A stretch of DNA of 64,000 nt from Gemmatimonadota bacterium (GTDB lineage: Bacteria > JBHIER01 > G020348925), in contig CP070758.1 in assembly GCA_020348925.1 (NCBI GenBank), forward strand, positions 2,183,688 to 2,247,687. The letters are read 5' to 3'. Position numbers and translations under genes: made by a program. Of the stretch, positions 1 through 64,000 are shown piece after piece. Positions within the stretch are counted from its first letter, which is position 1; each line of letters starts with the position of its first letter. Under the pieces are notes generated by a model. It saw only the letters and a program-made list of their open reading frames with translations, did not search any database and was not told the origin of the DNA.

Positions 1-1075
1 ACATGTACCCCCCTTCGGATAAAGAGAACGGTATCGTGGTGGCCGGATTGAAGGGGTTCGGGTAATTCTGTAAAAGTTGAAACGTTTCGGGCATCATCTC
101 GGAGGGCTGTGGATGAACGGAGGTCATCTGATGTTCATCGTAATCCCATTCGCTGTAAAAGTTCGGATCGACCTCTCCCCAGGCGAACCGAACCGTCACC
201 TCGGGCTGTGTATCACTGAGGTTCACCATGTGCAGCGCACCGGAACCGCCCTCATTGTCACCGCCGTTGATACTCATCTTGAAATAATGGCTGATGAGAT
301 ACTCGGTATTGTTTCCGGGATACGACAACCGGATCGTGTAGATGGAGTCTCCGGAAATCATATCGCCGTGAGACCCATCGTCATAGAGTCGAAAGGGGGA
401 AAGTTCGATCCGTCTCCAGAATTGCCACTTGCCGGTGGGCGTTCCGTTGATAAAGACACCCAAGCTGTCGATACGATCAGGGTCGGTGATAGGATCGATG
501 GGAAATTCTATCTCCCTGTTCACAAACTCTTTTCCCGCCGACAAGGCGTAATATGCCGGGCGCATATCGCACTCCCAGACAACGACCACGTCCTGGGAGA
601 GCGTATTCGGATTGGGAAAGAGGGGCATTCGGTGGGATGTGACGATGCTGGGCTCAAAATCCTCGACGAATACCTCTTCTCCGGCCAAAAGAGCCTTGCG
701 TTTGTATTTGGGCGAACGAAATTGAGACCCGTCATAATAGTCGAAGAAGTACTCCTCCTGCTCCTCATCATTAAAAGAGGTCACATAGCGATAGAACAGG
801 GTATCTCCGATAACCGCATCAATCCGGGCAGAACCTTGATACCGAGAGGTGAAGCCGGAGCGCACAAGTGGAATATCGTACTCCTGGGCGGCAGTGGAAT
901 CGTACCCGCACCGGACGTGAAGGGGCTGTCCGATGATGAAGGAATTATTTTCATTAGCCCGCTGCGTATCGACCTGGAAGGTGATGTCAATCGTATCACC
1001 GGAGCTTACGGGCAGCAGGCAGAATACAAGGACAAGACCTATGGAAATCATTTGAAGACTATGGGGAAGTTTCAT
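1..1075 (-). CDS. T9SS type-A CTD-containing secreted protein. The gene runs off the left edge of the window (start codon at 1075, stop outside). It has an N-terminal signal peptide MKLPHSLQMISIGLVLVFCLLPVSSG, and the C-terminal ...ETFQLLQNYPNPFNPATTIPFSL motif sits at the window edge.
   Basis: I translated the reverse complement of 1-1080 by hand. It is a continuous reading frame from ATG at 1075-1073 to position 1 with no stop. The ORF tracker missed it because the stop lies outside the window. The plus-strand ORF 77-1180 is its antisense shadow. Confidence 0.7.
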   Translation of the reverse strand, partial: MKLPHSLQMISIGLVLVFCLLPVSSGDTIDITFQVDTQRANENNSFIIGQPLHVRCGYDSTAAQEYDIPLVRSGFTSRYQGSARIDAVIGDTLFYRYVTSFNDEEQEEYFFDYYDGSQFRSPKYKRKALLAGEEVFVEDFEPSIVTSHRMPLFPNPNTLSQDVVVVWECDMRPAYYALSAGKEFVNREIEFPIDPITDPDRIDSLGVFINGTPTGKWQFWRRIELSPFRLYDDGSHGDMISGDSIYTIRLSYPGNNTEYLISHYFKMSINGGDNEGGSGALHMVNLSDTQPEVTVRFAWGEVDPNFYSEWDYDEHQMTSVHPQPSEMMPETFQLLQNYPNPFNPATTIPFSLSEGGYM

Positions 1076-1140
1076 CGTTCTCCTTACTCGTGTCTCGTGA
1101 GAGATGGTGACATGGTCCTTATCAGACTCGATCTCAAGAT

Positions 1141-2193
1141 TCAAAATCCTATTCCGAGAGAAAAAATATGCACGTCCTGAAGGACGTCGTAACTTGTGTA
1201 GGCGTAGTCCACGTTCAGGGACCAGCCCTGGGCTTTATCGTACAAAAAACCGGCGCCGAAGGTGAGACCCTCGTAGCTGTCCTGTCTGAAGAGTGATTTA
1301 TATCCTCCCCTGAGGAACAGAAGATCGTTGATGGCAAATTCGCCGCCGATGTTGAGGGTTTCGGAATTGTCCGTCGGCCTCAGTGCGTCCGCCGTTACGG
1401 TGAATCGACGATTTTCGAGATTGACGAGATCATAGGCCAGCCCCACCCGAAAGAGTAATGGAAGAGGCCACGAATCGGTCTTGAGCTTGGAGACAATCGT
1501 CTCATTGTGTCCTTGAGTCTCCGGGTCAAGGTCCACCCTCTGCAGCAGATCTTTACCATCGAGCTGCATGTCCGATCCAAAGTTGCAAATACTCATGCCC
1601 AACCTCATGTTATTGAAGTCAGTTATAAATAACAGACCGACGTCGAAGGCGATACCGCTGGCGGTTTCGTTCCAGACCCTCTGCTGTATAAATTTCCACG
1701 TACCGCCGATGGAGAAGGCGGATGTCAGATTTCTTGCGTAGGACAGGCCTACTGCCAGATCGTACGCCCCCCACTCTTCACCGGTGTCCTCCTCATAAAC
1801 ATAGGTAACGCGTTCTTGGCCGTAATCGAGCTGGGTGAAGCTGACCCCCATCGTGCCCAGATTTCCCATATTCAACATGAGGCCGGCCCAGTTAAAATCC
1901 GTCCCCAGGAACCATTCGGCATGAGACACCATGAATTGCGATCGTCCCACTTCGAACTGGGAGAGCCCCACTCTGGAGAGTGCCCCGGGGTTCCAGTAGA
2001 GACAGCTGGCGTCATAGTGGGCCGCCACGCCCGCCCCTCCCATGGCCGCCGCTCTCGGTCCGACACCGATACCCAAAAACGGCGCTGCCGTTGTCCCGAC
2101 TTTTTTCTGTGCCTGTGCGAAGCCGAAACAGAGAAGGAGACACAAAACCGCCGTAGATGCAACTGTTACTGCTCTCACTTTTCCAGTTTTCAT
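1141..2193 (-). CDS. PorV/PorQ-family (UPF0164-like) T9SS-associated outer-membrane beta-barrel protein
   Basis: Signal peptide, then the family N-terminal signature ...AAPFLGIGVGPRAAAMGGAGVAAHYDASCLYWNPGAL. It is 350 aa and ends in an aromatic residue (F). It lies directly downstream of the large T9SS-CTD protein. Confidence 0.75.
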   Translation of the reverse strand: MKTGKVRAVTVASTAVLCLLLCFGFAQAQKKVGTTAAPFLGIGVGPRAAAMGGAGVAAHYDASCLYWNPGALSRVGLSQFEVGRSQFMVSHAEWFLGTDFNWAGLMLNMGNLGTMGVSFTQLDYGQERVTYVYEEDTGEEWGAYDLAVGLSYARNLTSAFSIGGTWKFIQQRVWNETASGIAFDVGLLFITDFNNMRLGMSICNFGSDMQLDGKDLLQRVDLDPETQGHNETIVSKLKTDSWPLPLLFRVGLAYDLVNLENRRFTVTADALRPTDNSETLNIGGEFAINDLLFLRGGYKSLFRQDSYEGLTFGAGFLYDKAQGWSLNVDYAYTSYDVLQDVHIFSLGIGF

Positions 2194-2209
2194 AGGTCAC
2201 TCCGTTTTT

Positions 2210-5200
2210 TCACTTGATAATGGCAATTTTGCCCCTTTTGGTTCCTACTTTGGACTCCACGACGTAGAAGTAAACGCCATAGGCAATATCGAGATTTTCC
2301 TTTGTCTTGAGATCCCAAGAAACGGTCCCATCGTAGATATTATTATCATGATACAATGTTTTGACATGCTCTCCCCTGCTTGTAAAAATATAGATCGTCG
2401 CTCCTTTCGGGAGATGTCGAAACTCGATGAGCCGGGTTCCACGCCCGCTGGTGATCCCAGGAGGCAGCGGAGGCTCGTGAGAGGTCCCGACGACGTAAGG
2501 ATTCGGGACGACCCTGATGGCATCCAGCTCCTCTTGCGCCTCTTCTTCTTCATACGATGGCGTCTCTGTGGTAAATTCGAAAACATCGCCGCGTCGGAAG
2601 GGTTTCAACATGCTCAATGTATACGTGTCCCCATCCCCGTAGGTGTACGTTGTTCCCGCTCCACTGACAAAGGTTAGGTCCCATGTGAGTATGAGAGAAT
2701 CATTCGGTCCCGGCTCGACAAGGATGACCTCGTCTTGATGAGAGAGCATTTGATTCATATCGATCTCAACCAGGAGAAAATCGACATAGCGCTCATCGGT
2801 CATGTTGTACACTCTGAAGTTCACGGGGGTGGGCGGGGGGAGCCAATTGGGAGGGATGCCCCCAATTTCATTGGTGGTCGTATCGACGATATCGTCTGAG
2901 AACTGTATTTGATAGTCACTGGGGTGGCGCAGGCCTCGAATCAAACCCGAGGGAAACTCACCCTCCGCTACCGTGACATTCACCTGGTAGGCCCTCGTCG
3001 GATCCGACCACTTCGACAAGGTATCTCTCTTATCCACACTCCAATGGTTGTTGAAGTTGAGAGTGAGACCGTCGAATATGTCCGTATCCATGGTCTCATC
3101 GACATAAGGGCTGTTCTGAATGTTAGGGCTCTTGTAGATAGGATAGTATTGAAAGGAGATCGTGTAATTTTTCCTCTCAAACGGTTCTGGGAATATCCCC
3201 CTTTCATCTCCCCGAATTCTTCCTCTCTCGAGATCAATCCTGTAGTCCTGTTCCGGCACGACGTTTCCCTCATCGTCCCTCACCGTTATCGTACCCTCGA
3301 TAAGGTGTGCATGTTTGAGCCGGACGTAGTTCGTGTCATTCGGTACGAACGTTTCCGTTATGCCAGTGGAGTCTCGGACAGAATACGAGGTGGTTATGGG
3401 AACCAAGAACTCCTCCGCATCGCTCTCATCTAAGTTCGGTTCCCCGGCATCCGGCAGTCCGTTTCCCTGGGACCCGTCCTCATCGATGGTGCTCGCATCG
3501 CCGTCCCGGCCCACATCATCCGTCACGATATCCCAATCGCCGTCATTGTCGATCCCGTCGTTGGATGTGTCGAAGAAATCCAGGATGTACTTGTGGCCGG
3601 TCAGCAATGAGTCGTGGAGCACCTTGGAATAAACGTCACCCGTCCCCACGATTGATTGGGCCCTGAGCGTATCGGCTCCCGGAGGAGGAACATATCCGAT
3701 CACTTCGGCTCGGGGCACGACGACAGCCGTATTCTGAAAGGTCAATATCTCACCCGTAGACTTGAAATCGATCCGAAAATCGTTTTCAGCGGGCAAAATA
3801 TCCTTGCCTTCATCGCCCCGATCATAGGCAACGAGAGCGTAGTAGTATCTCCGACCGTTTTCCACCAACGAGTCGACGTAGCTGTGCTCGAGTCCGCTGT
3901 CATCGCCCAAAAAGTACGTGTAGCCCCTGGTCTGAGGATACAGTTCCTCACTTGCCCTGAAATAATCCCTTATGCCATTGTCGAGATCAAATTGGGCCAG
4001 GGGTGCATATCCTTGCAACGTCCCATCGGCATCGGTGATCTGAAAGACATCATTGAAGTTATGGTCAGTGGCCCGGTAGATTTTATATCCCTCGAAATCG
4101 TGAACCCTGAGCACCGGATCAAAGGAAGCCTCGGCTCTCCGATCCCAGTACAGGGTGACCTTTCCGTCGCCGGGCACAGCGGTCAGCGTCGGCTTTTCAG
4201 GGGCCGGTGGGAAACGATAATCACTGTTATAAATATCTTGAACAGTCTCCCGATTCTTCAGGAGATCATCGATATCAACCCCCGGACCGCCGCCCTCACC
4301 GTAAACAAGTGCCAGTGAAATTCGTTCCGTCTGCCCCGCTCTGAGGGGAAAGTATCCGGAGCCGTATATGAAATCACCATCCTCCCCGCGCTCCGGCTTG
4401 TTATTAATTATGGAGCTCGGGACTTCGAAAAAACCGGGTGCTAACCGATCCCACATCTCCTCGTCATTGCCCATGGCAAACTCTCCGGCCGGTGTAAAGT
4501 ACTCAAAACTCGTCAACCCGATCTGATCGGACTCATCCACGTCCGTCTGATCAAAGTTGGGTTCACCGGCTGTCGGAACGCCATCCCCCTCCCCGAAATC
4601 ACCCGAACCGATGAGACCGTCGGCGCCGACATCGTCGAATTCAAAATCCCAATCCCCGTCGTTATCAATACCGTCGTCGCGCCGCTCGTCAATAAGGTCA
4701 TCAAAGACGCCCAAGCCGGAGACATAATCGATATAATGTGTCGGCGTGAGCTTATCGATCAGGGTATTGCCCTCCTGATCCCTCCGGATCTGACGATAGT
4801 GCAGGAAAAAATTCTCGTCGATGAGGCCATCCAGGTCGTTGTCAATGCCGTCGTAAGCATTGGAATTGACATAATCCCTCCTTCTCCCCCCCTCTATCCG
4901 ATAGAGAACATTTCCTTCAGCCAGCTTGGTCAGCCCGGGGGAAACGAAAATATCCGCACCGCGCGTGTGAAAGGTGGTGTCGTTCGTGGAAACTGTGACC
5001 ACCGTTCTCTGAAACGCATCGTCGATAAGAACGATCTGATCCCCCGCATTGATGAGGGTTGAATCGAAGTCGGAGGCTTCAAAAAGCGGACCGGTGGCCG
5101 GTATGGTAGGATGTGAATCCGCATCACGGTCATTGTCAATACCATCGAAAGGATTGCCCGGACTCTCTAAAAAGGCGTACCCCACGACACCGACTTCGCC

Positions 5201-6127
5201 GGTCCACAACGGATTCCTGGAGGCGTTATCGTCAAAATCGGCCGTATACGTCAGATCGCGCTCAACGTCGAAGAAAGAGTAGTCGTCGTCATACTCGCTG
5301 TAATCCTCTGTGGAGGTCACCCCGACATAGGTCCCGACGAGCATTCCGAAAACCACCTTGCTGTAATCCGTCGTACTGGTGTTCGTGATCTCATAGAGCC
5401 AAAAGATACAATCCTGGGCCAGAAATTGCCGCCACTGCATGCCCCGAACCTTCACCTCAAGCCCCAAACCGTGTCGATTGGGATCGGTGGCATCGGGTTG
5501 AAACGCGACACCCCAGCGATTGTTGCCGGCGACGTTGAACTCGTCGTCATTGTTGTCGTCCATGACGAAATAACTCTCCTCCGAGGCCGTCGTCGTCTTC
5601 CCGAAATATCCGTTCCAGGAATCCACCCAGCCGGGATCTTCGGGATCGTTCCTCTTATCCGGCCACCCTCCCAATTCAGCCGGGGGCCAGGAGTCTGGAT
5701 CCGAATAGAGTGCGACACTGACTTCATTCGGATCGCGATTTGAATTGAAGTATCCCTCCACAGGTTCAAATCCCCACTGCTTACCCGTCGTTGATACCTC
5801 CGGCTGGCTGGTCGGCCGTTGCACCGGGCACACGACAACGGAATGAAAGACCTGGTCGCCCTCGACGATCTCCGCGCCCACCAGGGGGCTGACATCGCCC
5901 ACGTAACCGTTGTTTTCATAAATCCACGCCCCCCTACTCCCCGCCGACGTGGGTTGACCTATGACACCCCAGTTCCCGAAGACCGTCTTGACCAGGTTCC
6001 CTTTCATTATGGCCGAACTCCTATATTCCCTCCCGCTCCTTCCGGTCTGACCTGATACGAGTCCAGACGCAACCAACACAACAAGTGAGAGGCTGACAAT
6101 ATGAACCGTTGTTCCTATACGTCTCAT
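2210..6127 (-). CDS. Large secreted surface protein (1305 aa). It has a signal peptide, repeated EF-hand-like DxDxDG loops (GIDNDGDWD..., GIDNDLDGLIDE), an FN3-like module (KVTLYWD...GYKIYRA...YYYALVAYD) and a divergent T9SS type-A-like C-terminal domain (VVPNPYV...IYIFTSRGEHVKTL...SWDL...YGVYFYVVES...KIAIIK).
   Basis: Long ORF. Motifs were read from the translation. It is a paralog of the 29995-32523 protein, sharing the FN3 region and the C-terminal module. Confidence 0.8.
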   Translation of the reverse strand: MRRIGTTVHIVSLSLVVLVASGLVSGQTGRSGREYRSSAIMKGNLVKTVFGNWGVIGQPTSAGSRGAWIYENNGYVGDVSPLVGAEIVEGDQVFHSVVVCPVQRPTSQPEVSTTGKQWGFEPVEGYFNSNRDPNEVSVALYSDPDSWPPAELGGWPDKRNDPEDPGWVDSWNGYFGKTTTASEESYFVMDDNNDDEFNVAGNNRWGVAFQPDATDPNRHGLGLEVKVRGMQWRQFLAQDCIFWLYEITNTSTTDYSKVVFGMLVGTYVGVTSTEDYSEYDDDYSFFDVERDLTYTADFDDNASRNPLWTGEVGVVGYAFLESPGNPFDGIDNDRDADSHPTIPATGPLFEASDFDSTLINAGDQIVLIDDAFQRTVVTVSTNDTTFHTRGADIFVSPGLTKLAEGNVLYRIEGGRRRDYVNSNAYDGIDNDLDGLIDENFFLHYRQIRRDQEGNTLIDKLTPTHYIDYVSGLGVFDDLIDERRDDGIDNDGDWDFEFDDVGADGLIGSGDFGEGDGVPTAGEPNFDQTDVDESDQIGLTSFEYFTPAGEFAMGNDEEMWDRLAPGFFEVPSSIINNKPERGEDGDFIYGSGYFPLRAGQTERISLALVYGEGGGPGVDIDDLLKNRETVQDIYNSDYRFPPAPEKPTLTAVPGDGKVTLYWDRRAEASFDPVLRVHDFEGYKIYRATDHNFNDVFQITDADGTLQGYAPLAQFDLDNGIRDYFRASEELYPQTRGYTYFLGDDSGLEHSYVDSLVENGRRYYYALVAYDRGDEGKDILPAENDFRIDFKSTGEILTFQNTAVVVPRAEVIGYVPPPGADTLRAQSIVGTGDVYSKVLHDSLLTGHKYILDFFDTSNDGIDNDGDWDIVTDDVGRDGDASTIDEDGSQGNGLPDAGEPNLDESDAEEFLVPITTSYSVRDSTGITETFVPNDTNYVRLKHAHLIEGTITVRDDEGNVVPEQDYRIDLERGRIRGDERGIFPEPFERKNYTISFQYYPIYKSPNIQNSPYVDETMDTDIFDGLTLNFNNHWSVDKRDTLSKWSDPTRAYQVNVTVAEGEFPSGLIRGLRHPSDYQIQFSDDIVDTTTNEIGGIPPNWLPPPTPVNFRVYNMTDERYVDFLLVEIDMNQMLSHQDEVILVEPGPNDSLILTWDLTFVSGAGTTYTYGDGDTYTLSMLKPFRRGDVFEFTTETPSYEEEEAQEELDAIRVVPNPYVVGTSHEPPLPPGITSGRGTRLIEFRHLPKGATIYIFTSRGEHVKTLYHDNNIYDGTVSWDLKTKENLDIAYGVYFYVVESKVGTKRGKIAIIK

Positions 6128-6149
6128 GCGATTCTCCTTAATTTTATCA

Positions 6150-7091
6150 TTAAAAGGAATACACGAAACCCAATTCGATTCTTCTTGGTTCCGAGTAGTG
6201 GGTCGTATTCGTAAACCATTCGCCGACGCTATTCACCGTTTGAACGGGATTCGAGCTCTCAGCTGTCCGCTGTTGCAATGAGAAACCCGCCCTGCCCGTA
6301 TCATCGTATACGTTGATCTCATTGAGTCTGTCAAATATATTGTAAACCTTAAGAAAGAGGGTCAGTTTCGTAGGTCCAAAATTAAAATCCTTGTAAGCGC
6401 GGGCATCGACATTGAGGAAGTAGGGCTTCTTTTGACTGTTGGTCAATAAAGCCGTGATGTCTTTGGATCGGCGGGGGGTGTACGGCATTCCGCTTCCATA
6501 TTGTCCGATGACACTGAACCCCCATGCCGAGCCAGCATATGAAAAGGTCGAATTGACCGTGTGCGTTTGATCCCAATCCATGTGCGTCATTTGTATCTCC
6601 GGCAGAGCCCCACCGGCTCTGGCGTTGCGGGCAGCCTCTGGATCCGAGTTGGACGCTTTGGCGACCTGATAGGTGTAATCGACGGACGCGGAGTACCCAC
6701 CCACGAACCGCTTGCTCAAGGCCAGTACGACGCCCCTCACCAATCCAAAATCACTGTTTGAAATCTTACTGTATCTGTCCCGAATACTGAAGATCTCGAT
6801 ATCCTCCGCCGAGGTCCCGGCCAGATCTCGGATGTCTCTGAAGTAGGCCGTCACGTCGAGAAGAACGTCCTCGCTCAACTGCTGCTGCAATCCGATTTCA
6901 CCGCTCACGGTTTTTTCAGGTTTCAGATCTGCGTTTCCGATAACGCCTGTATGCGCTTCCGTATGATCCAGTTCAAACTCCGGATTTTGATAGAGTCGCT
7001 CGAAACGGGGGATTTGAATGAAGTGTCCGTAGGAGAAATGAATGACACCACCCTCCATAAAAGGGAACGCCGCTCCAAACCTCGGACTCAC
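6150..7091 (-). CDS. C-terminal beta-barrel fragment of a SusC-like TonB-dependent receptor. It is in frame with 7413-9332 across a single TAA, so it is probably one disrupted gene (see findings).
   Basis: It ends ...RRIELGFVYSF with the terminal aromatic typical of TBDR barrels. The frame is open upstream into TBDR-barrel-like sequence (GFRVDYF...). It is paralogous to the 32607-35786 protein. Confidence 0.65.
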   Translation of the reverse strand: MSPRFGAAFPFMEGGVIHFSYGHFIQIPRFERLYQNPEFELDHTEAHTGVIGNADLKPEKTVSGEIGLQQQLSEDVLLDVTAYFRDIRDLAGTSAEDIEIFSIRDRYSKISNSDFGLVRGVVLALSKRFVGGYSASVDYTYQVAKASNSDPEAARNARAGGALPEIQMTHMDWDQTHTVNSTFSYAGSAWGFSVIGQYGSGMPYTPRRSKDITALLTNSQKKPYFLNVDARAYKDFNFGPTKLTLFLKVYNIFDRLNEINVYDDTGRAGFSLQQRTAESSNPVQTVNSVGEWFTNTTHYSEPRRIELGFVYSF

Positions 7092-7412
7092 AAAAACTTT
7101 CGTGTCCGCATCTTTGTACCAATATGTTGCTCTGTCCTCGACACTCTTGGCACTATCCCCCTCATCCCCGTAAAACCCATTCCCGTTCGAATCCCAATAC
7201 TTATTCTCATCCTTGACCGGATGGTAAATTTCCGGATCGGTCTCATCGGTGAGGATGCGGGCATCCGGATCGAAGTAGTCAACGCGGAAGCCTATATTGA
7301 CTATAAAATTCTTGAATTCGATTTTATCCTGAATATATCCCGAGAACTCGATCGGATTGTATTCGTAACGACTCGTATGAATGGTCGTATCGGAATATAT
7401 CTGAGGATGAAT

Positions 7413-9332
7413 TTACGGATTTTCCCAAAAGAGATTTTTGTCGATCTCCAACGAGTCCGGTTGCACTGTTATATCCTCAAAAAACAAAGAATGATGGCGG
7501 ACTTCGGTACCCCATTTGAGTTGATGGATCCGTGTCACTTGGGCGGTCCAGTCGGTTTTTCCCAGCCACGTCTTGGTGTCACGCTTGAAGCGCTGATTAT
7601 TCGTGCCACCCGTATGGAAACTGTACGGGTCGAGATCTATCAACAAGTAGTCGTGCACATAGCTCGTATCATCCCGGTTATCGTAAACAGAATGCCAATA
7701 TCTCTTTAAGAAATACGACAGCGAGCTTTCATAAAACACTTTGGAGTTCAACGTATGGGTGAATTTTAGAATGTTAACGTAGCCCCGGCGGTGCCGCTCC
7801 ACATCCCCATCCGGGTTGTACTGATACATCCGTTCGTAATCCCGGTAGTCAACACCGTCATAGATGAAGTTGTACGAAAGCTGGGCCTGGGGTGTTATTT
7901 TATAGATCAACTTCGTCTGATTGTAAAGTTTCTCACTCCAGTTCATGGGCACGTATTCCCCGTCTCCCATTCCACCCTTGTGAACTTGGCGAAAATAGTC
8001 CACGATCTCTCCGGTATAAGCGGCAATCGTGTCAGGATTATTTCTATGTTCCGGGGGAATAATTGCGTCGAGGATTTCCTCATACATCCAATCATTAATG
8101 ACCAGATGTGAATCGATAACGGCGTTTGAGCCTAAAATATATTGCACCGACTGAAAATGACCTTCCGCGTCTGTCGCTCGACCAAGGGAAAGATACTCCG
8201 GCGCAAATGCTTCCAAATACCAGGTGGGCAGACCGTAAACCGGGAGGTCGTACACGACGGTATCAACACACTCGTCTTCTTCCCATATACACCGTACATA
8301 ATCTGAGCTATCTATTTCTTCCAAGTCCCAATACCATGAGGGAATACGTTCGACCGGGAAGCTATCCACCTCGGTATTCTCGAGTTCAAAAAGTGGTCCG
8401 GTCACCGCACTCGGATCATAGCGCCGCTGTCCGTACTGCCACCCGTCAAAATGGATACCCCGCCCGTTCACGAAAAAGAAAAGCTTGTCCTTGATAATGG
8501 CCCCACTCAGGTTCCCCTCAAAATTTCGAATGGCAAAGGGATCGACACGGCTGATGGCTCTGAAGATATGATCGTTATCGCTGGCATAGTCTCCGATATA
8601 CCCTGTTATCGAGCCACTGAATTCGTTGCTCCCCTGTTTGGTCGCAATGTTCACAATGCCGGACATGGCCTGACCGTATTCGGCATTGTACGCCCCGCTC
8701 ACAAGCTGCATCTCCTGCACCATGCCTTTGCCCACTTCAACCACTTGATTGCCGTCATAGACATCAGTCACAGGCACGCCGTCAATCCAGTAGGCGATCT
8801 CCCCGCTCCTCCCCCCTCTCAGGTGCAGACCGTCCCGATCCACAATGCCGGCCTGAAGCTGGAGAGCCTCACTGACCTCAGTAATGGGCAGGGCCTCCAT
8901 CTGCTTGGCCTCGACAATAGCCGTGGAGGCGGTCAGATCTTTCACCACCATTTGCCGCTCGGCCGTTACCGTAATGGCCTCACCAAGGGCGATCACCTGG
9001 GATTGGAGCTGAAAATCGACGGTTGTCGTCAGATCGAGAGAGACATTGATATTTTCGATCCGCATGGATTGATAGCCGATCATTGAAGCTCTGAGGGTAT
9101 ACGCGCCTGGGGGGATATTGAGCATCACGTAATACCCGTCAAAATCCGAAGCCGCTCCCATTGAGGTTCCCTCGACGATGACATTGGCGAAGGGGAGCGG
9201 TTCACCGCTCTCCGTATCGACGATCCTGCCGGCAATTTTCCCTGTTGTTCCCCACAATGAAACGCCCGCCCAGGAGAGTACGAGCAGAACTGTAAAAATG
9301 GAAAGACAAGAGAAAGCTCTTTTTTCTCGCAT
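7413..9332 (-). CDS. N-terminal part of a SusC-like TonB-dependent receptor: signal peptide, carboxypeptidase-regulatory-like domain, plug domain and the start of the barrel. It ends at an in-frame TAA.
   Basis: GKIAGRIVDTESGEPLPFANVIVEGTSMGAASDFDGYYVMLNIPPGAYTLRASMIGYQS matches the CarbopepD_reg-like domain. ...ITVTAERQMVVKD...LRGGRSGE... matches the plug. It is colinear with the 1081-aa paralog at 32607-35852. Confidence 0.75.
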   Translation of the reverse strand: MREKRAFSCLSIFTVLLVLSWAGVSLWGTTGKIAGRIVDTESGEPLPFANVIVEGTSMGAASDFDGYYVMLNIPPGAYTLRASMIGYQSMRIENINVSLDLTTTVDFQLQSQVIALGEAITVTAERQMVVKDLTASTAIVEAKQMEALPITEVSEALQLQAGIVDRDGLHLRGGRSGEIAYWIDGVPVTDVYDGNQVVEVGKGMVQEMQLVSGAYNAEYGQAMSGIVNIATKQGSNEFSGSITGYIGDYASDNDHIFRAISRVDPFAIRNFEGNLSGAIIKDKLFFFVNGRGIHFDGWQYGQRRYDPSAVTGPLFELENTEVDSFPVERIPSWYWDLEEIDSSDYVRCIWEEDECVDTVVYDLPVYGLPTWYLEAFAPEYLSLGRATDAEGHFQSVQYILGSNAVIDSHLVINDWMYEEILDAIIPPEHRNNPDTIAAYTGEIVDYFRQVHKGGMGDGEYVPMNWSEKLYNQTKLIYKITPQAQLSYNFIYDGVDYRDYERMYQYNPDGDVERHRRGYVNILKFTHTLNSKVFYESSLSYFLKRYWHSVYDNRDDTSYVHDYLLIDLDPYSFHTGGTNNQRFKRDTKTWLGKTDWTAQVTRIHQLKWGTEVRHHSLFFEDITVQPDSLEIDKNLFWENP

Positions 9333-9349
9333 CGTGATTTCCTTTGGTT

Positions 9350-10389
9350 CTAAGTGATTTGGTTATGGGATTGGTGTCTCAGGGCACCGCACGTATTTCT
9401 TACGATCAATGATGTATGAAAAACCTTTTTAAAACCATTTGTGACGACATCCGTAATGCATTCAACCAATCTGTCTACGGCCAGTTTCCCCATTTCGAAC
9501 ATCGGTTGTCGCATCGTCGTCAGGCCGATATATTGAGCCAATTCTATATCATCAAATCCCACAATAGCCATATCGTTGGGAACGTTTAAACCGTCCTCTT
9601 CAATGGCTTTCATGGCACCAATGGCCTGAATGTCACTCGACACGAACACAGCGGTGGGCCTATTGCTTCCAAGATGCAGCAACTGCTTCATGGCCTGGTA
9701 GCCCGCTTTTCTATTAAACCCGTCTTCACCGGTGACATAGTCGCTGATGACAAGATACTCCCGCCTGAAACCGATATCATGGTCTCGGAGTGCATTCTTA
9801 TATCCTTCGAGTCTTACTCGGGCCGGTGAGCTTTTCAGGTGCCCGTCGATCATACCTATTCTTGAATGACCCTGACGAATGAGATGCTGCGTGGCCACAT
9901 AGGCCCCCCGCCTGTTCTCAACCGTGACAGAATCCAAGTCAGGGTGATAACTGTCAACAAGAACGATGGGCAGGCGAGAGCGGCGAAGTTCCCACACTTC
10001 ATTATTGGTCATTTCAAGGGAGATGAGGAGCATCCCGTCCACTTTTCGCTCCTGCAGAACCTTCCTCAGAATCATCTCCTTCTTGTTTGTCTCATCGACA
10101 TTATAGAGAATTAAATCGTACTGAAATTTGGATACTTCCCCCTGAATACCCCTGAGCAATTCCACAAAAAAATAGCCCGTAAAAAACGGAACAACAACTC
10201 CGATCGTGTTCGTCCTTCTACGGGCCAATCCACGGGCCGAGGCGTGAGGCCGATAGCCCAATTCTTTCACAACAGCCAGGACTTTTTCCTTCGTCCTGGG
10301 AGCTATAGAGCCGCTATTGTTTATTGCTCGTGAAACCGTGCCAATCCCGACACCGGCTCTCTTGGCGACATCATAAATGGTGACTGACA
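9350..10389 (-). CDS. LacI-family transcriptional regulator. The likely true start is MSVTIYDVAKRAGVGIGTVSRAINN at 10389, preceded by an AAGGAGAG RBS.
   Basis: N-terminal HTH motif (DVAKRAGVSxxTVSR) and a C-terminal periplasmic-binding-protein-like sugar-binding fold (IVGFDD...). It sits only 17 bp upstream of the TBDR start. Confidence 0.85.
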
Positions 10390-10404
10390 TCAACATTCTC
10401 TCCT

Positions 10405-10422
10405 TTGTGGAAGCGCTTCCAC
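10405..10422. promoter_or_regulatory. Perfect 18-bp palindrome TGTGGAAGCGCTTCCACA, a lac-operator-like candidate LacI-family operator. It lies just upstream of the RBS of the LacI-family gene.
   Basis: The palindrome was read directly. Compare the symmetric lac operator core TGTGAGCGCTCACA. Confidence 0.5.
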
Positions 10423-10956
10423 ATTTGGAAGTATACAAAAAACCGTGTACCGTGTCAAGCACTTTTTTTAAAAAAATGAATTATTATTAAAAAAAAAGGT
10501 GATAGTATCATTACGGCGAGAACGACCTTCCTTTCAGATTATTTTATTAATAATCAGATAATTACGATTAACACAGGATTACCGATACGGATCCTGAAAA
10601 GATTTTGAGTGGCCGACAACTCAATACTCCGAGTCATTTCTTGTCCTTGTAGATACGGAGTTGGTGAAAGAATTCGTCGACGTAAGTCAAAAATTGAAAT
10701 TTACCGGATTTTCATGCAATGTTCATGTTGTTAGGAGTTGTACGATGTTCTGAAAAATACGCAGAACCCATGAGCTGAAACTCTTGACCACCCAGTATAT
10801 CTATCCCATTCCCTCCCCTGCCATGGCTTCGGCGAAGAACGGTTCGCAAAGTGAGGAGACTAAAAATGTTCTGCAAAAGGAAGATGCACTTACGAATTCG
10901 AATCCTACAAATCACTCGAGTACATGAACAAGCGGAACCTTTTCTAACACCCCCAT

Positions 10957-11835
10957 CTATTTAAGAAGATCGTAACTCCGGAGAACTGATTTCAGCTTTT
11001 CTCTGTTCTCCGGCAGCATGCGGACGAGGGGAAGACGCACATCGCCCACGTCCCAGCCTGTCATATTCATGGCCTCTTTGACCGGCATGGGATTGGTCTC
11101 GATAAACATGGCCTCACACAGAGGGAACAGCTTGTGATGCCACGTTGTCGCCTCGTGAATATCGCCGCGCTCAAAGGCCGTGATCATGGCCTTCATATCC
11201 TGGGGAACAATGTTGCCCACGACCGACACGACGCCTTTTCCGCCCACGGCCATGGCCGGGAGAGTCAACCCATCATCACCGGAGAGCATCGTCACTCTGT
11301 CACCGCACGTCAGCACCACGTCCGTCATCTGCGTCAGACTGCCGCTGGCCTCTTTCACGGCCGCTATGTTGTCGTGATCTGCCAGAGCTCCAAGTGTTTT
11401 GGGCAGCAGGTTCACACCGGTCCGACCGGGGACGTTATAGATCAACAGGGGTATATCCGTCGAGTCTGCAAGAGTGAGAAAGTGAGCCTTCAAGCCTTCC
11501 TGGGTCGGTTTGTTGTAATACGGCGTGATCGTCATAGCCCCGTCAGCGCCCAGGTCTTTGACCTTCTTCACATTTTCGATCGACTTCGTCGTGGAAAAGG
11601 TCCCGGCGTTGGCCACCACCTTCAGCTTCCCCTTGGCCTCATCGACCACGACCTCGACAACGCGAAAATGCTCCTCCCAGGTGAAGGTGGGATTCTCGCC
11701 GGTCGTGCCGCAGGGAACGAGGCCGTTGGTGCCATTTTCGATGTGAAAGCGAACCATCTCGCGTATCTTCTCTTCATTCACCTTTCCGTCTCTATCGAAA
11801 GGTGTCACCATGGCGACGTAGAGTCCTGTGAACAT
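10957..11835 (-). CDS. dapA: 4-hydroxy-tetrahydrodipicolinate synthase (dihydrodipicolinate synthase)
   Basis: 292 aa. Motifs GTTGE and ...AAVKEASG..., and overall DapA/NAL-family similarity. Confidence 0.85.
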   Translation of the reverse strand: MFTGLYVAMVTPFDRDGKVNEEKIREMVRFHIENGTNGLVPCGTTGENPTFTWEEHFRVVEVVVDEAKGKLKVVANAGTFSTTKSIENVKKVKDLGADGAMTITPYYNKPTQEGLKAHFLTLADSTDIPLLIYNVPGRTGVNLLPKTLGALADHDNIAAVKEASGSLTQMTDVVLTCGDRVTMLSGDDGLTLPAMAVGGKGVVSVVGNIVPQDMKAMITAFERGDIHEATTWHHKLFPLCEAMFIETNPMPVKEAMNMTGWDVGDVRLPLVRMLPENREKLKSVLRSYDLLK

Positions 11836-12364
11836 TTTACCTCCTTACTCCAGCAAAAGTGATTGGGAACTTTCCCATTTAAATAATTGCATTGACCTCC
11901 ACAAAATGGTTTTAAGGAACACGGGATTCATAATATAGTCTTTTTCGAAAAAGTCAAGGGTTTTTTGGAGAACGCACCGAAAATATTTCGTATATAGAAC
12001 TCAATTCACTTTTTTTTATTTGCTCCAGTGTCTCGGAGGCAAAGAATCCCAATTCGCCTTCGGCCTTCTCATCCCCTCGAAATCATAATAGTATGACACC
12101 AGGACGGATCGCAATAAAGTAAAGACGTGGGATAATAACCTTGCACATTTTTCTCAAATGTTTACATTAATAATTGTCAATTCATTATCAAAAAAAGGTC
12201 AACTTCGCAACCTCTATATTAGTAAAACACTATATTACAATTTCTTACAGAATATAAAGAAAAGCAAAAAAAAATATAAGAATATATCATACTGAATATA
12301 ATTAATTTAGAGATATCTATGCTGCTTATTATAAAAAAGATTTGCTAATATAATATTTTTTTAC

Positions 12365-12400
12365 TTGACATATTAACGGAGATGTACTAATATATTAGAA
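12365..12400 (+). promoter_or_regulatory. Sigma70-like promoter: TTGACA, 17-nt spacer, TAATAT. It sits in an extremely AT-rich stretch with no ORF downstream.
   Basis: ttgacatattaacggagatgtactaatatat was read directly. The next credible CDS on this strand is about 1.2 kb away. Confidence 0.35.
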
Positions 12401-12719
12401 GTCAGAGAATCCGTAAGAATCAGGTAGGCTTAAAACGGAGGGAGACGAACGTCATAAAATTTCTGTGTAATAAATTCCGTTTCGTTCTCGTTCAATGAGA
12501 GACGTTTTTCTCTGCTCCGGTTTGGAATCGGAACTGTGAGTGAGAGATCTTTTGTACATGAACAAGTGAAACACGTATGATCCGAAGGTTGTTTAGACAC
12601 AACCTTTGGACTGGAGGTCACGACGCCTCTACGATGTTTCCCCGATGTTCCACATTGAAGAAGAAAGGGGGTCCTTCACTTTTCAACAATTGAATAGGTT
12701 TGGTAATTAGGGCATGCAG

Positions 12720-12975
12720 CTTATAACCTGATTCATTCATGAAATGCTATTCCAACTGAAGCGAACCTATTGCAGACCGCTGCCACAAACAGATTTCTCC
12801 ACTCCGATCGAAACGACAGAATGTGTCATTCTGAGCGGAGCGTAGCGGAGTCGAAGAATCTGTATGGCAATATTTTGCAGAGTACGGGATGACAGCCTTG
12901 GTTTTCTTCATGAATAATTCAGGATAAAGACACCCAGGCCAAAAGCGTGTCGTAGAGCTGGTCACGACGCCTTCT
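12720..12975. repeat. Copy A of an approximately 230-bp non-coding direct repeat. Its core is GACAGAATGTGTCATTCTGAGCGGAGCGTAGCGGAGTCGAAGAATCT, flanked by TTCATGAAATGCTATTC... and ...GGTCACGACGCCT.
   Basis: Aligns with copy B at 13090-13335 over multiple blocks. Confidence 0.6.
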
Positions 12976-13089
12976 TTACGCTCGTTTGATATACTTCGGT
13001 TATTGTGTTATGGTACACTAATCGAAGTAGAATGAGTGAGGGGGCGTTTTTTATTTTTCAACCTTCTTCAATTTTGTCGGAGGTTATGT

Positions 13090-13335
13090 CTAACCCGATT
13101 AATTCATGAAATGCTATTCTGACCAAAGTATAGCCATTGCGAAACCGTTGCTGAAAAAAGGTGCCTTCACGGAGTCTGCTCCGGGCTTATCCTTGGGATT
13201 GAAATGACAGAATAGTCATTCTGAGTGGAGCGAAGCGTAGTCGAAGAATCTAAAGTGCAACAACCTCCAGTTTGCTGGAATGGCAAACCGCGTTCTGTTT
13301 GTGAATGATTCAGGCGAAAACACCACGAAAATCTT
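13090..13335. repeat. Copy B of the approximately 230-bp direct repeat (GACAGAATAGTCATTCTGAGTGGAGCGAAGCGTAGTCGAAGAATCT).
   Basis: Aligned by eye to copy A. Shared blocks: ATTCATGAAATGCTATTC, the core, and AATGATTCAGGCGAAAACACC versus AATAATTCAGGATAAAGACACC. Confidence 0.6.
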
Positions 13336-13606
13336 GAATATGAAGAAAGTTTGACGTTTTGAGATCGATGTGACGATGCTTCTTTTTCTTTGCTGGCCAA
13401 AGAAAAAGAAGCAAAAAGAAAATCCAGCCGCAAGCCTTCACCGGGACCATCGTCGGCTCGCTTCGCTGTTTTTCCGAAACTCGTCCCCGCTTATGCGGTG
13501 ACTCAGACAGCCGGAAAAACGACGCTTCGCTTGTCGGATGGTCCAGCGGTTCAGGCTTCAGGGCATCTGAGTTGCATTATATGCCATAGAGACTCGACCC
13601 CCTGGA

Positions 13607-14362
13607 TTGGCAATATCCAACGGAGGGGGTGACACAGAGAAAATGGTACGAAGGGATCATTGCAAAGGGAGCCGTTCTGGCAAGCGTGTTACTGGTGCCA
13701 ACCTGATCATTTTGGTAGCGGCATTAATGGGTAGTGCATATGTGCTGGCGATGGCCTTACGTTCGTCGGAGTATTGGTGGGTAGCCTGGATTTGCTTGCT
13801 ACCACTATTTTGGGCAATTCGTACTTTGAAGCCGATAGGAGCCTCTCTCTCAGGTGCCATCTGGGGCATCGGCTTTTTCCTCTTTTCAATTTTTGGCACA
13901 GAAGCTGTACTATCGTCAACCTCCATTTCCCTAACTCTCTTAGCAATAGTACCTGCTCTTTATTGCGGTCTCGGCTCATTGCTAACTCGACGAGTCGGCT
14001 TCAATCCACTGCTACTGGCACTCAGCTGGATCGGGGTGGAGTTCGCCTTCAAACCACTTGGACTACAAAACGGTCTTTTAGCCGAGACACAAGCTGATAG
14101 CACCCATTTTCATTGGATCGGTCGCTTACTCGGTTACATTTTCATAGCTTTCCTTGTCGCCTGCATAAACGCAACACTCCTCGCTGTTCTAAGTAATGTC
14201 CGTATATCTATTCCTCACGAGAAATCAATATTTAAGGGATTGTCTAATTCTGAAATATGCCCCGCAGTACTAACATTCCTGTTATGTCAACTTTCGACTC
14301 TTCATCAGATATATCCCCGTGCTCCTCCGATTCCGAATAGGATTAGGATCTGGCACATTTAA
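13607..14362 (+). CDS. Polytopic membrane protein of unknown function. An alternative start is at 13643 (MVRRDH...).
   Basis: At least 6 predicted hydrophobic helices. It is the first gene of the lower-GC plus-strand islet. Confidence 0.45.
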   Translation: MAISNGGGDTEKMVRRDHCKGSRSGKRVTGANLIILVAALMGSAYVLAMALRSSEYWWVAWICLLPLFWAIRTLKPIGASLSGAIWGIGFFLFSIFGTEAVLSSTSISLTLLAIVPALYCGLGSLLTRRVGFNPLLLALSWIGVEFAFKPLGLQNGLLAETQADSTHFHWIGRLLGYIFIAFLVACINATLLAVLSNVRISIPHEKSIFKGLSNSEICPAVLTFLLCQLSTLHQIYPRAPPIPNRIRIWHI

Positions 14363-14415
14363 GTTTTTTATAAATTGAAATCAAGAATAGATCAAACAAA
14401 GCGGAGGTGAGGAGA

Positions 14416-15276
14416 ATGAAATCAATGAAATTGGCCATTTCGTTGATTGGTGTAGTGTTCATAGTTGGAACCTTGCCAGAAAATGGCTTTACCCATATTA
14501 CAGGATGCCCTCATACACATACGGCTATTCGAACAAGAGTCGAATGTAATCCACGTTTTGGTGGACAAGCTTGCACTTGCCCTACATGTGGGGGGGCTGG
14601 AACTTGTAGAGAAGTGGTAGGCAATCTTTGGCGAGATTGTCTCTGTATTTGTTCTGGATATCCTCATAACAAGAAGAGTGCTGGGACGATAGTCTATGGA
14701 AGCAACGTTTCAATAACTATTCCAGGAACTTCTTACTTTGAATTGGATGAATTGTCCCAAGAAAATGAGATAGTAATATGGTTAGGTGATGACTATGAAA
14801 ATCCCATTTTAGATGTTACAGACGGGATTTCAGGCACTGTTACTCTTCAGTTTGGGGAAAGTGATGTTGCTACTCACATACCTGTTCAACTTCTCGACTT
14901 TACTTTTACTTTCCCGTCCTTTAAGGTACAAAAGAACGAAACAGGTGTAAATAGTGCTTACCTTGATCCAAATTTTGCCGCTATCTTAGTATATAACCGT
15001 GAAACAGGCGAACTTAGTACTGAAGAACCTTTGCATGTCGTAACAATTAATGATTTATACACCGATCTTAATCCACTGAAAGGTCTTGCCAGCATAAATG
15101 GCACTATAGACGAAGAGACCGGCGAACTGTTCGCTTTTATTTTTGAGGAAGCAACGATTACTTCAAGGCCTCCAGTACCCGCTCTCACCAAATGGTCCAT
15201 CTTAGTCTTGCTACTAATGCTTCTCATAGTTGCAGCTTGGTTCCTTTGGAGAAAGGAAAGAGTGGCTACGGCGTAA
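14416..15276 (+). CDS. Secreted Cys-rich protein with an exosortase-type C-terminal sorting signal: VPALTKWS motif, TM helix, then an RKER basic tail. This is IPTL-CTERM-like.
   Basis: Signal peptide, then 10 Cys within about 50 aa (CPHTHTAIRTRVECNPRFGGQACTCPTCGGAGTCREVVGNLWRDCLCICSG). The C-terminus is ...PPVPALTKWSILVLLLMLLIVAAWFLWRKERVATA. ATG at 14416 follows a GGAGGTGAGGAG RBS; the tracker start at 14407 is a GTG. Confidence 0.6.
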   Translation: MKSMKLAISLIGVVFIVGTLPENGFTHITGCPHTHTAIRTRVECNPRFGGQACTCPTCGGAGTCREVVGNLWRDCLCICSGYPHNKKSAGTIVYGSNVSITIPGTSYFELDELSQENEIVIWLGDDYENPILDVTDGISGTVTLQFGESDVATHIPVQLLDFTFTFPSFKVQKNETGVNSAYLDPNFAAILVYNRETGELSTEEPLHVVTINDLYTDLNPLKGLASINGTIDEETGELFAFIFEEATITSRPPVPALTKWSILVLLLMLLIVAAWFLWRKERVATA

Positions 15277-15960
15277 TCCATACAAGAAGCAAGATTTTTA
15301 GAGAAAAAGCCCTCGCTGTTCTTAGCGGTGGGGGCTTTCTCTACGTTTGGACTCTAACTTTTCGAAAATTATCTTGGCGTTTCAATGTATGGAAATAGAG
15401 GACAAATTTTTTATTGACTTTCAATTTCAATTTTACTATCATAACACAAATCAAAATTTAAGAAAAAAGCAGCTTTCGAGATATTAAAGGATGTAGATCG
15501 GATTTTGACGAAGATACCCTCCGTCATAGTGGTTTTGTTTTCGATCGTTAAATACGAAGATTGCCACGCTATGAACCATTACGGTTCATAGCTCGCAACG
15601 ACAGACAGAAAAGAATCCCTCTCAGCTCCTCCTTCGACTGAGTTTATCCCGAGCGAAGTCGAAGGGCTCAGGACAGGCTTTACAAAAGGGAGAAGGTTAC
15701 ACCTCTTGAAATCTCCACTTCATAGGGGAGACTTTTTCCCTCCTGTCCCAAAGAGAGGGATAGGGAGGTTGTTTGAGATAGAAAAGTAACGAGGTTTTAA
15801 TGGCGTTGACTTGAAAGCATTAATTGGCTCAAGCATTAGCCACTTATACAGTCCGGCGAGTAAAGCCCTTCGACGAAGTTTTAGATTGAACGAATTTAAA
15901 CTACTCAGCATAAACTCGTACATCACCGTAGGTTCGAATTAAAATTCTTCGCTATAGGAT

Positions 15961-16530
15961 ATGACAAAAAAAATCAAAAAAATTCCCTTAGCCGAGAGGA
16001 TCTCCAGTCTGCTGCGTATGCACAGAGAGATTGTGAAATTCTGCCTTCTCTTCACTTTATACATTGGTACCTTTTTCGGTCTCTTTATCCTCGCAACGGT
16101 GTATATGTTGAAACCACTCGTTGCCCTCAATGTATTCACTGCCAAATCCGTTCAGATTGCAGCGAAATTGCTTGGCATGCACGCATCAGCAAGCTCCAGC
16201 TACCTCACAGTGAAAGGCTTTTCAATCGAGGTTATTACCGAATGCACAGGGCTGTTCGCAGCTTTCGTCTTCCTGGCCTGCGTCCTGGCCTATCCTACAA
16301 AAATCATGAAAAAAGTTTTCGGCATAATCGCTGGTATCTTCGTCATTTATATTTTAAATATTATGAGAATGATCTGCCTGATCATGGTCGGCATTTGGAC
16401 GCCGCAGCACTTTGACTTCGTCCATGTCTACCTATGGGAAGGAGTCTTTATCATCGTCGTTCTCATGCTCTGGCTGGTGTGGCTCGATAAGGTGGTGAAA
16501 GATGTCAGAAAGGTTGCAGTTTCTGGGTAG
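15961..16530 (+). CDS. Short exosortase/archaeosortase-family membrane protein (candidate sorting transpeptidase for the upstream CTERM protein)
   Basis: 189 aa and polytopic. It has a candidate active-site Cys in ...ITECTGLFAAF..., then about 38 aa later an NxxR motif (ILNIMRMI), then H...G (QHFDFVHVYLWEGV). This is the Cys / Asn-Arg / His order and spacing seen in EpsH-family exosortases. Confidence 0.5.
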   Translation: MTKKIKKIPLAERISSLLRMHREIVKFCLLFTLYIGTFFGLFILATVYMLKPLVALNVFTAKSVQIAAKLLGMHASASSSYLTVKGFSIEVITECTGLFAAFVFLACVLAYPTKIMKKVFGIIAGIFVIYILNIMRMICLIMVGIWTPQHFDFVHVYLWEGVFIIVVLMLWLVWLDKVVKDVRKVAVSG

Positions 16531-17089
16531 ATTTCTCATATTTGTTTCAGTCATTTTTGTTCTCTTTTATTTCTTCGTTAATCCGTACTACCGTCAGATC
16601 TTCAACAAGATCGCCTGGCTGCTGTATAAATCCAAGACACCATACGGGGAATACGTGACCTTTCACGTCCGCTTTTTCAACATCATCCCCTTCCTGGCCC
16701 TCATGCTGGCAACTCCCAAAATAAAGATCCTCGAACGGCTCAAATTGATCGGTATGGGACTGGTCATTATCTTTATCATCCACTTCCTCTTCCTCCTCAT
16801 CGGGCATGCTTACACCCACCAGGCCCAAACTTTTCTGCAGCGGATGCTCTCATCGACCTCCAACGCCATCGGTCAGGTGGCCGTCCCTCTTCTGGTGTGG
16901 TTTGGGCTTGCACATAAATATATTATAAAAACCTTCAGGCCGAGAACGGTCCCCACACCTCCATCCAGTTCAACGGAACAAAAATGCCCCTTCTGCGGGA
17001 AGAAGAAAAAAGGATTGAAGGAACATATACGGTCGGTTCATGGGCAGGAGGACGGGAGCGAGAAGGCTATGAAGAGGTATGGGAGGTAA
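16502..17089 (+). CDS. Membrane protein with a C-terminal C2H2-like zinc-finger motif (CPFCGKKKKGLKEHIRSVH). It overlaps the preceding gene by 29 nt.
   Basis: N-terminal hydrophobic helices, then CxxC-x9-HxxxxH. The start overlaps the stop of the exosortase-like gene, suggesting translational coupling. Confidence 0.45.
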   Translation: MSERLQFLGRFLIFVSVIFVLFYFFVNPYYRQIFNKIAWLLYKSKTPYGEYVTFHVRFFNIIPFLALMLATPKIKILERLKLIGMGLVIIFIIHFLFLLIGHAYTHQAQTFLQRMLSSTSNAIGQVAVPLLVWFGLAHKYIIKTFRPRTVPTPPSSSTEQKCPFCGKKKKGLKEHIRSVHGQEDGSEKAMKRYGR

Positions 17090-17239
17090 TGTTGTAGCAA
17101 CCGGTTATTTCTATCAAGAAGATTCCGGCATGGAGTTTACCCCGTATTCAATTTCGGGGATCGGAATGACAAAAAGTGGAACTGTATGTCTTAAACAACG
17201 TCTCGACGGAGTCTCGCCCTCCCCCACTATAATGGGATC

Positions 17240-17350
17240 AATTCTGCTTAATTCATAGGCTGTCATTCCTGCGTATGCAGGAATCTCCTCGTTCAGGGTA
17301 ACCTGCTTTATTTCGAGGAGATTCCGGGATAAACCCGGAATGACAGGCTG
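17240..17350. repeat. Cluster of REP-like hairpins of the GTCATTCC...GGAATGAC family (CATTCCTGCGTATGCAGGAATC and ATTCCGGGATAAACCCGGAATGAC).
   Basis: Inverted repeats were read directly. Translation yields the classic spurious IPAYAGMT peptide (ORF 17114-17389). Confidence 0.6.
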
Positions 17351-17524
17351 GATGAAATTGTGAGCTTTTGAAACTGAGTTAAAAACCATTGATTATCGTA
17401 AGCTACATAACACTTAATTGTTACATATGATTCTGCAAAGTTCTATGAATAACCCAGGCAACAAAAAAGCCGCCGAGTAGAGAATACCCGGCGGCTGTTG
17501 ATACCGACTATTGATGAAAGCTCA

Positions 17525-20500
17525 CTACTTCATGAGCACCATGCTCTTGGTCGCCGACCATCGGCCGCGATCAACAGACAGCCGATAGAAATAGATTCCA
17601 CTGGAGACCTCGTTCCCCAGGCCGTCCCTGCCGTCCCATGTCACCGTGTAGTACCCCGGCTTCCTAAATTCATCCACCAGAGTCCGCACCTCCTGCCCCA
17701 AGACATTATAAATCTTCAGGGTCGTGTGGAGTGGGGATCCACCATCAACTATCTGATATCTAATATCTGTCGCAGGGTTGAAGGGATTGGGATAGTTCTG
17801 AGCGAGGGAGAACTCCTGAGGCACCTGGCCGCCCTCCACGTCCGAGGAGGTTTTCATCTCTTCGATTTGGAATGCTCTGCCGCTAACGTCGACCAGAATC
17901 AACTCGTCGAGCAAAACGTCACTGGATTCCGAAGATATGTCGTAGGGGACGGTAACCATCGGTTCGTCGCCTGGAGTCATGGCTCGACCATCGGTACTGT
18001 ATAAGACAAAGATCGTCCCGTCGTCCTTTCGATTCGAGGCTACGGTCATTCCTGGATTCCGGTGACTCCAGACGGGTTCTCCGACCGATACTCCATCTCC
18101 ATATTTGAGACGGAACTGGACACCGGCAATAGGCACGTCCGCCTGCACATACATCGCACACTCGCCTCGGGTGTCGCACGTCATCGGAGCAGTCCGAACC
18201 TCAACCCGGGCCGACGCCCGCCCCTCCGGTATGACCGCTTTGGGGTTGAGGATCCTGTTGACGATATTGATGGCGTCAATAATGTCCACCCCCCCGTCCT
18301 CATTGAAATCGGCCGCCCACTGCGCGTAGGCACTGGTCTCCACCCCCAGCACGACATTGACGGCACCAAGCACATCGATGATATCGATGTTGCCATCGCA
18401 ATTGACATCACCCCGCTCAACCTTGGACCAGATCATAATATCGTCGACCGTCCAGCCATCAGCCGTCCCGGCCTCATCGCTCACCACACGAAAGCGAATG
18501 CGGACCTCTTCATTGCCTGGGCCACAGAATCCCTCCAGGAGAGTGCACCGCTTCTTGACCGGATAACCGTCGAAGCCGGTAAAACTCTCCAAAGCCGTCC
18601 AGCTCTCACCGTCACTACTGGCCTCCACGTAACCGAAATCATTGCCATCCTCAAAGGAGTAAAAATGCCAGAATGTGAGGGCCGCTTCCGTACAGGAAGA
18701 GAGATCAAAGGCCTCCTGATACATCAGAGGGTTATCCTCATTGTCCTCGTAATCCCCTTGCGGGCTGTCGACAATGGATGTGGAGTTGTTGACACCGAAG
18801 CCACCCAGCCCCGACCCTGTTCCCAGATCCCATCCTCCAGTCCCGGTCTCAAAATCGCCCAAGACGAGATAGGGAATAAGTTCGAAAGCGAAGACGTCAG
18901 AAGTCGCCGTATTGTGGTTGCTGGACGCATCGACGACCTCAACATAGTAATTGACAATATCTCCGAATTGTCCGGACCATTCTAACGTCGCTCCGTATTC
19001 TTCGGGTATGCCTGTGCCCGTCATCAATACTCCAGTAAACGGCTCGTCATTGAGCTGATAATACAACGTCACCTCTCCAACCCCCAGATTGTCGGTCACT
19101 TTGGCGGTGACCTCTCTTTCCCCGGAGAGGAGATAGGTATCCGGCAACTGATCGACCCTCAAAATCTCAGGCGCAGTCACATCCGGTTGAACAGCGAAGG
19201 CATGGACCTTCGTGGGAGCTCCCAGAGGCGATTGCCATTCGTAATACGGATTTTCCGTGGTGACATAATATTGGATTGTGGTCTCGGTTCCGGGAGGAGG
19301 TATCGTCCCGGCGTACACTCCATCTCCCCGATGCGTCATGGTCACCGTGGAGAAGGACGGCGATGTTTCCTTCTTCCAGTAGAGCGTAACACCCGTGAGA
19401 TCGCTGATGTCACCGGTCACGGTCACCTCAACCGGATAGGAACTGCTCGGATCCTCACTATCTTTCAGCGGATCGTGCCAGATGAAGTTCACCCAGTTGA
19501 GGATCCTGGTCATCACTTCTGTCCTGACGGCCGATGGTTGTGACGGATCCAGTTCAGGCGTCGCATCAATAGCCTCAAAACCGAAACCGAAATATATGAC
19601 CCGGTGATCACCCTGGTATTTGATACCACCCTTGTGATGCAGGCCACCTGCATATTCAAAGACACCACTGGCCCCGGGGCCGGGCTCAATTTCGTCAGGG
19701 TACTGTTGATCAGCATCCCGACCAGGATGATAGATATCGAAACTGAGGCCGTCACCGATTTCGTCCCCGAGGATACCATCAACGCTCTGAATACCGCTGT
19801 TATCGGCATAATAGACGGCGTGCAAATAGTTTTCGTAGAAATCGACGAATCCGGAACGATCGCCCTCGTTGAAATCCCAGCCGACATCCTGGCCGGAGAT
19901 AAAGAGGTTTCCGCCGTTGTCCAAATAGTCCTCTACGGCGGCCATGTCTCCAACGTCCAGACTGGGGAAGGTCCACTCGCAGGCCCAGATGACGATGGGG
20001 ACATTGGAGAGAATAAACGGGGTCGGGCTTCCCAGGCTGGCGTGATCCCAGACCGCATACAACACGTTCAAGCCGTCCAGGATGTTGGTGTAGTACCCCT
20101 CAACGTTGTTCTCGCCATCGTCGTCATCGACCAGGAGAACGGGCATCTTGCCAAGAATAACCGCGAAAGTATCCGTACCGCTGATGCCACCATCAGCGAG
20201 AAACTGTAAGAAAAGCCTGGCCATGTGTGGCTCAGCATCCGGGGCTATGGAAAAGACCAAAGGATCCGAAGTCGCCTGAAAGGTGTCCGCAGGAAACGTT
20301 CCCACAAAGGAACTGCCATCGTCGATCGTCAGATCAGGATCGTCAGTGTCCAGAGAGACCTGAAAATTGGTCGCAGCCCCCAGCGAGTAATTTCGGTATT
20401 GGGCAGTGACGTTGATTGTCTCACCTCGCTCGAAAAGGCCGTCACCGTCACCGTTGACCGCATCGTCCGGTGTCACGTTAAAATTGAGAATCTTTGGCGG

Positions 20501-21955
20501 GACCTCCGTCAAGACCGTAGCAGTGACAGCATTGTACGCATTGACGCGCCCGCTGCCCAGAAGCCCCTCGAGACCGGGATTCTGCGCGTCGATATTGTCT
20601 GCCGTGAGAGCCACCTGTCTGACAATACGGTCGTTAGACCAGCCCGGATGCTGGGATTTCACCAGCCCGCACAGACCGGCCACGATGGGACAGGACATGG
20701 AGCTTCCGTTGGCGGAACCGTACGAGCCGCCAACGACAGGTATGGTCGTTAGCGTCTGCGTTCCGGGGGCACAGACGTCGATGGAAATACCGTACGTGGC
20801 TTCTCGCCTGTCCTGATTATTGATCCATCCCGCGCTGAGAACATTGACATAGCTGGAAGGATAGTGTAAAAGATCGGTATCGTCATTCCCCCCGGAGGCC
20901 ACGACAATACTGCCCAGGCCGTAAACATAATCGATCACATCCTGATTCGCCTGGGAATAACTGCCGAAGCCACCCCAACTGCAGCTGATGATATCCGCCC
21001 CATTTTCGGCCGCGTAAATGATTCCCTGATACCCGAAGGAGACGAAACGAGGACTGTCGTCGTAACTGCACTTGATGGCCATGACCCTGCAGTTCCACGA
21101 CACTCCGGCGACCCCTGTACCATTGTTCGTCACGGCGGCGGCCAGTCCGGAGGTTAAAGTACCGTGATCATAATAGCCCTGAGCATCCGGAGTGGGGTGT
21201 GTCGGATTGTTGTCCTCTTCAGCCAGGTCGTAGCCGATGAGATCGTACACATACGTCTCCGAATTGTTGTCCCAATCGTCATCGTCGACACCGTTGAGAT
21301 CGCCGGGGTCCAGGACCCAGCCGCCGTCCACCCACTCGAGAGTATGGCCGTCCCCGTCGGCATCCTCCCCCAAGTTCTGCCAGATGTTATCGAGCAGATC
21401 AGGATGCTCCCAATCAGGTCCGTTGTCAACTATGGCAATAACTATAGCATCGTCACCATGCTGGATGTCCCAGGCTTGGGCGGCCCGTATGCGGGTCATA
21501 AACGTCTGCTGACCGAACATCGGATCATCCGGTGTTTCTTCAATGACCGGCACGGAGATGGGCTCGGCGTACTCGACGTTCGGATCCTGCGCAAATGCAC
21601 GCGCCACCGATTCCGGATCAAGGTGCGGTGGAAACGAAAGAGAATAGATCCGAGACAGATCCGGCAGACCGGAGCCGTCAGGGATGGGCCTGTGTTGAAA
21701 CCGTTTTCTCACTTCCTGGACGGAGAACCGGTCCATCTTTTCGTCGAAAGAGCTCATTCCAGTGACGGTGAAACGCTCCGTCCCTTTGGCTACCACATGA
21801 GGTTTCAACTTCACGACCACCTTCCCGGGCTCGAGTGTGGCCGACGCTGGGCCCGACAGTGTATGGGACTTTGTATATTGACTTCCCACCCCCGGTATTG
21901 AAATACTTAGAATGAAAAAGCTGAAAATCATAGTACCGGCTATTATACGTCTCAT
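17525..21955 (-). CDS. Very large (1476 aa) secreted subtilisin-like serine protease (peptidase S8) with a T9SS type-A C-terminal sorting domain
   Basis: Signal peptide. S8 catalytic motifs: IAIVDNGPDWEHPDL (Asp), DHGTLTSG (His), GSSMSCPIVAG (Ser). The C-terminus is ...LAQNYPNPFNPATDIRYQI...KIYNVLGQEVRTL...WDGRD...SGIYFYRL...KSMVLMK. Confidence 0.85.
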   Translation of the reverse strand: MRRIIAGTMIFSFFILSISIPGVGSQYTKSHTLSGPASATLEPGKVVVKLKPHVVAKGTERFTVTGMSSFDEKMDRFSVQEVRKRFQHRPIPDGSGLPDLSRIYSLSFPPHLDPESVARAFAQDPNVEYAEPISVPVIEETPDDPMFGQQTFMTRIRAAQAWDIQHGDDAIVIAIVDNGPDWEHPDLLDNIWQNLGEDADGDGHTLEWVDGGWVLDPGDLNGVDDDDWDNNSETYVYDLIGYDLAEEDNNPTHPTPDAQGYYDHGTLTSGLAAAVTNNGTGVAGVSWNCRVMAIKCSYDDSPRFVSFGYQGIIYAAENGADIISCSWGGFGSYSQANQDVIDYVYGLGSIVVASGGNDDTDLLHYPSSYVNVLSAGWINNQDRREATYGISIDVCAPGTQTLTTIPVVGGSYGSANGSSMSCPIVAGLCGLVKSQHPGWSNDRIVRQVALTADNIDAQNPGLEGLLGSGRVNAYNAVTATVLTEVPPKILNFNVTPDDAVNGDGDGLFERGETINVTAQYRNYSLGAATNFQVSLDTDDPDLTIDDGSSFVGTFPADTFQATSDPLVFSIAPDAEPHMARLFLQFLADGGISGTDTFAVILGKMPVLLVDDDDGENNVEGYYTNILDGLNVLYAVWDHASLGSPTPFILSNVPIVIWACEWTFPSLDVGDMAAVEDYLDNGGNLFISGQDVGWDFNEGDRSGFVDFYENYLHAVYYADNSGIQSVDGILGDEIGDGLSFDIYHPGRDADQQYPDEIEPGPGASGVFEYAGGLHHKGGIKYQGDHRVIYFGFGFEAIDATPELDPSQPSAVRTEVMTRILNWVNFIWHDPLKDSEDPSSSYPVEVTVTGDISDLTGVTLYWKKETSPSFSTVTMTHRGDGVYAGTIPPPGTETTIQYYVTTENPYYEWQSPLGAPTKVHAFAVQPDVTAPEILRVDQLPDTYLLSGEREVTAKVTDNLGVGEVTLYYQLNDEPFTGVLMTGTGIPEEYGATLEWSGQFGDIVNYYVEVVDASSNHNTATSDVFAFELIPYLVLGDFETGTGGWDLGTGSGLGGFGVNNSTSIVDSPQGDYEDNEDNPLMYQEAFDLSSCTEAALTFWHFYSFEDGNDFGYVEASSDGESWTALESFTGFDGYPVKKRCTLLEGFCGPGNEEVRIRFRVVSDEAGTADGWTVDDIMIWSKVERGDVNCDGNIDIIDVLGAVNVVLGVETSAYAQWAADFNEDGGVDIIDAINIVNRILNPKAVIPEGRASARVEVRTAPMTCDTRGECAMYVQADVPIAGVQFRLKYGDGVSVGEPVWSHRNPGMTVASNRKDDGTIFVLYSTDGRAMTPGDEPMVTVPYDISSESSDVLLDELILVDVSGRAFQIEEMKTSSDVEGGQVPQEFSLAQNYPNPFNPATDIRYQIVDGGSPLHTTLKIYNVLGQEVRTLVDEFRKPGYYTVTWDGRDGLGNEVSSGIYFYRLSVDRGRWSATKSMVLMK

Positions 21956-22427
21956 TATACTCTTCTCCTTAAAATTCCCTCGATTTTAATGTCAGTGACA
22001 TGACATTCGGATTGACCGCGTGTCGCAGTCGGTTTCGTAATCCTCCCCCTAAACCGTCACACATGCTTCCCCTTTCACCCAACCCTCAATACTTCCATTG
22101 AACTGCAAAGGTTTCACGTTTCTATGGTGGCTCCCTCCTTTTTATGATTTTTTTAATTTGGTTGGTTTATCAGCATCATCGTCAGCATCTTCCCCGGCGT
22201 CGTCTTAATATATATCCTTTGAGCCATATGAAACAACCGCAACACAATCATAGGTATTGAATGATATACAATGACAGGACAATAATCCTTGACTTAAATC
22301 AAAACACTGAAAATGAGCCATACGGGTGACGTGTCCGGGTTGACTGCACCATAATGAGAAAAAAGCCACTGAGTCCTCTGGACCCAGTGGCTTTCCTCAT
22401 ATTCTGACCTTTCGATCAGAAGGTCGG

Positions 22428-24674
22428 CTATTTCATCAGAATCATCCGTTTCGTACTCGTGAAGGTGCTGGTTTCGAGACGATAGAAATAAACACCACTG
22501 GCCACATCCAGTCCGGCATCATCTCTACCATTCCAAAGAACGCTGTAGGTTCCAGCGACATGCTCACCGGCCTTCAGAGTCCGAACCTTCTGACCCAATA
22601 CGTTGTACACGGCCAACTCGACAAAGCCATCCTCGGCCAATTGATAGTCGATCCTGGTCTCCGGGTTGAAGGGATTGGGATAGTTCTGAGCCAAGTGATG
22701 ACTCTGCGGAATGGCGGCATCACCACGGGCGGGGTTCACACCAGTGCTTGTTTCGAACCACTCGAAGACCTTCTCGATCGTCTGCGTCAATCCCGCTCTC
22801 GGTAAGAGATCACCGTTCTCCAGAGAGTCAAAAGCAAAGAAGTCGGCCCACGGGAGAAAACACGTCTTGTATCCGCCCCCGTCCTTGCGCACACCGGCTC
22901 CAAAGCCCGTGCCCACAGCGGGATCAGGGTCATACTGAAATATCTGCTCGGCACCTTCCGTTATAGCGACGATCCAGTCCGGCCACAGGTCAAGCGCCGG
23001 GTCAGTCGGATCCCAGGCATCGGGCAGAAAGTTCACACGAATACCCTCGAAATCCCCCATTCCCACGGCCACACTGTCGTATCCACCGTCGTCGGCACCG
23101 TGGTTATCGCTGATGGCATGGGCGACACCGAAGTAGTCGTACATGAACTCACCCACATCATGCTCCTCGTCCCAGTCGCAGTCATACTCCTGGTCGTGTA
23201 TACAGTAATAGTCCTGGTCGATGTACAGCAGGTTATGGGGGTTCTCGCTCGTTCCTGCATCGAGCCAATCGACAAAGGGGTTACCGGCATAGCTCCCACC
23301 GCCGGGTAGGGTGTTCCCACAGCCCCACCCCGAGATGTAGATGGTGCTCCAGCCGTAGTTGAGGACGCTGGCATCGATGCCCTGCATCTCAGCGTTGTTC
23401 CACAATTCGTACTCGTACTGCGTCCCCAGACTGGCCATCAGATCGACGAAGAACGTATCAAGGTCCGGTGTCGATTCATAATCCCAAACGAGGAGAACAT
23501 CCGCACCGGGATGCTCTGGGGCAGTCCGAGCGAAGGTGATCCTGCTTGAGGCTCCCACGAGGCCGGGAGTATCCGTCGCCTCGAGCCAATACGAGACCAC
23601 ATCTCCAGGATTCAGGGCAGGGATCGTGGCCATGAAGGTGTCCGCTTCGCCCTCTTCCATCGGCAGCTCGTTGACGGTTCCGTTGAGATCGTACTTAAGT
23701 GTTGCCGAAACCACCCCGGCCCGAGTCGGATCCTCGGCATCCAGATCCTCAATGACCGCTTTGATGGGAAAAGGCCCTGCACCGTACGTATAGTTCTGCG
23801 CTTGAATATACGGATACGTGGGCGGAGTGTTTTCGTAGTATACGATCACGGCGTCGTACCACATGAAGTACTGCCGGATGAACCATCCATCGTGAGGACC
23901 GGGTCCTTCGCCCGCTGAGTAGAACTTGAAGAAGTTAAAGGGTGTTGTCCAGTCGTACTGGGAGTAGAAACCCCATCCAGCCGTCTGGTAGTAAACCATG
24001 CCAATGTAAAAGGGGTCACGGCCCAAATCGATCTCGCCCTGCAAACCATATGCGGCGGGAATCTCAATCCACACATCAGCATGATCCCTGGTCACGGTGA
24101 ACGGAAACGGTCCCCAGTAATGGTCGAGGTCGTCATCAACAGGATTGGTGATATCATCAAGAGCACTCAATCCGAGCGGGGAGTGACCAACAATATCACC
24201 CGGAATCCACCCGTTGGGATCCGTGATCGGCTCAAAAGTACCCCACCATCCACTGGCATCCGTGCTATCCGTGGAGTAGATGAGAGGATCGTAGTTTCTG
24301 GCATCCCAGATATCAACGAGCAAATTCCCCTCCCAGTTGATGGGTCGGAAACGAATGGCCAGCAGGCTGCAAGCGGCCGCCGGTTTCAGGTAAACAAGTG
24401 ATGAGTCGCCGGGATTGAGGAACCCGAAGTTCACCAGTGTCGAGGCACCCGGATTCCGCCACGTCAAGGTGTCGATGATACCCGTGGTTCCCAAAACCCC
24501 CGGTGTCCTGTGGGGTGTAGGCAGAGGTTTTTTCTGGTGTATGGATTTGAATGCTTTCACATCGTTGTCCTGCCCAGGCCTCAGAATGGCAATCTCACCC
24601 GCATACGCAGCCACCGTCAGACCGAAGAAAATTGCACACAGTAAAAGAAAAGCAGGTAATCTTCTCATCATCAT
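22428..24674 (-). CDS. Secreted protein (748 aa) of unknown function with a T9SS type-A C-terminal sorting domain
   Basis: Signal peptide MMMRRLPAFLLLCAIFFGLTVAAYAG. The C-terminus is ...LAQNYPNPFNPETRIDYQL...VYNVLGQKVRTL...WNGRDDAG...SGVYFYRL...KRMILMK. Confidence 0.8.
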   Translation of the reverse strand: MMMRRLPAFLLLCAIFFGLTVAAYAGEIAILRPGQDNDVKAFKSIHQKKPLPTPHRTPGVLGTTGIIDTLTWRNPGASTLVNFGFLNPGDSSLVYLKPAAACSLLAIRFRPINWEGNLLVDIWDARNYDPLIYSTDSTDASGWWGTFEPITDPNGWIPGDIVGHSPLGLSALDDITNPVDDDLDHYWGPFPFTVTRDHADVWIEIPAAYGLQGEIDLGRDPFYIGMVYYQTAGWGFYSQYDWTTPFNFFKFYSAGEGPGPHDGWFIRQYFMWYDAVIVYYENTPPTYPYIQAQNYTYGAGPFPIKAVIEDLDAEDPTRAGVVSATLKYDLNGTVNELPMEEGEADTFMATIPALNPGDVVSYWLEATDTPGLVGASSRITFARTAPEHPGADVLLVWDYESTPDLDTFFVDLMASLGTQYEYELWNNAEMQGIDASVLNYGWSTIYISGWGCGNTLPGGGSYAGNPFVDWLDAGTSENPHNLLYIDQDYYCIHDQEYDCDWDEEHDVGEFMYDYFGVAHAISDNHGADDGGYDSVAVGMGDFEGIRVNFLPDAWDPTDPALDLWPDWIVAITEGAEQIFQYDPDPAVGTGFGAGVRKDGGGYKTCFLPWADFFAFDSLENGDLLPRAGLTQTIEKVFEWFETSTGVNPARGDAAIPQSHHLAQNYPNPFNPETRIDYQLAEDGFVELAVYNVLGQKVRTLKAGEHVAGTYSVLWNGRDDAGLDVASGVYFYRLETSTFTSTKRMILMK

Positions 24675-24875
24675 TCTCCCTCATTAGTTTTTCATCTCAA
24701 TAAAATTTCACGTCGTGCTGAAACAAAGACTTTAGAATTTTCGGAAACGTCGCCTCACCTCCTTTCAATGAAAAGAAAACCTCACACACCAGCTGTAGGA
24801 ACAAAAAATCATCACCCCCTTTCTCAAATTGAAACAGATTTGTGCTACCCTCCTTCATGAACCATTGGTTTTCTC

Positions 24876-26027
24876 TCAGAAGAGTTCGTTAATCTTTTCC
24901 ATTAAGTTCAATACAAAGTAACCGAAATCATCGAAATATTTGTATTCTACGACGATCTCGTAATCGACCTCGCTAAAGAATTTCGTTCCTTTGACGAAGA
25001 TCCTGTTTCCGTCCTTCACCTGATCGACCGTCAGTGGGGTATGTGCCGCTGTCGTGGCGAACGTATACGTATCACCCAGACTAAAATCCGGTCTGCCGTC
25101 ACGAATCGTGAACGTCACCTTGCCACCATCAAACCTGCCCGTTTTGATATCATATATCCCCAACAGACCTGTTTCAGAACCCACCACACTAAATTTCCCG
25201 CCACTCTCCTCTGTTGTATCACAGGTGACCGTCCAGTACTCGGTCAGGGTTTCCTCGTCCGAAACCCCGATCTCCGAAATACTGCCTCCGCCGATGTTGC
25301 CGGTTTTTGAGGCGGGAACCGAAGCCACCGCAGCCGCGGACTCCACAGACAGGACTTCATTCACCCCCGTGTGCCGCATCTCTAAGATGGCCCATGTCGA
25401 ATCCGTTGACACCTCAGGCGACTCAACCGTCTCCGTGGCATCCTGCGTGCTGAACTGAGTTGACCAGTCATGGTTGGGAACCAGTTCGTCGACCTTTTCC
25501 ATGGCCTCTATATATCTTTTACTCTTAAAGGAAACTTGAGCAATCAAGACATGCAAGTCGTAGAATGTGATGGTCGAGTCGCCATAAAATTTCCAATCGG
25601 GGTCGAAATGAAGAGTCGAATCGGCCGCGTAGATGACGGCCAGGCTGTCATTTCCAGAGGCCGCATAATTTGTAGCCGTCCCGGCATTGACATGGAGTTT
25701 CCACAGAGACCAATCAGGTCGTGATCGGGTAAAGATGAAATTGTTCAAGGCCTTGTCGAAGGTCCCTGCCAATGTATAAGCCCAGCCTAATCCCACATAC
25801 GCTTCGGTGATCGTGGCATCTCGGTTCAGCACCTGCCTGAATTTGGTAATGGAGGAACTGAAATCCCCCCCTCGATAATCATCCCAGGCTTCTTTCATCA
25901 GAGAATTCGAAGTCGTTATCTTCGTCGGAATGTCATCACTCTCATGGGAGCACCCCCCTATCAGAATCATTGCTCCCACGCACAACATCAACCCAAAGCG
26001 TAAAAGATCCGCTCTTTTCGTCATCAT
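24876..26027 (-). CDS. Lipoprotein with a TPR-like region, function unknown (likely start MMTKRADLL...)
   Basis: Lipobox ILIGGC. A TPR-like helix pair (EAYVGLGWAYTLAGTFDKALNNF). Confidence 0.55.
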   Translation of the reverse strand: MMTKRADLLRFGLMLCVGAMILIGGCSHESDDIPTKITTSNSLMKEAWDDYRGGDFSSSITKFRQVLNRDATITEAYVGLGWAYTLAGTFDKALNNFIFTRSRPDWSLWKLHVNAGTATNYAASGNDSLAVIYAADSTLHFDPDWKFYGDSTITFYDLHVLIAQVSFKSKRYIEAMEKVDELVPNHDWSTQFSTQDATETVESPEVSTDSTWAILEMRHTGVNEVLSVESAAAVASVPASKTGNIGGGSISEIGVSDEETLTEYWTVTCDTTEESGGKFSVVGSETGLLGIYDIKTGRFDGGKVTFTIRDGRPDFSLGDTYTFATTAAHTPLTVDQVKDGNRIFVKGTKFFSEVDYEIVVEYKYFDDFGYFVLNLMEKINELF

Positions 26028-26083
26028 AGCCCGCTCCTTCGAAAGATTGAAAATGATACGATTTCTTGTCGCATACATTCGAT

Positions 26084-28732
26084 CTATTTTAGTAGAACCA
26101 TTCTCTTCGTTCGTTCAAATTGGCCGGTGTGAAGCCGGTAAAAATAGACGCCGCTGGAGACTTCGTTGCCCTCTTCATCTCTTCCGTCCCAGGTGACCGT
26201 GTAGTATCCCGGGGTCTTGGGTCCATCCACCAGCGTGCGGACCTCGTGACCCAAAATATTGTAGACCTTCAAGGTGGTCTTGACAGAGGATCTGATATTA
26301 GATATCTGATATCTGATATCCGTGCTCGGGTTGAACGGGTTGGGATAATTCTGCATGAGCGCATACGTCATCGGCAGCTCCGCTCCGGCGCTGACGCGCC
26401 CCACCTGAATCTGATACTGCCCGAGTCGATCAATCTCCACCGAAATCGTATTGCGAACTCGATCCACTGTGCCTCCAAGACACACCCACTCCGAACCTTC
26501 CAAGCGCCGGATGTCCAATTCCGATTCAGAAGCATCACTCAGTGCTTCCTCGTCGTACTTCAACGTCAACACGGCCTCCCGGTAAAGTCTCCGGCCGGCA
26601 GGTCCGAACTGGTATGCACGTCCCACCTCCTGACCGGACTCGCTTTTCGCGGATATCATCCCTATGCCATTGAAGAAACTCGCTTTGGCATGACTCACGA
26701 TACCTGGGGCGAGAGACGCTACCGGGAACAGGGTGACGTACGTTTGACGCGCAAAAGCTCCGGCCGGCAGCACCAGGCTGGCTGCTCCGTCCGAACTTGT
26801 CAGCGCTGCGCCTGTGCTTGTGTTCGCAATTTTTACCGAACCGCTGATCTCATCCGGGGGAGCCACGTTTCCCGCAATATCCCAACCGCCGGCCAAAATC
26901 TCGTACGTGCCCTCCCCTGAAAGCACCTGCTCCACGTGATATATGATCGTATTCTTCCACCATGTCGAGCCGTCCCCCAGAATCAGAGCATACTTCTCTA
27001 TATCCATCAGAGTGTCGATTTCACCCCCGACGGAGATGACCAACTCAGGACGCTGATCCTGATTATCGACGACATACAGCGACTCGTTGGACGCGACGTA
27101 AATATCAAGATACCTGTCCGCTAAAGGATTTTGCAGTACCCCGATGTGAAGCGGTTCGGGATCGGTCTCGTCATTATCTATGACGATCTGGGTCCTCGTA
27201 TTACTTCCGTCCTTGGCTTCCTTGTGAATGACGGTCAGGAACAACGTCGAATAGTCCTTGCCGCGTCCGTAGCCGGAGGCGTCGAAGACGGTCCGATTCC
27301 GATCATCCAAGGTTAAAAATTCGAGCGTCAAGGAATCGTACAGCACGGGATCCGGCGCAAAAGACATCAAATACATGGAATTCGTCTTTACGGCGATGAC
27401 CCGGAAATTGTGCTCGAGGCCTCCGTTGAAAACAATATTGGGGTTGTAACAGTCGCGGTTCTCGTTGCCGAGACAGGGAGCAGGCGGAATAATCGTTATG
27501 AAATCGGCCGACCATTGATTTCCCGGGTACTTGTAGGGCGCATTGTCCAGGGTCCCCCAATAGGTGAACGTCTTCCCATCCAGCAATGCCCCGGAGTTAT
27601 AATACTTGAACGAGTACTTCCCGTCGTAAAAGTCCTTCTGGGGCCAATCCATGAACCAGGCCAACTGCTCATCGATAAAGAGGCTGTCGAAGTCCACTTG
27701 ACCTTTTCCGTTTGCCGCCAGAGCGGCAGTCACTGCCTCAGTTCCAGCGTTCCTTGTGTCAGTGGCTATCGTTTGAATGACCTCGATCCCGTAGTGTTCG
27801 AAAATGTACTGGAAGAACATGGTTGTCTTGGCCTGATCCTGCACCTCAGGCTGCTCCCGACAATCCAAATTCGTGAGATGAGATTGGTAATAGAAGGTAA
27901 GTGGCATTCTCGAAAAAACATTCGGGTTGGCCAGTCCGTAACCGCATATGAACTGTGAAAAATACGTCAACCCTTCGTGTATCCAGCACTCCTCATCAGG
28001 ATCGTTGCCGTATTGCAGGAGATGCGTAAACTGCTGGGCCACACTCGCCAGACCATCGACAGAAGGATCAAAGGGATAACAATCGATGTAGATCACTTCG
28101 CGGTAATTGCTGAATTCGTTATCGACGGGAGTCAACTGATTGGCCGGATCGAAGTAGCCGATCATGGCCGCGGCACCGATGGCCTCCGTACAGTCTATTA
28201 AAAGGATATAAATTAGTGAATCGCCATCGACATCCGGAGGTTTCCCATAAACGCTCGTCAGTTTTTCGTAGATACCGGCCGTGCTGCTCAGAATGCCCTC
28301 GACCGTATCGTCGGCCGCCGGTGACGTCGTATCGAAGGCCGCAATAATGGCATGCACATCCTCCATGTCGATTCGTATCGAGTCGGGATTTACGATGACG
28401 TCGGTCGCCACGAAGGTCGTATCGATAACGTAGGTTGTATCGATACTGATATCGGTTGTATCGATAGTCATATCGACCGTATCGAGATCCGCTATCTCCA
28501 GAAATCGACCCTTGTCCCATTGAGAGTTCTGAGTCCATACATAGCAGTGTTCCCCGATTCCTCGCAGGGTCATAGGGGTCTTGTAATAATTGGTGAAGAA
28601 GTGGAAGTCATAGAAGTAAAAACTGGTCGTATCGCGCACGCTCCACTTCTGGGCCACTCCTATGTCGCATATTCCCAAGACTAAAGCTGCCACCACGACA
28701 GCCGCCAGAAGTACCTGTATCCTTCGCATCAT
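26084..28732 (-). CDS. Secreted protein (882 aa) with a T9SS type-A C-terminal sorting domain; possibly a hydrolase
   Basis: Signal peptide. The C-terminus is ...LMQNYPNPFNPSTDIRYQI...KVYNILGHEVRTL...WDGRDEEGNEV...SGVYFYRL...KRMVLLK. Confidence 0.8.
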   Translation of the reverse strand: MMRRIQVLLAAVVVAALVLGICDIGVAQKWSVRDTTSFYFYDFHFFTNYYKTPMTLRGIGEHCYVWTQNSQWDKGRFLEIADLDTVDMTIDTTDISIDTTYVIDTTFVATDVIVNPDSIRIDMEDVHAIIAAFDTTSPAADDTVEGILSSTAGIYEKLTSVYGKPPDVDGDSLIYILLIDCTEAIGAAAMIGYFDPANQLTPVDNEFSNYREVIYIDCYPFDPSVDGLASVAQQFTHLLQYGNDPDEECWIHEGLTYFSQFICGYGLANPNVFSRMPLTFYYQSHLTNLDCREQPEVQDQAKTTMFFQYIFEHYGIEVIQTIATDTRNAGTEAVTAALAANGKGQVDFDSLFIDEQLAWFMDWPQKDFYDGKYSFKYYNSGALLDGKTFTYWGTLDNAPYKYPGNQWSADFITIIPPAPCLGNENRDCYNPNIVFNGGLEHNFRVIAVKTNSMYLMSFAPDPVLYDSLTLEFLTLDDRNRTVFDASGYGRGKDYSTLFLTVIHKEAKDGSNTRTQIVIDNDETDPEPLHIGVLQNPLADRYLDIYVASNESLYVVDNQDQRPELVISVGGEIDTLMDIEKYALILGDGSTWWKNTIIYHVEQVLSGEGTYEILAGGWDIAGNVAPPDEISGSVKIANTSTGAALTSSDGAASLVLPAGAFARQTYVTLFPVASLAPGIVSHAKASFFNGIGMISAKSESGQEVGRAYQFGPAGRRLYREAVLTLKYDEEALSDASESELDIRRLEGSEWVCLGGTVDRVRNTISVEIDRLGQYQIQVGRVSAGAELPMTYALMQNYPNPFNPSTDIRYQISNIRSSVKTTLKVYNILGHEVRTLVDGPKTPGYYTVTWDGRDEEGNEVSSGVYFYRLHTGQFERTKRMVLLK

Positions 28733-28916
28733 AACCAGCCCCCCTTTTCTGATTGTGACAATCGGTCAGAGGAGATCGTAAACGTGCGGAGAATTCTCAA
28801 GAATTCCTGCTCTCGACAACACCCCCTGTCGTTGCCCGGTGTCTTTCTCCGTCCCTTCAATTCTCCTCCCTCTGCGTATATTGTATCGTAACTGTACTCT
28901 TTGAAGTTTATCTCTC

Positions 28917-29942
28917 TTAGAAGCCCACTCCCATTGAGAAGCGATGGACACCTTCCAAAATACCCAAATCGGAATAGGCGTAATCGATCCTCACATCGCC
29001 CAGATCGCTGATGTCAAACTTAAATCCAGCTCCAAAGCTGACTGTTTGGCTATCGTGCCGGGCCATGTAACCGGCCCGAAAGGCAATCAGGTCCATGAGC
29101 CAATATTCCGCTCCCATGTTGAGTCGCTCCATGTTGTCGTTGGGGTGATCGGCTTCGACACAGGCTGTCAGAAAATGCTCCTCCGTATCAAGTAAGTCCA
29201 TGGCCAATCCGACCCGAAAGGTTAACGGCATGTGGTACTTTCTGTATCCAGTCGCCTCTTCGGTGACAAATTCGCCCTCCCCTGGGTCAAACCCGAAAAA
29301 GTCCTCCACCTCTCCTGGAGGGGACAACTCCGGGCCAAAGTTCTGGATCGACATACCCATGCGCAGGGATTTGTACCCTGTGAAATAGAGTGTGCCGATG
29401 TCGACTCCCCACACGGATGTGGCCATCCTCTCGTCAGTGGCAGGGTTGTCCACTCCGAAATCCTCCCTGACGATTTTCACGTTCCCGCCGACGGCAAATT
29501 TGTCCGTCAGCCATCTGGCAAAGGAGACCCCCAGCATCAGATCGGAATAGCTGAACTTCTCACCCGTCCCTTGGGGTTGTTCGACGGTGGTCACATTCAT
29601 ATCGCCGGACCCCAGATAACAGAAACTCAAGCCGACTGTGCCAATCCCTTCCAGTGTTTTGGCGAAACCGGCGGCCTGGAGCCCGATATCGGCGACCCAT
29701 TCTGTGTGGGAGAGGTGTACATCGTTCTTCTCCACCAACACCAGACCGGCTGGATTCCAGAAGATGGCCGACGCATCATTGGCCACAGCAACGTATGCCT
29801 CCGACATAGCCACTGCTCTCGCCCCAATGCCTATTTTCAGGAACTGTGCTCCGGAAGTTCCCACTTTGGCAAATTCTTGGCCGGATACGGCCAGGGGGAG
29901 GCAGAGTCCAAGTACACTTATAAAAACGATCGCTTTTCTCAT
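28917..29942 (-). CDS. PorV/PorQ-family T9SS-associated outer-membrane beta-barrel protein (second copy)
   Basis: Signal peptide, then ...GAQFLKIGIGARAVAMSEAYVAVANDASAIFWNPAGL. 341 aa, ending ...SMGVGF. It is paralogous to 1141-2193. Confidence 0.75.
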   Translation of the reverse strand: MRKAIVFISVLGLCLPLAVSGQEFAKVGTSGAQFLKIGIGARAVAMSEAYVAVANDASAIFWNPAGLVLVEKNDVHLSHTEWVADIGLQAAGFAKTLEGIGTVGLSFCYLGSGDMNVTTVEQPQGTGEKFSYSDLMLGVSFARWLTDKFAVGGNVKIVREDFGVDNPATDERMATSVWGVDIGTLYFTGYKSLRMGMSIQNFGPELSPPGEVEDFFGFDPGEGEFVTEEATGYRKYHMPLTFRVGLAMDLLDTEEHFLTACVEADHPNDNMERLNMGAEYWLMDLIAFRAGYMARHDSQTVSFGAGFKFDISDLGDVRIDYAYSDLGILEGVHRFSMGVGF

Positions 29943-29994
29943 CTTAGCGCCCCTCCTTCTATGAATGCTTTGGTCTCTGGATATTTCATATGTC

Positions 29995-32523
29995 TTATTC
30001 GGCCATTAAGATGACAAACTTATCGATTCTTTTTTCGTTCGGAGTCTCGACGACGTACAGATAGAGACCGCTCACGACACTCTGGTCGTTACGAGAGATC
30101 AGATCCCATTCCTCACTGTCGGCACCGGCGAAACTACTGTTCTGATCGTGATAGATTTCATAGACCAAGTCTCCTGTCAGGGTAAAAATGGAGATTTTAC
30201 AGACAGGAGGCAGATTGATGAACATGATTTTATCGTGGTACTGCCTCTCCCACTTGGCCGTTCCCAAATACGGATTCGGAACGACCTTCACACTGTCAAC
30301 CGATGGTGTCGGATCTCCCTCCTCATAGTAAACGACCGGGACCACACCCGAAGGGCCTCCGGTTTCAGGATCTGTTTTGTAGTTTGAACGCGAACTCTCC
30401 TGAGGAGGAAGGAACACGCCGTGGACGTCCTGCTGCCGGCCGAAATCGTACGCAACGATAGAATAATAATATGGCAGTCCGTTCAGTGGAGGATTTATGG
30501 GGTTTCCCCACGGAGTGACGTACGTTTTGTTGCCATCAGCGTCCTCTATGGAGTCCAGACTCTCCGGATCGCAGAACTGGTGATCCGGTGGGATCGATGG
30601 CAGATCCACTAAAATGGGATTCCCCGTCTCGTCTTTCAAAGTGTCTCCCCCCGTGACCCAAACAGCCACCGAATCGTCAACATTATCGTAGGCGTAGATG
30701 AGCTCCCACCCTGCAGGCTTATACAGGCTTCGATAAATCTTATACCCCCTGAAATCGAGAAGGTTATCCTTCACATCAGGGGTTCCCTCGGCGACATTAT
30801 CCCAGACCAGGGTCACTTTGCGGTTGCCGGCACTGTAATTCAAAACAGGCACGAGAGGCGGAGCAGGAAGGACCCAATGGTTGTCACAGTCAAAACATGA
30901 GGGATGATACGGATCGCTGTGAGTGCTCCCTTCGTAGTACGCCAGGAGGGCGGTGTCGAGATGTTTCCGCACACCCTCAAGTCCGCGGCCGACAGCCACA
31001 GCGTAGACGAAAGACAGGGTGTCACCCTCATTGAAATCAAAGGGTCCGGTGGACTGAAGCCACCGATAATCGAAAACAGGAGCGTTGAAGTCGGAATGGT
31101 GGGGGTTGACCATGTACCGTTTCCCCTTCATGGCAACATGACGACCGTCCATATACTCCAGTTTCTCCGTATCACTTCCCGGATCGCTCTCCCAATTCCA
31201 CCAGCTGTGACAGTACGGCATCATAAGACTGTCCGAGAGCGTATAGACGGTGGAGTCCTCCTGAGTTGGAGGGCCGGAATAATTGTAATAGGCCGACAAT
31301 TTATCGCCGACAGGAAGCTTTTTCACCTCACTATTTGTTCCCGTATAAATCAATCTCCCTCCGATGTATCCATCGCAGGGATAGGGCACCTGTGCCCGTT
31401 CCTGAAAGTCGTTCTCCGGTGTCGTTTGATGATCACCATCGTAAATGTAGGACATGTTCCTCGGAACAGCGAATCCGTAGACGACGATTGAGTCCTGCAC
31501 GTCCGGGTGCTTGAAGGCAATTCGCTGCCCGCGTAACTGGGCCACACTATTTACAAAATCCTCCGCTAAGAGGAGCGTGTACTCGTCCGGAAATCCATCG
31601 GGTTCAACAAGCCCCTCGTCATAGTTGGGATTGTCAGGATCCCCGTACGGGACACCCCACTCATCGTATCCGGTGATCTTATCACCGTCCCAGTCGAAGG
31701 GATCGACGATGTCACCTCTGTTGAAAGGGAGACCTGGGGGAACTTCAGGAAGCTCGTCCGTTCTTGAGTCGTTCCTGTCTGTATACTGAGAACCGTCCCA
31801 GCCATCGAAATCGACGAGATCATCGATATGGGGGTCGGACACATCCAGCTGACAGTTGTCAGCATCGAAGATCCAGGCCGCGTAGAAATTTTCGTAGTCC
31901 TTCGTCCCTTCATTAATGATCTTCAATTCAAAAGCGATAATATCGTCGTAGTCGGGCATCGACCATGTCAGACCTCTCTGGAGGACGCGCACATTTAACG
32001 GAGTGTGACCTAAAATACTTTCCTTATCATCATACTCGACGTAGCTGTCGAGAATCCCTCTGGCTTGCGAACCGCTGATGTAGTTGACGGCAATGCGCTC
32101 CACACCGCTGGGGTCCGTGAACAGGGGACCGCTGTTGGCTACCGGATAGAACTCGTAGTTACCGTAATCGGCGTGGCTGACAACATCCTCACCATCAACT
32201 AAGGCACCACACCAGAAGCGACCCTCCCAATTGTATCCATTCTCTGACCCTCCGGGCCACTCGAAGTTCGGCCACTGAAAGTTGGCGTTTCCGTAGATCC
32301 CGTGATTGCTCACGCACGTCCAGAGGGCACCGATGTTATGTATCTGGCCGGTCTCACTGGCATACCACTGTAAACCCTGCTCACCGGTCGGTTTGGCCTG
32401 GGACATGGGGGAGGTCACAGAGCCCTTTGTCCGAGCTTCTGTTTCGCTCACAACACAGCCGAGAAGCAAAGAGAAACCGGCTAAGACACATAAGACGAAC
32501 AGTACCTTTGATTTAATCTTCAT
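29995..32523 (-). CDS. Large surface protein (842 aa) with a lipoprotein-type signal (LLLGC), acidic DxD-rich loops, an FN3-like module and a divergent T9SS-like C-terminal domain. It is a paralog of 2210-6127.
   Basis: The MKIKSKVLFVLCVLAGFSLLLGC lipobox. ...KVTLVWDNV...FRGYKIYRS...YYYSIVAYDFG (FN3-like). The C-terminus is VKVVPNPYL...KISIFTLTGDLVYEIYHD...EEWDL...SGLYLYVVET...KFVILMAE. Confidence 0.8.
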   Translation of the reverse strand: MKIKSKVLFVLCVLAGFSLLLGCVVSETEARTKGSVTSPMSQAKPTGEQGLQWYASETGQIHNIGALWTCVSNHGIYGNANFQWPNFEWPGGSENGYNWEGRFWCGALVDGEDVVSHADYGNYEFYPVANSGPLFTDPSGVERIAVNYISGSQARGILDSYVEYDDKESILGHTPLNVRVLQRGLTWSMPDYDDIIAFELKIINEGTKDYENFYAAWIFDADNCQLDVSDPHIDDLVDFDGWDGSQYTDRNDSRTDELPEVPPGLPFNRGDIVDPFDWDGDKITGYDEWGVPYGDPDNPNYDEGLVEPDGFPDEYTLLLAEDFVNSVAQLRGQRIAFKHPDVQDSIVVYGFAVPRNMSYIYDGDHQTTPENDFQERAQVPYPCDGYIGGRLIYTGTNSEVKKLPVGDKLSAYYNYSGPPTQEDSTVYTLSDSLMMPYCHSWWNWESDPGSDTEKLEYMDGRHVAMKGKRYMVNPHHSDFNAPVFDYRWLQSTGPFDFNEGDTLSFVYAVAVGRGLEGVRKHLDTALLAYYEGSTHSDPYHPSCFDCDNHWVLPAPPLVPVLNYSAGNRKVTLVWDNVAEGTPDVKDNLLDFRGYKIYRSLYKPAGWELIYAYDNVDDSVAVWVTGGDTLKDETGNPILVDLPSIPPDHQFCDPESLDSIEDADGNKTYVTPWGNPINPPLNGLPYYYSIVAYDFGRQQDVHGVFLPPQESSRSNYKTDPETGGPSGVVPVVYYEEGDPTPSVDSVKVVPNPYLGTAKWERQYHDKIMFINLPPVCKISIFTLTGDLVYEIYHDQNSSFAGADSEEWDLISRNDQSVVSGLYLYVVETPNEKRIDKFVILMAE

Positions 32524-32606
32524 CGCCTTTCACCTCCAGAAAAGTTCACCTCTCAAACAAGGGGAGCGGCTGTTGCGTCAACAGCCGCTCCCCTCCCCAT
32601 TGCATT

Positions 32607-35600
32607 TTAGAAAGAGAGCATAAGCCCGGCCCGGACGATTCGCCGCGGGTCCCAAACATATTTCGCCTCGTACTTTCCTTCGGGATCGTTATCGGGAACG
32701 CCGTCGTTATTACTGTCCTGGCTATCGTACCATCCCACTTCATCGATGTTCGACATGTTCTTTTTATTGAACAGGTTCTTGACTTCGAGGAAAAACATCG
32801 GCTTGAACCGGCCGAAGGCGAATCCTTTGTCAATTTTCATATCGGTCCTGTAAGTGGATGGCCTGCGCTCTGTGTTGTTCCGAATCTCTTTGGTCCTCTG
32901 CTCCTCCGTGTAGGGCAAACCGCTCCCGTACGTGAAGAAGAGGTTGATACCCGTATTGTTGAGAAAGGACAGGCCGAGGAAATCGTCATTTTCCGGAATT
33001 CGTAAGTCCAGGTTGAGGTTGAACGTATGGGGCTGGTCCCAATCGAGGGGCCATTCGACGGTCGGCTCGATGTTTTCCGCCCAGGCAATGAGATACCCCT
33101 GAAAAAATCCCGAGCTCTTTCCCCTGGCCAATTGATAGGTGTAGTTGACCGTACCGGAGACGTAATAGGTCGGCCGTTTCACCAGTGAGATTTCAAAGCC
33201 GCGGACATTCCCGTAATCGGTATTGATGGTCAGACCGTACCAGTTATCGGCCGTGTAAAAGACCGATCGCGTATCGGTTAACCCTATGATGTCCTTATAG
33301 AAACCCTTTACCGTCATCTTCAACGACTCGTCCAAATAAGGAAAGAGGTGCTCCACTCCCAGCTCGTAGGACGTGGTCCGTTCCGGTGTGAGATTCGGAT
33401 TGCCGATCAGGGGAAAGGCCCCCTGCAGGTTGTAATTGATGTTCCTGAAGAGATAGTCGAGCCTCGGAATCTGGAAATACCGGCCGTAGCTGAAGTAGAG
33501 TTTGTCCCGTTCCGTAATAGGATGGGACACACCCAATCTCGGGCTCCAGTAGTCCTTCGTCTTGACAGAGGTCGGGTTCTTTATAGAACCACCATCGATG
33601 GGATCAGGCGTCGGATCAGTGAGATCACTGGGGTAGTTGTTGTAATTGGCGTGGAAGAAATCGTAGCGCATTCCGGCATTGACAATCATGCCCTCGAATT
33701 CCATCTTGTCCTGAATGTAAATCGCCCCACCTCTCGGGTAGACTCTGAACCGTTCGTTGTAGGTGTTCCCGCCCGAAGCCATATCGATCTCAAAGTTGTA
33801 GATGTCGTACCACTGCATCTCCATTCCGGTCTTGAGCTGATGCCGCGTGTTCACCTGGCTCGTCACATCGAGGCTCACGGTGGTGACGGTCTTCTCGGAT
33901 TCCATCCACCGATCGCGATAATACGTGGTGCCGTCACCGTACTTGTAAAAGTCATCCACATCCCTCGAATTCCCGAAAGGCGTATTGGCATATTCTATCC
34001 AGTTGCTCTTCTCCTCGGATTCCGGTTCGGATTGTCTATCCCAGAAACCATCACCGTTGAGGTCCTCAAAAGGAGGAGGACCGATCTCGGAGGCATCGAT
34101 GTAATAGTTGTTGTTCTCATCTCGAAAGAGATCCGTACCGTAGGGATCGAACACACCATTCCCATTCAGATCCTCATTGGCATCCAGCCTTCCGTTCAGA
34201 TTGACATCCCACTCGTGAGCTCTCTCGTTGATCTGGCTCAAGAAGAACGTGTGGTAACGGTCTATTTTAAACTCATAAAAAGTGCTCGGACTCAGGGTGT
34301 GACTCCACGTGACGGCCAGCTGATCGGTGGTCCGTTCAGCCACTGGTATGTGGTCCAACATGTTATGACCGCCATGCAGGTTTCCGCCGGCGTCCCTGTA
34401 ACCGTTGAGCACTCCGTTGTGATCAAGATCCTCTGTATCCAAATAACCGTCACCGTCCAGATCCTCGTAATCCTGGACGCGTCCGTCCCCCTCGCCCTCA
34501 TCGCCAGTTCCAGGGATGCCATCGCGTCCGACATCCTCGGTATCAAGCTGTCCGTTGTCGAACCACGGGTTCCCATTTTGGTCCAAGAACACCCCATCAC
34601 GAGCCTGGGGAACAACCTCGACCCATTGGTTCGCGGTGGAGTCCCAGCCTGCTGGGTCGAAGTAGCCGTAATCCTCCAACAAATCCTCATAGGTCGTCCG
34701 CCGGTAGAGATTATACGTGTCCCCGAAGGGTCGAACCATGAAGGTGTTATAGTCGTCCCAGGATTTCAGACCGCTGACGGAGACCTTGTAAGCCGGGGCC
34801 GGCTTGTACGTCACCTTGCCTAAAATGTTCTTCTCCTTGTGGTCCGAATACGGAAATCGACCGTCGTAGTAATTGATATCTCCTGAAACAACGAAATTCA
34901 TCTTGCCGGGCAGGGATTTAAAGAGATAGGATGAGATCGGCTCCGGCCCTGAGAGGTTGAATTCCATCCGTCTCATTTTTTCGTGGCCCTCAACGTGTCC
35001 GGTCCCCGGAATTTTCATCTCATCTTTTCTGTAAAAATATTCGTTCTCATCGAGTTCATCCAAACCCCAATCGCTCGTTTTGAGGCGTACCTTTCCAGCC
35101 CACTTTGGGGTTCCCTCTTTGGCTACGAAGTTGACGATGCCCGACTGCGCATTGGCGTACTCGGCACCATATCCACCGGTCATGACCACCGTCTCCTCGA
35201 CGCCGAGCTCGGGCACATTCGAGTCGAAATTACCGGTATATGGATCCATGAGAGGACTCCCGTCGAGCATATAGACCGCCTCTCCCGTCCGACCGCCCCG
35301 AAAGTGACCATCGACGACACCTGCTTGATAGCTCACCAAATCCTCAACTTGATCTGTGGGTGTGCGCTCGATTGCCACGGCCGGAATAATCTCCGTACTG
35401 GACGTAATGTCCTTTTGGATCATGGGTCTTTCGGCCGTGACCGTGACCGCTTCGAACTCGATGATCGTTGGGTTCAATTCAAAATTGACCGTCGTCGTCA
35501 GATCGACACTCACGGCGACATTCGTCCACGACATGGAATTGTATCCGACCATGGACGCTTTTAAAACGTAAGTACCGGGTGGGACATTGAGGATAAAATA

Positions 35601-35786
35601 CTCTCCGTTCAGATTTGTCGCCGCACCCATTGTCGTTCCTTCAACGACAATATTGGCGCCGGGTAGGGGATCTCCAGAATCTTTATCCTTCACGACTCCG
35701 GCAATTTTGCCCGTCACCCCTCCGAACACAACACCCGGCATTAAGGCAAAGACCAAAAAAGATAAGAACAATTTGCCTATCTTCAT
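32607..35786 (-). CDS. SusC-like TonB-dependent receptor with an N-terminal carboxypeptidase-regulatory-like domain (about 1060 aa from MKIGKLFLSF...)
   Basis: AAGGAGG RBS, then ATG at 35786. GKIAGVVKDKDSGDPLPGANIVVEGTTMGAATNLNGEYFILNVPPGTYVLKASMVGYNS matches the CarbopepD_reg-like domain. Plug and barrel follow, ending ...GLMLSF. An extracellular segment carries multiple DxDxDG loops. Confidence 0.85.
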   Translation of the reverse strand: MKIGKLFLSFLVFALMPGVVFGGVTGKIAGVVKDKDSGDPLPGANIVVEGTTMGAATNLNGEYFILNVPPGTYVLKASMVGYNSMSWTNVAVSVDLTTTVNFELNPTIIEFEAVTVTAERPMIQKDITSSTEIIPAVAIERTPTDQVEDLVSYQAGVVDGHFRGGRTGEAVYMLDGSPLMDPYTGNFDSNVPELGVEETVVMTGGYGAEYANAQSGIVNFVAKEGTPKWAGKVRLKTSDWGLDELDENEYFYRKDEMKIPGTGHVEGHEKMRRMEFNLSGPEPISSYLFKSLPGKMNFVVSGDINYYDGRFPYSDHKEKNILGKVTYKPAPAYKVSVSGLKSWDDYNTFMVRPFGDTYNLYRRTTYEDLLEDYGYFDPAGWDSTANQWVEVVPQARDGVFLDQNGNPWFDNGQLDTEDVGRDGIPGTGDEGEGDGRVQDYEDLDGDGYLDTEDLDHNGVLNGYRDAGGNLHGGHNMLDHIPVAERTTDQLAVTWSHTLSPSTFYEFKIDRYHTFFLSQINERAHEWDVNLNGRLDANEDLNGNGVFDPYGTDLFRDENNNYYIDASEIGPPPFEDLNGDGFWDRQSEPESEEKSNWIEYANTPFGNSRDVDDFYKYGDGTTYYRDRWMESEKTVTTVSLDVTSQVNTRHQLKTGMEMQWYDIYNFEIDMASGGNTYNERFRVYPRGGAIYIQDKMEFEGMIVNAGMRYDFFHANYNNYPSDLTDPTPDPIDGGSIKNPTSVKTKDYWSPRLGVSHPITERDKLYFSYGRYFQIPRLDYLFRNINYNLQGAFPLIGNPNLTPERTTSYELGVEHLFPYLDESLKMTVKGFYKDIIGLTDTRSVFYTADNWYGLTINTDYGNVRGFEISLVKRPTYYVSGTVNYTYQLARGKSSGFFQGYLIAWAENIEPTVEWPLDWDQPHTFNLNLDLRIPENDDFLGLSFLNNTGINLFFTYGSGLPYTEEQRTKEIRNNTERRPSTYRTDMKIDKGFAFGRFKPMFFLEVKNLFNKKNMSNIDEVGWYDSQDSNNDGVPDNDPEGKYEAKYVWDPRRIVRAGLMLSF

Positions 35787-36404
35787 TTCAGGCACCTCCT
35801 TTCTCCGCTTAGGGCCCGACATCCTACTGTTACGAAAAGAACGAAAATCCATTGGCTTTGTTTGAACCCTCCTTCAAGTATAATTGTCTCGGCACCTCCT
35901 TGGCTTGGAATTCACGTCTTTTTCACGCAGTATCGTATCACCCCGCGTTCCTTCAAATACGTAACACACCCTATTCAGCTGCTCCCCTCCTTTCTTGATA
36001 AGATAAATGAAGACAAACGAAAACACATAAAGGTCATACTAAACCGTTTTAGAGGGGAGCAAATATTATGCCATAGGTAAATGTCCTTTCGCTTCTTCAG
36101 GAGTCAGGAATCACTCTAACAATAACTTTTTCCAAAGGTTAAAATAATATTCTTTTCATGGGCTCAACTTTAGATAGTCTGTTATGAACAGCGTCCTTAC
36201 AGACCTATAAATGTAGCACTTTTAGGGATTTTTGTCAACTCTTTTTTTCAGTTTTTTGGGAATTTCAAAAAAATCTTTGGAATCCCCCGGCAAAGGGGAA
36301 ATGATATCATCACTATTTTCATAATTATTATATAGTTAACAAATACATCAGTTTCAAAAATTTTCTCGCTCTTGTCTCAAATCGTGCAGTTGATCAACCG
36401 CAGA

Positions 36405-36448
36405 GGTGCAATTAGTTGCACGCATAGCCTGCAATTATTTGCACCCCA
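36405..36448. promoter_or_regulatory. Two adjacent 14-16-bp palindromes, GTGCAATTAGTTGCAC and TGCAATTATTTGCA: candidate regulator binding sites
   Basis: Read directly. They lie in the 680-bp intergenic region between the crotonase operon end and the TBDR operon start. Confidence 0.3.
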
Positions 36449-36533
36449 TCTCCGATATGTAACTCCTCGAGGCATCATAAGGTGAGAAAGGTTAAGCTTT
36501 TACTCTTTGAAAACGCATTCAATTTGGTTGAAG

Positions 36534-37307
36534 CTATCTGTTTTTCCAAACAGGTTTTCTCTTGTTCAGAAAGGCGCTTAATCCCTCATGAGCATCCTCC
36601 AAGCTCATGAGTTGATCAAGATAGACGGATTCAACATTCGAAATGGCTTCATCGACACTGGCATACAGCCCGATATCCACGGCCTTCTTCGTCAGCCTCA
36701 AGACAGGAGCGCTCAACGATTGCAGTTTGCTGACAAACTCTTCGGCTTTCTCCTGAAAATGTTCGTGAGGAAAAACTCTGTTTATCAACCCGATCCTCTC
36801 TGCTTCTCGGGCGCTTATAATTTCTCCGGTCAAGACCAACTCCAGGGCACGGTTTCTCCGGACGAGATGAGGAAATATTACGGCAGCAATAGGTGGGAGG
36901 ACACCGACCTTGATCTCGGGTTGGCCAAAGGTGGCCTCATCGGACGCGAGGACCATATCGCAAAACGTGGCCAGCTCGCAACCGCCCCCCAGGACCGCCC
37001 CGTGAACCACGGCCAGTGTCGGAGGCTCCAATGAATTGAGCAGTCGAAACATGCGGTGGAAGATTTCAATCATTTCGCTCACTTTCTCGGCCGTGTGTTC
37101 CTTGACGTCCACTCCCGCTGAAAAGGCCTTTCCCTCGCCGTTGAGGACCATCAACTTCACATCGGTCTTCGATTGAAGTTCCTCCAAGACCGTATTTATT
37201 TCCTTCATCATTTCAATGTTGAGGACATTCAGCGGCGGTCGGTTCAATATGATACGGGCCACACCATCTTTCTCCTCAAAAAGGATATGTTTCCAATGCT
37301 CCGGCAT
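36534..37307 (-). CDS. Enoyl-CoA hydratase/isomerase (crotonase) family protein; possibly dienoyl-CoA hydratase-like
   Basis: 257 aa. Crotonase fold motifs (...GEGKAFSAGVDVKE..., ...VHGAVLGGGCELA...). Confidence 0.8.
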   Translation of the reverse strand: MPEHWKHILFEEKDGVARIILNRPPLNVLNIEMMKEINTVLEELQSKTDVKLMVLNGEGKAFSAGVDVKEHTAEKVSEMIEIFHRMFRLLNSLEPPTLAVVHGAVLGGGCELATFCDMVLASDEATFGQPEIKVGVLPPIAAVIFPHLVRRNRALELVLTGEIISAREAERIGLINRVFPHEHFQEKAEEFVSKLQSLSAPVLRLTKKAVDIGLYASVDEAISNVESVYLDQLMSLEDAHEGLSAFLNKRKPVWKNR

Positions 37308-37420
37308 CTTGAGGTTCCTTTCGTTTATCTCTCTTGAATAGATTCACCCCTTGGGACAAAACAGGGACCCGAACATTCTTCCCGTTCCGAGTCCCTGTCG
37401 CCGTATCGCATCTTGCGCAT

Positions 37421-38608
37421 TTACGACTCGCGTTTTATTACTGTCGCCATGGTCACACCACCCCCACCGCAGATTCCCGCCACACCGTATTCACCGTCAT
37501 GGTGTTTCAACGCATAATAGAGTGTTACCAGGATCCTCGCCCCGCTGATACCCGTCGGATGGCCGAGGGCGATGGCCCCACCGTGGACGTTCACTTTTGA
37601 CCGGTCCCATTTGAGCACCTGTTCGTTGGCCAGCACCTGAACGGCGAAAGCCTCGTTGACCTCGATGAGATCCATAGTGTCCAAGGTCATGCCCGCCTTT
37701 TCCAAGGCCATGGGTATGGCTACACCGGGCCCCTCGCCCATGGTCGAAGCCTCAACGGCCGTGGAGGCATAGGAGACAATGGAGAAGAGTGGAGCAAGCC
37801 CCAGTGCTTTCGCCTTCTCCCGGGACATGACTACCATGGCAGTGGCCCCATCGGACATCTGACAGGCGTTACCGGCCGTGACCGAACCGTCTTTCTTGAA
37901 GACGGGTGGAAGCTTGGCCAGCTTCTCCACAGAGGTATCTTTGCGGATCGTCTCATCCTTGTCAAAAATGATCGGATCGCCCTTGCGTTGCGGCACCTCA
38001 ACAGGCACCAACTCTTCATCAAATCGCCCTTCATCCTGGGCCTTGGCCGCTTTCTGGTGGCTTTCAAAGGCAAACTGATCCTGATCCTCCCTGGAGATCT
38101 TATATTTTTCAACAAGGTTCTCGGCCGTCTGCCCCATACCCATGTCGTTCAAAGGATCGATGGAGTCGCTCCAGCCGTCCAAAATCTTCTTGTCCCCCAT
38201 CTTGAATCCCTGCCACCGGACATCTTTCAGCAGATAGGGAATGGTGCTCATGCTGTCCATCCCCCCGATGACTATGATCTCTCCGTCACCGAGGCGAATG
38301 GCCTGCGATGCCAGAGCTAAGGCCTTCATGGCTGAAGGACAGGCCTTGTTGATGGTATTGGTTGGAACCGACATCGGCACCCCGCCGCGCACGGAGGCGG
38401 TCCGTGAGGGATTGGGCCCGTTCCCCGCCTGGCGACAGTGGCCGAGGATCACCTCGTCAACCTGGTCCCCTTTGAGACTCGCCCTCTTCAGCGCTTCAGC
38501 AATGACTACTGCTCCGAGATCGTACGCGGGGATATCCTTCAACGTCCCCCCAAACCGTCCTGTCGGCGTCCGCACAGCGCTCACAACAACGACATCATTC
38601 AATTCCAT
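37421..38608 (-). CDS. Acetyl-CoA C-acyltransferase (thiolase); likely start MELNDVVVVSAVRTP
   Basis: Thiolase N-terminus ...RTPTGRFGG..., active-site Cys region, and C-terminus ...GICGGGG. Confidence 0.85.
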   Translation of the reverse strand: MELNDVVVVSAVRTPTGRFGGTLKDIPAYDLGAVVIAEALKRASLKGDQVDEVILGHCRQAGNGPNPSRTASVRGGVPMSVPTNTINKACPSAMKALALASQAIRLGDGEIIVIGGMDSMSTIPYLLKDVRWQGFKMGDKKILDGWSDSIDPLNDMGMGQTAENLVEKYKISREDQDQFAFESHQKAAKAQDEGRFDEELVPVEVPQRKGDPIIFDKDETIRKDTSVEKLAKLPPVFKKDGSVTAGNACQMSDGATAMVVMSREKAKALGLAPLFSIVSYASTAVEASTMGEGPGVAIPMALEKAGMTLDTMDLIEVNEAFAVQVLANEQVLKWDRSKVNVHGGAIALGHPTGISGARILVTLYYALKHHDGEYGVAGICGGGGVTMATVIKRES

Positions 38609-38709
38609 GAATTCCACCCTTTCTCTGAGATCGGAGTTACGCTTTTGCTGCTTCTTCAATGAGAACTGAAACCCATAAATGGGCAACTCCTAAAGAATGC
38701 ACCATACTT

Positions 38710-39453
38710 TTAAATATACTGCCCTCCATCCACCTTAATCACTTCACCCGTAATATGCCGGGCTTTCTCCGAACACAAAAATGTGACGACCGTGGCCACA
38801 TCTCCCGGAGTACCCAACCGTTTGAGAACGGTCTCGTCGAGAGACGTCTGCTTGGCCTCCTCCGGCATCTGGGCCATCATATCGGTCAGGATGAGGCCCG
38901 GGGCGACGGCATTGACGTTCACCCCTGATTTCCCCAGCTCTTTGGCCACCGTTTTCGTCAACCCGATAATGCCCGCCTTTGAGGCCGAATAGTTGGACTG
39001 ACCGAATTTCCCCCTGAGACCGTTGATCGAGGTCAGATTCACGATCTTTCCGGACTTCTGTTCCCGAAAGAGGGGTGCCACCAACCGGATGAAATTAAAA
39101 TAGCCCTTGAGATTTGTGTTGAGCACTGTATCCCACTGCTCCTCCGTCATCTTCCAGATGACCCCGTCCCAGTTGATGCCGGCGTTGTTCACCAGAATGT
39201 CGATTCGGCCAAACTCCTTGAGCGCTGTATTGACCATGGTTTCAGCATCTGAGAACTTCGCCACATCGGCCTGAACGGCCGTGGCCTTTCGACCCATGGC
39301 CCTTATTTTTTCCGCCGCCGCCTCAGCTTCATCGGGATGTTTCCGATAGCTCAGGGCAACGTTCGCGCCGTTGGCACCCAAGTCCAAGGCGACTGCCGTG
39401 CCTATTCCCAAACTCCCACCGGTCACGATGGCCGATTTTCCTTCAAGATCCAT
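38710..39453 (-). CDS. SDR-family oxidoreductase (3-oxoacyl reductase / 3-hydroxyacyl-CoA dehydrogenase-like); likely start MDLEGKSAIVTGG
   Basis: TGGSLGIG Rossmann motif, NNAG, and the catalytic YxxxK (YSASKAG). Confidence 0.85.
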   Translation of the reverse strand: MDLEGKSAIVTGGSLGIGTAVALDLGANGANVALSYRKHPDEAEAAAEKIRAMGRKATAVQADVAKFSDAETMVNTALKEFGRIDILVNNAGINWDGVIWKMTEEQWDTVLNTNLKGYFNFIRLVAPLFREQKSGKIVNLTSINGLRGKFGQSNYSASKAGIIGLTKTVAKELGKSGVNVNAVAPGLILTDMMAQMPEEAKQTSLDETVLKRLGTPGDVATVVTFLCSEKARHITGEVIKVDGGQYI

Positions 39454-39539
39454 AACGACCTCCTTTCTCACCATTCTCGAGACTTCTTTTCCAAACTCTC
39501 TCGATCGTTGTCAGCTAAAAATTTCCTCATGGACTAATG

Positions 39540-39650
39540 AGCCGCAACTATCAGGTTGTCGTTGCGAGGAGGGTTGTGCGGAGCCCAGCATGACGAAGCA
39601 ATCTCTTCATGGCATGAGATTGCTTCGCTCAGCTCGCAATGACAGATTAT
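39540..39650. repeat. REP-like element of the same GTCATT...AATC family (GTCATTGCGAGCTGAGCGAAGCAATC on the minus strand)
   Basis: Sequence similarity to the cores at 12816 and 13210. Confidence 0.45.
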
Positions 39651-39714
39651 TGGGTATGTTTAACCAAAAAACCATAGATGTGATTGCCACCACAGTAAGA
39701 GGTTCAAACGCAAC

Positions 39715-40863
39715 TCATTTTTTATTAACATGTTGTGGCTTCGGGAGAACTTCTTCCATAAGCTCATCGTCAACGGCTCGCCCCTCAGCTAAGAGCTGGC
39801 GATATTTGATAAAATCGATAACGTCCACGCCCGTCATCTTCTTTGTATTGAAGGCATGAAATCCCAAAAATGCCTCGGTTGCCATATTGGCGGCCAGCCA
39901 GTGGCGATTGGCCAGTTTCGTCTGATCCCAGAAGAACTTTTTCTTCATACGGATGCCATCGATCGATTTTATCAGACAACCCGGCATGAGGTTGGTGAAG
40001 GTCCACACGATTTTGTCGACCTCCTTGTCCAGAAGCTCAAAATCGGTAGCGGCGGTCTTCAGAAAGTCCCTGGCTTTTTTCCCCTCTTCTCCCGTCACAA
40101 AATCGCCGTAGACAATCTCACCGTCCTCAAGATATGTATCAGTGATCACGGCGGGATTTCTGATAAATTGGCCATCCTGCTTGATAACCGGAGCAACCTT
40201 GCTCACCAGGCCCAGTCGCTTCATCTTGTAGGCGCTCCACAGCTCGCAGGAGACGCAGTTCCACATGGCATCCTCAATACCCAGAAACCAGGGCAGAAAA
40301 TCCGTGGAGCCTCCGTCAGGGGCCGAACCGTGTCTCGGTCCGGCCTGACCGAATATGGCCGTATCCGCTGCAACGGCGAGGTCGCAGGCCATGCCGATCT
40401 CCTGCCCACCCGCCACCCTCATTCCATTAACACGACAGATGGTCGGCTTCTTGCACATCAGTATGGCATCGACCATGCCATTGAAGAGGTCCATATACTG
40501 CCCGTACTCTTCGGGCTTTTTTGAATAATACTCGGCGTACTCCTTCGTGTTTCCACCGGTGCAAAAGGCCCTGTCCCCGACAGCCGTGAAGACCACGGCG
40601 ACCACACGTCGGTCCACGGAAGCCCTGTGGAATCCGGCGATCACGCCTTTGACCATCTCCGTCGTATACGAATTATACTGCTTCGGATTGTTCAGCGTAA
40701 TCCAGGCCGTTTTCAAGACATCGATTTCGTTTCCTTTATTGTCAATGATCGGCCGCAGCTCGTACATCGTACACGGCGGCTCGGTCCCGAAATGTTCGTC
40801 TCCCCAGAGCGTATGATCTTTTATCTCATGATCGCGCGGCAACCAATCCAAGGCCATTCCCAT
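39715..40863 (-). CDS. bamA: 6-oxocyclohex-1-ene-1-carbonyl-CoA hydrolase-like ring-cleaving crotonase (BamA/Oah-type), 382 aa
   Basis: Crotonase superfamily at the unusual length of about 380 aa. It contains QYNSYTT and QEIGMA, the peptide motifs targeted by the commonly used bamA degenerate primers. Confidence 0.65.
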   Translation of the reverse strand: MGMALDWLPRDHEIKDHTLWGDEHFGTEPPCTMYELRPIIDNKGNEIDVLKTAWITLNNPKQYNSYTTEMVKGVIAGFHRASVDRRVVAVVFTAVGDRAFCTGGNTKEYAEYYSKKPEEYGQYMDLFNGMVDAILMCKKPTICRVNGMRVAGGQEIGMACDLAVAADTAIFGQAGPRHGSAPDGGSTDFLPWFLGIEDAMWNCVSCELWSAYKMKRLGLVSKVAPVIKQDGQFIRNPAVITDTYLEDGEIVYGDFVTGEEGKKARDFLKTAATDFELLDKEVDKIVWTFTNLMPGCLIKSIDGIRMKKKFFWDQTKLANRHWLAANMATEAFLGFHAFNTKKMTGVDVIDFIKYRQLLAEGRAVDDELMEEVLPKPQHVNKK

Positions 40864-40951
40864 CCTCCTTTCTCCTAAGTTTCAGAATGTTTACGGATCA
40901 TATTTTCAACCAGGGTATGTCGTGCATCTTTTAATCATCCATTCGTCGGAT

Positions 40952-41761
40952 TCAATGCATGAATTGCTGCAACACATTCGTATGGTTTCGACAGAACTCG
41001 TACGGAGATTCCAACTGGGCGTGAATCATCTCTTTTTGCCAGTGTGCGTTGTAGAGCCTGCAATTCGGATCGTCGCAGAAAGGATCTCCGGTCATGTGAT
41101 AGAAGACCGCTTGCATTATATAACCCTTCAGAATCTCCGTCATCCTTTCATCGTTGTGCTCGACAAACTCTCCTCGAAACTGTTCCTGGAGTTGATACGT
41201 GTCACTCGACCGACCGATGGCAGCGAACTGTTGCTTCAACAGATAAAACGCTTTCGGCCTGGCCGGTCCTTCAATGACTCCGGTCGTTGAGATAACACAA
41301 GGCATTCCAAAGATAGCCACCCTGGCGTGATAGCGTCTATCGTTTGCGTCGTAGGTTCCAAGCAGCTGGTTCGAAAGAACAATGTGAAGGTGATCATGAT
41401 TCCGCTCTTCGTCAGGTATCCACTCCCAAAGGATTCTTAGGAATGTGACCCCGTCGTACAAAATCCCAAAGGGTTTCGATTCCGGCCTTCGAAGAAACTT
41501 TCGTTCGTAGTCAACCTCTGCCGGCAATGGCTTAAAAACAACCTCAGGTTTTTCAAGGCTTCGCACCTTACATCGGGCCAATCGCTCCGCCACCTCATTC
41601 ATCTCATCATCCTCACCGCTCAGTTGATGCCCAAAGAACTCGCCCCGAAGTGTAACCGGAATCCCTCCCATCCTTTGCCCAACATAGTCGATCAACTCCG
41701 AAGTATGAAGGGTTCCGGCGCTGGGAGCGTCATAGAGATGAACATGTTTTAAAATGTGCAT
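40952..41761 (-). CDS. Hypothetical protein (269 aa), no recognisable family
   Basis: Long ORF with coding-like composition, sitting in an operon-like array. Confidence 0.45.
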   Translation of the reverse strand: MHILKHVHLYDAPSAGTLHTSELIDYVGQRMGGIPVTLRGEFFGHQLSGEDDEMNEVAERLARCKVRSLEKPEVVFKPLPAEVDYERKFLRRPESKPFGILYDGVTFLRILWEWIPDEERNHDHLHIVLSNQLLGTYDANDRRYHARVAIFGMPCVISTTGVIEGPARPKAFYLLKQQFAAIGRSSDTYQLQEQFRGEFVEHNDERMTEILKGYIMQAVFYHMTGDPFCDDPNCRLYNAHWQKEMIHAQLESPYEFCRNHTNVLQQFMH

Positions 41762-41808
41762 TTCGTTTCTATGACGCAGAAAACCTGAGATCGAAACCGC
41801 AGGATCCT

Positions 41809-42585
41809 CTACATTTTTTCTTCGATGACCTCAGCCACCCTCTTCCCCGAGAGCAGCATGGCTCCGAAGGTCGGCCCCATCCGCGGCAGTCCGTACACGG
41901 TTGAAACGGCCATTCCACCGACAACAAGGCCGGGATGGACTTCACCTGTGTGCTCGACGACCAAATCCTCCGATCGCTCCACCCACATGGCTCCGAAGCC
42001 CACTGTCTTGACGAGACCTCTCTCCTCAAGCTTGCTCACAACGCAGGCATCGTGGCCCGTGGCATCGACCACCATCTTACACTCGATGGCCACGGGATCG
42101 ACGCACGTGATCTCCCTGGGCATAGCCGATATCGGGGTCCAGTTGATGACCACACCCCCCAACCGATTCTCTTCCCTGAGGACGACGTCATCGAAGAGGG
42201 TCATGTTCGCAACCTTCACCCCCGCATCACAGGCGGCCCCGATGAGCTTGGAGCACGCGTGGGGACCATCGGCCACGTACAAACCCTCCACGGCTTTCTC
42301 ATAAGGAACACCCAGCTCATCCAGTACCTTCTGAGCCGGATCACGGACGGTGACTTTATTCATCAGGTATCCACCGATCCAGAAACCGCCTCCCAGATAG
42401 TTGTTCCGCTCGATGATCAGAACTTTTCTCCCCTTTGATGACAGCTCCCTGCCTGCCATGAGACCGCACGGCCCGGCCCCAACAATGATGACATCGCTCT
42501 CAGCATATTCTGAGAACTGCTTTAAAAAACCACCCACAATGGCGCGGGTGACCTCTTTCTCTCCGACAGGTTTAAAAATTGGCAT
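41809..42585 (-). CDS. thi4: Thi4-family thiazole synthase (sulfide-dependent type likely)
   Basis: [21 protein letters not shown]-binding motif, ...VVDATGHDA..., and C-terminal ...[21 protein letters not shown]. Confidence 0.75.
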
Positions 42586-42790
42586 AGCCTCACCACCCTC
42601 TTACGAAGTTTTGAATGAAAGATTGAAAAATCCAAAATTCAAAACTCAAAACGATTTTTGAATTACTTGTTTTATACCTCGACCCTCACGAGGGATTTTT
42701 CGGGCATCACTCTTTTTGGATAGTTACCCCTACTGAATAACCCCCCCATGTCACTTCTCGAAAAATTGAAACGGAATCCATGAGGCCGTA

Positions 42791-44002
42791 TTACAGTGCT
42801 TCCACCAGCAGCGCAATGCCCTGGCCGCCGCCGATACACATGGTCGAGATGCCGTAGCGCGCCTTTCTTCTGCGCAACTCCATAATGAGCTTGAAAGTCA
42901 AAATACAGCCTGTGGCTCCCAGCGGATGCCCCAGGGCAATAGCCCCGCCGTTGACGTTCACTTTGTTCCGGTCCAGCCCCAGTTCCCTTTCAACGGCCAC
43001 ATATTGAGGTGCAAAGGCTTCGTTGATCTCCCACAGATCGATGTCATCAATGGTCAGGCCGGCCTTCTCCAAGGCCATTCTCGAAGACGGGGCCGGACCG
43101 ATGCCCATGATCGTGGGATCGACAGCAGCTATTCCCCAGGAGACCAATCTGGCCAAAGGTGTCAGATTGTGCTCTTTTGCCTTCTCCATGGTCGTCACCA
43201 CAACCGCCGCCCCCCCATCGACAATACCGCTGGCGTTGCCCGCCGTAACGAGGCCACCTCTCCCGAAGGCCGGACGCAGCTTGGCCAACGCCTCGAGGGT
43301 TGTATCAGGTCGGCAATGGTCGTCCTCGTTTACGACGGTCACGTTGCCTTTGCGATCCGTAATCTCGACCGGGACCTTCTCCTCCTCAAACAGCCCTTTT
43401 TCAATAGCCGCGCTGCCCCTCTTCTGGGACTCTAAGGCGAACTGATCCGAATCCTCGCGGGTCACCCCGTATTTTCTCGCCAGCTTCTCGGCCGTCTGGG
43501 CCATAAACATACCGATGAGGGGATGGTTCAGGGATTGAAAGAGCACATCTTCCAACAAGACACCCGGCCCAAAACGCATGGGCGTTCCCCGAATACCGCG
43601 AACGGCATACGGCGTCTGGCTCATGGACTCCATACCACCGGCCAGCACAAAATCAGCTTCATCCAGCAAGATCATCTGAGTACCGGTGACGATCGCCTGC
43701 GCTCCTGACCCACAGATGCGATTCACAGTCAAAGCAGGCGTTTCAATTGGGATTCCCTCGATCCTCAAGCACACATCCCTGGCGCCGTAGAGTGCATCAA
43801 CGGCATCATGATTGGCATTCCCCATGACGACATGGTCGATCCATTCAGGCTTCACCTGAGACCGCTTAATCGCTGCCCTGCCTGCTATCGCACCCAGCTC
43901 GCACGCGCTGAAATCCTTCAATTTCCCGGCACCGGGGGTCCCGGCGTATTCGGCCATGGGTGTCCTGGCACCACCAACGATGACTATGTCTTTCTGGAGC
44001 AT
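42791..44002 (-). CDS. Acetyl-CoA C-acetyltransferase (thiolase); likely start MLQKDIVIVGGARTP after a GGAGGA RBS
   Basis: Thiolase N-terminus and C-terminal ...CIGGGQG... motif. Confidence 0.85.
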   Translation of the reverse strand: MLQKDIVIVGGARTPMAEYAGTPGAGKLKDFSACELGAIAGRAAIKRSQVKPEWIDHVVMGNANHDAVDALYGARDVCLRIEGIPIETPALTVNRICGSGAQAIVTGTQMILLDEADFVLAGGMESMSQTPYAVRGIRGTPMRFGPGVLLEDVLFQSLNHPLIGMFMAQTAEKLARKYGVTREDSDQFALESQKRGSAAIEKGLFEEEKVPVEITDRKGNVTVVNEDDHCRPDTTLEALAKLRPAFGRGGLVTAGNASGIVDGGAAVVVTTMEKAKEHNLTPLARLVSWGIAAVDPTIMGIGPAPSSRMALEKAGLTIDDIDLWEINEAFAPQYVAVERELGLDRNKVNVNGGAIALGHPLGATGCILTFKLIMELRRRKARYGISTMCIGGGQGIALLVEAL

Positions 44003-44028
44003 ACGTATTCCTCCTTGTCGTAATTTAT

Positions 44029-44301
44029 TCAAAACTTCCCAAAAAACATGGCAATCCCAATAATAACAAAAAGAACAGCCGCACCTTTGTGGACGTAAGC
44101 AACCGGAATAATTTTTGTGATCGTCTGACCGAAGGCGACGCCAATTGCTGTCACAATTGCCAAGGCAATAATGGCCCCGCAAAAGACAATGACAGGTCTT
44201 TGCGTCTTGGCCGTCATTGAAATAGCCACCAACTGCGTTTTGTCACCGAATTCGGCCAGTAGAAAAGCGACAAAAGTGGAGATAAGCACTTTCCAGTTCA
44301 T
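44029..44301 (-). CDS. UPF0016/GDT1-family small membrane protein (single-repeat form)
   Basis: E-x-G-D-K-T motif (LAEFGDKTQL) plus two further hydrophobic helices. Confidence 0.6.
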   Translation of the reverse strand: MNWKVLISTFVAFLLAEFGDKTQLVAISMTAKTQRPVIVFCGAIIALAIVTAIGVAFGQTITKIIPVAYVHKGAAVLFVIIGIAMFFGKF

Positions 44302-44376
44302 AAAAACCTCAGAATTGAAATGGTTCGACCCAAATTGGAAACGTTCGAAAATAACGTCCCGCATCCGTATGTCGGC

Positions 44377-45315
44377 CTAAGCCGGGATGGCTTCTCGCAC
44401 ATACGTCAGCCAGCCGTGTCGATCCTCCTTTTCACCGGATGTAATGGCAAAGAATTCTTCTTGAAGTTGCTTCGTAATAGTTCCGACCGATCCATCTCCG
44501 ACGGGAATTTTATCGATGTACCCGATGGGTGTAATCTCGGCCGCACTGCCTGTAAAAAAGACTTCGTCGGCGATATAGAGACCTTCTCTGGGGATAAGCT
44601 GCTCGACAACCTCGTATCCCAACTCTTTGGCAAGTGTTATAATCGAATCCCTGGTGATACCCGGTAGAACAGAGGCCCCAAGGGGTGGAGTGCACAGAAC
44701 GTCGTCGTTGACGATAAATATGTTTTCACCGCTCCCCTCACTGACATACCCATACACATCCAATGCGATCCCTTCCATGTAGCCATCCTTTACCGCTTCC
44801 ATTTTTATAAGTTGTGAATTCATGTAGTTGGCCCCGCATTTGGCCAAAGCCGGAAACGTATTCGGAGCCATCCGTGCCCAGGAGGACACCCTGACCGAAA
44901 CACCTTTGTCAAGTGCCCCCTCCCCCAAATATTGTCCCCATCCCCATACGGCGATGGTTACTTCCACAGGGCAATTGAAGGGATTGACCCCGACATCACC
45001 GTATCCTCTGTAAACGACAGGCCGGACGTAACACTCCTCCATCTTATTCACACGAATGGTCTCTAAACAAGCGTCAAGAATCTCCTGTTTCGCGTAGGGT
45101 ATCTCCATCCGATAAATCTTGCACGAATCATACAACCTATCAATGTGCTCTTGGAGGCGAAAACAGGCCGAACCTTTCTTCGTCTTGTAACAACGCAATC
45201 CCTCAAAAAGACTTGTTCCATAATGGATGACGTGGGATAGAATGTGGATGTTGGCATCATCCCAATTGACAAATTTCCCGCTCATCCAGATCTTTTCGGA
45301 CTTTTCAAACGGCAT
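44377..45315 (-). CDS. ilvE: Branched-chain amino acid aminotransferase (class IV aminotransferase)
   Basis: 312 aa. ...YGTSLFEGLRCY... and ...FFTGSAAEITPI... motifs. Confidence 0.85.
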   Translation of the reverse strand: MPFEKSEKIWMSGKFVNWDDANIHILSHVIHYGTSLFEGLRCYKTKKGSACFRLQEHIDRLYDSCKIYRMEIPYAKQEILDACLETIRVNKMEECYVRPVVYRGYGDVGVNPFNCPVEVTIAVWGWGQYLGEGALDKGVSVRVSSWARMAPNTFPALAKCGANYMNSQLIKMEAVKDGYMEGIALDVYGYVSEGSGENIFIVNDDVLCTPPLGASVLPGITRDSIITLAKELGYEVVEQLIPREGLYIADEVFFTGSAAEITPIGYIDKIPVGDGSVGTITKQLQEEFFAITSGEKEDRHGWLTYVREAIPA

Positions 45316-45356
45316 GAGCCTTCTCCTTTCCCAGAGGGTGAGAAACTCGTTTACGA

Positions 45357-46505
45357 CTATTTCAGAAGACTGGCAGCGATCACCATCCGCTGCACTTCAG
45401 AAGTGCCCTCATAAATCTCGGTAATCTTCGCATCCCTGAACAACCGCTCCACCGGATACTCTTTCATGTATCCGTATCCCCCATGGATTTGTATGGCCTT
45501 CGTTGTCGTCCTCATCGCCACTTCTGAAGCAAAAAGCTTGGCCATGGCCGCTTCCTTCGAATACCGTCCACCACTGTCCTTGGCCCGGGCCGCCTGGTGG
45601 ACCAGATGCCGGGCACCCTGAATCTCAGTCTCCATATCGGCCAGCATCCACTGAATAGCCTGAAATTCACAGATCGGCTTTCCGAACTGGGTGCGCTGTT
45701 TCGAATAGGCAATCGATTCATCAAGGGCGGCCTGGGCAATTCCCAGGGCCTGAGCAGCGATCCCAATTCTCCCTCCGTCGAGGGCATCCAGGGCGATCTT
45801 GAATCCCATTCCTTCTTCACCCAAGAGGTTCTCTTTGGGCACCTTGCAATCTTTGAAAACGAGCTCAGACGTATCACTGGCCCGAATACCGAGCTTGTTC
45901 TCCTTCTTTCCCACCTCGAAACCATCCCATTTCTTCTCAACGATGAAAGCATTGATGCCCTTGTACTTCTGTTCCTTGTCGGTCATGGCAAAAACCACCA
46001 CGGTATCCGACTTGCCCCCGTTGGTGACGAAGATCTTCGTACCATTAATAACGTAGTGATCTCCATCTCTAACGGCGGTGGTCTGCAGGTTCCCGGCATC
46101 GGAACCTGCGTCCGGCTCGGTTAAGGAAAAGGAACCCAGATGCGTTCCATTGGCCAAGGGAACGAGATATTTCTTCTTTTGCTCCTCGTTGCCGTATCTG
46201 AAAATCGGATGACACACGAGGGAGTTGTTTACCGACATGGTCACCCCACATGAAGCATCACCACGGGAAATCTCCTCCACGGCAATGACATAACTGACAG
46301 TGTCCATACCGGCACCGCCGTATTCCTCCGGGATCATCATGCCCATGAATCCCAATTCACCCATCTGTTTGACCTGTTTGGCCGGGAATTCCTCGGTTTC
46401 GTCTCGCTCTGCAGACTCCGGTTTTAACTCATTCTCAGCGAAATCTCTGGCAGTTTTTTTAATAAACTGCTGCTCCTCAGTCAGTCCAAATTCCAAAAGC
46501 CTCAC
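45357..46505 (-). CDS. Acyl-CoA dehydrogenase (short/branched-chain type)
   Basis: 382 aa. ACAD N/M/C domain motifs (...GSFSLTEPDAGSDAG..., ...YEGTSEVQRMVIA...). Confidence 0.9.
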   Translation of the reverse strand: MRLLEFGLTEEQQFIKKTARDFAENELKPESAERDETEEFPAKQVKQMGELGFMGMMIPEEYGGAGMDTVSYVIAVEEISRGDASCGVTMSVNNSLVCHPIFRYGNEEQKKKYLVPLANGTHLGSFSLTEPDAGSDAGNLQTTAVRDGDHYVINGTKIFVTNGGKSDTVVVFAMTDKEQKYKGINAFIVEKKWDGFEVGKKENKLGIRASDTSELVFKDCKVPKENLLGEEGMGFKIALDALDGGRIGIAAQALGIAQAALDESIAYSKQRTQFGKPICEFQAIQWMLADMETEIQGARHLVHQAARAKDSGGRYSKEAAMAKLFASEVAMRTTTKAIQIHGGYGYMKEYPVERLFRDAKITEIYEGTSEVQRMVIAASLLK

Positions 46506-46588
46506 CTCCTCATCGCTTCGATCATCATTGATCTTGTACTCATGACTTTGTTGCTTTTCGACTCTTCGACTTTTTTACATTTCGACTT

Positions 46589-47776
46589 TTAAACAATTTC
46601 AAGACTCATGGCTACGGCTCCGCCACCTCCAAGACACAGGGTGGCCAGACCTGTCTTGAGGCCGCGATCCTTCAAGGCATAAATCAACGTTGTCACCACC
46701 CGCGCCCCGCTGGCCCCGATGGGGTGGCCTAGAGCGATGGCTCCCCCGTGGACGTTGACCCGGTCCCAGTCCCAGCCGAGTCCTCTGCCGTCGGCCAGAC
46801 ACTGGGCAGCAAAGGCCTCGTTCGCCTCGATCAGATCGAAGTGGTTGATGTCCACACCCAGTTTTTCCATCAATTTCCCCACGGCCACAATAGGGGCAAA
46901 GAACACATCCTTGGGCTCCATGAAGCCGGAGGCATATCCCGTGATTTTGGCCATAGGCTGAATACCCAATGCCTCGGCTTTATCCGCTCCCATGACGACG
47001 ACGGCAGAGGCACCGTCGTTCAATCCAGGAGCATTTCCGGCCGTCACCATTCCGTCCTTTTGAAAGGCGGGCTTGAGTTTTGCCAATCCTTCGAGGGTCG
47101 TTTCCGCCCGCGGCGTCTCATCGGTGTCGATGACAAGAGGATCCCCTTTCCTCTGAGGAATCTCGACCGGCACGATTTCCTCTTTGAATTTCCCATCGCT
47201 CATCGCCTTGGCCGCCTTCATCTGGCTGTTGTAAGCGTACTCGTCAAGCTCCTCCCTCTTCAAGCCGGCCTTTTGAGCCGTATACTCCGCCAGATTTCCC
47301 ATGTGGACATTCTCGAAAGCGCACCACAAACCATCATAGATGAGGACATCGATCATCTTCTGATCGCCGAATTTCACTCCGTCCCGGATTTTCTTAACGA
47401 CGTACGGACACTGACTCATGGATTCCATACCACCACCAACGACGACGTCGGCCTCCCCAAGCTTGATCGCTTGGGCCCCGAAGACGATGGCCTTCAGGCC
47501 TGATCCACATACTTTGTTGATCGTGGTTGCAGGCACCTTCGCCGGCAGGCCACCTTTGAGTGTGGCCTGTCTGGCCGGTGACTGACCCAGACCGGCCTGA
47601 ACCACATTGCCCATGAACACCTCGTCGACCTGATCTGGCTCGATCCCGGATCTCACCACCGCCTCTTTGATGACAACACCGCCTAAATCTTGCGGCAAGA
47701 GTGACGAAAGACCGCCCAGGAACCGTCCGCTGGCTGTCCGACAACAACCGGTAATAACGACATCACGAGTCTCCAT
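46589..47776 (-). CDS. Acetyl-CoA C-acyltransferase (thiolase); likely start METRDVVITG after a GAGGAGGG RBS
   Basis: Thiolase motifs, with C-terminal ...CLGGGGAVAM. Confidence 0.85.
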   Translation of the reverse strand: METRDVVITGCCRTASGRFLGGLSSLLPQDLGGVVIKEAVVRSGIEPDQVDEVFMGNVVQAGLGQSPARQATLKGGLPAKVPATTINKVCGSGLKAIVFGAQAIKLGEADVVVGGGMESMSQCPYVVKKIRDGVKFGDQKMIDVLIYDGLWCAFENVHMGNLAEYTAQKAGLKREELDEYAYNSQMKAAKAMSDGKFKEEIVPVEIPQRKGDPLVIDTDETPRAETTLEGLAKLKPAFQKDGMVTAGNAPGLNDGASAVVVMGADKAEALGIQPMAKITGYASGFMEPKDVFFAPIVAVGKLMEKLGVDINHFDLIEANEAFAAQCLADGRGLGWDWDRVNVHGGAIALGHPIGASGARVVTTLIYALKDRGLKTGLATLCLGGGGAVAMSLEIV

Positions 47777-47813
47777 AAGCCCTCCTCGTTTTGGATTTTG
47801 GATTTTGGATAGT

Positions 47814-48665
47814 TTAATCATACTGAACCCTTTCCACCGTCTCGACAACCCACCTCCCTTCTCTCTCCCGCAGATACCCCATGCCAATCGCCGGAGAGTG
47901 GACGAAGACCAACAGCCACTCTTCTGCCAGGGCTTGATTGAGAATTCTTTCTTTTGCCTCTATTGTCTGCATCGGATACAGATCGTAGCTCATAATATAG
48001 GGAATTTTGATGTGTGAGGTCATGGGAACCAGATCTGCCAGAAAGAGGGCTGTTTTTCTATCAGATTCGATCTTCACGACCTGATGGCCCTCGGTGTGAC
48101 CGCCGGCGGGGATGACTCGGAGTCCATCGGTCACTTCTTCCTCTCCCTCAACGAGCCGAAGCAATCCATGTTCTTCCAAAGGAAGGAAATGCTCCCTTGA
48201 ATAATTGTTCTTCGTACGAATGTTGGGATGTAAGGCCGCCTCCCATTCAGCCCGCTGCAGAACATAGGTTGCCTTGGGGAAGGTCGGAATGAATCCCCCG
48301 CTGCCATCACCAACCGTATTCCAGCCGACGTGATCGAAATGGAGGTGGCTGCAAATAACAATATCGATGTCCTCAGGCTTCACACCGAGCATATGTAACC
48401 TATCCATGAGTGTCTTCGGCTGTACCACTCCGAAGATACCTTTTGACTTTGGCTCAAGCCTGTTCCCTATACCCGTTTCGATAAGAATGTTATTCTCTCC
48501 CGTACGAATCAATAAAGAATTCAGTCCCATAAGAATGCGATTGTTCTCATCAGGAGGATCGATTCTCTGCCACAGCATTTTCGGCACCACACCGTACATC
48601 GATCCCCCGTCCAACCGGAACGTCCCGTCGCTCAACAGATGGAGTTCGAATGTTCCAAGTTTCAT
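47814..48665 (-). CDS. MBL-fold metallo-hydrolase
   Basis: HxHxDH motif (SHLHFDHVGW). 283 aa. Confidence 0.8.
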   Translation of the reverse strand: MKLGTFELHLLSDGTFRLDGGSMYGVVPKMLWQRIDPPDENNRILMGLNSLLIRTGENNILIETGIGNRLEPKSKGIFGVVQPKTLMDRLHMLGVKPEDIDIVICSHLHFDHVGWNTVGDGSGGFIPTFPKATYVLQRAEWEAALHPNIRTKNNYSREHFLPLEEHGLLRLVEGEEEVTDGLRVIPAGGHTEGHQVVKIESDRKTALFLADLVPMTSHIKIPYIMSYDLYPMQTIEAKERILNQALAEEWLLVFVHSPAIGMGYLREREGRWVVETVERVQYD

Positions 48666-48668
48666 GAA

Positions 48669-49805
48669 TTAATCCCGTAGCAATTGTCGAGCTATTACCA
48701 ATCTCTGAATCTCCGACGTCCCTTCACCGATCTCCGTCAATTTGGCGTCGCGCATGAATCGCTGCACCGGATATTCTCTCATATAACCCCGGCCGCCGTG
48801 AATCTGGACCGCATGGATCGTCGACCGCATGGCCACCTCTCCGGCGTACAGCTTGCACATGGCCGCCTCTTTGGTGAAGCGCACCCCAGAGTCCTTCATC
48901 CGAGAGGCATGATAGACCAAATGGCGAGCCGCTTCAATCTCCGTGGCCATATCCGCAATCTTCCATTGAATGGCCTGCAAATTGGCTATCGGCTTTCCGA
49001 ACTGAATTCGCTCCTTGGCCCATTCGATACTGGCATCAAGGGCTCCCTGCGCAATGCCCAGAGCCATGGCACCAATACTGATCCTGCCACCGTCCAGGGT
49101 GATCATGAACTGTTTGAAGCCCTCGCCCTCTTTTCCCAAGATATTCTCTCTCGGAATCCGGCAGTTCTCGAATATCAGCTCACACGTGTCGGAGCCCCGA
49201 AGCCCCAGTTTATTCTCCTTTTTTCCGATTGTAAAACCGGGCGTTCCACGTTCAACGATAAAGGAGCTGATGCCTTTCGTCCCTTTGCTCTTGTCGGTCA
49301 TGGCCGTAAAAACCACCGTCTTGGCAATACTGGCATTGGTGATAAAGCACTTTGTTCCATTGATGACGTAGTCATCGCCGTCCAGAACCGCCGTCGTCTG
49401 CGTTCCGGCAGCATCGGAACCGGCGTTCGGTTCGGTCAGGCCGAAGGCCCCGATCTCCTCGCCCTGCGCCAGGGGGATAAGATATTTCTTCTTCTGCTCC
49501 TCCGTCCCAAAGGCGTAAATAGGAAACGATCCGAGAGAAATATGTGCTGCATACGTGATGCCCGTCGATCCGCACACCCGTGAGATCTCCTCCACGGCGA
49601 TGGTGTAATGCATCGTATCTTTCCCCGCCCCGCCATACGCTTTCGGAAAATTGATACCCATGATGTCCAGCCTTGCCATCTCCTTGACGGTGTCCCAGGA
49701 AAATTCTCCGGTCCTGTCGATCTCCTCTGCCTTGGGCTCAATGATCTCCTTGGCAAAGGTTCGCATTTTCTGTTGAAACGCAAACTCCTCCTGCGTCAGT
49801 TCCAT
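48669..49805 (-). CDS. Acyl-CoA dehydrogenase; likely start [11 protein letters not shown]
   Basis: ACAD motifs (...[16 protein letters not shown]..., ...[15 protein letters not shown]...). Confidence 0.9.
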
Positions 49806-49818
49806 TCTTCCTCCGATC

Positions 49819-50334
49819 TCAGTCAGCCGATCCCTCAAGAGGAGCAATCTCCACAAGAGGGACGCCCGCATCCACCAGATCACCATCGTTGTAATGTATT
49901 TTTTTCACCCGTCCATCTATGGGCGATCGCAGGGCATTTTCCATCTTCATCGACTCCACAATGATCAGGCTCTGATTTTTCTCCACGTGGTCGCCCTCAG
50001 TCACTTGAATTTTCACAACCGTCCCTGGCATGGGTGCGGCAAGGGACTGCTCCCCCGATGCAACCGAACCTCCCCTAACATATCCAGACCGAGCGGTCTC
50101 TTCAACCTCCTCCAGACAGAAATGATACCCATCGATATGGAGGTATCTTTTCTGTTCACTCGCAGCGATGGAGACCTTATATGATCGACCCTCGACCAAG
50201 AGGGACAGGCAATTTTCAGAAATAGGGCGAGCGTCAACAGGCACAGGGCCATCTCCAAAATCAATCGTGTAGTTTTCACCATCTGAGCGAACATCTATCT
50301 TGTATTGTTTTCCAGAAACTCCAAATTCGTATTC
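49819..50334 (-). CDS. Biotin carboxyl carrier protein domain protein (BCCP part of a split acyl-CoA carboxylase alpha subunit)
   Basis: C-terminal biotinyl domain with the ...[11 protein letters not shown]... (AMKM-type) biotinylation motif. Confidence 0.75.
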
Positions 50335-50347
50335 CATGAAAACTCCA

Positions 50348-51865
50348 TCAGCTCGAAGCGATCTCCCACTTGCCAACCGTGTGCCACGGAGTGACCACCG
50401 CCTCTCGAAAACGGTTCGTACTCTTTGAAGGGGAAGCCTCTTTCATTGAGGCAATGGCTGCCGCGGCCAAGGCGACGTTGAGGCTTTCCCCGTTTTGGCC
50501 CTCTCCCCAATCGGCCATATGTCTCTCGATAAAGCTGGTGTATGTCCGGCCCGCAGCAAACTCGGGATGGGCGATAACGTCCCGCAGAAACCCAACGGTC
50601 GTCCGAATGCCCAAAATGGTCAGTTCGGACAGGGCCGAAATCATCCGTTTACACGCAACATCCCTGTCCTCTCCCCAGACAATGAGCTTGGACAGAATGG
50701 GATCGTAATGGACCGGAACCGTCCAGCCTGAGTAAATGCCGCAGTCGTGCCGCACACCCGGGCCCGATGGCTCCTGCAGAAAGAGAATTTTTCCGGGAGA
50801 AGGCATGAAATTGTTCTCCGGATTCTCGGCATAAATTCGGCACTCGATGGCATGTCCCAGTTGGGTCACATCCTCCTGGCGAAGGGACAATGTATCGCCG
50901 GAGGCGACGCGGATCTGCTGATGAACGAGATCGATGCCTGTGACCAACTCCGTCACCGGATGCTCGACCTGAAGCCGGGCATTCACCTCAAGAAAGTAGA
51001 AATTTCCCTCCCGGTCGAGAAGGAACTCCACCGTGCCGGCGTTGGAATACTCCGAAGCTCTGACCACTTTGAGGGCGGTCTCTCCCATCTTTGTTCTCAG
51101 ATTATCGTCCAGGGCCGGCGATGGTGTTTCCTCGATAATCTTCTGATGGCGTCGCTGGATTGAACACTCCCGCTCGAAGAGATGAACCGCCTGACCGTGC
51201 TTATCGGCCAGGATCTGAAACTCAATATGGCGCGGTTCTTCGATATATTTTTCGATGTACACCGACGCATCCCCGAAGGCCGATTTGGCCTCTCTCATTC
51301 CCCCCTCAACGGCCTCTTGCAGTTCGTTCTCCGACCCGACCACCCGCATGCCCTTGCCCCCACCCCCGGCCGAGGCCTTGATCAATACTGGATAGCCAAT
51401 CTTTTCGGCCTCTTCAACAAAGTCATCGGTCCCGCCACCCTTGTGCATCATGCCTGGAATAATGGGCACCCCTGCAGCGATCATGGTCTCGCGGGAAGCA
51501 ACCTTATCACCCACCAGTTTCAACGCCTTTGAATCCGGGCCGATAAAGGTGATGTCCTCCTCCTCACACCGCTGGGCGAAGAGATGGTTCTCAGCCAGAA
51601 AACCGTAGCCCGGATGGATGGCGTCAGCCCCCGTGGCCTTGGCCGTATTGACGATTGTCTCAATATTGAGATAACTTTGAAGTGGGGCCGGTGGTCCGAT
51701 ACAGATCGCCTCGTCGGCAACCTGAACATGGAGTGACTCCCGATCCACCTCGGAATATACCGCCACCGTCGGGATTCCCAGCTCCCGGCATCCCCTAATT
51801 ATGCGAACCGCAATCTCCCCGCGGTTGGCTATTAAAATCTTTTTAATCACAAAATTATTCATCAA
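50348..51865 (-). CDS. accC: Biotin carboxylase subunit (acetyl/methylcrotonyl-CoA carboxylase)
   Basis: IKKILIANRGEIAVRIIR N-terminus and ATP-grasp motifs. 505 aa. Confidence 0.9.
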   Translation of the reverse strand: MMNNFVIKKILIANRGEIAVRIIRGCRELGIPTVAVYSEVDRESLHVQVADEAICIGPPAPLQSYLNIETIVNTAKATGADAIHPGYGFLAENHLFAQRCEEEDITFIGPDSKALKLVGDKVASRETMIAAGVPIIPGMMHKGGGTDDFVEEAEKIGYPVLIKASAGGGGKGMRVVGSENELQEAVEGGMREAKSAFGDASVYIEKYIEEPRHIEFQILADKHGQAVHLFERECSIQRRHQKIIEETPSPALDDNLRTKMGETALKVVRASEYSNAGTVEFLLDREGNFYFLEVNARLQVEHPVTELVTGIDLVHQQIRVASGDTLSLRQEDVTQLGHAIECRIYAENPENNFMPSPGKILFLQEPSGPGVRHDCGIYSGWTVPVHYDPILSKLIVWGEDRDVACKRMISALSELTILGIRTTVGFLRDVIAHPEFAAGRTYTSFIERHMADWGEGQNGESLNVALAAAAIASMKEASPSKSTNRFREAVVTPWHTVGKWEIASS

Positions 51866-51889
51866 AGGTCAGATGAAGGCTGAGATCGT

Positions 51890-52402
51890 TCACCCCGCAA
51901 CAGGCGGTATAGTTTCAATAATGCGGTACAGTAGAAGCTTCGATATGACCACAAGATCTTTCGCTTCGGCGAAGAAACCCTTCTTTGGATGCAATAGTTG
52001 TCTCGCCTCCTCTTCAAAAGCCTTGAAGTATGAAGCCAGGGAAAACTCCTTCTTCAGTTCCTCCAAATGGGAGATAAGTGTATCAAACTCCCCCTTATCA
52101 AGCCAAACTCCCTGGCATGTGGGGCAGATGTCAAGGGGAAGGTCCGCATACCCAGCGTAATTGATGACACTCATATTCTCATGACACTTCGGACAGGAAC
52201 GTTCGCCCTGTTCGGTCGAAAGTTTCTCTGTGTCCGCCCAGAGTGAAAAATCGAAGCCTTCGAGCTTTCGATCCTTTTCATTCTTGGCCCGCTCCAGCTC
52301 CCCCTTGTCGAACCACAATCCGTCGCACTGCTCGCAGTGGTCGAGAACAATACCTTTAAAGTCGTGACGTTTTAAATCAACCCGGCAGTTAGGACATTTC
52401 AT
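51890..52402 (-). CDS. Double zinc-ribbon protein of unknown function
   Basis: CPNC...CEQC and CPKC...CPTC pairs. Confidence 0.55.
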   Translation of the reverse strand: MKCPNCRVDLKRHDFKGIVLDHCEQCDGLWFDKGELERAKNEKDRKLEGFDFSLWADTEKLSTEQGERSCPKCHENMSVINYAGYADLPLDICPTCQGVWLDKGEFDTLISHLEELKKEFSLASYFKAFEEEARQLLHPKKGFFAEAKDLVVISKLLLYRIIETIPPVAG

Positions 52403-52418
52403 GGGACCGCTTCCACTG

Positions 52419-52847
52419 TTATTCAGCCCGGTAGATATCGGGCTGCATTTTCCCAGGACTCATCAATTCGATGACCGACGGCGTTATTTTCAGGACGACG
52501 AGATTCGGATCATCGGGTCCGGAGAAGTAGGCTTTTAATTGATCGGACCAGAACCTCTTTTTCGTCTCAGCATCATCCAACACCTCTGCCGCGGCAGCAA
52601 TATTCAGGTACGCGTGCTCCATATCGTTCGGATCGGCCCCAAGAATAACGTGGACATTGGGATCCGCCTTGATCTGGGCCACCTTGCGGGATTGAACAAA
52701 GGTGTTCACGTACAACGTCAGGTCGTCGGTCCCGTGGGTCATGACATAGCGAACCCACGGCCGATCATCCTTGATGGTGGCCAATGAGGCCAGGTGCGAA
52801 CCTTTCAAAACGTCCAGGATCTTCTGCTTCAGCTCAGTTTCTTCCAT
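52419..52847 (-). CDS. Pyridoxamine 5'-phosphate oxidase-like FMN-binding protein (general stress protein 26-like)
   Basis: 142 aa, PNPOx split-barrel-like sequence. Confidence 0.65.
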   Translation of the reverse strand: MEETELKQKILDVLKGSHLASLATIKDDRPWVRYVMTHGTDDLTLYVNTFVQSRKVAQIKADPNVHVILGADPNDMEHAYLNIAAAAEVLDDAETKKRFWSDQLKAYFSGPDDPNLVVLKITPSVIELMSPGKMQPDIYRAE

Positions 52848-52882
52848 TTCCTTCCCCCTTTTTCGTAAGTCTCCGCTCTCTG

Positions 52883-53680
52883 CTAATCAACGGACCACTT
52901 CGGTTTTCTTTTCTCAAAGAATGCGGACATCCCTTCCTGCGCCTCCGCCCCCTCCCTCAATTTGGCCAGGACGTCGGCCGTATAGGCCCTTGCCTCTTCA
53001 AAATCCAGTTGAGGAACCTGTTGCAGCAGCTGTTTGCAGACATGGAGGGCATAGGGTCCACTGGAGAGCAGTTGCTTGACTCTCTCTCCGACAGCTGCAT
53101 CGAGCTCCCCCTCGGGAACGACCTGATTCACAAGACCCGATTCCAAGGCTCTCTGGGCGGTGAGCCGCTCCCCGGTCAGAAAGAACTCCCGGCACCTGCT
53201 CTCGCCGACCCGACGGACCACGTAAGGAGAGATGCAGGCCGGGACGACACCGATCTTCACCTCGCTGAAACTGAAAACGGCGGATTCGGCGGCGATGGCC
53301 AGGTCACACACGGCTACAAAGCCTGTCCCCCCACCGATGGCAGGCCCGTTGATTCGAGCAATCGTAGGCTTCGGTGATGAATACATACTGTACATCAATT
53401 CCGCAAGTCTGAGGGTGTCCTCGAAATTTTCTTGATACGAGTATCCCTGTATCCTCTTCATCCAGTGAAGATCCGCACCAGCACAGTAACATGTCCCACG
53501 ACCCGTTAAAACAACGACTCTGACATCATCTCGCCCCGCAATATTGTCAAATACTTCCAGCAACTCTCCGATCATAACGTCATTGAACGCGTTGCGTATC
53601 TCTGGGCGGTTCAATGTCACCCTGGCAACCAGATCCTCAACAGTGTACAGGATGGTCTCGTATTCTTTTTTCTCAGCCAT
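52883..53680 (-). CDS. Enoyl-CoA hydratase; by context, likely methylglutaconyl-CoA hydratase
   Basis: Crotonase motifs (...GTCYCAGADL..., ...GPAIGGGTGF...). It lies between the MCC carboxyltransferase and the biotin carboxylase. Confidence 0.8.
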   Translation of the reverse strand: MAEKKEYETILYTVEDLVARVTLNRPEIRNAFNDVMIGELLEVFDNIAGRDDVRVVVLTGRGTCYCAGADLHWMKRIQGYSYQENFEDTLRLAELMYSMYSSPKPTIARINGPAIGGGTGFVAVCDLAIAAESAVFSFSEVKIGVVPACISPYVVRRVGESRCREFFLTGERLTAQRALESGLVNQVVPEGELDAAVGERVKQLLSSGPYALHVCKQLLQQVPQLDFEEARAYTADVLAKLREGAEAQEGMSAFFEKRKPKWSVD

Positions 53681-53712
53681 GTATTGTCCCCAGATAGTCT
53701 TTGAAACTACAG

Positions 53713-55320
53713 CTACATTCGAAAGACACCGAATCGGTGATCAGGAACTGGTGCATTCAGAGCCATGGATATGCCCAGTCCGAGGCATGTCCGCGTATCC
53801 AGGGGATCGATGATGCCGTCGTCCCACAGCCTCGCCGTGCTGTAATAGGGGCTCCCCTCCTCCTCATACTTTCTCAGCGTCGGCTCTTTGAACTTCTCCT
53901 GCTCCTTATCACTCATCGTCTTGCCTTCGGCCGCCAGCTGAGCGAGCTTAACGGTCAGAAGAACATTGGACGCCTGTTCGCCCCCCATGACGGAGATACG
54001 GGCGTTGGGCCACATCCACAGAATCCGCGGGAAATAGCCCCTCCCGCACATGGCATAATTTCCAGCTCCGTAGGAACCGCCGAAGATGACCGTGAAGCGG
54101 GGCACCTGGGCCGTGGCCACGGCGTGGACCATCTTCGCTCCGTCTTTGGCGATGCCTCCATGTTCGTACTGTTTGCCGACGATAAATCCGGTGATATTCT
54201 GCAAGAAGAGAAGGGGGATCTTTCGGACGGCACACATGGAGACAAAATGAGCCCCCTTTTGGGCGCTCTCCGAGAAGAGGACGCCGTTATTGGCCACAAT
54301 GCCCACCGGATACCCCATGATGCGGGCATAGCCGGTAACGAGGGTCGTTCCGTACCGCTCCTTGAATTCGTGAAAGCGGCTGCCGTCAACGATCCGGGCG
54401 ATAACCTCCCGACTGTCGAACGGTCTTCTCAAATCTTTGGGAACGATGCCGTATATCTCCTCCGGATCGTAGTAGGGGTCCTCCGGTTCATCCCGCTCCA
54501 AGTCGAACTTCCGGGGGATCGGGATATTCTCAACGACGTTGCGGCACAATTCGATGGCATGCTCGTCATTCAGGGCAAAATGATCGGAGACACCGGATAT
54601 TCTCGTGTGAACATCGCCCCCACCCAGCTCCTCGGGCGTCACATCGACCCCGGTGGCCGCTTTCACCAGCGGGGGTCCGCCGATGAAGATGGTGCCCTGT
54701 TCTTTGACGATGATGGTCTCATCACTCATAGCCGGCACGTAGGCCCCGCCGGCCGTACACGATCCCATGACAACCGAAATCTGCGGGATACCGAGGGCTG
54801 AAAGCCGGGCCTGGTTGTAAAAGATTCGACCAAAATGCTCCTTGTCCGGAAAGACTCCGGCCTGCAAGGGCAGAAAGACACCCCCCGAGTCCACCAGATA
54901 GATGCACGGCAGTCGGTTCTCGAGAGCCACTTCCTGGGCCCGGACATGTTTTCTGACCGTCTCGGGGAAGTAGGTCCCACCTTTCACAGTGGCATCATTG
55001 GCCACAATGAGGACCTCTTTTCCATGAACCACTCCAATGCCGGTGACAATACCGGCGCAGGGAGCCTCATTGTGGTACAAACCATATGCGCACAGGGGAC
55101 TCAACTCCAAGAACGGTGTATTCTTATCCAGTAAACGGTCAAGGCGTTCCCGAACGGTCAATTTTCCTCTGGCCTTGTGTTTCTCAACGGCCTTGGCCGG
55201 TCCACCCTTCTTCACTTCGGCCAATCGTTCTTGAAGCTCGGACACGACCCGACGCATGTGCTCCCGATTTTCCTGGAACTCAGGGCTGGCTGTGTCTATA
55301 TGAGATTCGATTCGATACAT
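53713..55320 (-). CDS. Methylcrotonyl-CoA carboxylase carboxyltransferase (beta) subunit
   Basis: 535 aa acyl-CoA carboxyltransferase. The C-terminal ...[15 protein letters not shown]... is typical of the MCCase beta chain. Confidence 0.85.
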
Positions 55321-55356
55321 GTGGATGCTTCGCTTTTCGGTGGAACTTAAAAAGGA

Positions 55357-55749
55357 TCACACCGGAACACATTTGTATCCGTAACAGAGGATGCCCGCTT
55401 CACCCACAGTCTGGATCCGACGAAATTCGACCTTCACCTTCTGGCCGATCTCCAGATGCTCCACGTCGCAGTCAACGACCTGAGCTGTCAGTCGCACGCC
55501 GTCATTCAATTCGACGATCCCGATCGCATAGGGCGCTTCATCGACAAATTGGCTCGGGGCCACGCGAATGACGGTGAACGTCTGCAACGTCCCCTCATCC
55601 TTCAGACGGACGATCTCGAATTCCCTGGCCCCGCACGCACAGACCAACCTCGGAGGGAAATAGGTCTTCCCGCAGCGGGTACATTTGCCCGCCTCCAGTC
55701 TGTACCTTTGAGGAATTTCACGCCAGTATCTCGCTGGTGTCACCATCAC
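55357..55749 (-). CDS. DUF35 Zn-ribbon/OB-fold protein (partner of SCP-x-type thiolase / HMG-CoA synthase)
   Basis: [18 protein letters not shown] zinc ribbon followed by an OB fold. It overlaps the upstream thiolase gene by 4 nt. Confidence 0.8.
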
Positions 55750-56903
55750 TGCACCTCCAATATATGCACAAGGGTGCTGCCACCACTGCCGCCCATATTC
55801 TGCGTCAATCCAACCCGGGCACCCTCAACTTGTCGTTTGTCCGCCTCTCCGCGAAGCTGTTTCACAATCTCAACAACCTGGGCCACACCTGTGGCTCCCA
55901 CAGGATGGCCCTTGGCCTTGAGGCCCCCGCTGGCATTCACCGGTATCTTTCCCCCCAGAGCCGTCAGTCCGCTCTCGGCCGCCGTCCCCCCTTTGCCCTT
56001 CTCAATGAACCCCAAAGCCTCAATGACACAAATCTCCGCTATGGTGAAACAGTCATGCACTTCGGCCAAATCGATATCCTCGGGCTTCTTACCGGCCATC
56101 TGATAGGCAGCTTCCCCTGCCTTGGCCGTAGCGTTCAAGGTCGTAACATCGTCACGGCTGTGGAGGGCTATGGTATCTGTGGCATGACCGACCCCGGTTA
56201 TTTTCACGACCGGCTTATCCGTTAGGGTCTTAGCCATATCAAGGGGACACAGGATAACGGCAGCGGCCCCGTCTGTGATGGGCGAGCAATCGAGGATCCT
56301 GAGCGGGTCCGCCACCATGACAGAGCTCAGGACACCCTCAACCGTCACCTCGAACGGATACTGAGCCAACGGATTCAAGGCTCCGTGCCGATGATTCTTG
56401 ACCGCGACATGAGCCAGTTGTTCTCGTGTCGTTCCATAGGTGTGCATATGGGCCCGGGCCATCATCGCATAGAGACCCGGAAAGGTAACTCCATGAAATC
56501 CTTCATATTCTTGATCGGCCGCCGTGGAAAGGGCGTAAGTGGCCTGATCCCCACCGACGTCGGTCATTTTTTCCACACCGGAGACGAGAACGATATCGCT
56601 GAAGCCCGCGGCCACTTCGAGAAAACCCTGCTTGACGGCCAGACCACCGGAAGCACACGCCGATTCGACTCTTGCCGCGGGAATAGGGCCCATGCCCAGG
56701 TAATCGGCCAGCTGGGAGGCCAGATGTTCCTGCCCGACAAAGAGTGCGCTGGTCATGCATCCCACATACATCGAATCGATGTGATCGACGCCGGCATCAT
56801 CGATGGCCAAGAGGGCTGTCTCCACAAAGATATCCCTGAGGGCTTTGTCCCACAGCTCCCCCCATTTCGTCATACCGATTCCAATGACTGCTACATCCCT
56901 CAT
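55746..56903 (-). CDS. Thiolase-domain protein of the SCP-x/archaeal acetoacetyl-CoA thiolase type; likely start [15 protein letters not shown]
   Basis: ...[15 protein letters not shown]..., ...ESACASG..., and C-terminal ...[16 protein letters not shown], then ATG at 56903. Confidence 0.85.
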
Positions 56904-56913
56904 TATCCTTCTC

Positions 56914-57963
56914 CTATTCAGTAATCTTGTTGATTTTGCCTCGAAATTTCGCGTAGGTCCCGTATTCAAGATAATTCTTGTTGCTGTCCAGCATCACCCT
57001 CGTCTTCGGTGCCATATCACGCACCTCTTCGATTCGGTCAGTGACGGTGAAGATGAACCCATCGCTGCCAGCCCCGGAACCATAGGAGCACATCAGAATT
57101 TTGTCTCCCGGAACGGCGATATCCAACGTGGCCGTCAAGCCCATGGGCGATGAACCGGAATAGGTGTTGCCCAGCTTCGGAACCAGCCAGCCCGGCTCAA
57201 TCTGTTCCCGCTTGAAGCCCAGCATCTTGCCGACCCTCATGGGAAACTTTCCGTTGGGCTGATGGAATATGGCGTAGGCGAAATCCTCGGGCTTCATTTG
57301 GGCCTTCTCCATGATGCCCCTGGCACATCCGGTGATGTGTTTGAAATAGGCCGGCTCACCTGTGAATCGGCTGGCATGCCGGGGATAATACTGATACTCC
57401 CGTCGCCAGAAATCGGGCGTATCGGTCATAAAGGCGTAAGTCAGATCGACGGAGGCAACAATATTCTGCTTCCCGAAGATGAAGGCCGCTGCTCCCGCCG
57501 AGGCTGCATATTCTAAGGCGTCACCCGGGGCTCCCTGGGACGTATCCGCACCGATGGCCAGACCGTAAGAGATGTGTCCTGCCTCAACCTGACTGAGAAC
57601 GACGTACATACCCTCCGAGCCGGCCTTACAGGCAAACTCAAAATCGGCCGTATGGACCTCCGGCGTCGCTCCCAGAGCTTCGGCCACTACTGTTCCGCTC
57701 GGTTTCACGGCATACGGATGGGATTCCGAACCGATATAGACAGCTCCGATCTCTTGGGGATCGATCCCCGCTCGCCGTAATGCATGTTTCGAAGCCTCAA
57801 CCGACATCGTGATCGTATCCTGATCCGGGGATGGTACGGACTTCTCTTCCAACATCAATCCTCTCTTGTAGCTCGGTGCATCTGCGCCCCACACCTTGGC
57901 AATCTCTTCCACTCGAATTCTATTTCTCGGCATGTAGGCACCATAGCCAACAATTCCAACCAC
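56914..57963 (-). CDS. Hydroxymethylglutaryl-CoA synthase (archaeal-type, about 350 aa)
   Basis: [12 protein letters not shown]..., ...[13 protein letters not shown]..., ...FHQPNGKFP... Confidence 0.85.
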
Positions 57964-58006
57964 ATTTGCCTCCTTTTTGATGCTGTGTTTCTCCAGACAT
58001 TAGAAG

Positions 58007-59716
58007 TTACTTCAAATCACGAATCCTTAATTGAAAATTGGCATTCCCCTCCCATTCGTTCTTCTCCAAAACATAGGCCATATCAAGATTCGGCTCACCT
58101 GGTGCGATGCGGTACAGGAGGTTCCCCATGCCGAAGCCTATTGCCTCGAAAATTCTCATATTTTGTCGAACTTTGAATTTCAAATGATTGTTGCCCACAA
58201 TACGTGGCGTCCCAACAACTTCAACATTTCGGGAAACGAATATCGGTTTCATATTCTGGGGACCAAAAGGGGCGAAGAGGTTGAGCAGACGGTAGAGTCT
58301 ATCATCAATCTCCGACAGTGAAATTTCCCCATCAATCCTCAGAATCGGAGCCAACTGTTCCTGTGTCAGCATTTTTTTCGTTATCCGGTCAAAGCACATC
58401 CGGAATTGCTCCAATTTGTCACGCTCGATCTTCAGTCCGGCCGCATATTTATGTCCCCCAAAACCGATAAGGCAATCCTTACATTCCTGGAGGGCATCAT
58501 AGAGATCGAAGCCTTGAATGCTCCTGGCCGAACCCTTTCCAACTGGTCCATCATAGGAGATGAGGATCGTCGGGCGATAGAATCTCTCGATAATGCGTGA
58601 GGCAACAATCCCGATCACGCCCGGATGCCAGTGCGAAGAGGCCAGAACGATGGTCCATGTATTGTCAAGATCAATATTCCGATCGATCATTTCCAAAGCC
58701 TCTTCAAAGGTTCGATCGTCAATCTCTCTCCGCTTCCTGTTCTCCTCTTCGAGAACCTGAGCCAAGTCCTTTGCCTCTGAGAGGTCCTCAGTCGTGAGCA
58801 ATCTCACTCCTCTTCGGGCATCTCCCATCCTTCCTCCGGCATTCAACCTTGGGGCTAAAATGAAAACCACCTGTCCGGTTCCCAGTTCCTTGCCTTTCAA
58901 TCCCACCATTTCAATCAAAGCCTGAATACCCAAATTATTACTGCTGGTGATCCTCTGAAGCCCGTACTTGACGAGGATGCGATTTTCCCCCCAGAGAGGT
59001 ACAATATCCGCGGTACTTCCCAAGGCTACGAGGTCTAAATACTCCAAAGGATCTTCCTCCTGACGCCCCAACCTCAGCGAAACCCCCTGTATGAGCTTAT
59101 ATGCAACGCCTACTCCGGCCAATTCCTTAAAAGGATATTCGCAATCTGGCCGTTTGGGATCGAGGACTGCCAGAGCGCGGGGTAGATCGGCCCCCGTTTC
59201 GTGGTGATCGGTCACTATCATATCGATACCCAGATCCAGGGCCAAGGCGACTTCATCAAAAGCCTTGATACCGCAGTCAACCGAAATGATAAGATTGACC
59301 CCTGCCTGTTTTGCCTGCTGGATGCCTGTATTCGAGATCCCATATCCCTCGCTGAGACGATCGGGTATGTAAAAAGTTGTTTCGACTCCACAAGTTTTCA
59401 AGAACCGCATCAGCATGGCGACTGCCGTGACACCATCGACATCGTAGTCCCCATAGACCATGACTTTCTCTTTCCCCTCAATTGCCTGACAAATCCGATC
59501 CACCGCTCTGCCCATATCCCTCATAGCGAATGGATCGCAGAGATCGTCCAACGATGGGCGCAGGAACGTTCGCGATTCTTCAAAGGTCGAAATACCGCGA
59601 TTCAAGAGAATCCGAGCAACAATTGGGGGGACCTTCAGCTTCCCCGCCAACGTTTTCATCCGCTCATGATCGGCGGCGTCGGGGAAAAGCCAGCGCATCC
59701 CTGACATTTTTCGTTC
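58007..59716 (-). CDS. recJ: Single-stranded-DNA-specific exonuclease RecJ (start probably MERKMSGMRW at 59716; the tracker ORF is extended to 59788)
   Basis: DHH motifs (...DYDVDGVTA..., ...VTDHHE...) and a DHHA1 domain. The upstream ORF extension would overlap rnpB. Confidence 0.85.
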   Translation of the reverse strand, partial: ERKMSGMRWLFPDAADHERMKTLAGKLKVPPIVARILLNRGISTFEESRTFLRPSLDDLCDPFAMRDMGRAVDRICQAIEGKEKVMVYGDYDVDGVTAVAMLMRFLKTCGVETTFYIPDRLSEGYGISNTGIQQAKQAGVNLIISVDCGIKAFDEVALALDLGIDMIVTDHHETGADLPRALAVLDPKRPDCEYPFKELAGVGVAYKLIQGVSLRLGRQEEDPLEYLDLVALGSTADIVPLWGENRILVKYGLQRITSSNNLGIQALIEMVGLKGKELGTGQVVFILAPRLNAGGRMGDARRGVRLLTTEDLSEAKDLAQVLEEENRKRREIDDRTFEEALEMIDRNIDLDNTWTIVLASSHWHPGVIGIVASRIIERFYRPTILISYDGPVGKGSARSIQGFDLYDALQECKDCLIGFGGHKYAAGLKIERDKLEQFRMCFDRITKKMLTQEQLAPILRIDGEISLSEIDDRLYRLLNLFAPFGPQNMKPIFVSRNVEVVGTPRIVGNNHLKFKVRQNMRIFEAIGFGMGNLLYRIAPGEPNLDMAYVLEKNEWEGNANFQLRIRDLK

Positions 59717-59745
59717 CATGCAGTTGTTGAGCATTGGTTTCAGGA

Positions 59746-60153
59746 GGCCAAAGCAGACCGTAAGCCGAGTTCTGTATGTGATGACCATCTATCTCGTTCT
59801 GACGTTGCCGTCAGAATCAAGCGACCGACCCGAGAGTTGTGGCCTAACGGGCCGTTAGGCTTCGTCGAAAATACTTTCGGCGAATCCTCTCCTATTTGGT
59901 CTTGCACCGAGTGGGGTTTACCAAGCTCCCGATGTCACCAGCGGGACTGGTGAGCTCTTACCTCACCTTTTCACCCTTACCCCGTGAGATGGTGATGTCA
60001 CCTCTCCCCTGGGGCGGTTTCCTTTCTGTGGCACTTTCCTTATCCCGACCAACCGAGACACTCTGTGTTACGGAGCACCCTGCCCTGCGGTGTTCGGACT
60101 TTCCTCCCTTCCAATCTCAATGGCCATCGAGATTGGAAGAGCGATCATCTGTT
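59746..60153 (-). ncRNA. rnpB: RNase P RNA, bacterial type A
   Basis: Minus-strand sequence contains GGGAGGAAAGTCCGAACACCGCAGGGCAGGGTGCTCCGTAACA, ACAGAAAGGAAACCGCC, GTAAGAGCTCACCAG, GGTAAACCCCACTCGGTGCAAGACCAAATAGG and 3' ACAGAACTCGGCTTA. P1 is predicted from GGCCAGAGCAGAAC (5') pairing with GGTCTGCTTTGGCC (3'). The ends are approximate to about +/-10 nt. Confidence 0.75.
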
Positions 60154-60912
60154 CTGCTCTGGCCCCTCCTTTCTGTTTTTTTCATTTCGAAGGGTGTTCA
60201 GAAACCCTTCCTCGTCCCAGATCAAAATGCAGCCACAATTTTCACAGAAAATCAGTTCCTCTTTCCGGCGAATTTCGTTGATGCGCTGTGGAGGCAAGCG
60301 CTCGAAACAACCACCGCAAGCCTCCTTTAGAACAGGCACAACACCCAACCCTCTGTTTCTCTTTCTCACTTTTTCATACGTTCGCAACAATCTGTCCCCA
60401 ATGCCTGCGATCAGCGTCTCTCGTGCACGCTGCTGAACCGTTAATTCTTCCTCGACGGAGGCCAATTCTCCCTTCAATTTTTGTATGGTGCGGGACGCCT
60501 CCTCTTTTTGTTGAGCGAAGGCACCTTCGAATTTTTTCATCTGGTCAGAGACATCGTCAAGAGCTGTCATGTGCTCCAATATCTGCCCCTCGAATTCTTC
60601 AATCTTCGTCTTCTGTGCCTCAATTTCTTTGAGCAGCGCCTGATACTCTTTATTTGTCTTTACCTCGAATAAACGTTTCTGATGCTTGTCAAGTTCAAAA
60701 TTTACATTCTGCAGTTCCCGCTCGAAATGTCGCTGCTCCTTCTCCAGCTCGTTTCGCTCTTCCTGTCTCACTTTCAAATCCTGTTCAGCCGACGCCACCT
60801 CACTTTCGAGTATGGTCATTTGGTCAGGATATTTCTCCTTCCGCCTCGTTAATGAATCGATGGTGCTATCAATACGCTGCAATCGGACCAGCATATCCAG
60901 ATTTTGATCCAT
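60145..60912 (-). CDS. Zinc-ribbon coiled-coil protein (DUF164 / COG1579-like)
   Basis: Long heptad-rich coiled coil, then a C-terminal CGGC...CENCGC zinc ribbon. Confidence 0.65.
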   Translation of the reverse strand: MDQNLDMLVRLQRIDSTIDSLTRRKEKYPDQMTILESEVASAEQDLKVRQEERNELEKEQRHFERELQNVNFELDKHQKRLFEVKTNKEYQALLKEIEAQKTKIEEFEGQILEHMTALDDVSDQMKKFEGAFAQQKEEASRTIQKLKGELASVEEELTVQQRARETLIAGIGDRLLRTYEKVRKRNRGLGVVPVLKEACGGCFERLPPQRINEIRRKEELIFCENCGCILIWDEEGFLNTLRNEKNRKEGPEQNR

Positions 60913-60943
60913 TGGTAAAACTCCGTTTTCTCAAGAGAAATAA

Positions 60944-60974
60944 AAAAGTGCACCTTTTAAGAAGGTGCACTTTT
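60944..60974 (-). terminator. Rho-independent terminator hairpin (AAGTGCACCTT-TTAAG-AAGGTGCACTT) with a U-run on the minus-strand side; downstream of tRNA-Val
   Basis: Perfect 11-bp stem read directly. On the minus strand it is followed by UUUUUUAUUUCUC. Confidence 0.5.
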
Positions 60975-61138
60975 CACTGGCGTGTCTTGAATTCACCGCG
61001 AACAATTCTATGTCTCTTCTATTAAGTAATCGAAAGGCTGTCATAAGACTCCTTTGATTCCCTGGGAAGGCTGTCTTGTATACTATTGGCGTTCACCCGC
61101 AGTACCTTCCATGAATACGACTCTGTAACACACGACAA

Positions 61139-61215
61139 TGGTGGGCGATACTGGATTCGAACCAGTGATCTCTGCGATGTGAGCGCAGCGCTCTAACCAA
61201 CTGAGCCAATCGCCC
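61139..61215 (-). tRNA. tRNA-Val (anticodon CAC), with encoded CCA
   Basis: Minus strand reads GGGCGATTGGCTCAGTTGGTTAGAGCGCTGCGCTCACATCGCAGAGATCACTGGTTCGAATCCAGTATCGCCCACCA. Acceptor stem 7 bp, anticodon loop CUCACAU, T-loop GGTTCGAATCC. Confidence 0.85.
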
Positions 61216-61602
61216 TTACCTTATTAAAATCAACAAGTAAAGTGTGAATTTCTCTCCGAGAATGGCCCCCTATCCATCCCCATGAACTACCATGCAATCC
61301 CATTCTCGCCGGCATTCTGTATCCCCTTACTTGAACCTTAAAATATAATTTCGCTTCCAAAATTTGTCAAGAATAAATTTTCTCAGTCAACGCCAGGCTC
61401 ACTGAGAAAAAAACCGATGATCGTCGACTTTCCTCATATTCAGCAAAAGGACCGAATGAAAGAGCCCTTCACACTCCGGATTGCAACAATTCATCAAGTT
61501 TTTTTGACCGTTCATTCTTTTTGAAGCAACTTTCCTTCATTCGAATACGTCGTAAGGGATACGAGGACTTCTGATAGGGGACATATCGAAAGGAGGTGAG
61601 CA

Positions 61603-62001
61603 ATGATGTTTTATTCAGCTCAAAAGGCCCGCACGGTCGTTATCGCACTAGTGTCGGTCTGCATCCTTCTCGGCATGTTTTCCCTTTCGTATGCCGATGC
61701 CAAAAACGCTGATCTGATCGAAATGCTCAGTAGTGAAAACAGGGGATGGCGATACAGCGCTGCCCAGCTCTTGGGAGAGCGTAAAGTGGCAGAAGCTGTG
61801 GAGCCGCTGATCGAACGGTTGAAAGTGGAAAAAGACTCTTCGCTGCGGCTCGTTGTGCTGCAGGCTCTTCACAAAATCGGGGATCCGAAAGCCATCCCGG
61901 CATTAAAGAAGGTTGCGAATTCGGATCGAAACAGAACCGTAAGACACATGGCGGCTGTGCTTGCGACGAACATGGAGAAATATGCTTATGCTCCACAGTA
62001 G
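61603..62001 (+). CDS. HEAT-repeat (PBS-lyase-like) protein with an N-terminal signal/anchor
   Basis: Repeated ...AAQLLGE...EAVEPLIERL...LVVLQALHKIGDPKAIPAL... units. Confidence 0.55.
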   Translation: MMFYSAQKARTVVIALVSVCILLGMFSLSYADAKNADLIEMLSSENRGWRYSAAQLLGERKVAEAVEPLIERLKVEKDSSLRLVVLQALHKIGDPKAIPALKKVANSDRNRTVRHMAAVLATNMEKYAYAPQ

Positions 62002-62050
62002 GTGATTCTTCCATCATGAACAATCTGCAATGGCCTACCCCCCATTGAGA

Positions 62051-62099
62051 AAAAACGCCTTTCCCTTTTTCCAGAGCCAATAAAGGAAAGGCGTTTTTT
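62051..62099 (+). terminator. Rho-independent terminator (AAAACGCCTTTCC...GGAAAGGCGTTTTTTC)
   Basis: 13-bp stem, then a T6 run immediately after the HEAT-repeat gene stop. Confidence 0.6.
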
Positions 62100-62165
62100 C
62101 TACCACATGCCTATCTTGAATACACCCTGTTTCTATGGTAATACTTTAAAAAAGTGTTGCCATTT

Positions 62166-62200
62166 GGTGTGCAGCGCACTATATTAGTGTGCAACGCACA
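62166..62200 (+). promoter_or_regulatory. Tandem imperfect palindromes GTGTGCAGCGCAC and GTGTGCAACGCAC flanking TATATTAGT. This is a candidate operator and -10 region for the PhaR-like gene.
   Basis: Read directly. It lies 16 bp upstream of the AAGGAGG RBS and ATG at 62216. Confidence 0.4.
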
Positions 62201-62215
62201 AAAGGAGGTGTATCT

Positions 62216-62788
62216 ATGACACGTATCATCAAACGGTACGTCAACAGAAGGCTCTACGATACGGAGCAGAAGAAGCAGATCACGCTTCAGGATCTGGCGG
62301 AACTGGTCAAGGACGACGTCGAGATTCAGGTGATCGACAACAAGACGGGTGAGGACATTACAGCCGATATGTTGGTACAAGTCGTCCGGCGCGAGTCAAA
62401 GGGTTGGAAAGATGCGGTCGGCTCCACCAAGGTTTTAGCCGATATGGTAAAGAAAGGAGGGGGTACGATGGCTGATGTTCTCCGAAAGGGTCTCCTGGCA
62501 AGTATCGGGGTCTTCTCCCTGACCAAAGAGCGAGCGGAGGAACTGGTCGACGAACTGGTCAAGCGGGGGGAAGTCTCAAAGGAGGAGAAAGCTAAGGTGG
62601 TCAAAGAACTCGTCGATAAGGCCGAAGCGAGATCGAAGGAATTGGCCAAAAAGATCGATGTTCAGGTCAAAAATACTATGGCCAAAATGAAAACGACAAA
62701 AGACGAGGAGATTCAATCTCTTAAAGAGAAAATCGATCACCTCACTGCTCAGGTGGAGACACTCCAAAAAAAGATGAAAACAAAATAG
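62216..62788 (+). CDS. PhaR-like polyhydroxyalkanoate-synthesis regulator fused or related to a phasin-like coiled-coil C-terminus
   Basis: N-terminal IIKRYVNRRLYDTEQKKQITLQDLAELVK...IDNKTGEDITADMLVQVV matches the PhaR DNA-binding signature. The C-terminal half is a Lys/Glu-rich coiled coil. Confidence 0.6.
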   Translation: MTRIIKRYVNRRLYDTEQKKQITLQDLAELVKDDVEIQVIDNKTGEDITADMLVQVVRRESKGWKDAVGSTKVLADMVKKGGGTMADVLRKGLLASIGVFSLTKERAEELVDELVKRGEVSKEEKAKVVKELVDKAEARSKELAKKIDVQVKNTMAKMKTTKDEEIQSLKEKIDHLTAQVETLQKKMKTK

Positions 62789-62876
62789 ACTCTTTCGGCC
62801 TGTCCGTCGGAAGCTCTATGATTGGGCTGCAGGCCGATTGAGAAAAAGAGGAGTCTCTGGTCTGAGCCCCTTCTCA

Positions 62877-63380
62877 TCAAGGCCGTATTGTAATTTTTCC
62901 CGATCCCGATGAGACAGGGATCGTCTGTGCGTCTTGAGTGGCCAGCATGGCTTTTGTTAGGTCAAGGCTGATCGTCCCGGATGCGTTTTGAGCCACATTT
63001 ACCGGCAGCATGAGAATCGGACCGCTCCCCGGAGAGATGGTTTTGCCACTCATATCATACAACATGAGCAGCAACTCTCTCTCCTTTATATTGTGCATGA
63101 CCATCATGTCGGCTGTGCGGCTTGTCGTCCTCGGAGCATCAACGGTCACAGCATTAGAATCGAATTGAATATTTAACTGAACCCCTGCTATGTCAACATG
63201 ACTTTCCAAGGAGATGGGCACTTCGACGTTTCCCCCTGGTCTGGCCACAACACTTCCAACAGTAATAGCAGAGTCCTTCGTCCCGACGTTTTCCTCAACT
63301 TCGGATTTCGACCCACAATTTGCCAAGACAGCAACTGCCGTAATGAACACCGCAACATACAATGGAGATATTTTTTTCAT
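62877..63380 (-). CDS. Lipoprotein with a cohesin-like beta-sandwich domain (likely start MKKISPLYVAVF..., lipobox LANC)
   Basis: GGAGGG RBS, then ATG at 63380. ...ITVGSVVARPGGNVEVPISLESHVDIAGVQLNIQFDSNAVTV... resembles a cohesin domain. Confidence 0.5.
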   Translation of the reverse strand: MKKISPLYVAVFITAVAVLANCGSKSEVEENVGTKDSAITVGSVVARPGGNVEVPISLESHVDIAGVQLNIQFDSNAVTVDAPRTTSRTADMMVMHNIKERELLLMLYDMSGKTISPGSGPILMLPVNVAQNASGTISLDLTKAMLATQDAQTIPVSSGSGKITIRP

Positions 63381-63498
63381 AGAACCCTCCCTGTTTTGAA
63401 TGTGGATCCGATCAATCACGCTCATGACCGGTACAAACTTAGCTGATAGGCGAATGAATGTCAAGCAATTTCTCACAATCCAGAACTGTCAGGTGAAA

Positions 63499-64000
63499 TC
63501 ATTCCGACCGTATCATCGTCCTTATACTCGTCCGCTCACCATTCGTCCGTATGATAATTGCCCCGTCTTCATCAGTCCGATATATTCGAGCTCCACACTG
63601 CTCGTATCGTCGTACCACTGCATCCGCCGGGTGCCCGAAGCGGTTGCCCTCTGAAACTGAGATGACGGCCACACACGGCTGAATCGCTTCAACCAACCTT
63701 CGTGAGCTTCCTGTAATACTCCCCTGATGAGGCACCTTGACGACGGTTGCTTTCAGAAAACCCTTCCGTTTCAAAAGCGCCCGATCCGCTTCGGCTTCGA
63801 CATCCCCCAAAAAGAGAAAACTCACCCTCCCGTAATCCAATCGCGCTGTTATGGATCCATTGTTGAGACCATACGGGGCCCATCCGTCAGGTGAGACGAA
63901 TGAATCAGTCGGATGAAGAATCATGATTCGCAGGGGATGAAACTCATCAATCCTATCCCCAGCCCTCATGATTCGCCTCGGGATTCCCCTCTCCTCAATC
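63499..64000 (-). CDS. ComEC/Rec2-like competence protein, C-terminal MBL-fold region. It is 5'-partial: the ORF stays open upstream to the window edge.
   Basis: ...VKVPHQGSITGSS...AVISVSEGNRFGHP...RTDEDGAIIIRT matches the ComEC C-terminus. There is no stop between 63970 and 64000 in frame. Confidence 0.5.
   Translation of the reverse strand, partial: IEERGIPRRIMRAGDRIDEFHPLRIMILHPTDSFVSPDGWAPYGLNNGSITARLDYGRVSFLFLGDVEAEADRALLKRKGFLKATVVKVPHQGSITGSSRRLVEAIQPCVAVISVSEGNRFGHPADAVVRRYEQCGARIYRTDEDGAIIIRTNGERTSIRTMIRSE

Follow-up and report, generated by a model that had tools for sequence, protein, structure and literature searches.

Members of the Oah family hydrate the ring double bond and cleave a C–C bond hydrolytically to give 3-hydroxypimelyl-CoA. 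BadI (2-ketocyclohexanecarboxyl-CoA hydrolase) and MenB (DHNA-CoA synthase) have the crotonase fold in common with Oah and carry out (retro-)Claisen-type C–C chemistry, and canonical Had, the dehydrogenase of the pathway, is a Zn-ADH (TIGR03201). Reversal of these pathway steps is established in Syntrophus aciditrophicus. The bamA gene is in use as a functional marker for anaerobic aromatic degradation, and the sequences of its SP9/ASP1 primers are quoted in PMC3794298. The characterised enzymes BamA of G. metallireducens and Oah of T. aromatica are 76% identical, and a trio of G. metallireducens genes, Gmet_2057-2059 (ech, thiolase and short-chain dehydrogenase), was induced 15–32-fold on benzoate (PMC1924859). 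Benzoyl-CoA pathway genes in lineages such as the present one are already published: class I (Bzd-type) clusters are found in sediment MAGs of Aminicenantes, Thermoplasmata, Zixibacteria and KSB1 (Dong et al. 2019, PMC6472368; PMC11704145), and the step from 3-hydroxypimelyl-CoA to glutaryl-CoA was termed "unexplored" in archaea (PMC11704145).

Here we analysed a 64-kb stretch of DNA (the window) from a 5.04-Mb MAG labelled Gemmatimonadota, which represents an uncultivated organism of FCB type. In this window, oah opens a conserved module of four genes: oah, SDR, thiolase and crotonase (Table 1). A T9SS-bearing FCB context had been noted for this DNA, and PorV-like proteins, T9SS C-terminal sorting domains and SusC-like receptors were indeed present. 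T9SS genes were also seen in the roughly 2.5 kb adjoining the left edge of the window.

Table 1 Positions of the oah module, primer sites and upstream genes in the window
Feature	Position	Strand	Remarks
Crotonase, plausible dienoyl-CoA hydratase (Dch)	36534..37307	-	ECH_1; TIGR03189 166.9 bits (cutoff 292.5)
Thiolase, proposed 3-oxopimelyl-CoA thiolase	37421..38686	-	Thiolase_N, Thiolase_C; TIGR01930 460 bits
FabG/PhaB-like SDR, proposed 3-hydroxypimelyl-CoA dehydrogenase	38710..39474	-	PF00106, PF13561; probable start 39453
oah-SDR spacer	39475..39714	-	240 bp; perfect 11-12-bp hairpin at ~39593-39630
oah/bamA ORF	39715..40863	-	382 aa, crotonase fold, ATG start
ASP1R (bamA reverse primer) site	40389..40406	+	within codons of GGQEIGMA, Oah residues 152-159; 1 mismatch
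SP9F (bamA forward primer) site	40659..40680	-	QYNSYTT, Oah residues 62-68; 3 mismatches
DUF6775/DUF7001 protein, directly upstream of oah	40952..41761	-	Pfam 304 bits; context only
Upstream block: BktB-like thiolase, IlvE, ACAD, thiolase, MBL lactonase-like, ACAD	42791..49886	-	NCBIfam, Pfam; context
Further thiolases	42791-44182 and 46589-47887	-	upstream block
Acyl-CoA dehydrogenases (ACADs)	45357-46505 and 48669-49886	-	upstream block

Family membership and active site of the Oah protein

An AGGAGG ribosome-binding site abuts the first ATG of oah and is located 6 nt ahead of the second, and the alignment of homologues begins at residue 3 of the 382-aa call; from this spacing and alignment, the true start is probably the second ATG (40857), giving a protein of 380 aa. 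The ORF had been described as a member of the crotonase superfamily with the peptides QYNSYTT and GGQEIGMA; both peptides were confirmed, and both primer sites match the DNA, with a predicted amplicon of 292 bp and no match to the SP9F site in any of 100 shuffles. Two ORFs on the plus strand, 39371-39859 and 39856-40524, overlap oah and were taken as shadow ORFs.

Comparison with family models revealed a score of 566.5 bits against the NCBIfam Oah equivalog TIGR03200 (cutoff, 464.45), with residues 14–373 aligned to the entire model (1–360 of 360); the runner-up models, BadI (102.7 bits; cutoff, 467.6) and MenB (93.8 bits; cutoff, 342.7), covered residues 52–234 only. All 154 near-invariant family columns, defined as those with 97% conservation or more across 74 homologues, are retained (154/154). 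The family is tight, every pair being at least 66% identical, and it also proved discrete when 1.84 billion representatives were searched exhaustively: a few full-length clusters scored 334–463 bits among the 50% representatives, other matches above about 140 bits were mostly partial metagenomic pieces, and generic crotonases scored at most 135 bits and reached only approximately residues 52–237. After the 250-aa crotonase core, the protein, of about 380 aa in all, continues into a C-terminal region specific to the family; matches in the PDB, which yielded no Oah structure, were confined to this core, with MenB at the top (94 bits). The window Oah is 73–82% identical to its relatives, some of which, those at 73–77% identity among them, adjoin equivalog-level Had (498.5 bits against 338.65), BzdN (492 against 454) and BzdO (613 against 449); in this comparison of identity ranges, the 76% between the two characterised enzymes falls within that of the window and its relatives. 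A homologue search seeded with the Had-adjacent deltaproteobacterial Oah (L080) returned MAG proteins only, and a tblastn search of PLSDB plasmids for characterised Oah/BamA returned nothing.

That the protein is instead a "long crotonase" acting on another substrate, with the primer motifs retained through shared ancestry only, is extremely improbable in our judgement. Four loci (L010, L027, L043 and L078) have no recognisable pathway neighbours, and the clade is known from sequence alone, both of which would suit such a reading; however, TIGR03200 was passed over its full length and well above the cutoff, the family is both tight and discrete, and close relatives lie inside Had/Bzd clusters. 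The previous assignment as bamA/oah-type is upheld by these data, and the protein is, by its sequence features, a bona fide member of the Oah/BamA family that would be expected to have the corresponding activity.

Glu155, within GGQE, aligns with what we take to be the first catalytic Glu of classical crotonase, and the position of the second catalytic Glu is occupied by a MenB-like GQxGPxxGS stretch instead. Retention of the crotonase Glu in GGQE and the additional C-terminal region of 150 aa distinguish Oah from BadI and MenB. The combination of Glu155 and GQxGPxxGS would fit combined hydration and retro-Claisen chemistry.

The four-gene module and its surroundings

The order OAH>SDR>THL>ECH was found again in L003, L008, L048 and L081, and variants of it were found in more than 40 loci, so that recurrence of the module spans many phyla as well as Thermoplasmata archaea. 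The module thiolase, for which a start some 26 codons after the TTG is probable, is 94% identical to a 395-aa gene of L081, the 93%-identical relative, and shares 73–74% identity with the thiolases that take the corresponding place in L003, L008 and L048. The hairpin in the spacer between oah and SDR (RNA fold, −34.9 kcal/mol; z = −2.5) occurs as a single copy within the window, and the spacer of L081 is longer and different. GC and GC3 of the module are typical of the window, on which ground a recent horizontal insertion was rejected.

The SDR, crotonase, thiolases and two ACADs that the preliminary description had placed around oah were all located as described. The DUF6775/DUF7001 gene occupies the same position in L081 and was not seen beside oah in other loci. 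Both ACADs scored below the cutoff of the glutaryl-CoA dehydrogenase model GlutCoADH_Des (NF045552; 367.9 and 316.8 bits; cutoff, 470) and gave no match at the level of two cyclohexanecarboxyl-CoA dehydrogenase models (351/356 bits, cutoff 650; 248/225 bits, cutoff 575); their best model was the acryloyl-CoA reductase AcrC (NF042972), again below cutoff (549 and 530 bits; cutoff, 640). The genes upstream also include a carboxyltransferase, a biotin carboxylase, a methylglutaconyl-CoA-hydratase-like ECH and an HMG-CoA synthase. The upstream genes, including IlvE, the thiolases and the ACADs, can be read as leucine/isovalerate-type metabolism. A role of the carboxyltransferase as glutaconyl-CoA decarboxylase was rejected, since its neighbours, an ATP-dependent AccC-like biotin carboxylase and the methylglutaconyl-CoA-hydratase-like ECH, form a carboxylase arrangement. 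The claim that the window holds the full lower pathway was not supported: it contains no Had, both ACADs stay below the glutaryl-CoA dehydrogenase cutoff, and the upstream block is of leucine/isovalerate type. Separately, LeuB-, LeuC- and LeuD-like genes in the related loci pass their equivalog cutoffs and are probably ordinary leucine-biosynthesis genes.

No benzoyl-CoA reductase (BCR) had been seen in the window, and our searches agreed: tblastn of the window revealed no match at E ≤ 1e-5 to BcrAD-type ATPases or to BzdN/O- and BcrB/C-type subunits, that is, to class I subunits, and the scanned window ORFs contained no Pfam match to aldehyde:ferredoxin oxidoreductase (AOR) indicative of a BamB-type enzyme. 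Downstream of the crotonase, a search for relics of BzdN/O, ATPase or Had yielded nothing credible even at E < 1, and neither 4-hydroxybenzoyl-CoA reductase nor aromatic-acid CoA ligase was found in the 64-kb window. Beside the module in L081 and L048, Had, BCR, 4-hydroxybenzoyl-CoA reductase and aromatic-acid CoA ligase were likewise absent. Of the 36 related loci with full flanks, 30 have Had- or BCR-like genes no more than 10 kb away; none lies within this distance in the window, its 93%-identical relative or another Gemmatimonadota MAG.

Proposed roles of the module enzymes and alternative readings

The window crotonase falls into one orthologue group with the sole free-standing crotonase of complete BCR/Had/Oah clusters, in keeping with its earlier designation as a candidate dienoyl-CoA hydratase. 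Its score below the TIGR03189 cutoff was dismissed as an argument against this role because context-validated crotonases score alike (152–178 bits for those beside Had, BzdN or Oah in complete clusters); it may therefore work as Dch without TIGR03189 membership. The benzoate-induced ech of the G. metallireducens trio and BamR (Dch) are separate genes, so that the window crotonase could instead serve the beta-oxidation part.

The SDR scored 286 bits against the FabG model, just below the cutoff of 298. Its orthologues across phyla and archaea are 58–77% identical, and it lies at most three genes from oah in 47 of 51 loci. The closest solved structures are beta-hydroxyacyl-thioester dehydrogenases, and its PDB neighbours include (3R)-hydroxyacyl-CoA dehydrogenase, acetoacetyl-CoA reductases and BbsD. 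The window revealed neither an equivalog-level Had (ADH_N + ADH_zinc_N) nor a Zn-ADH homologue of c7 or c25. The preliminary description had proposed the SDR as a candidate Had, by which the module would comprise Dch, Had, Oah and thiolase and would be complete from the dienoyl-CoA to the first thiolysis. The absence of a Zn-ADH Had from the window and its closest relatives is consistent with this proposal, as is the presence of the SDR without Zn-ADH in 12 of the 36 full-flank loci; FabG-like chemistry would also fit, the substrate of Had being a beta-hydroxyacyl-CoA as well, and BadH, an SDR, takes an analogous alicyclic substrate. We nevertheless consider it unlikely, since SDR orthologues occur together with a Had/Zn-ADH next to oah in 15 of the 36 full-flank loci, archaeal loci of the form ECH<ZnADH<OAH> additionally carry the SDR with thiolase and DUF35, of 51 loci, 28 have the SDR directly beside a thiolase and only two beside a Zn-ADH, and the module would be left without a 3-hydroxypimelyl-CoA dehydrogenase. 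Coexistence with the Zn-ADH Had and the usual adjacency to the thiolase make 3-hydroxypimelyl-CoA dehydrogenase the more likely function. Some complete clusters (L058 type) also hold a FadB-like 3-hydroxyacyl-CoA dehydrogenase, by which the exact step of the SDR is not uniquely fixed. The conserved FabG-like SDR and the thiolase by oah (in archaea, the thiolase with DUF35) are likely the enzymes leading from 3-hydroxypimelyl-CoA to glutaryl-CoA, a step that is missed by pathway-database annotation.

The best explanation, which we favour with moderate confidence, is that an Oah/BamA member heads the module, that the SDR acts after Oah, and that neither Had nor ring reduction is encoded in the window. 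The Dch-like crotonase would, by orthology, hydrate cyclohexa-1,5-diene-1-carbonyl-CoA; the 6-hydroxy product would be oxidised in the Had step by a dehydrogenase not encoded in the window; Oah, as expected from its family, would hydrate and cleave the ring to 3-hydroxypimelyl-CoA; the FabG-like SDR, judging from gene order and co-occurrence, would convert this to 3-oxopimelyl-CoA; and the adjacent thiolase would presumably release acetyl-CoA and glutaryl-CoA. In this Gemmatimonadota-labelled lineage the module stands alone, with the ring-reducing enzyme and the canonical Had located elsewhere in the 5-Mb genome or absent.

A smaller but appreciable chance attaches to the view that the module is uncoupled from aromatic ring reduction here, either serving alicyclic acids or dearomatised intermediates of neighbours or being the remnant of a larger cluster. 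The lack of BCR- and Had-like genes within at least 10 kb in the window, L081, L048 and L010, as opposed to most full-flank relatives, the TonB receptor at the position held in L003 by BzdN, BzdO and two ATPases, and the native-like composition, by which the arrangement is not a recent insertion, point in this direction. However, all four genes are intact and every near-invariant Oah residue is kept, which argues against decay; the window ACADs fail the cyclohexanecarboxyl-CoA dehydrogenase models; and in G. metallireducens oah has no linkage to BCR (PMC1924859), so that missing linkage proves little. A more specific version, in which neither BCR nor a Zn-ADH Had accompanies the module, the SDR performs the Had step (and possibly that on 3-hydroxypimelyl-CoA too), and dearomatised or alicyclic CoA-ester precursors are cross-fed, appears quite unlikely. 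Operation of the module in reverse, so as to make cyclohexanecarboxylate or benzoate out of units of acetyl-CoA and glutaryl-CoA in fermentation as in Syntrophus aciditrophicus, is very improbable: the chemistry from thiolase via SDR and Oah to Dch could in principle run either way, and FabG/PhaB-like SDRs are typically reductive, but the window contains no recognisable set of glutaconyl-CoA decarboxylase, glutaryl-CoA dehydrogenase and cyclohexene-carboxyl-CoA reductase, and its data give no sign of direction.

The bamA marker and comparison with described clusters

A genuine bamA in a 64-kb neighbourhood without ring reduction or Had means that the marker reports ring opening and not the whole pathway. 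The window oah is an ordinary new example with a partial pathway and is no proof of aromatic degradation by the organism. If the module were uncoupled from ring reduction, the bamA signal from this organism would over-report aromatic degradation; if it ran on cross-fed precursors with the SDR at the Had step, environmental bamA counts would partly reflect organisms that do not degrade aromatics, and the SDR so widely linked to Oah would count as a new pathway enzyme that has escaped annotation. Neither this caveat on the marker nor the assignment of the SDR and thiolase overturns current understanding.

Characterised Oah/BamA proteins share with the window Oah the primer-motif peptides with an amplicon of roughly 300 bp, the length of about 380 aa and the C-terminal extension. 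In Thauera, oah is clustered with had, dch and bcr, unlike the window oah, and in Geobacter bamA is clustered with bamB-I, whereas the window oah heads a stand-alone module. The class I (Bzd-type) clusters of sediment MAGs, whose Oah proteins are those 73–82% identical to the window's, have the SDR, thiolase and crotonase partners in common with it; within 10 kb, however, they also contain BzdN/O and two ATPases, Had or another Zn-ADH, 4-hydroxybenzoyl-CoA-reductase-like XDH genes, ADP-forming CoA ligases and transporters, which the window lacks. In L003 (KSB1), the nearest relative among these clusters, the order of the module is identical to that of the window, and the module is directly followed by BzdN, BzdO and the two ATPases where the window has the TonB receptor. 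By gene type, the module resembles Gmet_2057-2059, which comprise the same three types of gene, mutually adjacent, in an organism for which the benzoyl-CoA pathway is proven; the Geobacter trio is not next to bamA, whereas the trio in the window adjoins oah.

The oah gene and its protein family

The open reading frame reported earlier as a bamA/oah-type gene was recovered on the minus strand at its full 382 aa, and the assignment of its product to the Oah/BamA family is, as judged from sequence, sound. In an exhaustive HMMER search across 1.84 billion representatives at 50% identity, the family came out as discrete, with a few full-length clusters at 334–463 bits plus many fragments; generic crotonases reached at most 135 bits and aligned to residues ~52–237 only. 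The runner-up families, BadI (103 bits) and MenB (94 bits), matched only the N-terminal crotonase core, and the PDB contained no Oah structure, the best solved relatives being MenB enzymes aligned to residues 53–233 only. The window protein agrees at 154 of 154 columns that are ≥97% conserved in 74 homologues from species-representative genomes, and its identity to these is 73–82%, with every pair at ≥66%. Such high conservation is normal for the family: Butler et al. (2007; PMC1924859) give 76% identity for T. aromatica Oah versus BamA of G. metallireducens (Gmet_2088). The closest proteins by identity (77–93%) come from Aminicenantes, Latescibacteria, KSB1, Zixibacteria, Eiseniibacteriota, LCP-89, Ignavibacteriales, Calditrichaeota, Planctomycetota, Anaerolineae, Bacteroidota, Desulfarculaceae and Thermoplasmata archaea; no database entry was >93% identical. 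Glu155 (in GGQE) aligns with the first catalytic Glu of the classical crotonase, and a MenB-like GQAGPRHGS stretch lies at the second catalytic Glu position, an arrangement that would fit combined hydration and retro-Claisen cleavage.

The first ATG of oah directly follows an AGGAGG ribosome-binding site, which lies 6 nt ahead of the second, and the homologues align from residue 3; the true start is therefore probably at 40857, giving 380 aa. The peptides QYNSYTT and GGQEIGMA had been correctly recognized as those of the bamA primers SP9F and ASP1R, which target a conserved 300-bp region (quoted by Porter & Young 2013; PMC3794298), and both sites were found in the window DNA, 292 bp apart.

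Positions of the features discussed, in window coordinates unless stated otherwise
Feature	Position	Strand	Remark
oah ORF	39715–40863	−	382 aa
SP9F site	40659–40680		3 mismatches; 0/100 shuffles matched
ASP1R site	40389–40406		1 mismatch
QYNSYTT	Oah residues 62–68		
GGQEIGMA	Oah residues 152–159		
SDR	38710–39474		downstream of oah
Thiolase	37421–38686		downstream of oah
Crotonase	36534–37307		downstream of oah
oah–SDR spacer	39475–39714		240 bp
Inverted repeat in spacer	~39593–39630		perfect, 11–12 bp
DUF6775/DUF7001 "probable metallopeptidase" and Thi4-type (sulfide-dependent) thiazole synthase	40952–42585	−	directly upstream of oah
HMG-CoA synthase/thiolase/DUF35 OB-fold trio	55357–57963	−	archaeal-type, in a bacterial genome
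RecJ	58007–59788		
SusC-like TonB-dependent receptor	6150–9332	−	1060-codon frame; single in-frame stop at codon 640
Subtilase	17525–21955	−	1476 aa; dockerin type I and T9SS-type C-terminal domains
Cohesin-domain protein	62877–63476	−	199 aa
PhaR-like regulator	62189–62788	+	PHB_acc_N plus phasin domains

Conserved neighbours of oah and their probable roles

Clustering of the ORFs of 80 loci and annotation of the recurrent neighbours revealed that a FabG-like SDR is the most conserved partner of oah, present in 51 of the 73 loci with a called Oah ORF and no more than three genes away in 47 of these 51. Its orthologues, archaeal ones included, are 58–77% identical to the window SDR, and the genes usually run OAH > SDR > thiolase (or archaeal-type thiolase + DUF35) > (DUF2889) > crotonase. 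Many related loci also contain upper-pathway genes: the neighbours matching Had (6-hydroxycyclohexenoyl-CoA dehydrogenase; TIGR03201, 498.5 bits vs cutoff 338.65), BzdN (492 vs 453.8) and BzdO (613 vs 448.6) exceeded their cutoffs, and BcrC-like (369 vs 421) and BcrB-like (439.5 vs 486.55) neighbours in Bacteroidota and a 4-hydroxybenzoyl-CoA reductase alpha-like neighbour (926 vs 994.55) scored below theirs. BcrAD-type ATPases, ADP-forming CoA ligases and SSF transporters are common near oah as well. At least one Had-, Bzd-, ATPase- or Zn-ADH-type gene lay within 10 kb in 30 of the 36 loci with ≥8 kb on both sides (full-flank loci), so that a link of the family as a whole to benzoyl-CoA degradation is well supported by synteny; for several of these lineages the link is already in the literature (PMC6472368; PMC11704145).

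The FCB-type relatives L003, L008, L041, L050, L058 and L059 (e.g. L058:1806–11140) showed catabolic genes interleaved with a leucine-biosynthesis operon, in which leuB, leuC, (marR, thiolase, fadB-like), leuD and an IPMS-like gene precede oah. LeuB, LeuC and LeuD scored above the equivalog cutoffs and the short IPMS-like protein below (208 vs 517); in L041 and L058 its stop and the oah start share 4 bp. Oah of Thermoplasmata and other archaea (loci L006, L007, L013, L016, L019–L021, L032, L034, L045 and L072) is 74–79% identical to the bacterial one and nests among bacterial sequences in the tree. Besides BzdN/O, the archaeal loci have a Zn-ADH that is non-canonical, scoring 116 bits against the Had model. 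Taken together, this implies that the whole cluster moved between domains.

Canonical Had is a Zn-ADH. The SDR, taken for Had in the preliminary description, co-occurs with a Zn-ADH in 15 of the 36 full-flank loci and directly adjoins a thiolase in 28 of 51 loci and a Zn-ADH in 2; it was probably mis-assigned. Among solved structures it is closest to FabG, acetoacetyl-CoA reductases, a (3R)-hydroxyacyl-CoA dehydrogenase and BbsD. Together with a gene order that matches the reaction order, these observations suggest that the SDR would oxidise 3-hydroxypimelyl-CoA and the adjacent thiolase would cleave 3-oxopimelyl-CoA. The SDR might nevertheless fill the Had role in lineages without a Zn-ADH, because the Had substrate and 3-hydroxypimelyl-CoA are both beta-hydroxyacyl-CoAs. 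The proposed post-ring-opening roles agree with the 15–32-fold induction on benzoate of an adjacent ech/thiolase/short-chain-dehydrogenase trio in G. metallireducens (PMC1924859), and the strongly conserved Oah-linked SDR/thiolase pair is the candidate for these steps, of modest added value. The window crotonase reached 167 bits on the model of Dch (dienoyl-CoA hydratase; cutoff 292.5), the crotonases of complete clusters reach just 152–178 bits, and the window protein falls into one orthologue group with the sole free-standing crotonase of these clusters; a Dch role is plausible for it, and a role as a crotonase of the lower pathway is the other possibility.

Upstream genes and host lineage

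Both acyl-CoA dehydrogenases of the window had AcrC as best model (549 and 530 bits, cutoff 640) and scored below the glutaryl-CoA dehydrogenase cutoff (368 and 317 vs 470). Their companions are IlvE, an AccC-like biotin carboxylase, a carboxyltransferase, a methylglutaconyl-CoA-hydratase-like ECH and the archaeal-type HMG-CoA synthase/thiolase/DUF35 trio, which points to a leucine/isovalerate-type block rather than to a demonstrable pimelyl/glutaryl-CoA route; to speak of "the full lower pathway" was thus an over-reading. The trio, whose HMG-CoA synthase matches TIGR00748 (543 bits vs cutoff 353), adjoins the carboxyltransferase, the ECH and the biotin carboxylase, and could serve leucine catabolism or an HMG-CoA/isovaleryl-CoA shunt.

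Support for the FCB-type, T9SS-bearing host proposed earlier comes from PorV-like proteins, SusC-like receptors and C-terminal domains of the T9SS type. RecJ, unlike Oah, has a 100%-identical entry in the protein database, and its next relatives are from KSB1 and Latescibacterota (55–60% identity). The cohesin–dockerin parts are unusual for a T9SS-bearing bacterium. The interrupted SusC-like receptor is intact in Logan contig L082 (99.8% identical; 18 mismatches/10,307 nt, no gaps), and the stop reflects a nonsense polymorphism between strains or else a sequencing error. The PhaR-like regulator suggests polyhydroxyalkanoate metabolism in the host.

A stand-alone module and its relatives

A tblastn search of the 64-kb window with members of every upper-pathway cluster detected no credible match even at E < 1, whether to Had or another Zn-ADH, BzdN/O, BcrB/C, a BcrAD ATPase, an XDH-type reductase or a CoA ligase, and no AOR-family (BamB-like) protein was present among the window ORFs, in agreement with the initial observation that the window has no benzoyl-CoA reductase. 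The earlier pathway reconstruction is supported only in part: the SDR is probably mis-assigned, neither Had nor a benzoyl-CoA reductase lies in the window, and the genes upstream of oah belong to another pathway. The module has GC and GC3 values typical of the window.

The inverted repeat in the oah–SDR spacer (RNA fold z = −2.5) occurs once in the window and is possibly a small inserted element or a transcript-processing/attenuation site; the spacer of L081, the closest relative (Oah 93% identical), is longer and different, with a 90-aa ORF. The DUF6775 position is kept in L081 and not in other loci.

The L081 locus is likewise stand-alone (DUF6775, Oah, SDR, thiolase, crotonase, TonB receptor), and L048, from another Gemmatimonadota MAG, has OAH-SDR-THL-ECH without a benzoyl-CoA reductase nearby. 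Such a module in this lineage calls for caution in the use of bamA as a marker. In the KSB1 locus L003, the nearest Oah neighbour in the tree, BzdN, BzdO and two ATPases come immediately after an identical module, whereas in the window the gene after the crotonase encodes a SusC-like TonB receptor. Systems of this kind are well known, with reports from MAGs of Zixibacteria, KSB1, Gemmatimonadota, Aminicenantes and Thermoplasmata.

Follow-up and report, generated by a model that had tools for sequence, protein, structure and literature searches.

Leucine degradation of the liu type ends with HMG-CoA lyase, and the locus described here raises the question of what takes the place of this enzyme. 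In the window, a 64-kb stretch of a 5.04-Mb genome, genes for a methylcrotonyl-CoA carboxylase (MCC) and a hydratase follow genes for an archaeal-type HMG-CoA synthase (HMGCS), a thiolase and a DUF35 protein (hereafter the trio). Related genomes were seen as loci collected via the synthase, 49 of which had enough flank to be informative, and an independent metagenome sample was collected via the carboxyltransferase (CT).

Gene content of the cluster

Every gene from HMGCS to the biotin carboxyl carrier protein (BCCP) that a sequence-only reading had named was recovered on the minus strand where it had been placed, but the two ORFs that separate the hydratase from the biotin carboxylase (BC) had been overlooked (Table 1). 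These encode a PNPOx-like protein, a homologue of which occurred in 0 of 160 related loci, and a double zinc-ribbon protein that was not found in the related loci either; both genes are insertions specific to the lineage of the window. The same reading had put a branched-chain aminotransferase (BCAT), two acyl-CoA dehydrogenases (ACADs) and further thiolases directly past this region, and these were located at 49805-42791. Because no gap from HMGCS to BCAT exceeds 83 nt, these 14 genes probably form one transcription unit with a catabolic role.

Table 1. Features of the operon and its surroundings (positions in the window).
Feature	Position	Strand	Family or model match
HMGCS, archaeal-type, 349 aa	56914..57963	-	TIGR00748; PDB 6ESQ_I
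SCP-x/archaeal-type acetoacetyl-CoA thiolase, 385 aa	55746..56903	-	NF004720
DUF35 scaffold protein, zinc ribbon and OB fold	55357..55749	-	PF12172 and PF01796 (zf-ChsH2 and OB_ChsH2_C)
MCC beta (carboxyltransferase, CT), 535 aa	53713..55320	-	PF01039, 516 bits
Crotonase-family hydratase, LiuC position, putative 3-methylglutaconyl-CoA hydratase	52883..53680	-	PF00378
PNPOx-like split-barrel flavoprotein, 142 aa	52419..52847	-	PF01243, 66 bits
Protein with two TFIIB-type zinc ribbons, 170 aa	51890..52402	-	PF13453 (two), 93 bits
Biotin carboxylase (BC), 505 aa, MCC-alpha N-terminal part	50348..51865	-	
BT-BCCP protein, 172 aa, MCC-alpha C-terminal part	49819..50337	-	Biotin_lipoyl, 77 bits
Short-chain ACAD, candidate isovaleryl-CoA dehydrogenase	48669..49805	-	Three ACAD domains
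Metallo-beta-lactamase-fold (MBL) protein	47814..48665	-	PF00753
Classical (type II) acetyl-CoA acetyltransferase	46589..47776	-	TIGR01930, 446 bits (cut-off 241)
Second short-chain ACAD	45357..46505	-	ACAD domains
BCAT	44377..45315	-	TIGR01122, 437 bits (cut-off 246)
Third classical thiolase, BktB-like, after 371-nt gap	42791..44002	-	TIGR01930, 431 bits
PhaR/phasin-like gene	62189-62788		

The synthase, which is 100% identical to NCBI UCE20290.1, scored 543 bits against TIGR00748 (cut-off 353) and 461 bits against PDB 6ESQ_I, with ∼65% identity to the latter, and it retains the GSESHPY, EFACKAG and FHQPNG motifs. The thiolase (556 bits against NF004720, cut-off 420; 383 bits against PDB 6ESQ_A and 388 bits against 7YVY) contains the nucleophilic Cys (ACASGG), HDCF and GHPVGATG. 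Its ORF is open to 56969, and alignment with homologues placed the start at the ATG at 56903, 10 nt past the HMGCS stop. The top PDB match of the DUF35 protein was 6ESQ_E, the corresponding chain in the archaeal complex (107 bits, full length). The 4-nt overlap noted earlier between these last two genes was confirmed for a GTG start of DUF35 against the thiolase TGA, with an alternative ATG start giving a 1-nt overlap, and DUF35 is translationally coupled to the thiolase. Catalytic motifs were also retained in the related loci, in 61 of 61 thiolases and 63-64 of 64 synthases. By sequence, the trio proteins are orthologues of the complex of M. thermolithotrophicus with intact catalytic motifs, and they would presumably assemble likewise. 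Since the trio is orthologous to that complex and the motifs are kept here and in related loci, a repurposed acylase of the PhlACB/MucABC type was ruled out.

Among PDB entries, the CT gave 767 bits with human MCCB and 736 bits with MCC-beta of P. aeruginosa, compared with 464 bits for geranyl-CoA carboxylase (GCC) beta and ∼270 bits for PCC-beta. It is thus much nearer to MCC-beta than to the GCC and PCC counterparts, and it is ∼65% identical to MccB from proteobacterial liu clusters. BC, with Biotin_carb_N, CPSase_L_D2 and Biotin_carb_C domains, matched human (515 bits) and P. aeruginosa (512 bits) MCC-alpha in the PDB. BT-BCCP carries the biotinyl-Lys in VESMKME, matches ACCA_BT weakly over residues 14-87 and can be aligned with residues ∼505-664 of the alpha chains of PCC and MCC. 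The suggestion that MCC-alpha is split was thus borne out by separate ORFs for BC (∼500 aa) and BT-BCCP (∼180 aa), an arrangement that is probably archaeal-like. The order CT-hydratase-BC mirrors liuB-liuC-liuD.

The hydratase and both ACADs fell under every specific family cut-off, and their substrate specificities are putative. For the hydratase, which is LiuC/AtuE-like, the best NCBIfam models were PRK07468 (264 bits) and PRK05674 (255 bits; gamma-carboxygeranoyl-CoA hydratase type), and its identity to the hydratase lying between CT and BC in related loci is 43-62%. For the first and second ACAD, the nearest model was of the AcrC/Bcd type (530 and 549 bits, respectively). An ACAD after BCCP was also seen in loci L040, L041, L044 and L079, and an MBL protein adjoins the ACAD also in L044 and L047; the MBL protein of the window scored 228 bits against a YtnP-type model (cut-off 425). 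BCAT additionally matched NF005146 (440 bits, cut-off 279).

Conservation of the operon and distribution of the lyase

The gene string HMGCS-thiolase-DUF35-CT-hydratase-BC-BCCP is a conserved operon found in about ten phyla, many of them uncultured. Carboxylase genes lay beside the trio, in the same order, in 36 of the 49 informative genome loci, which were labelled Aminicenantes, Zixibacteria, Ignavibacteria, Acidobacteriota, Eisenbacteria, Coatesbacteria, Glassbacteria, Elusimicrobiota, Planctomycetota and Myxococcia, and the gene order of the window recurred in 15 metagenome loci. Complete genomes with the operon were the chromosome encoding UCE20290.1, CP070825.1, CP070742.1 and OY969724.1. 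The BC (ATP-grasp) subunit and BCCP were present in every cluster of trio and carboxylase. In the remaining 13 informative loci the trio stood without an adjacent carboxylase, so the association of the two is not a strict one. We found no earlier description of such an operon in the literature.

In agreement with the sequence-only reading, the 64-kb window lacks HMG-CoA lyase: a six-frame tblastn search with the Cupriavidus lyase returned nothing at E<1, and there was no HMGL-like Pfam match. Across the 2.06 Mb of window and loci combined, no trio locus contained a lyase, and the search for HMG-CoA reductase, a GHMP kinase motif and an AtoDA-type or acetoacetate CoA-transferase found none of these. 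Lyase (6 loci) and fused MCC-alpha (9 loci) were confined to the 65 trio-less loci, compared with 0 and 0 among the 56 trio loci, and in the metagenome sample all trio-bearing homologues had split BC/BCCP and no lyase. After filtering for locus length, the lyase count was 0 of 25 with the trio against 3 of 15 without it (Fisher p=0.046), so that the mutual exclusion of lyase and trio is statistically modest, at p about 0.05. Since the gene order recurs across about ten phyla and lyase and trio were never in one cluster, the possibility that the juxtaposition is incidental has become unlikely.

These counts bear on whether leucine catabolism here could simply depend on a canonical lyase and an acetoacetate-activating enzyme encoded elsewhere, with the trio linked otherwise, for instance through the thiolase alone acting on acetoacetyl-CoA, or with synthase and lyase forming an HMG-CoA cycle for the production of acetoacetate or of PHA precursors. 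The window covers 64 kb of a 5-Mb genome, and even canonical clusters often have the lyase >8 kb away from CT (none was nearby in 12 of the 15 long trio-less loci); the PhaR/phasin-like gene would also fit. We nevertheless consider these variants unlikely: they offer no reason why a catalytically intact synthase should be kept beside the carboxylase in about ten phyla, synthase plus lyase would waste a thioester, and the trio loci differ from the trio-less ones in lyase content and have no CoA-transferase nearby.

Direction of the trio complex

We tentatively propose, with confidence somewhat short of even, that this is a liu-type leucine/isovalerate operon in which the lyase is replaced by the trio complex running in reverse, from HMG-CoA to three acetyl-CoA. 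BCAT would transaminate leucine, and an enzyme encoded outside the cluster would carry out the oxidative decarboxylation to isovaleryl-CoA, which an ACAD would convert into 3-methylcrotonyl-CoA. The three-subunit carboxylase (CT, BC and BT-BCCP) would then use ATP to form 3-methylglutaconyl-CoA, and the hydratase would yield HMG-CoA. Reversed HMGCS would split HMG-CoA with CoA into acetyl-CoA and acetoacetyl-CoA, and the latter would reach the thiolase via the shared CoA site, where thiolysis would give two acetyl-CoA. The endergonic reversal of the synthase would thus be pulled by exergonic thiolysis, the mirror image of the coupling in the archaeal complex, and the net conversion of HMG-CoA and 2 CoA into 3 acetyl-CoA would neither make free acetoacetate nor require a CoA-transferase. 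If true, one extra thioester would be conserved relative to the lyase route, and substrate-level phosphorylation would be ∼+2 rather than +1 ATP per leucine skeleton with the carboxylation cost paid.

Thiolase condensation costs ∼+25 kJ/mol and the synthase step yields roughly -25 to -35 kJ/mol, which places the two steps together near equilibrium and makes them reversible in principle. To our knowledge, HMG-CoA synthase has never been shown to operate in reverse in vivo, and it is commonly termed irreversible. Reversal as a substitute for the lyase had already been offered as one option by the sequence-only reading; it is the option that the context supports best (an ATP-dependent carboxylase, packed ACADs and BCAT, and no lyase, CoA-transferase or mevalonate gene close by), and it is in this sense that we infer the direction.

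A cluster devoid of lyase is also predicted if the complex runs forward. It would then share one HMG-CoA pool with the leucine branch (MCC and hydratase), and the pool would feed mevalonate for isoprenoids via a reductase encoded elsewhere, as has been proposed for archaea and trypanosomatids. We regard this reading as the chief rival, though as rather unlikely. The trio proteins are genuine orthologues of the complex through which archaea enter the mevalonate pathway, and a route from leucine through HMG-CoA to mevalonate is accepted in archaea (PMC12979851). However, HMG-CoA reductase or GHMP kinase occurred within ±10 kb in 0 of 56 trio loci, though mevalonate genes of bacteria are normally clustered; the phyla with the operon are not among the main reported bacterial holders of these genes, and 58 of 59 bacterial phyla that have a sequenced genome were confirmed to possess the MEP pathway (PMC6107057). 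Moreover, two routes to one product would be expected under opposite regulation rather than co-transcription, and the surroundings in the window are catabolic (two ACADs, BCAT and three more thiolases).

The direction of the whole pathway could also be biosynthetic, from acetyl-CoA through HMG-CoA, 3-methylglutaconyl-CoA and 3-methylcrotonyl-CoA to isovaleryl-CoA. Decarboxylation would then fall to the biotin enzyme, and the product would serve as iso-fatty-acid starter or, via reductive carboxylation and BCAT, as a source of leucine. The synthase and hydratase genes indeed share one string with those for the ACADs and BCAT, Myxococcus has an established link from HMG-CoA synthase via LiuC to isovaleryl-CoA, and the trio was also found in three Myxococcia-labelled loci (L065, L069 and L072). 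On the other side, the BC subunit conserved in all such clusters points to ATP-driven carboxylation, not decarboxylation, reversal of a carboxylase against the cellular ATP/ADP ratio is unfavourable, and neither a decarboxylase of the AibA/B type (CoA-transferase family) nor an AibC-type reductase was found in the window. The MvaS/LiuC-type isovaleryl-CoA route raised by the sequence-only reading is accordingly disfavoured, and we regard this direction as very improbable in either variant.

Relation to known systems

The liuRABCDE clusters of Pseudomonas and other Proteobacteria share with the window an MccB-type CT, a hydratase between CT and BC and a nearby ACAD. In the window, however, LiuE (HMG-CoA lyase) is lacking, a LiuR-type regulator was not observed, separate BC and BT-BCCP proteins take the place of one MCC-alpha, and the trio stands at the operon head. 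The myxobacterial isovaleryl-CoA pathway (MvaS, LiuC, AibA/B, AibC) likewise links HMG-CoA synthase functionally to 3-methylglutaconyl-CoA hydratase, but it runs biosynthetically, and its bacterial-type MvaS, biotin-independent decarboxylase AibA/B and reductase AibC have no counterpart here, where an ATP-dependent carboxylase is conserved instead. As a mechanistic analogy only, citrate synthase is another "irreversible" thioester-hydrolysing Claisen-type synthase driven back by mass action and product removal; its reversal was reportedly established by experiment in the reversed oxidative TCA cycle of Desulfurella and Thermosulfidibacter (2018). It belongs to another enzyme family and pathway, and reversal is experimental there and a hypothesis here.

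The Friedel-Crafts acyltransferases PhlACB and MucABC have the same three-protein architecture in bacteria, and PDB entries 5M3K, 9SKH and 9VBO were matched, though with 85-206 bits against 461 bits for the archaeal synthase. They are bacterial derivatives of the same trio that no longer make HMG-CoA and that lack both the typical catalytic cysteine and the HDxF motif of the thiolase (PMC12960953), whereas the window proteins keep all motifs. In Calditenuis and haloarchaea, MCC-dependent leucine catabolism also leads to HMG-CoA and on to mevalonate with no lyase step (PMC12979851); these archaea encode the reductase and need mevalonate for membrane lipids. The phyla of the bacteria considered here are not main reported holders of mevalonate genes (PMC6107057). 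A close relative is the archaeal complex of M. thermolithotrophicus (2018), with which the window shares three orthologous proteins matched over their full length (461, 383 and 107 bits), the catalytic residues and motifs (Glu/Cys/His in the synthase, Cys/HDCF/His in the thiolase), and adjacent, translationally coupled genes. The trio of the window, known from its genes, differs in being bacterial and in lying inside a methylcrotonyl-CoA carboxylase operon away from mevalonate genes, and the direction that we propose for it is the opposite one.

The operon in the window

The gene series that a sequence-only reading had placed on one strand is present on the minus strand, from 57963 down to 49819, and opens with an archaeal-type HMG-CoA synthase (HMGCS), an SCP-x-type thiolase and a DUF35 protein, together called the trio. 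All genes named in that reading were recovered; its list lacked two small genes, for a PNPOx-like flavoprotein and a protein with two zinc ribbons. Homologues of these two were absent from all 160 related loci, and the insertion at 51890-52847 is therefore lineage-specific.

Features of the window, with the operon listed in gene order
Feature	Position	Strand	Basis or remark
HMGCS	57963-56914	minus	TIGR00748 543 bits (cut-off 353); first gene of operon
SCP-x/archaeal-type thiolase	56903-55746	minus	NF004720 556 bits (cut-off 420); 6ESQ_A 383 bits
DUF35 protein, 129/130 aa	55749-55357	minus	best solved relative 6ESQ_E, 107 bits, full length
Predicted methylcrotonyl-CoA carboxylase beta (CT)	55320-53713	minus	MCC-beta-type PDB matches
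Crotonase in LiuC position, LiuC/AtuE-like	53680-52883	minus	below all family cut-offs
PNPOx-like flavoprotein	52847-52419	minus	between hydratase and BC
Protein with two TFIIB-type zinc ribbons	52402-51890	minus	between hydratase and BC
Biotin carboxylase (BC)	51865-50348	minus	BC domains
BT-BCCP, 172 aa	50337-49819	minus	aligns to carboxylase alpha-chain residues ~505-664; last gene
MBL-fold protein	47814-48665	minus	YtnP-lactonase-like, 228 bits, below cut-off of 425; 3 nt past ACAD
Thi4-family thiazole synthase	41809-42585	minus	edge of acyl-CoA cluster
Oah/BamA (6-oxocyclohex-1-ene-1-carbonyl-CoA hydrolase), 382 aa	39715-40863	minus	crotonase family; TIGR03200 566 bits (cut-off 464); 9 kb downstream of operon
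Oah/BamA with SDR, thiolase and another hydratase	36534-40863	minus	this hydratase has a weak dienoyl-CoA hydratase match
PhaR-like regulator (PHB_acc_N) fused to phasin-like region	62189-62788	plus	4 kb upstream of operon
Cohesin-domain protein, 199 aa	62877-63476	minus
Subtilase, 1476 aa	17525-21955	minus	dockerin type I domain and T9SS-type C-terminal domain
TonB-dependent receptor in two ORFs	6150-9332	minus	CarboxypepD_reg and Plug 7413-9332, barrel 6150-7091, 320-nt gap
Low-G+C segment	~12000-16000		G+C 41-43% versus ~52% elsewhere; short ORF fragments with LNT_N and exosortase EpsH matches

Chains I (synthase), A (thiolase) and E (DUF35) of 6ESQ, the PDB structure of the Methanothermococcus thermolithotrophicus complex, were the best or near-best PDB matches of the three adjacent trio genes. 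The HMGCS protein, 100% identical to NCBI UCE20290.1, aligned over its full length with 6ESQ_I (461 bits, ~65% identity; PDB search) and scored 542 bits with NF003274 (cut-off 244). Its GSESHPY, EFACKAG and FHQPNG motifs, which we take to hold the catalytic Glu, Cys and His of the synthase, are identical to the aligned residues of 6ESQ_I, and the catalytic motifs were retained in 63-64 of 64 homologues. The thiolase starts 10 nt past the HMGCS stop and carries the nucleophilic Cys, HDCF and GHPVGATG motifs, while its own stop is overlapped by the start of the DUF35 gene (inter-gene distance -1/-4 nt). Since these motifs are kept in essentially all homologues, thiolase and synthase are probably working Claisen enzymes. 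Two other ideas about the thiolase were dropped. HDCF as opposed to HDAF is not a bacterial signature, the M. thermolithotrophicus enzyme likewise having HDCF, and an Ltp2/ChsH2-type retro-aldolase role of thiolase and DUF35 on HMG-CoA was rejected on the retained nucleophilic Cys and the ~57% identity to archaeal acetoacetyl-CoA thiolase.

In the PDB search, CT scored 767 bits with human and 736 bits with P. aeruginosa MCC-beta, against 464 bits with geranyl-CoA carboxylase beta and ~270 bits with propionyl-CoA carboxylase beta; by these scores it is an MCC/GCC-type beta subunit, nearer to MCC than to GCC or PCC. CT, BC and BT-BCCP (the separate C-terminal part of MCC-alpha) contain all domains of a predicted 3-methylcrotonyl-CoA carboxylase. 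BC, BT and BCCP functions are spread over two proteins, not one, and the MKM biotinylation motif of BT-BCCP lies at VESMKME. The earlier claim that MCC-alpha is encoded by separate BC and BCCP genes was borne out, as 33 loci have a separate ORF of ~500 aa and 23 have one of ~180 aa; on the same grounds a frameshift artefact was rejected as the origin of the split. The crotonase in the LiuC position reached 255 bits with the LiuC/AtuE-type model PRK05674 (cut-off 426), 130 bits with AtuE (4ZU2) and 115 bits with M. xanthus LiuC (5JBW).

Downstream of BT-BCCP, an acyl-CoA dehydrogenase (ACAD), the MBL-fold protein, a classical thiolase, a second ACAD and BCAT follow with gaps of at most 83 nt, and a third classical thiolase lies beyond BCAT after a gap of 371 nt. 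Both ACADs are nearest to Bcd/AcrC-type models with scores below the cut-offs, and isovaleryl-CoA dehydrogenase is a candidate role. The MBL-fold protein also adjoins ACAD in two related loci (L044 and L047). Promoter and terminator scans over 42-61.5 kb of the window performed no better than on shuffled sequence.

The T9SS PorV protein, sorting domains and TonB-dependent receptors with CarboxypepD_reg domains found in the window make its parts outside the operon fit an FCB-group-like bacterium, as far as gene content goes. One TonB-dependent receptor is split, which could reflect pseudogenization or faulty assembly, and the low-G+C segment may be foreign or degraded. The dockerin of the subtilase and the cohesin-domain protein form a cohesin-dockerin pair outside Firmicutes. 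The PhaR-like gene near the operon may be relevant, because DUF35 proteins are also linked to PHA synthesis. The presence of Oah/BamA hints at an anaerobic lifestyle, and with its neighbours it probably represents anaerobic benzoyl-CoA lower-pathway genes in this Gemmatimonadota-labelled MAG.

Recurrence of the gene order across phyla

A genome scan with HMGCS as the query, covering one genome per GTDB species, returned 80 loci with 68-81% identity, which were read over +/-10 kb. Their record labels included Aminicenantes, Zixibacteria, Ignavibacteria, Acidobacteriota/Holophagales, Eisenbacteria, Coatesbacteria, Glassbacteria, Elusimicrobiota, Planctomycetota, Myxococcia, Calditrichota, Chlorobiota and others; these labels are the depositors', and some are doubtful (e.g. 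'Eubacteriales'). When the window proteins were mapped onto the loci, the order HMGCS-thiolase-DUF35-CT-hydratase-BC-BCCP was recurrent, and an MCC-type carboxylase and/or hydratase plus BC was found in 36 of the 49 loci in which 6 kb or more of sequence follows the synthase. The juxtaposition of trio and carboxylase is thus a conserved operon. Synteny was counted on tblastn maps, because a greedy longest-ORF caller placed shadow ORFs on the antisense strand where loci are GC-rich (clusters c9, c17, c21 and c22).

Several variations on this order were seen. ACAD follows BCCP in several loci, L026 and L064 have the carboxylase block on the upstream side of the trio, and CT, BC and BCCP-like genes are on the opposite strand in the Myxococcia-labelled L065. 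Three loci labelled Planctomycetota and Acidobacteriota (L067, L074 and L078) have HMGCS-thiolase-DUF35-hydratase-BC followed by a different CT (33-36% identical) and a different BCCP-like protein, a variant with which L065 is also grouped, so that the carboxylase partners of the trio come from more than one lineage.

Additional genes accompany the operon in subsets of loci. An AtuA-family protein (PF07287, 504 bits, plus the AtuA ferredoxin-like domain) adjoins the trio or precedes CT in five of them (L056:9692-11518, L061:~9996-11792, L062:~18781-20568, L070:~3881-5588 and L076:~8492-9841). To our knowledge no reaction has been assigned to AtuA in acyclic terpene catabolism, and the family could be another candidate handler of an HMG-CoA-type intermediate. 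A B12-dependent acyl-CoA mutase (MM_CoA_mutase large and B12-binding small subunit) is a repeated neighbour of the trio/carboxylase operon (L013:17229-18896, L015:6720-8789, L032:~1797-3434, L038:2-334, L040:~19475-21034 and L047:374-9110), with isobutyryl-, isovaleryl-/pivalyl- or 2-hydroxyisobutyryl-CoA as possible substrates. A homologue of the window's Thi4-family protein (42% identity) lies between synthase and thiolase in L015 (~11039-12458), and an ORF family from this neighbourhood is also present in L038.

Trio, lyase and the fate of HMG-CoA

The sequence-only reading had seen no HMG-CoA lyase, and this holds for the 64-kb window: six-frame tblastn with the Cupriavidus liu-cluster lyase found none (E<1), nor was there an HMGL-like Pfam domain among the window ORFs scanned. 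An independent sample came from a metagenome scan with the CT protein, which gave 80 further loci that fell into two classes on mapping. In the first (CT ~70-81% identity), the trio precedes CT in the 15 loci having upstream DNA, BC and BCCP genes are separate, and a lyase is found in none; L097, with a class 1 CT and just 1.1 kb of upstream DNA, showed no trio. The second class (CT 65-68% identity) is the canonical liu cluster of IVD, classical thiolase, CT, hydratase and fused MCC-alpha, with a lyase right behind the alpha subunit in six loci and the trio in none.

After pooling, neither lyase (tblastn, E<1) nor fused MCC-alpha was found in any of the 56 trio loci, and they occurred in six and nine, respectively, of the 65 trio-less loci. 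When only loci with at least 3 kb upstream and at least 8 kb downstream of CT were kept, a lyase was present in 0 of 25 trio and 3 of 15 trio-less loci (Fisher p = 0.046). Had the trio displaced the lyase as a non-orthologous replacement, this distribution would be expected; the statistics are modest because the lyase is often distant from CT even in canonical clusters. The lyase calls rest on tblastn, since a signature regex recovered just one of the six loci that carry a lyase. That the pathway is an ordinary leucine pathway, with the lyase encoded elsewhere and the trio linked for some other reason, seems improbable to us, as it leaves the conservation of the synthase itself unaccounted for.

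Because the ATP-grasp BC and BCCP are conserved, the middle of the pathway appears to run in the carboxylating direction. 3-Methylcrotonyl-CoA would be carboxylated and then converted by the hydratase to HMG-CoA, so the four downstream genes would together lead to HMG-CoA. The conserved ATP-dependent carboxylase also speaks against an Aib-like biosynthetic direction, as does the failure to find AibA/B-type genes: the window ORFs scanned with Pfam held no CoA_trans-family protein (AibA/AibB type), and the AibA/AibB decarboxylase and AibC reductase that mark the myxobacterial Aib pathway do not lie beside the synthase. We consider such a direction very improbable.

By predicted function, the three upstream genes encode the sole HMG-CoA-acting enzymes of the operon. 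The simplest logic is that genes for consecutive steps are transcribed together, and for this reason we suggest that the complex consumes HMG-CoA. The synthase would work backwards, converting HMG-CoA and CoA to acetyl-CoA and acetoacetyl-CoA, and the latter would at once be thiolysed by the thiolase, the favourable thiolysis pulling the unfavourable cleavage. Overall, HMG-CoA and 2 CoA would yield three acetyl-CoA, free acetoacetate would not arise and a CoA-transferase would not be needed; no AtoDA-type acetoacetate CoA-transferase was found in the window and 162 loci (2.06 Mb). The thiolase step is estimated at ~+25 kJ/mol and the synthase step at ~-25 to -35 kJ/mol. On these general-knowledge estimates the sum lies within ~10 kJ/mol of zero, so the acetyl-CoA/CoA ratio would set the direction. 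Compared with the lyase route, one more thioester would be conserved, which would matter to energy-limited anaerobes. In the archaeal complex, a shared CoA site couples the unfavourable thiolase condensation to the favourable synthase step (PMC12960953).

Absence of the lyase is likewise predicted if the synthase runs forward and, together with the leucine branch, fills an HMG-CoA pool for mevalonate, a scheme proposed for archaea (PMC12979851). This explanation needs a reductase, which was never found nearby: neither HMG-CoA reductase (PROSITE-type motifs and a P. mevalonii query) nor a GHMP-kinase motif was detected in the window and 162 loci (2.06 Mb), and mevalonate genes are normally clustered in bacteria (Hoshino and Gaucher, PMC6107057). 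It would also mean the co-transcription of two alternative routes to one product, and we regard it as unlikely, if far from negligible. Searches of the trio contigs for MEP genes (E. coli IspH, Dxr, Dxs and IspG queries) found none, which is uninformative given that such genes could be captured by chance only.

That the trio consumes HMG-CoA by running in reverse, in place of the lyase, is therefore an account we put forward tentatively, at a little under an even chance. Its wider form, in which the trio was recruited as a reversible HMG-CoA cleavage system replacing the lyase in at least 10 bacterial phyla, mostly uncultured ones of sediment and subsurface, we hold slightly more cautiously still. 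Substrate specificities, complex formation and direction are what we infer here.

Comparison with known systems

The archaeal complex, MCC and the logic of the liu cluster were already known; the trio-MCC operon, the exclusivity of trio and lyase and the idea of reversal are apparently new. In the full-text literature, we found no description of a trio-MCC operon fusion, trio/lyase exclusivity or a reversed HMG-CoA synthase. Reportedly, Vogeli noted in 2018 that the thiolase/HMGCS/DUF35 complex occurs 'in some bacterial genomes'. In current models, isovalerate is degraded anaerobically by 'carboxylation + lyase + beta-oxidation' (PMC7382037), and the lyase is likewise assumed elsewhere (PMC5109826). 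The PhlACB/MucABC acylases descend from the trio but no longer make HMG-CoA and lack the typical catalytic Cys and HDxF (PMC12960953), whereas the window trio retains its motifs.

Should the synthase supply mevalonate, leucine-to-isoprenoid channelling would be extended to many bacterial phyla, which would be noteworthy too. If the reversal is true, it would explain archaeal-type HMGCS in many bacteria of phyla not known for the mevalonate pathway, and HMG-CoA synthase alone would be poor evidence of that pathway in metagenome-assembled genomes. The net substrate-level ATP from leucine/isovalerate oxidation would be roughly doubled, and the annotation and budgeting of this degradation in anoxic sediments and digesters would change. 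An intermediate-channelling complex would be usable in both directions, and a synthase deemed irreversible would work backwards in vivo. The precedent for running such an enzyme backwards is citrate synthase, as it operates in the reversed oxidative TCA cycle, and after it HMG-CoA synthase would be the second thioester-hydrolysing Claisen synthase that microbes run in this way.
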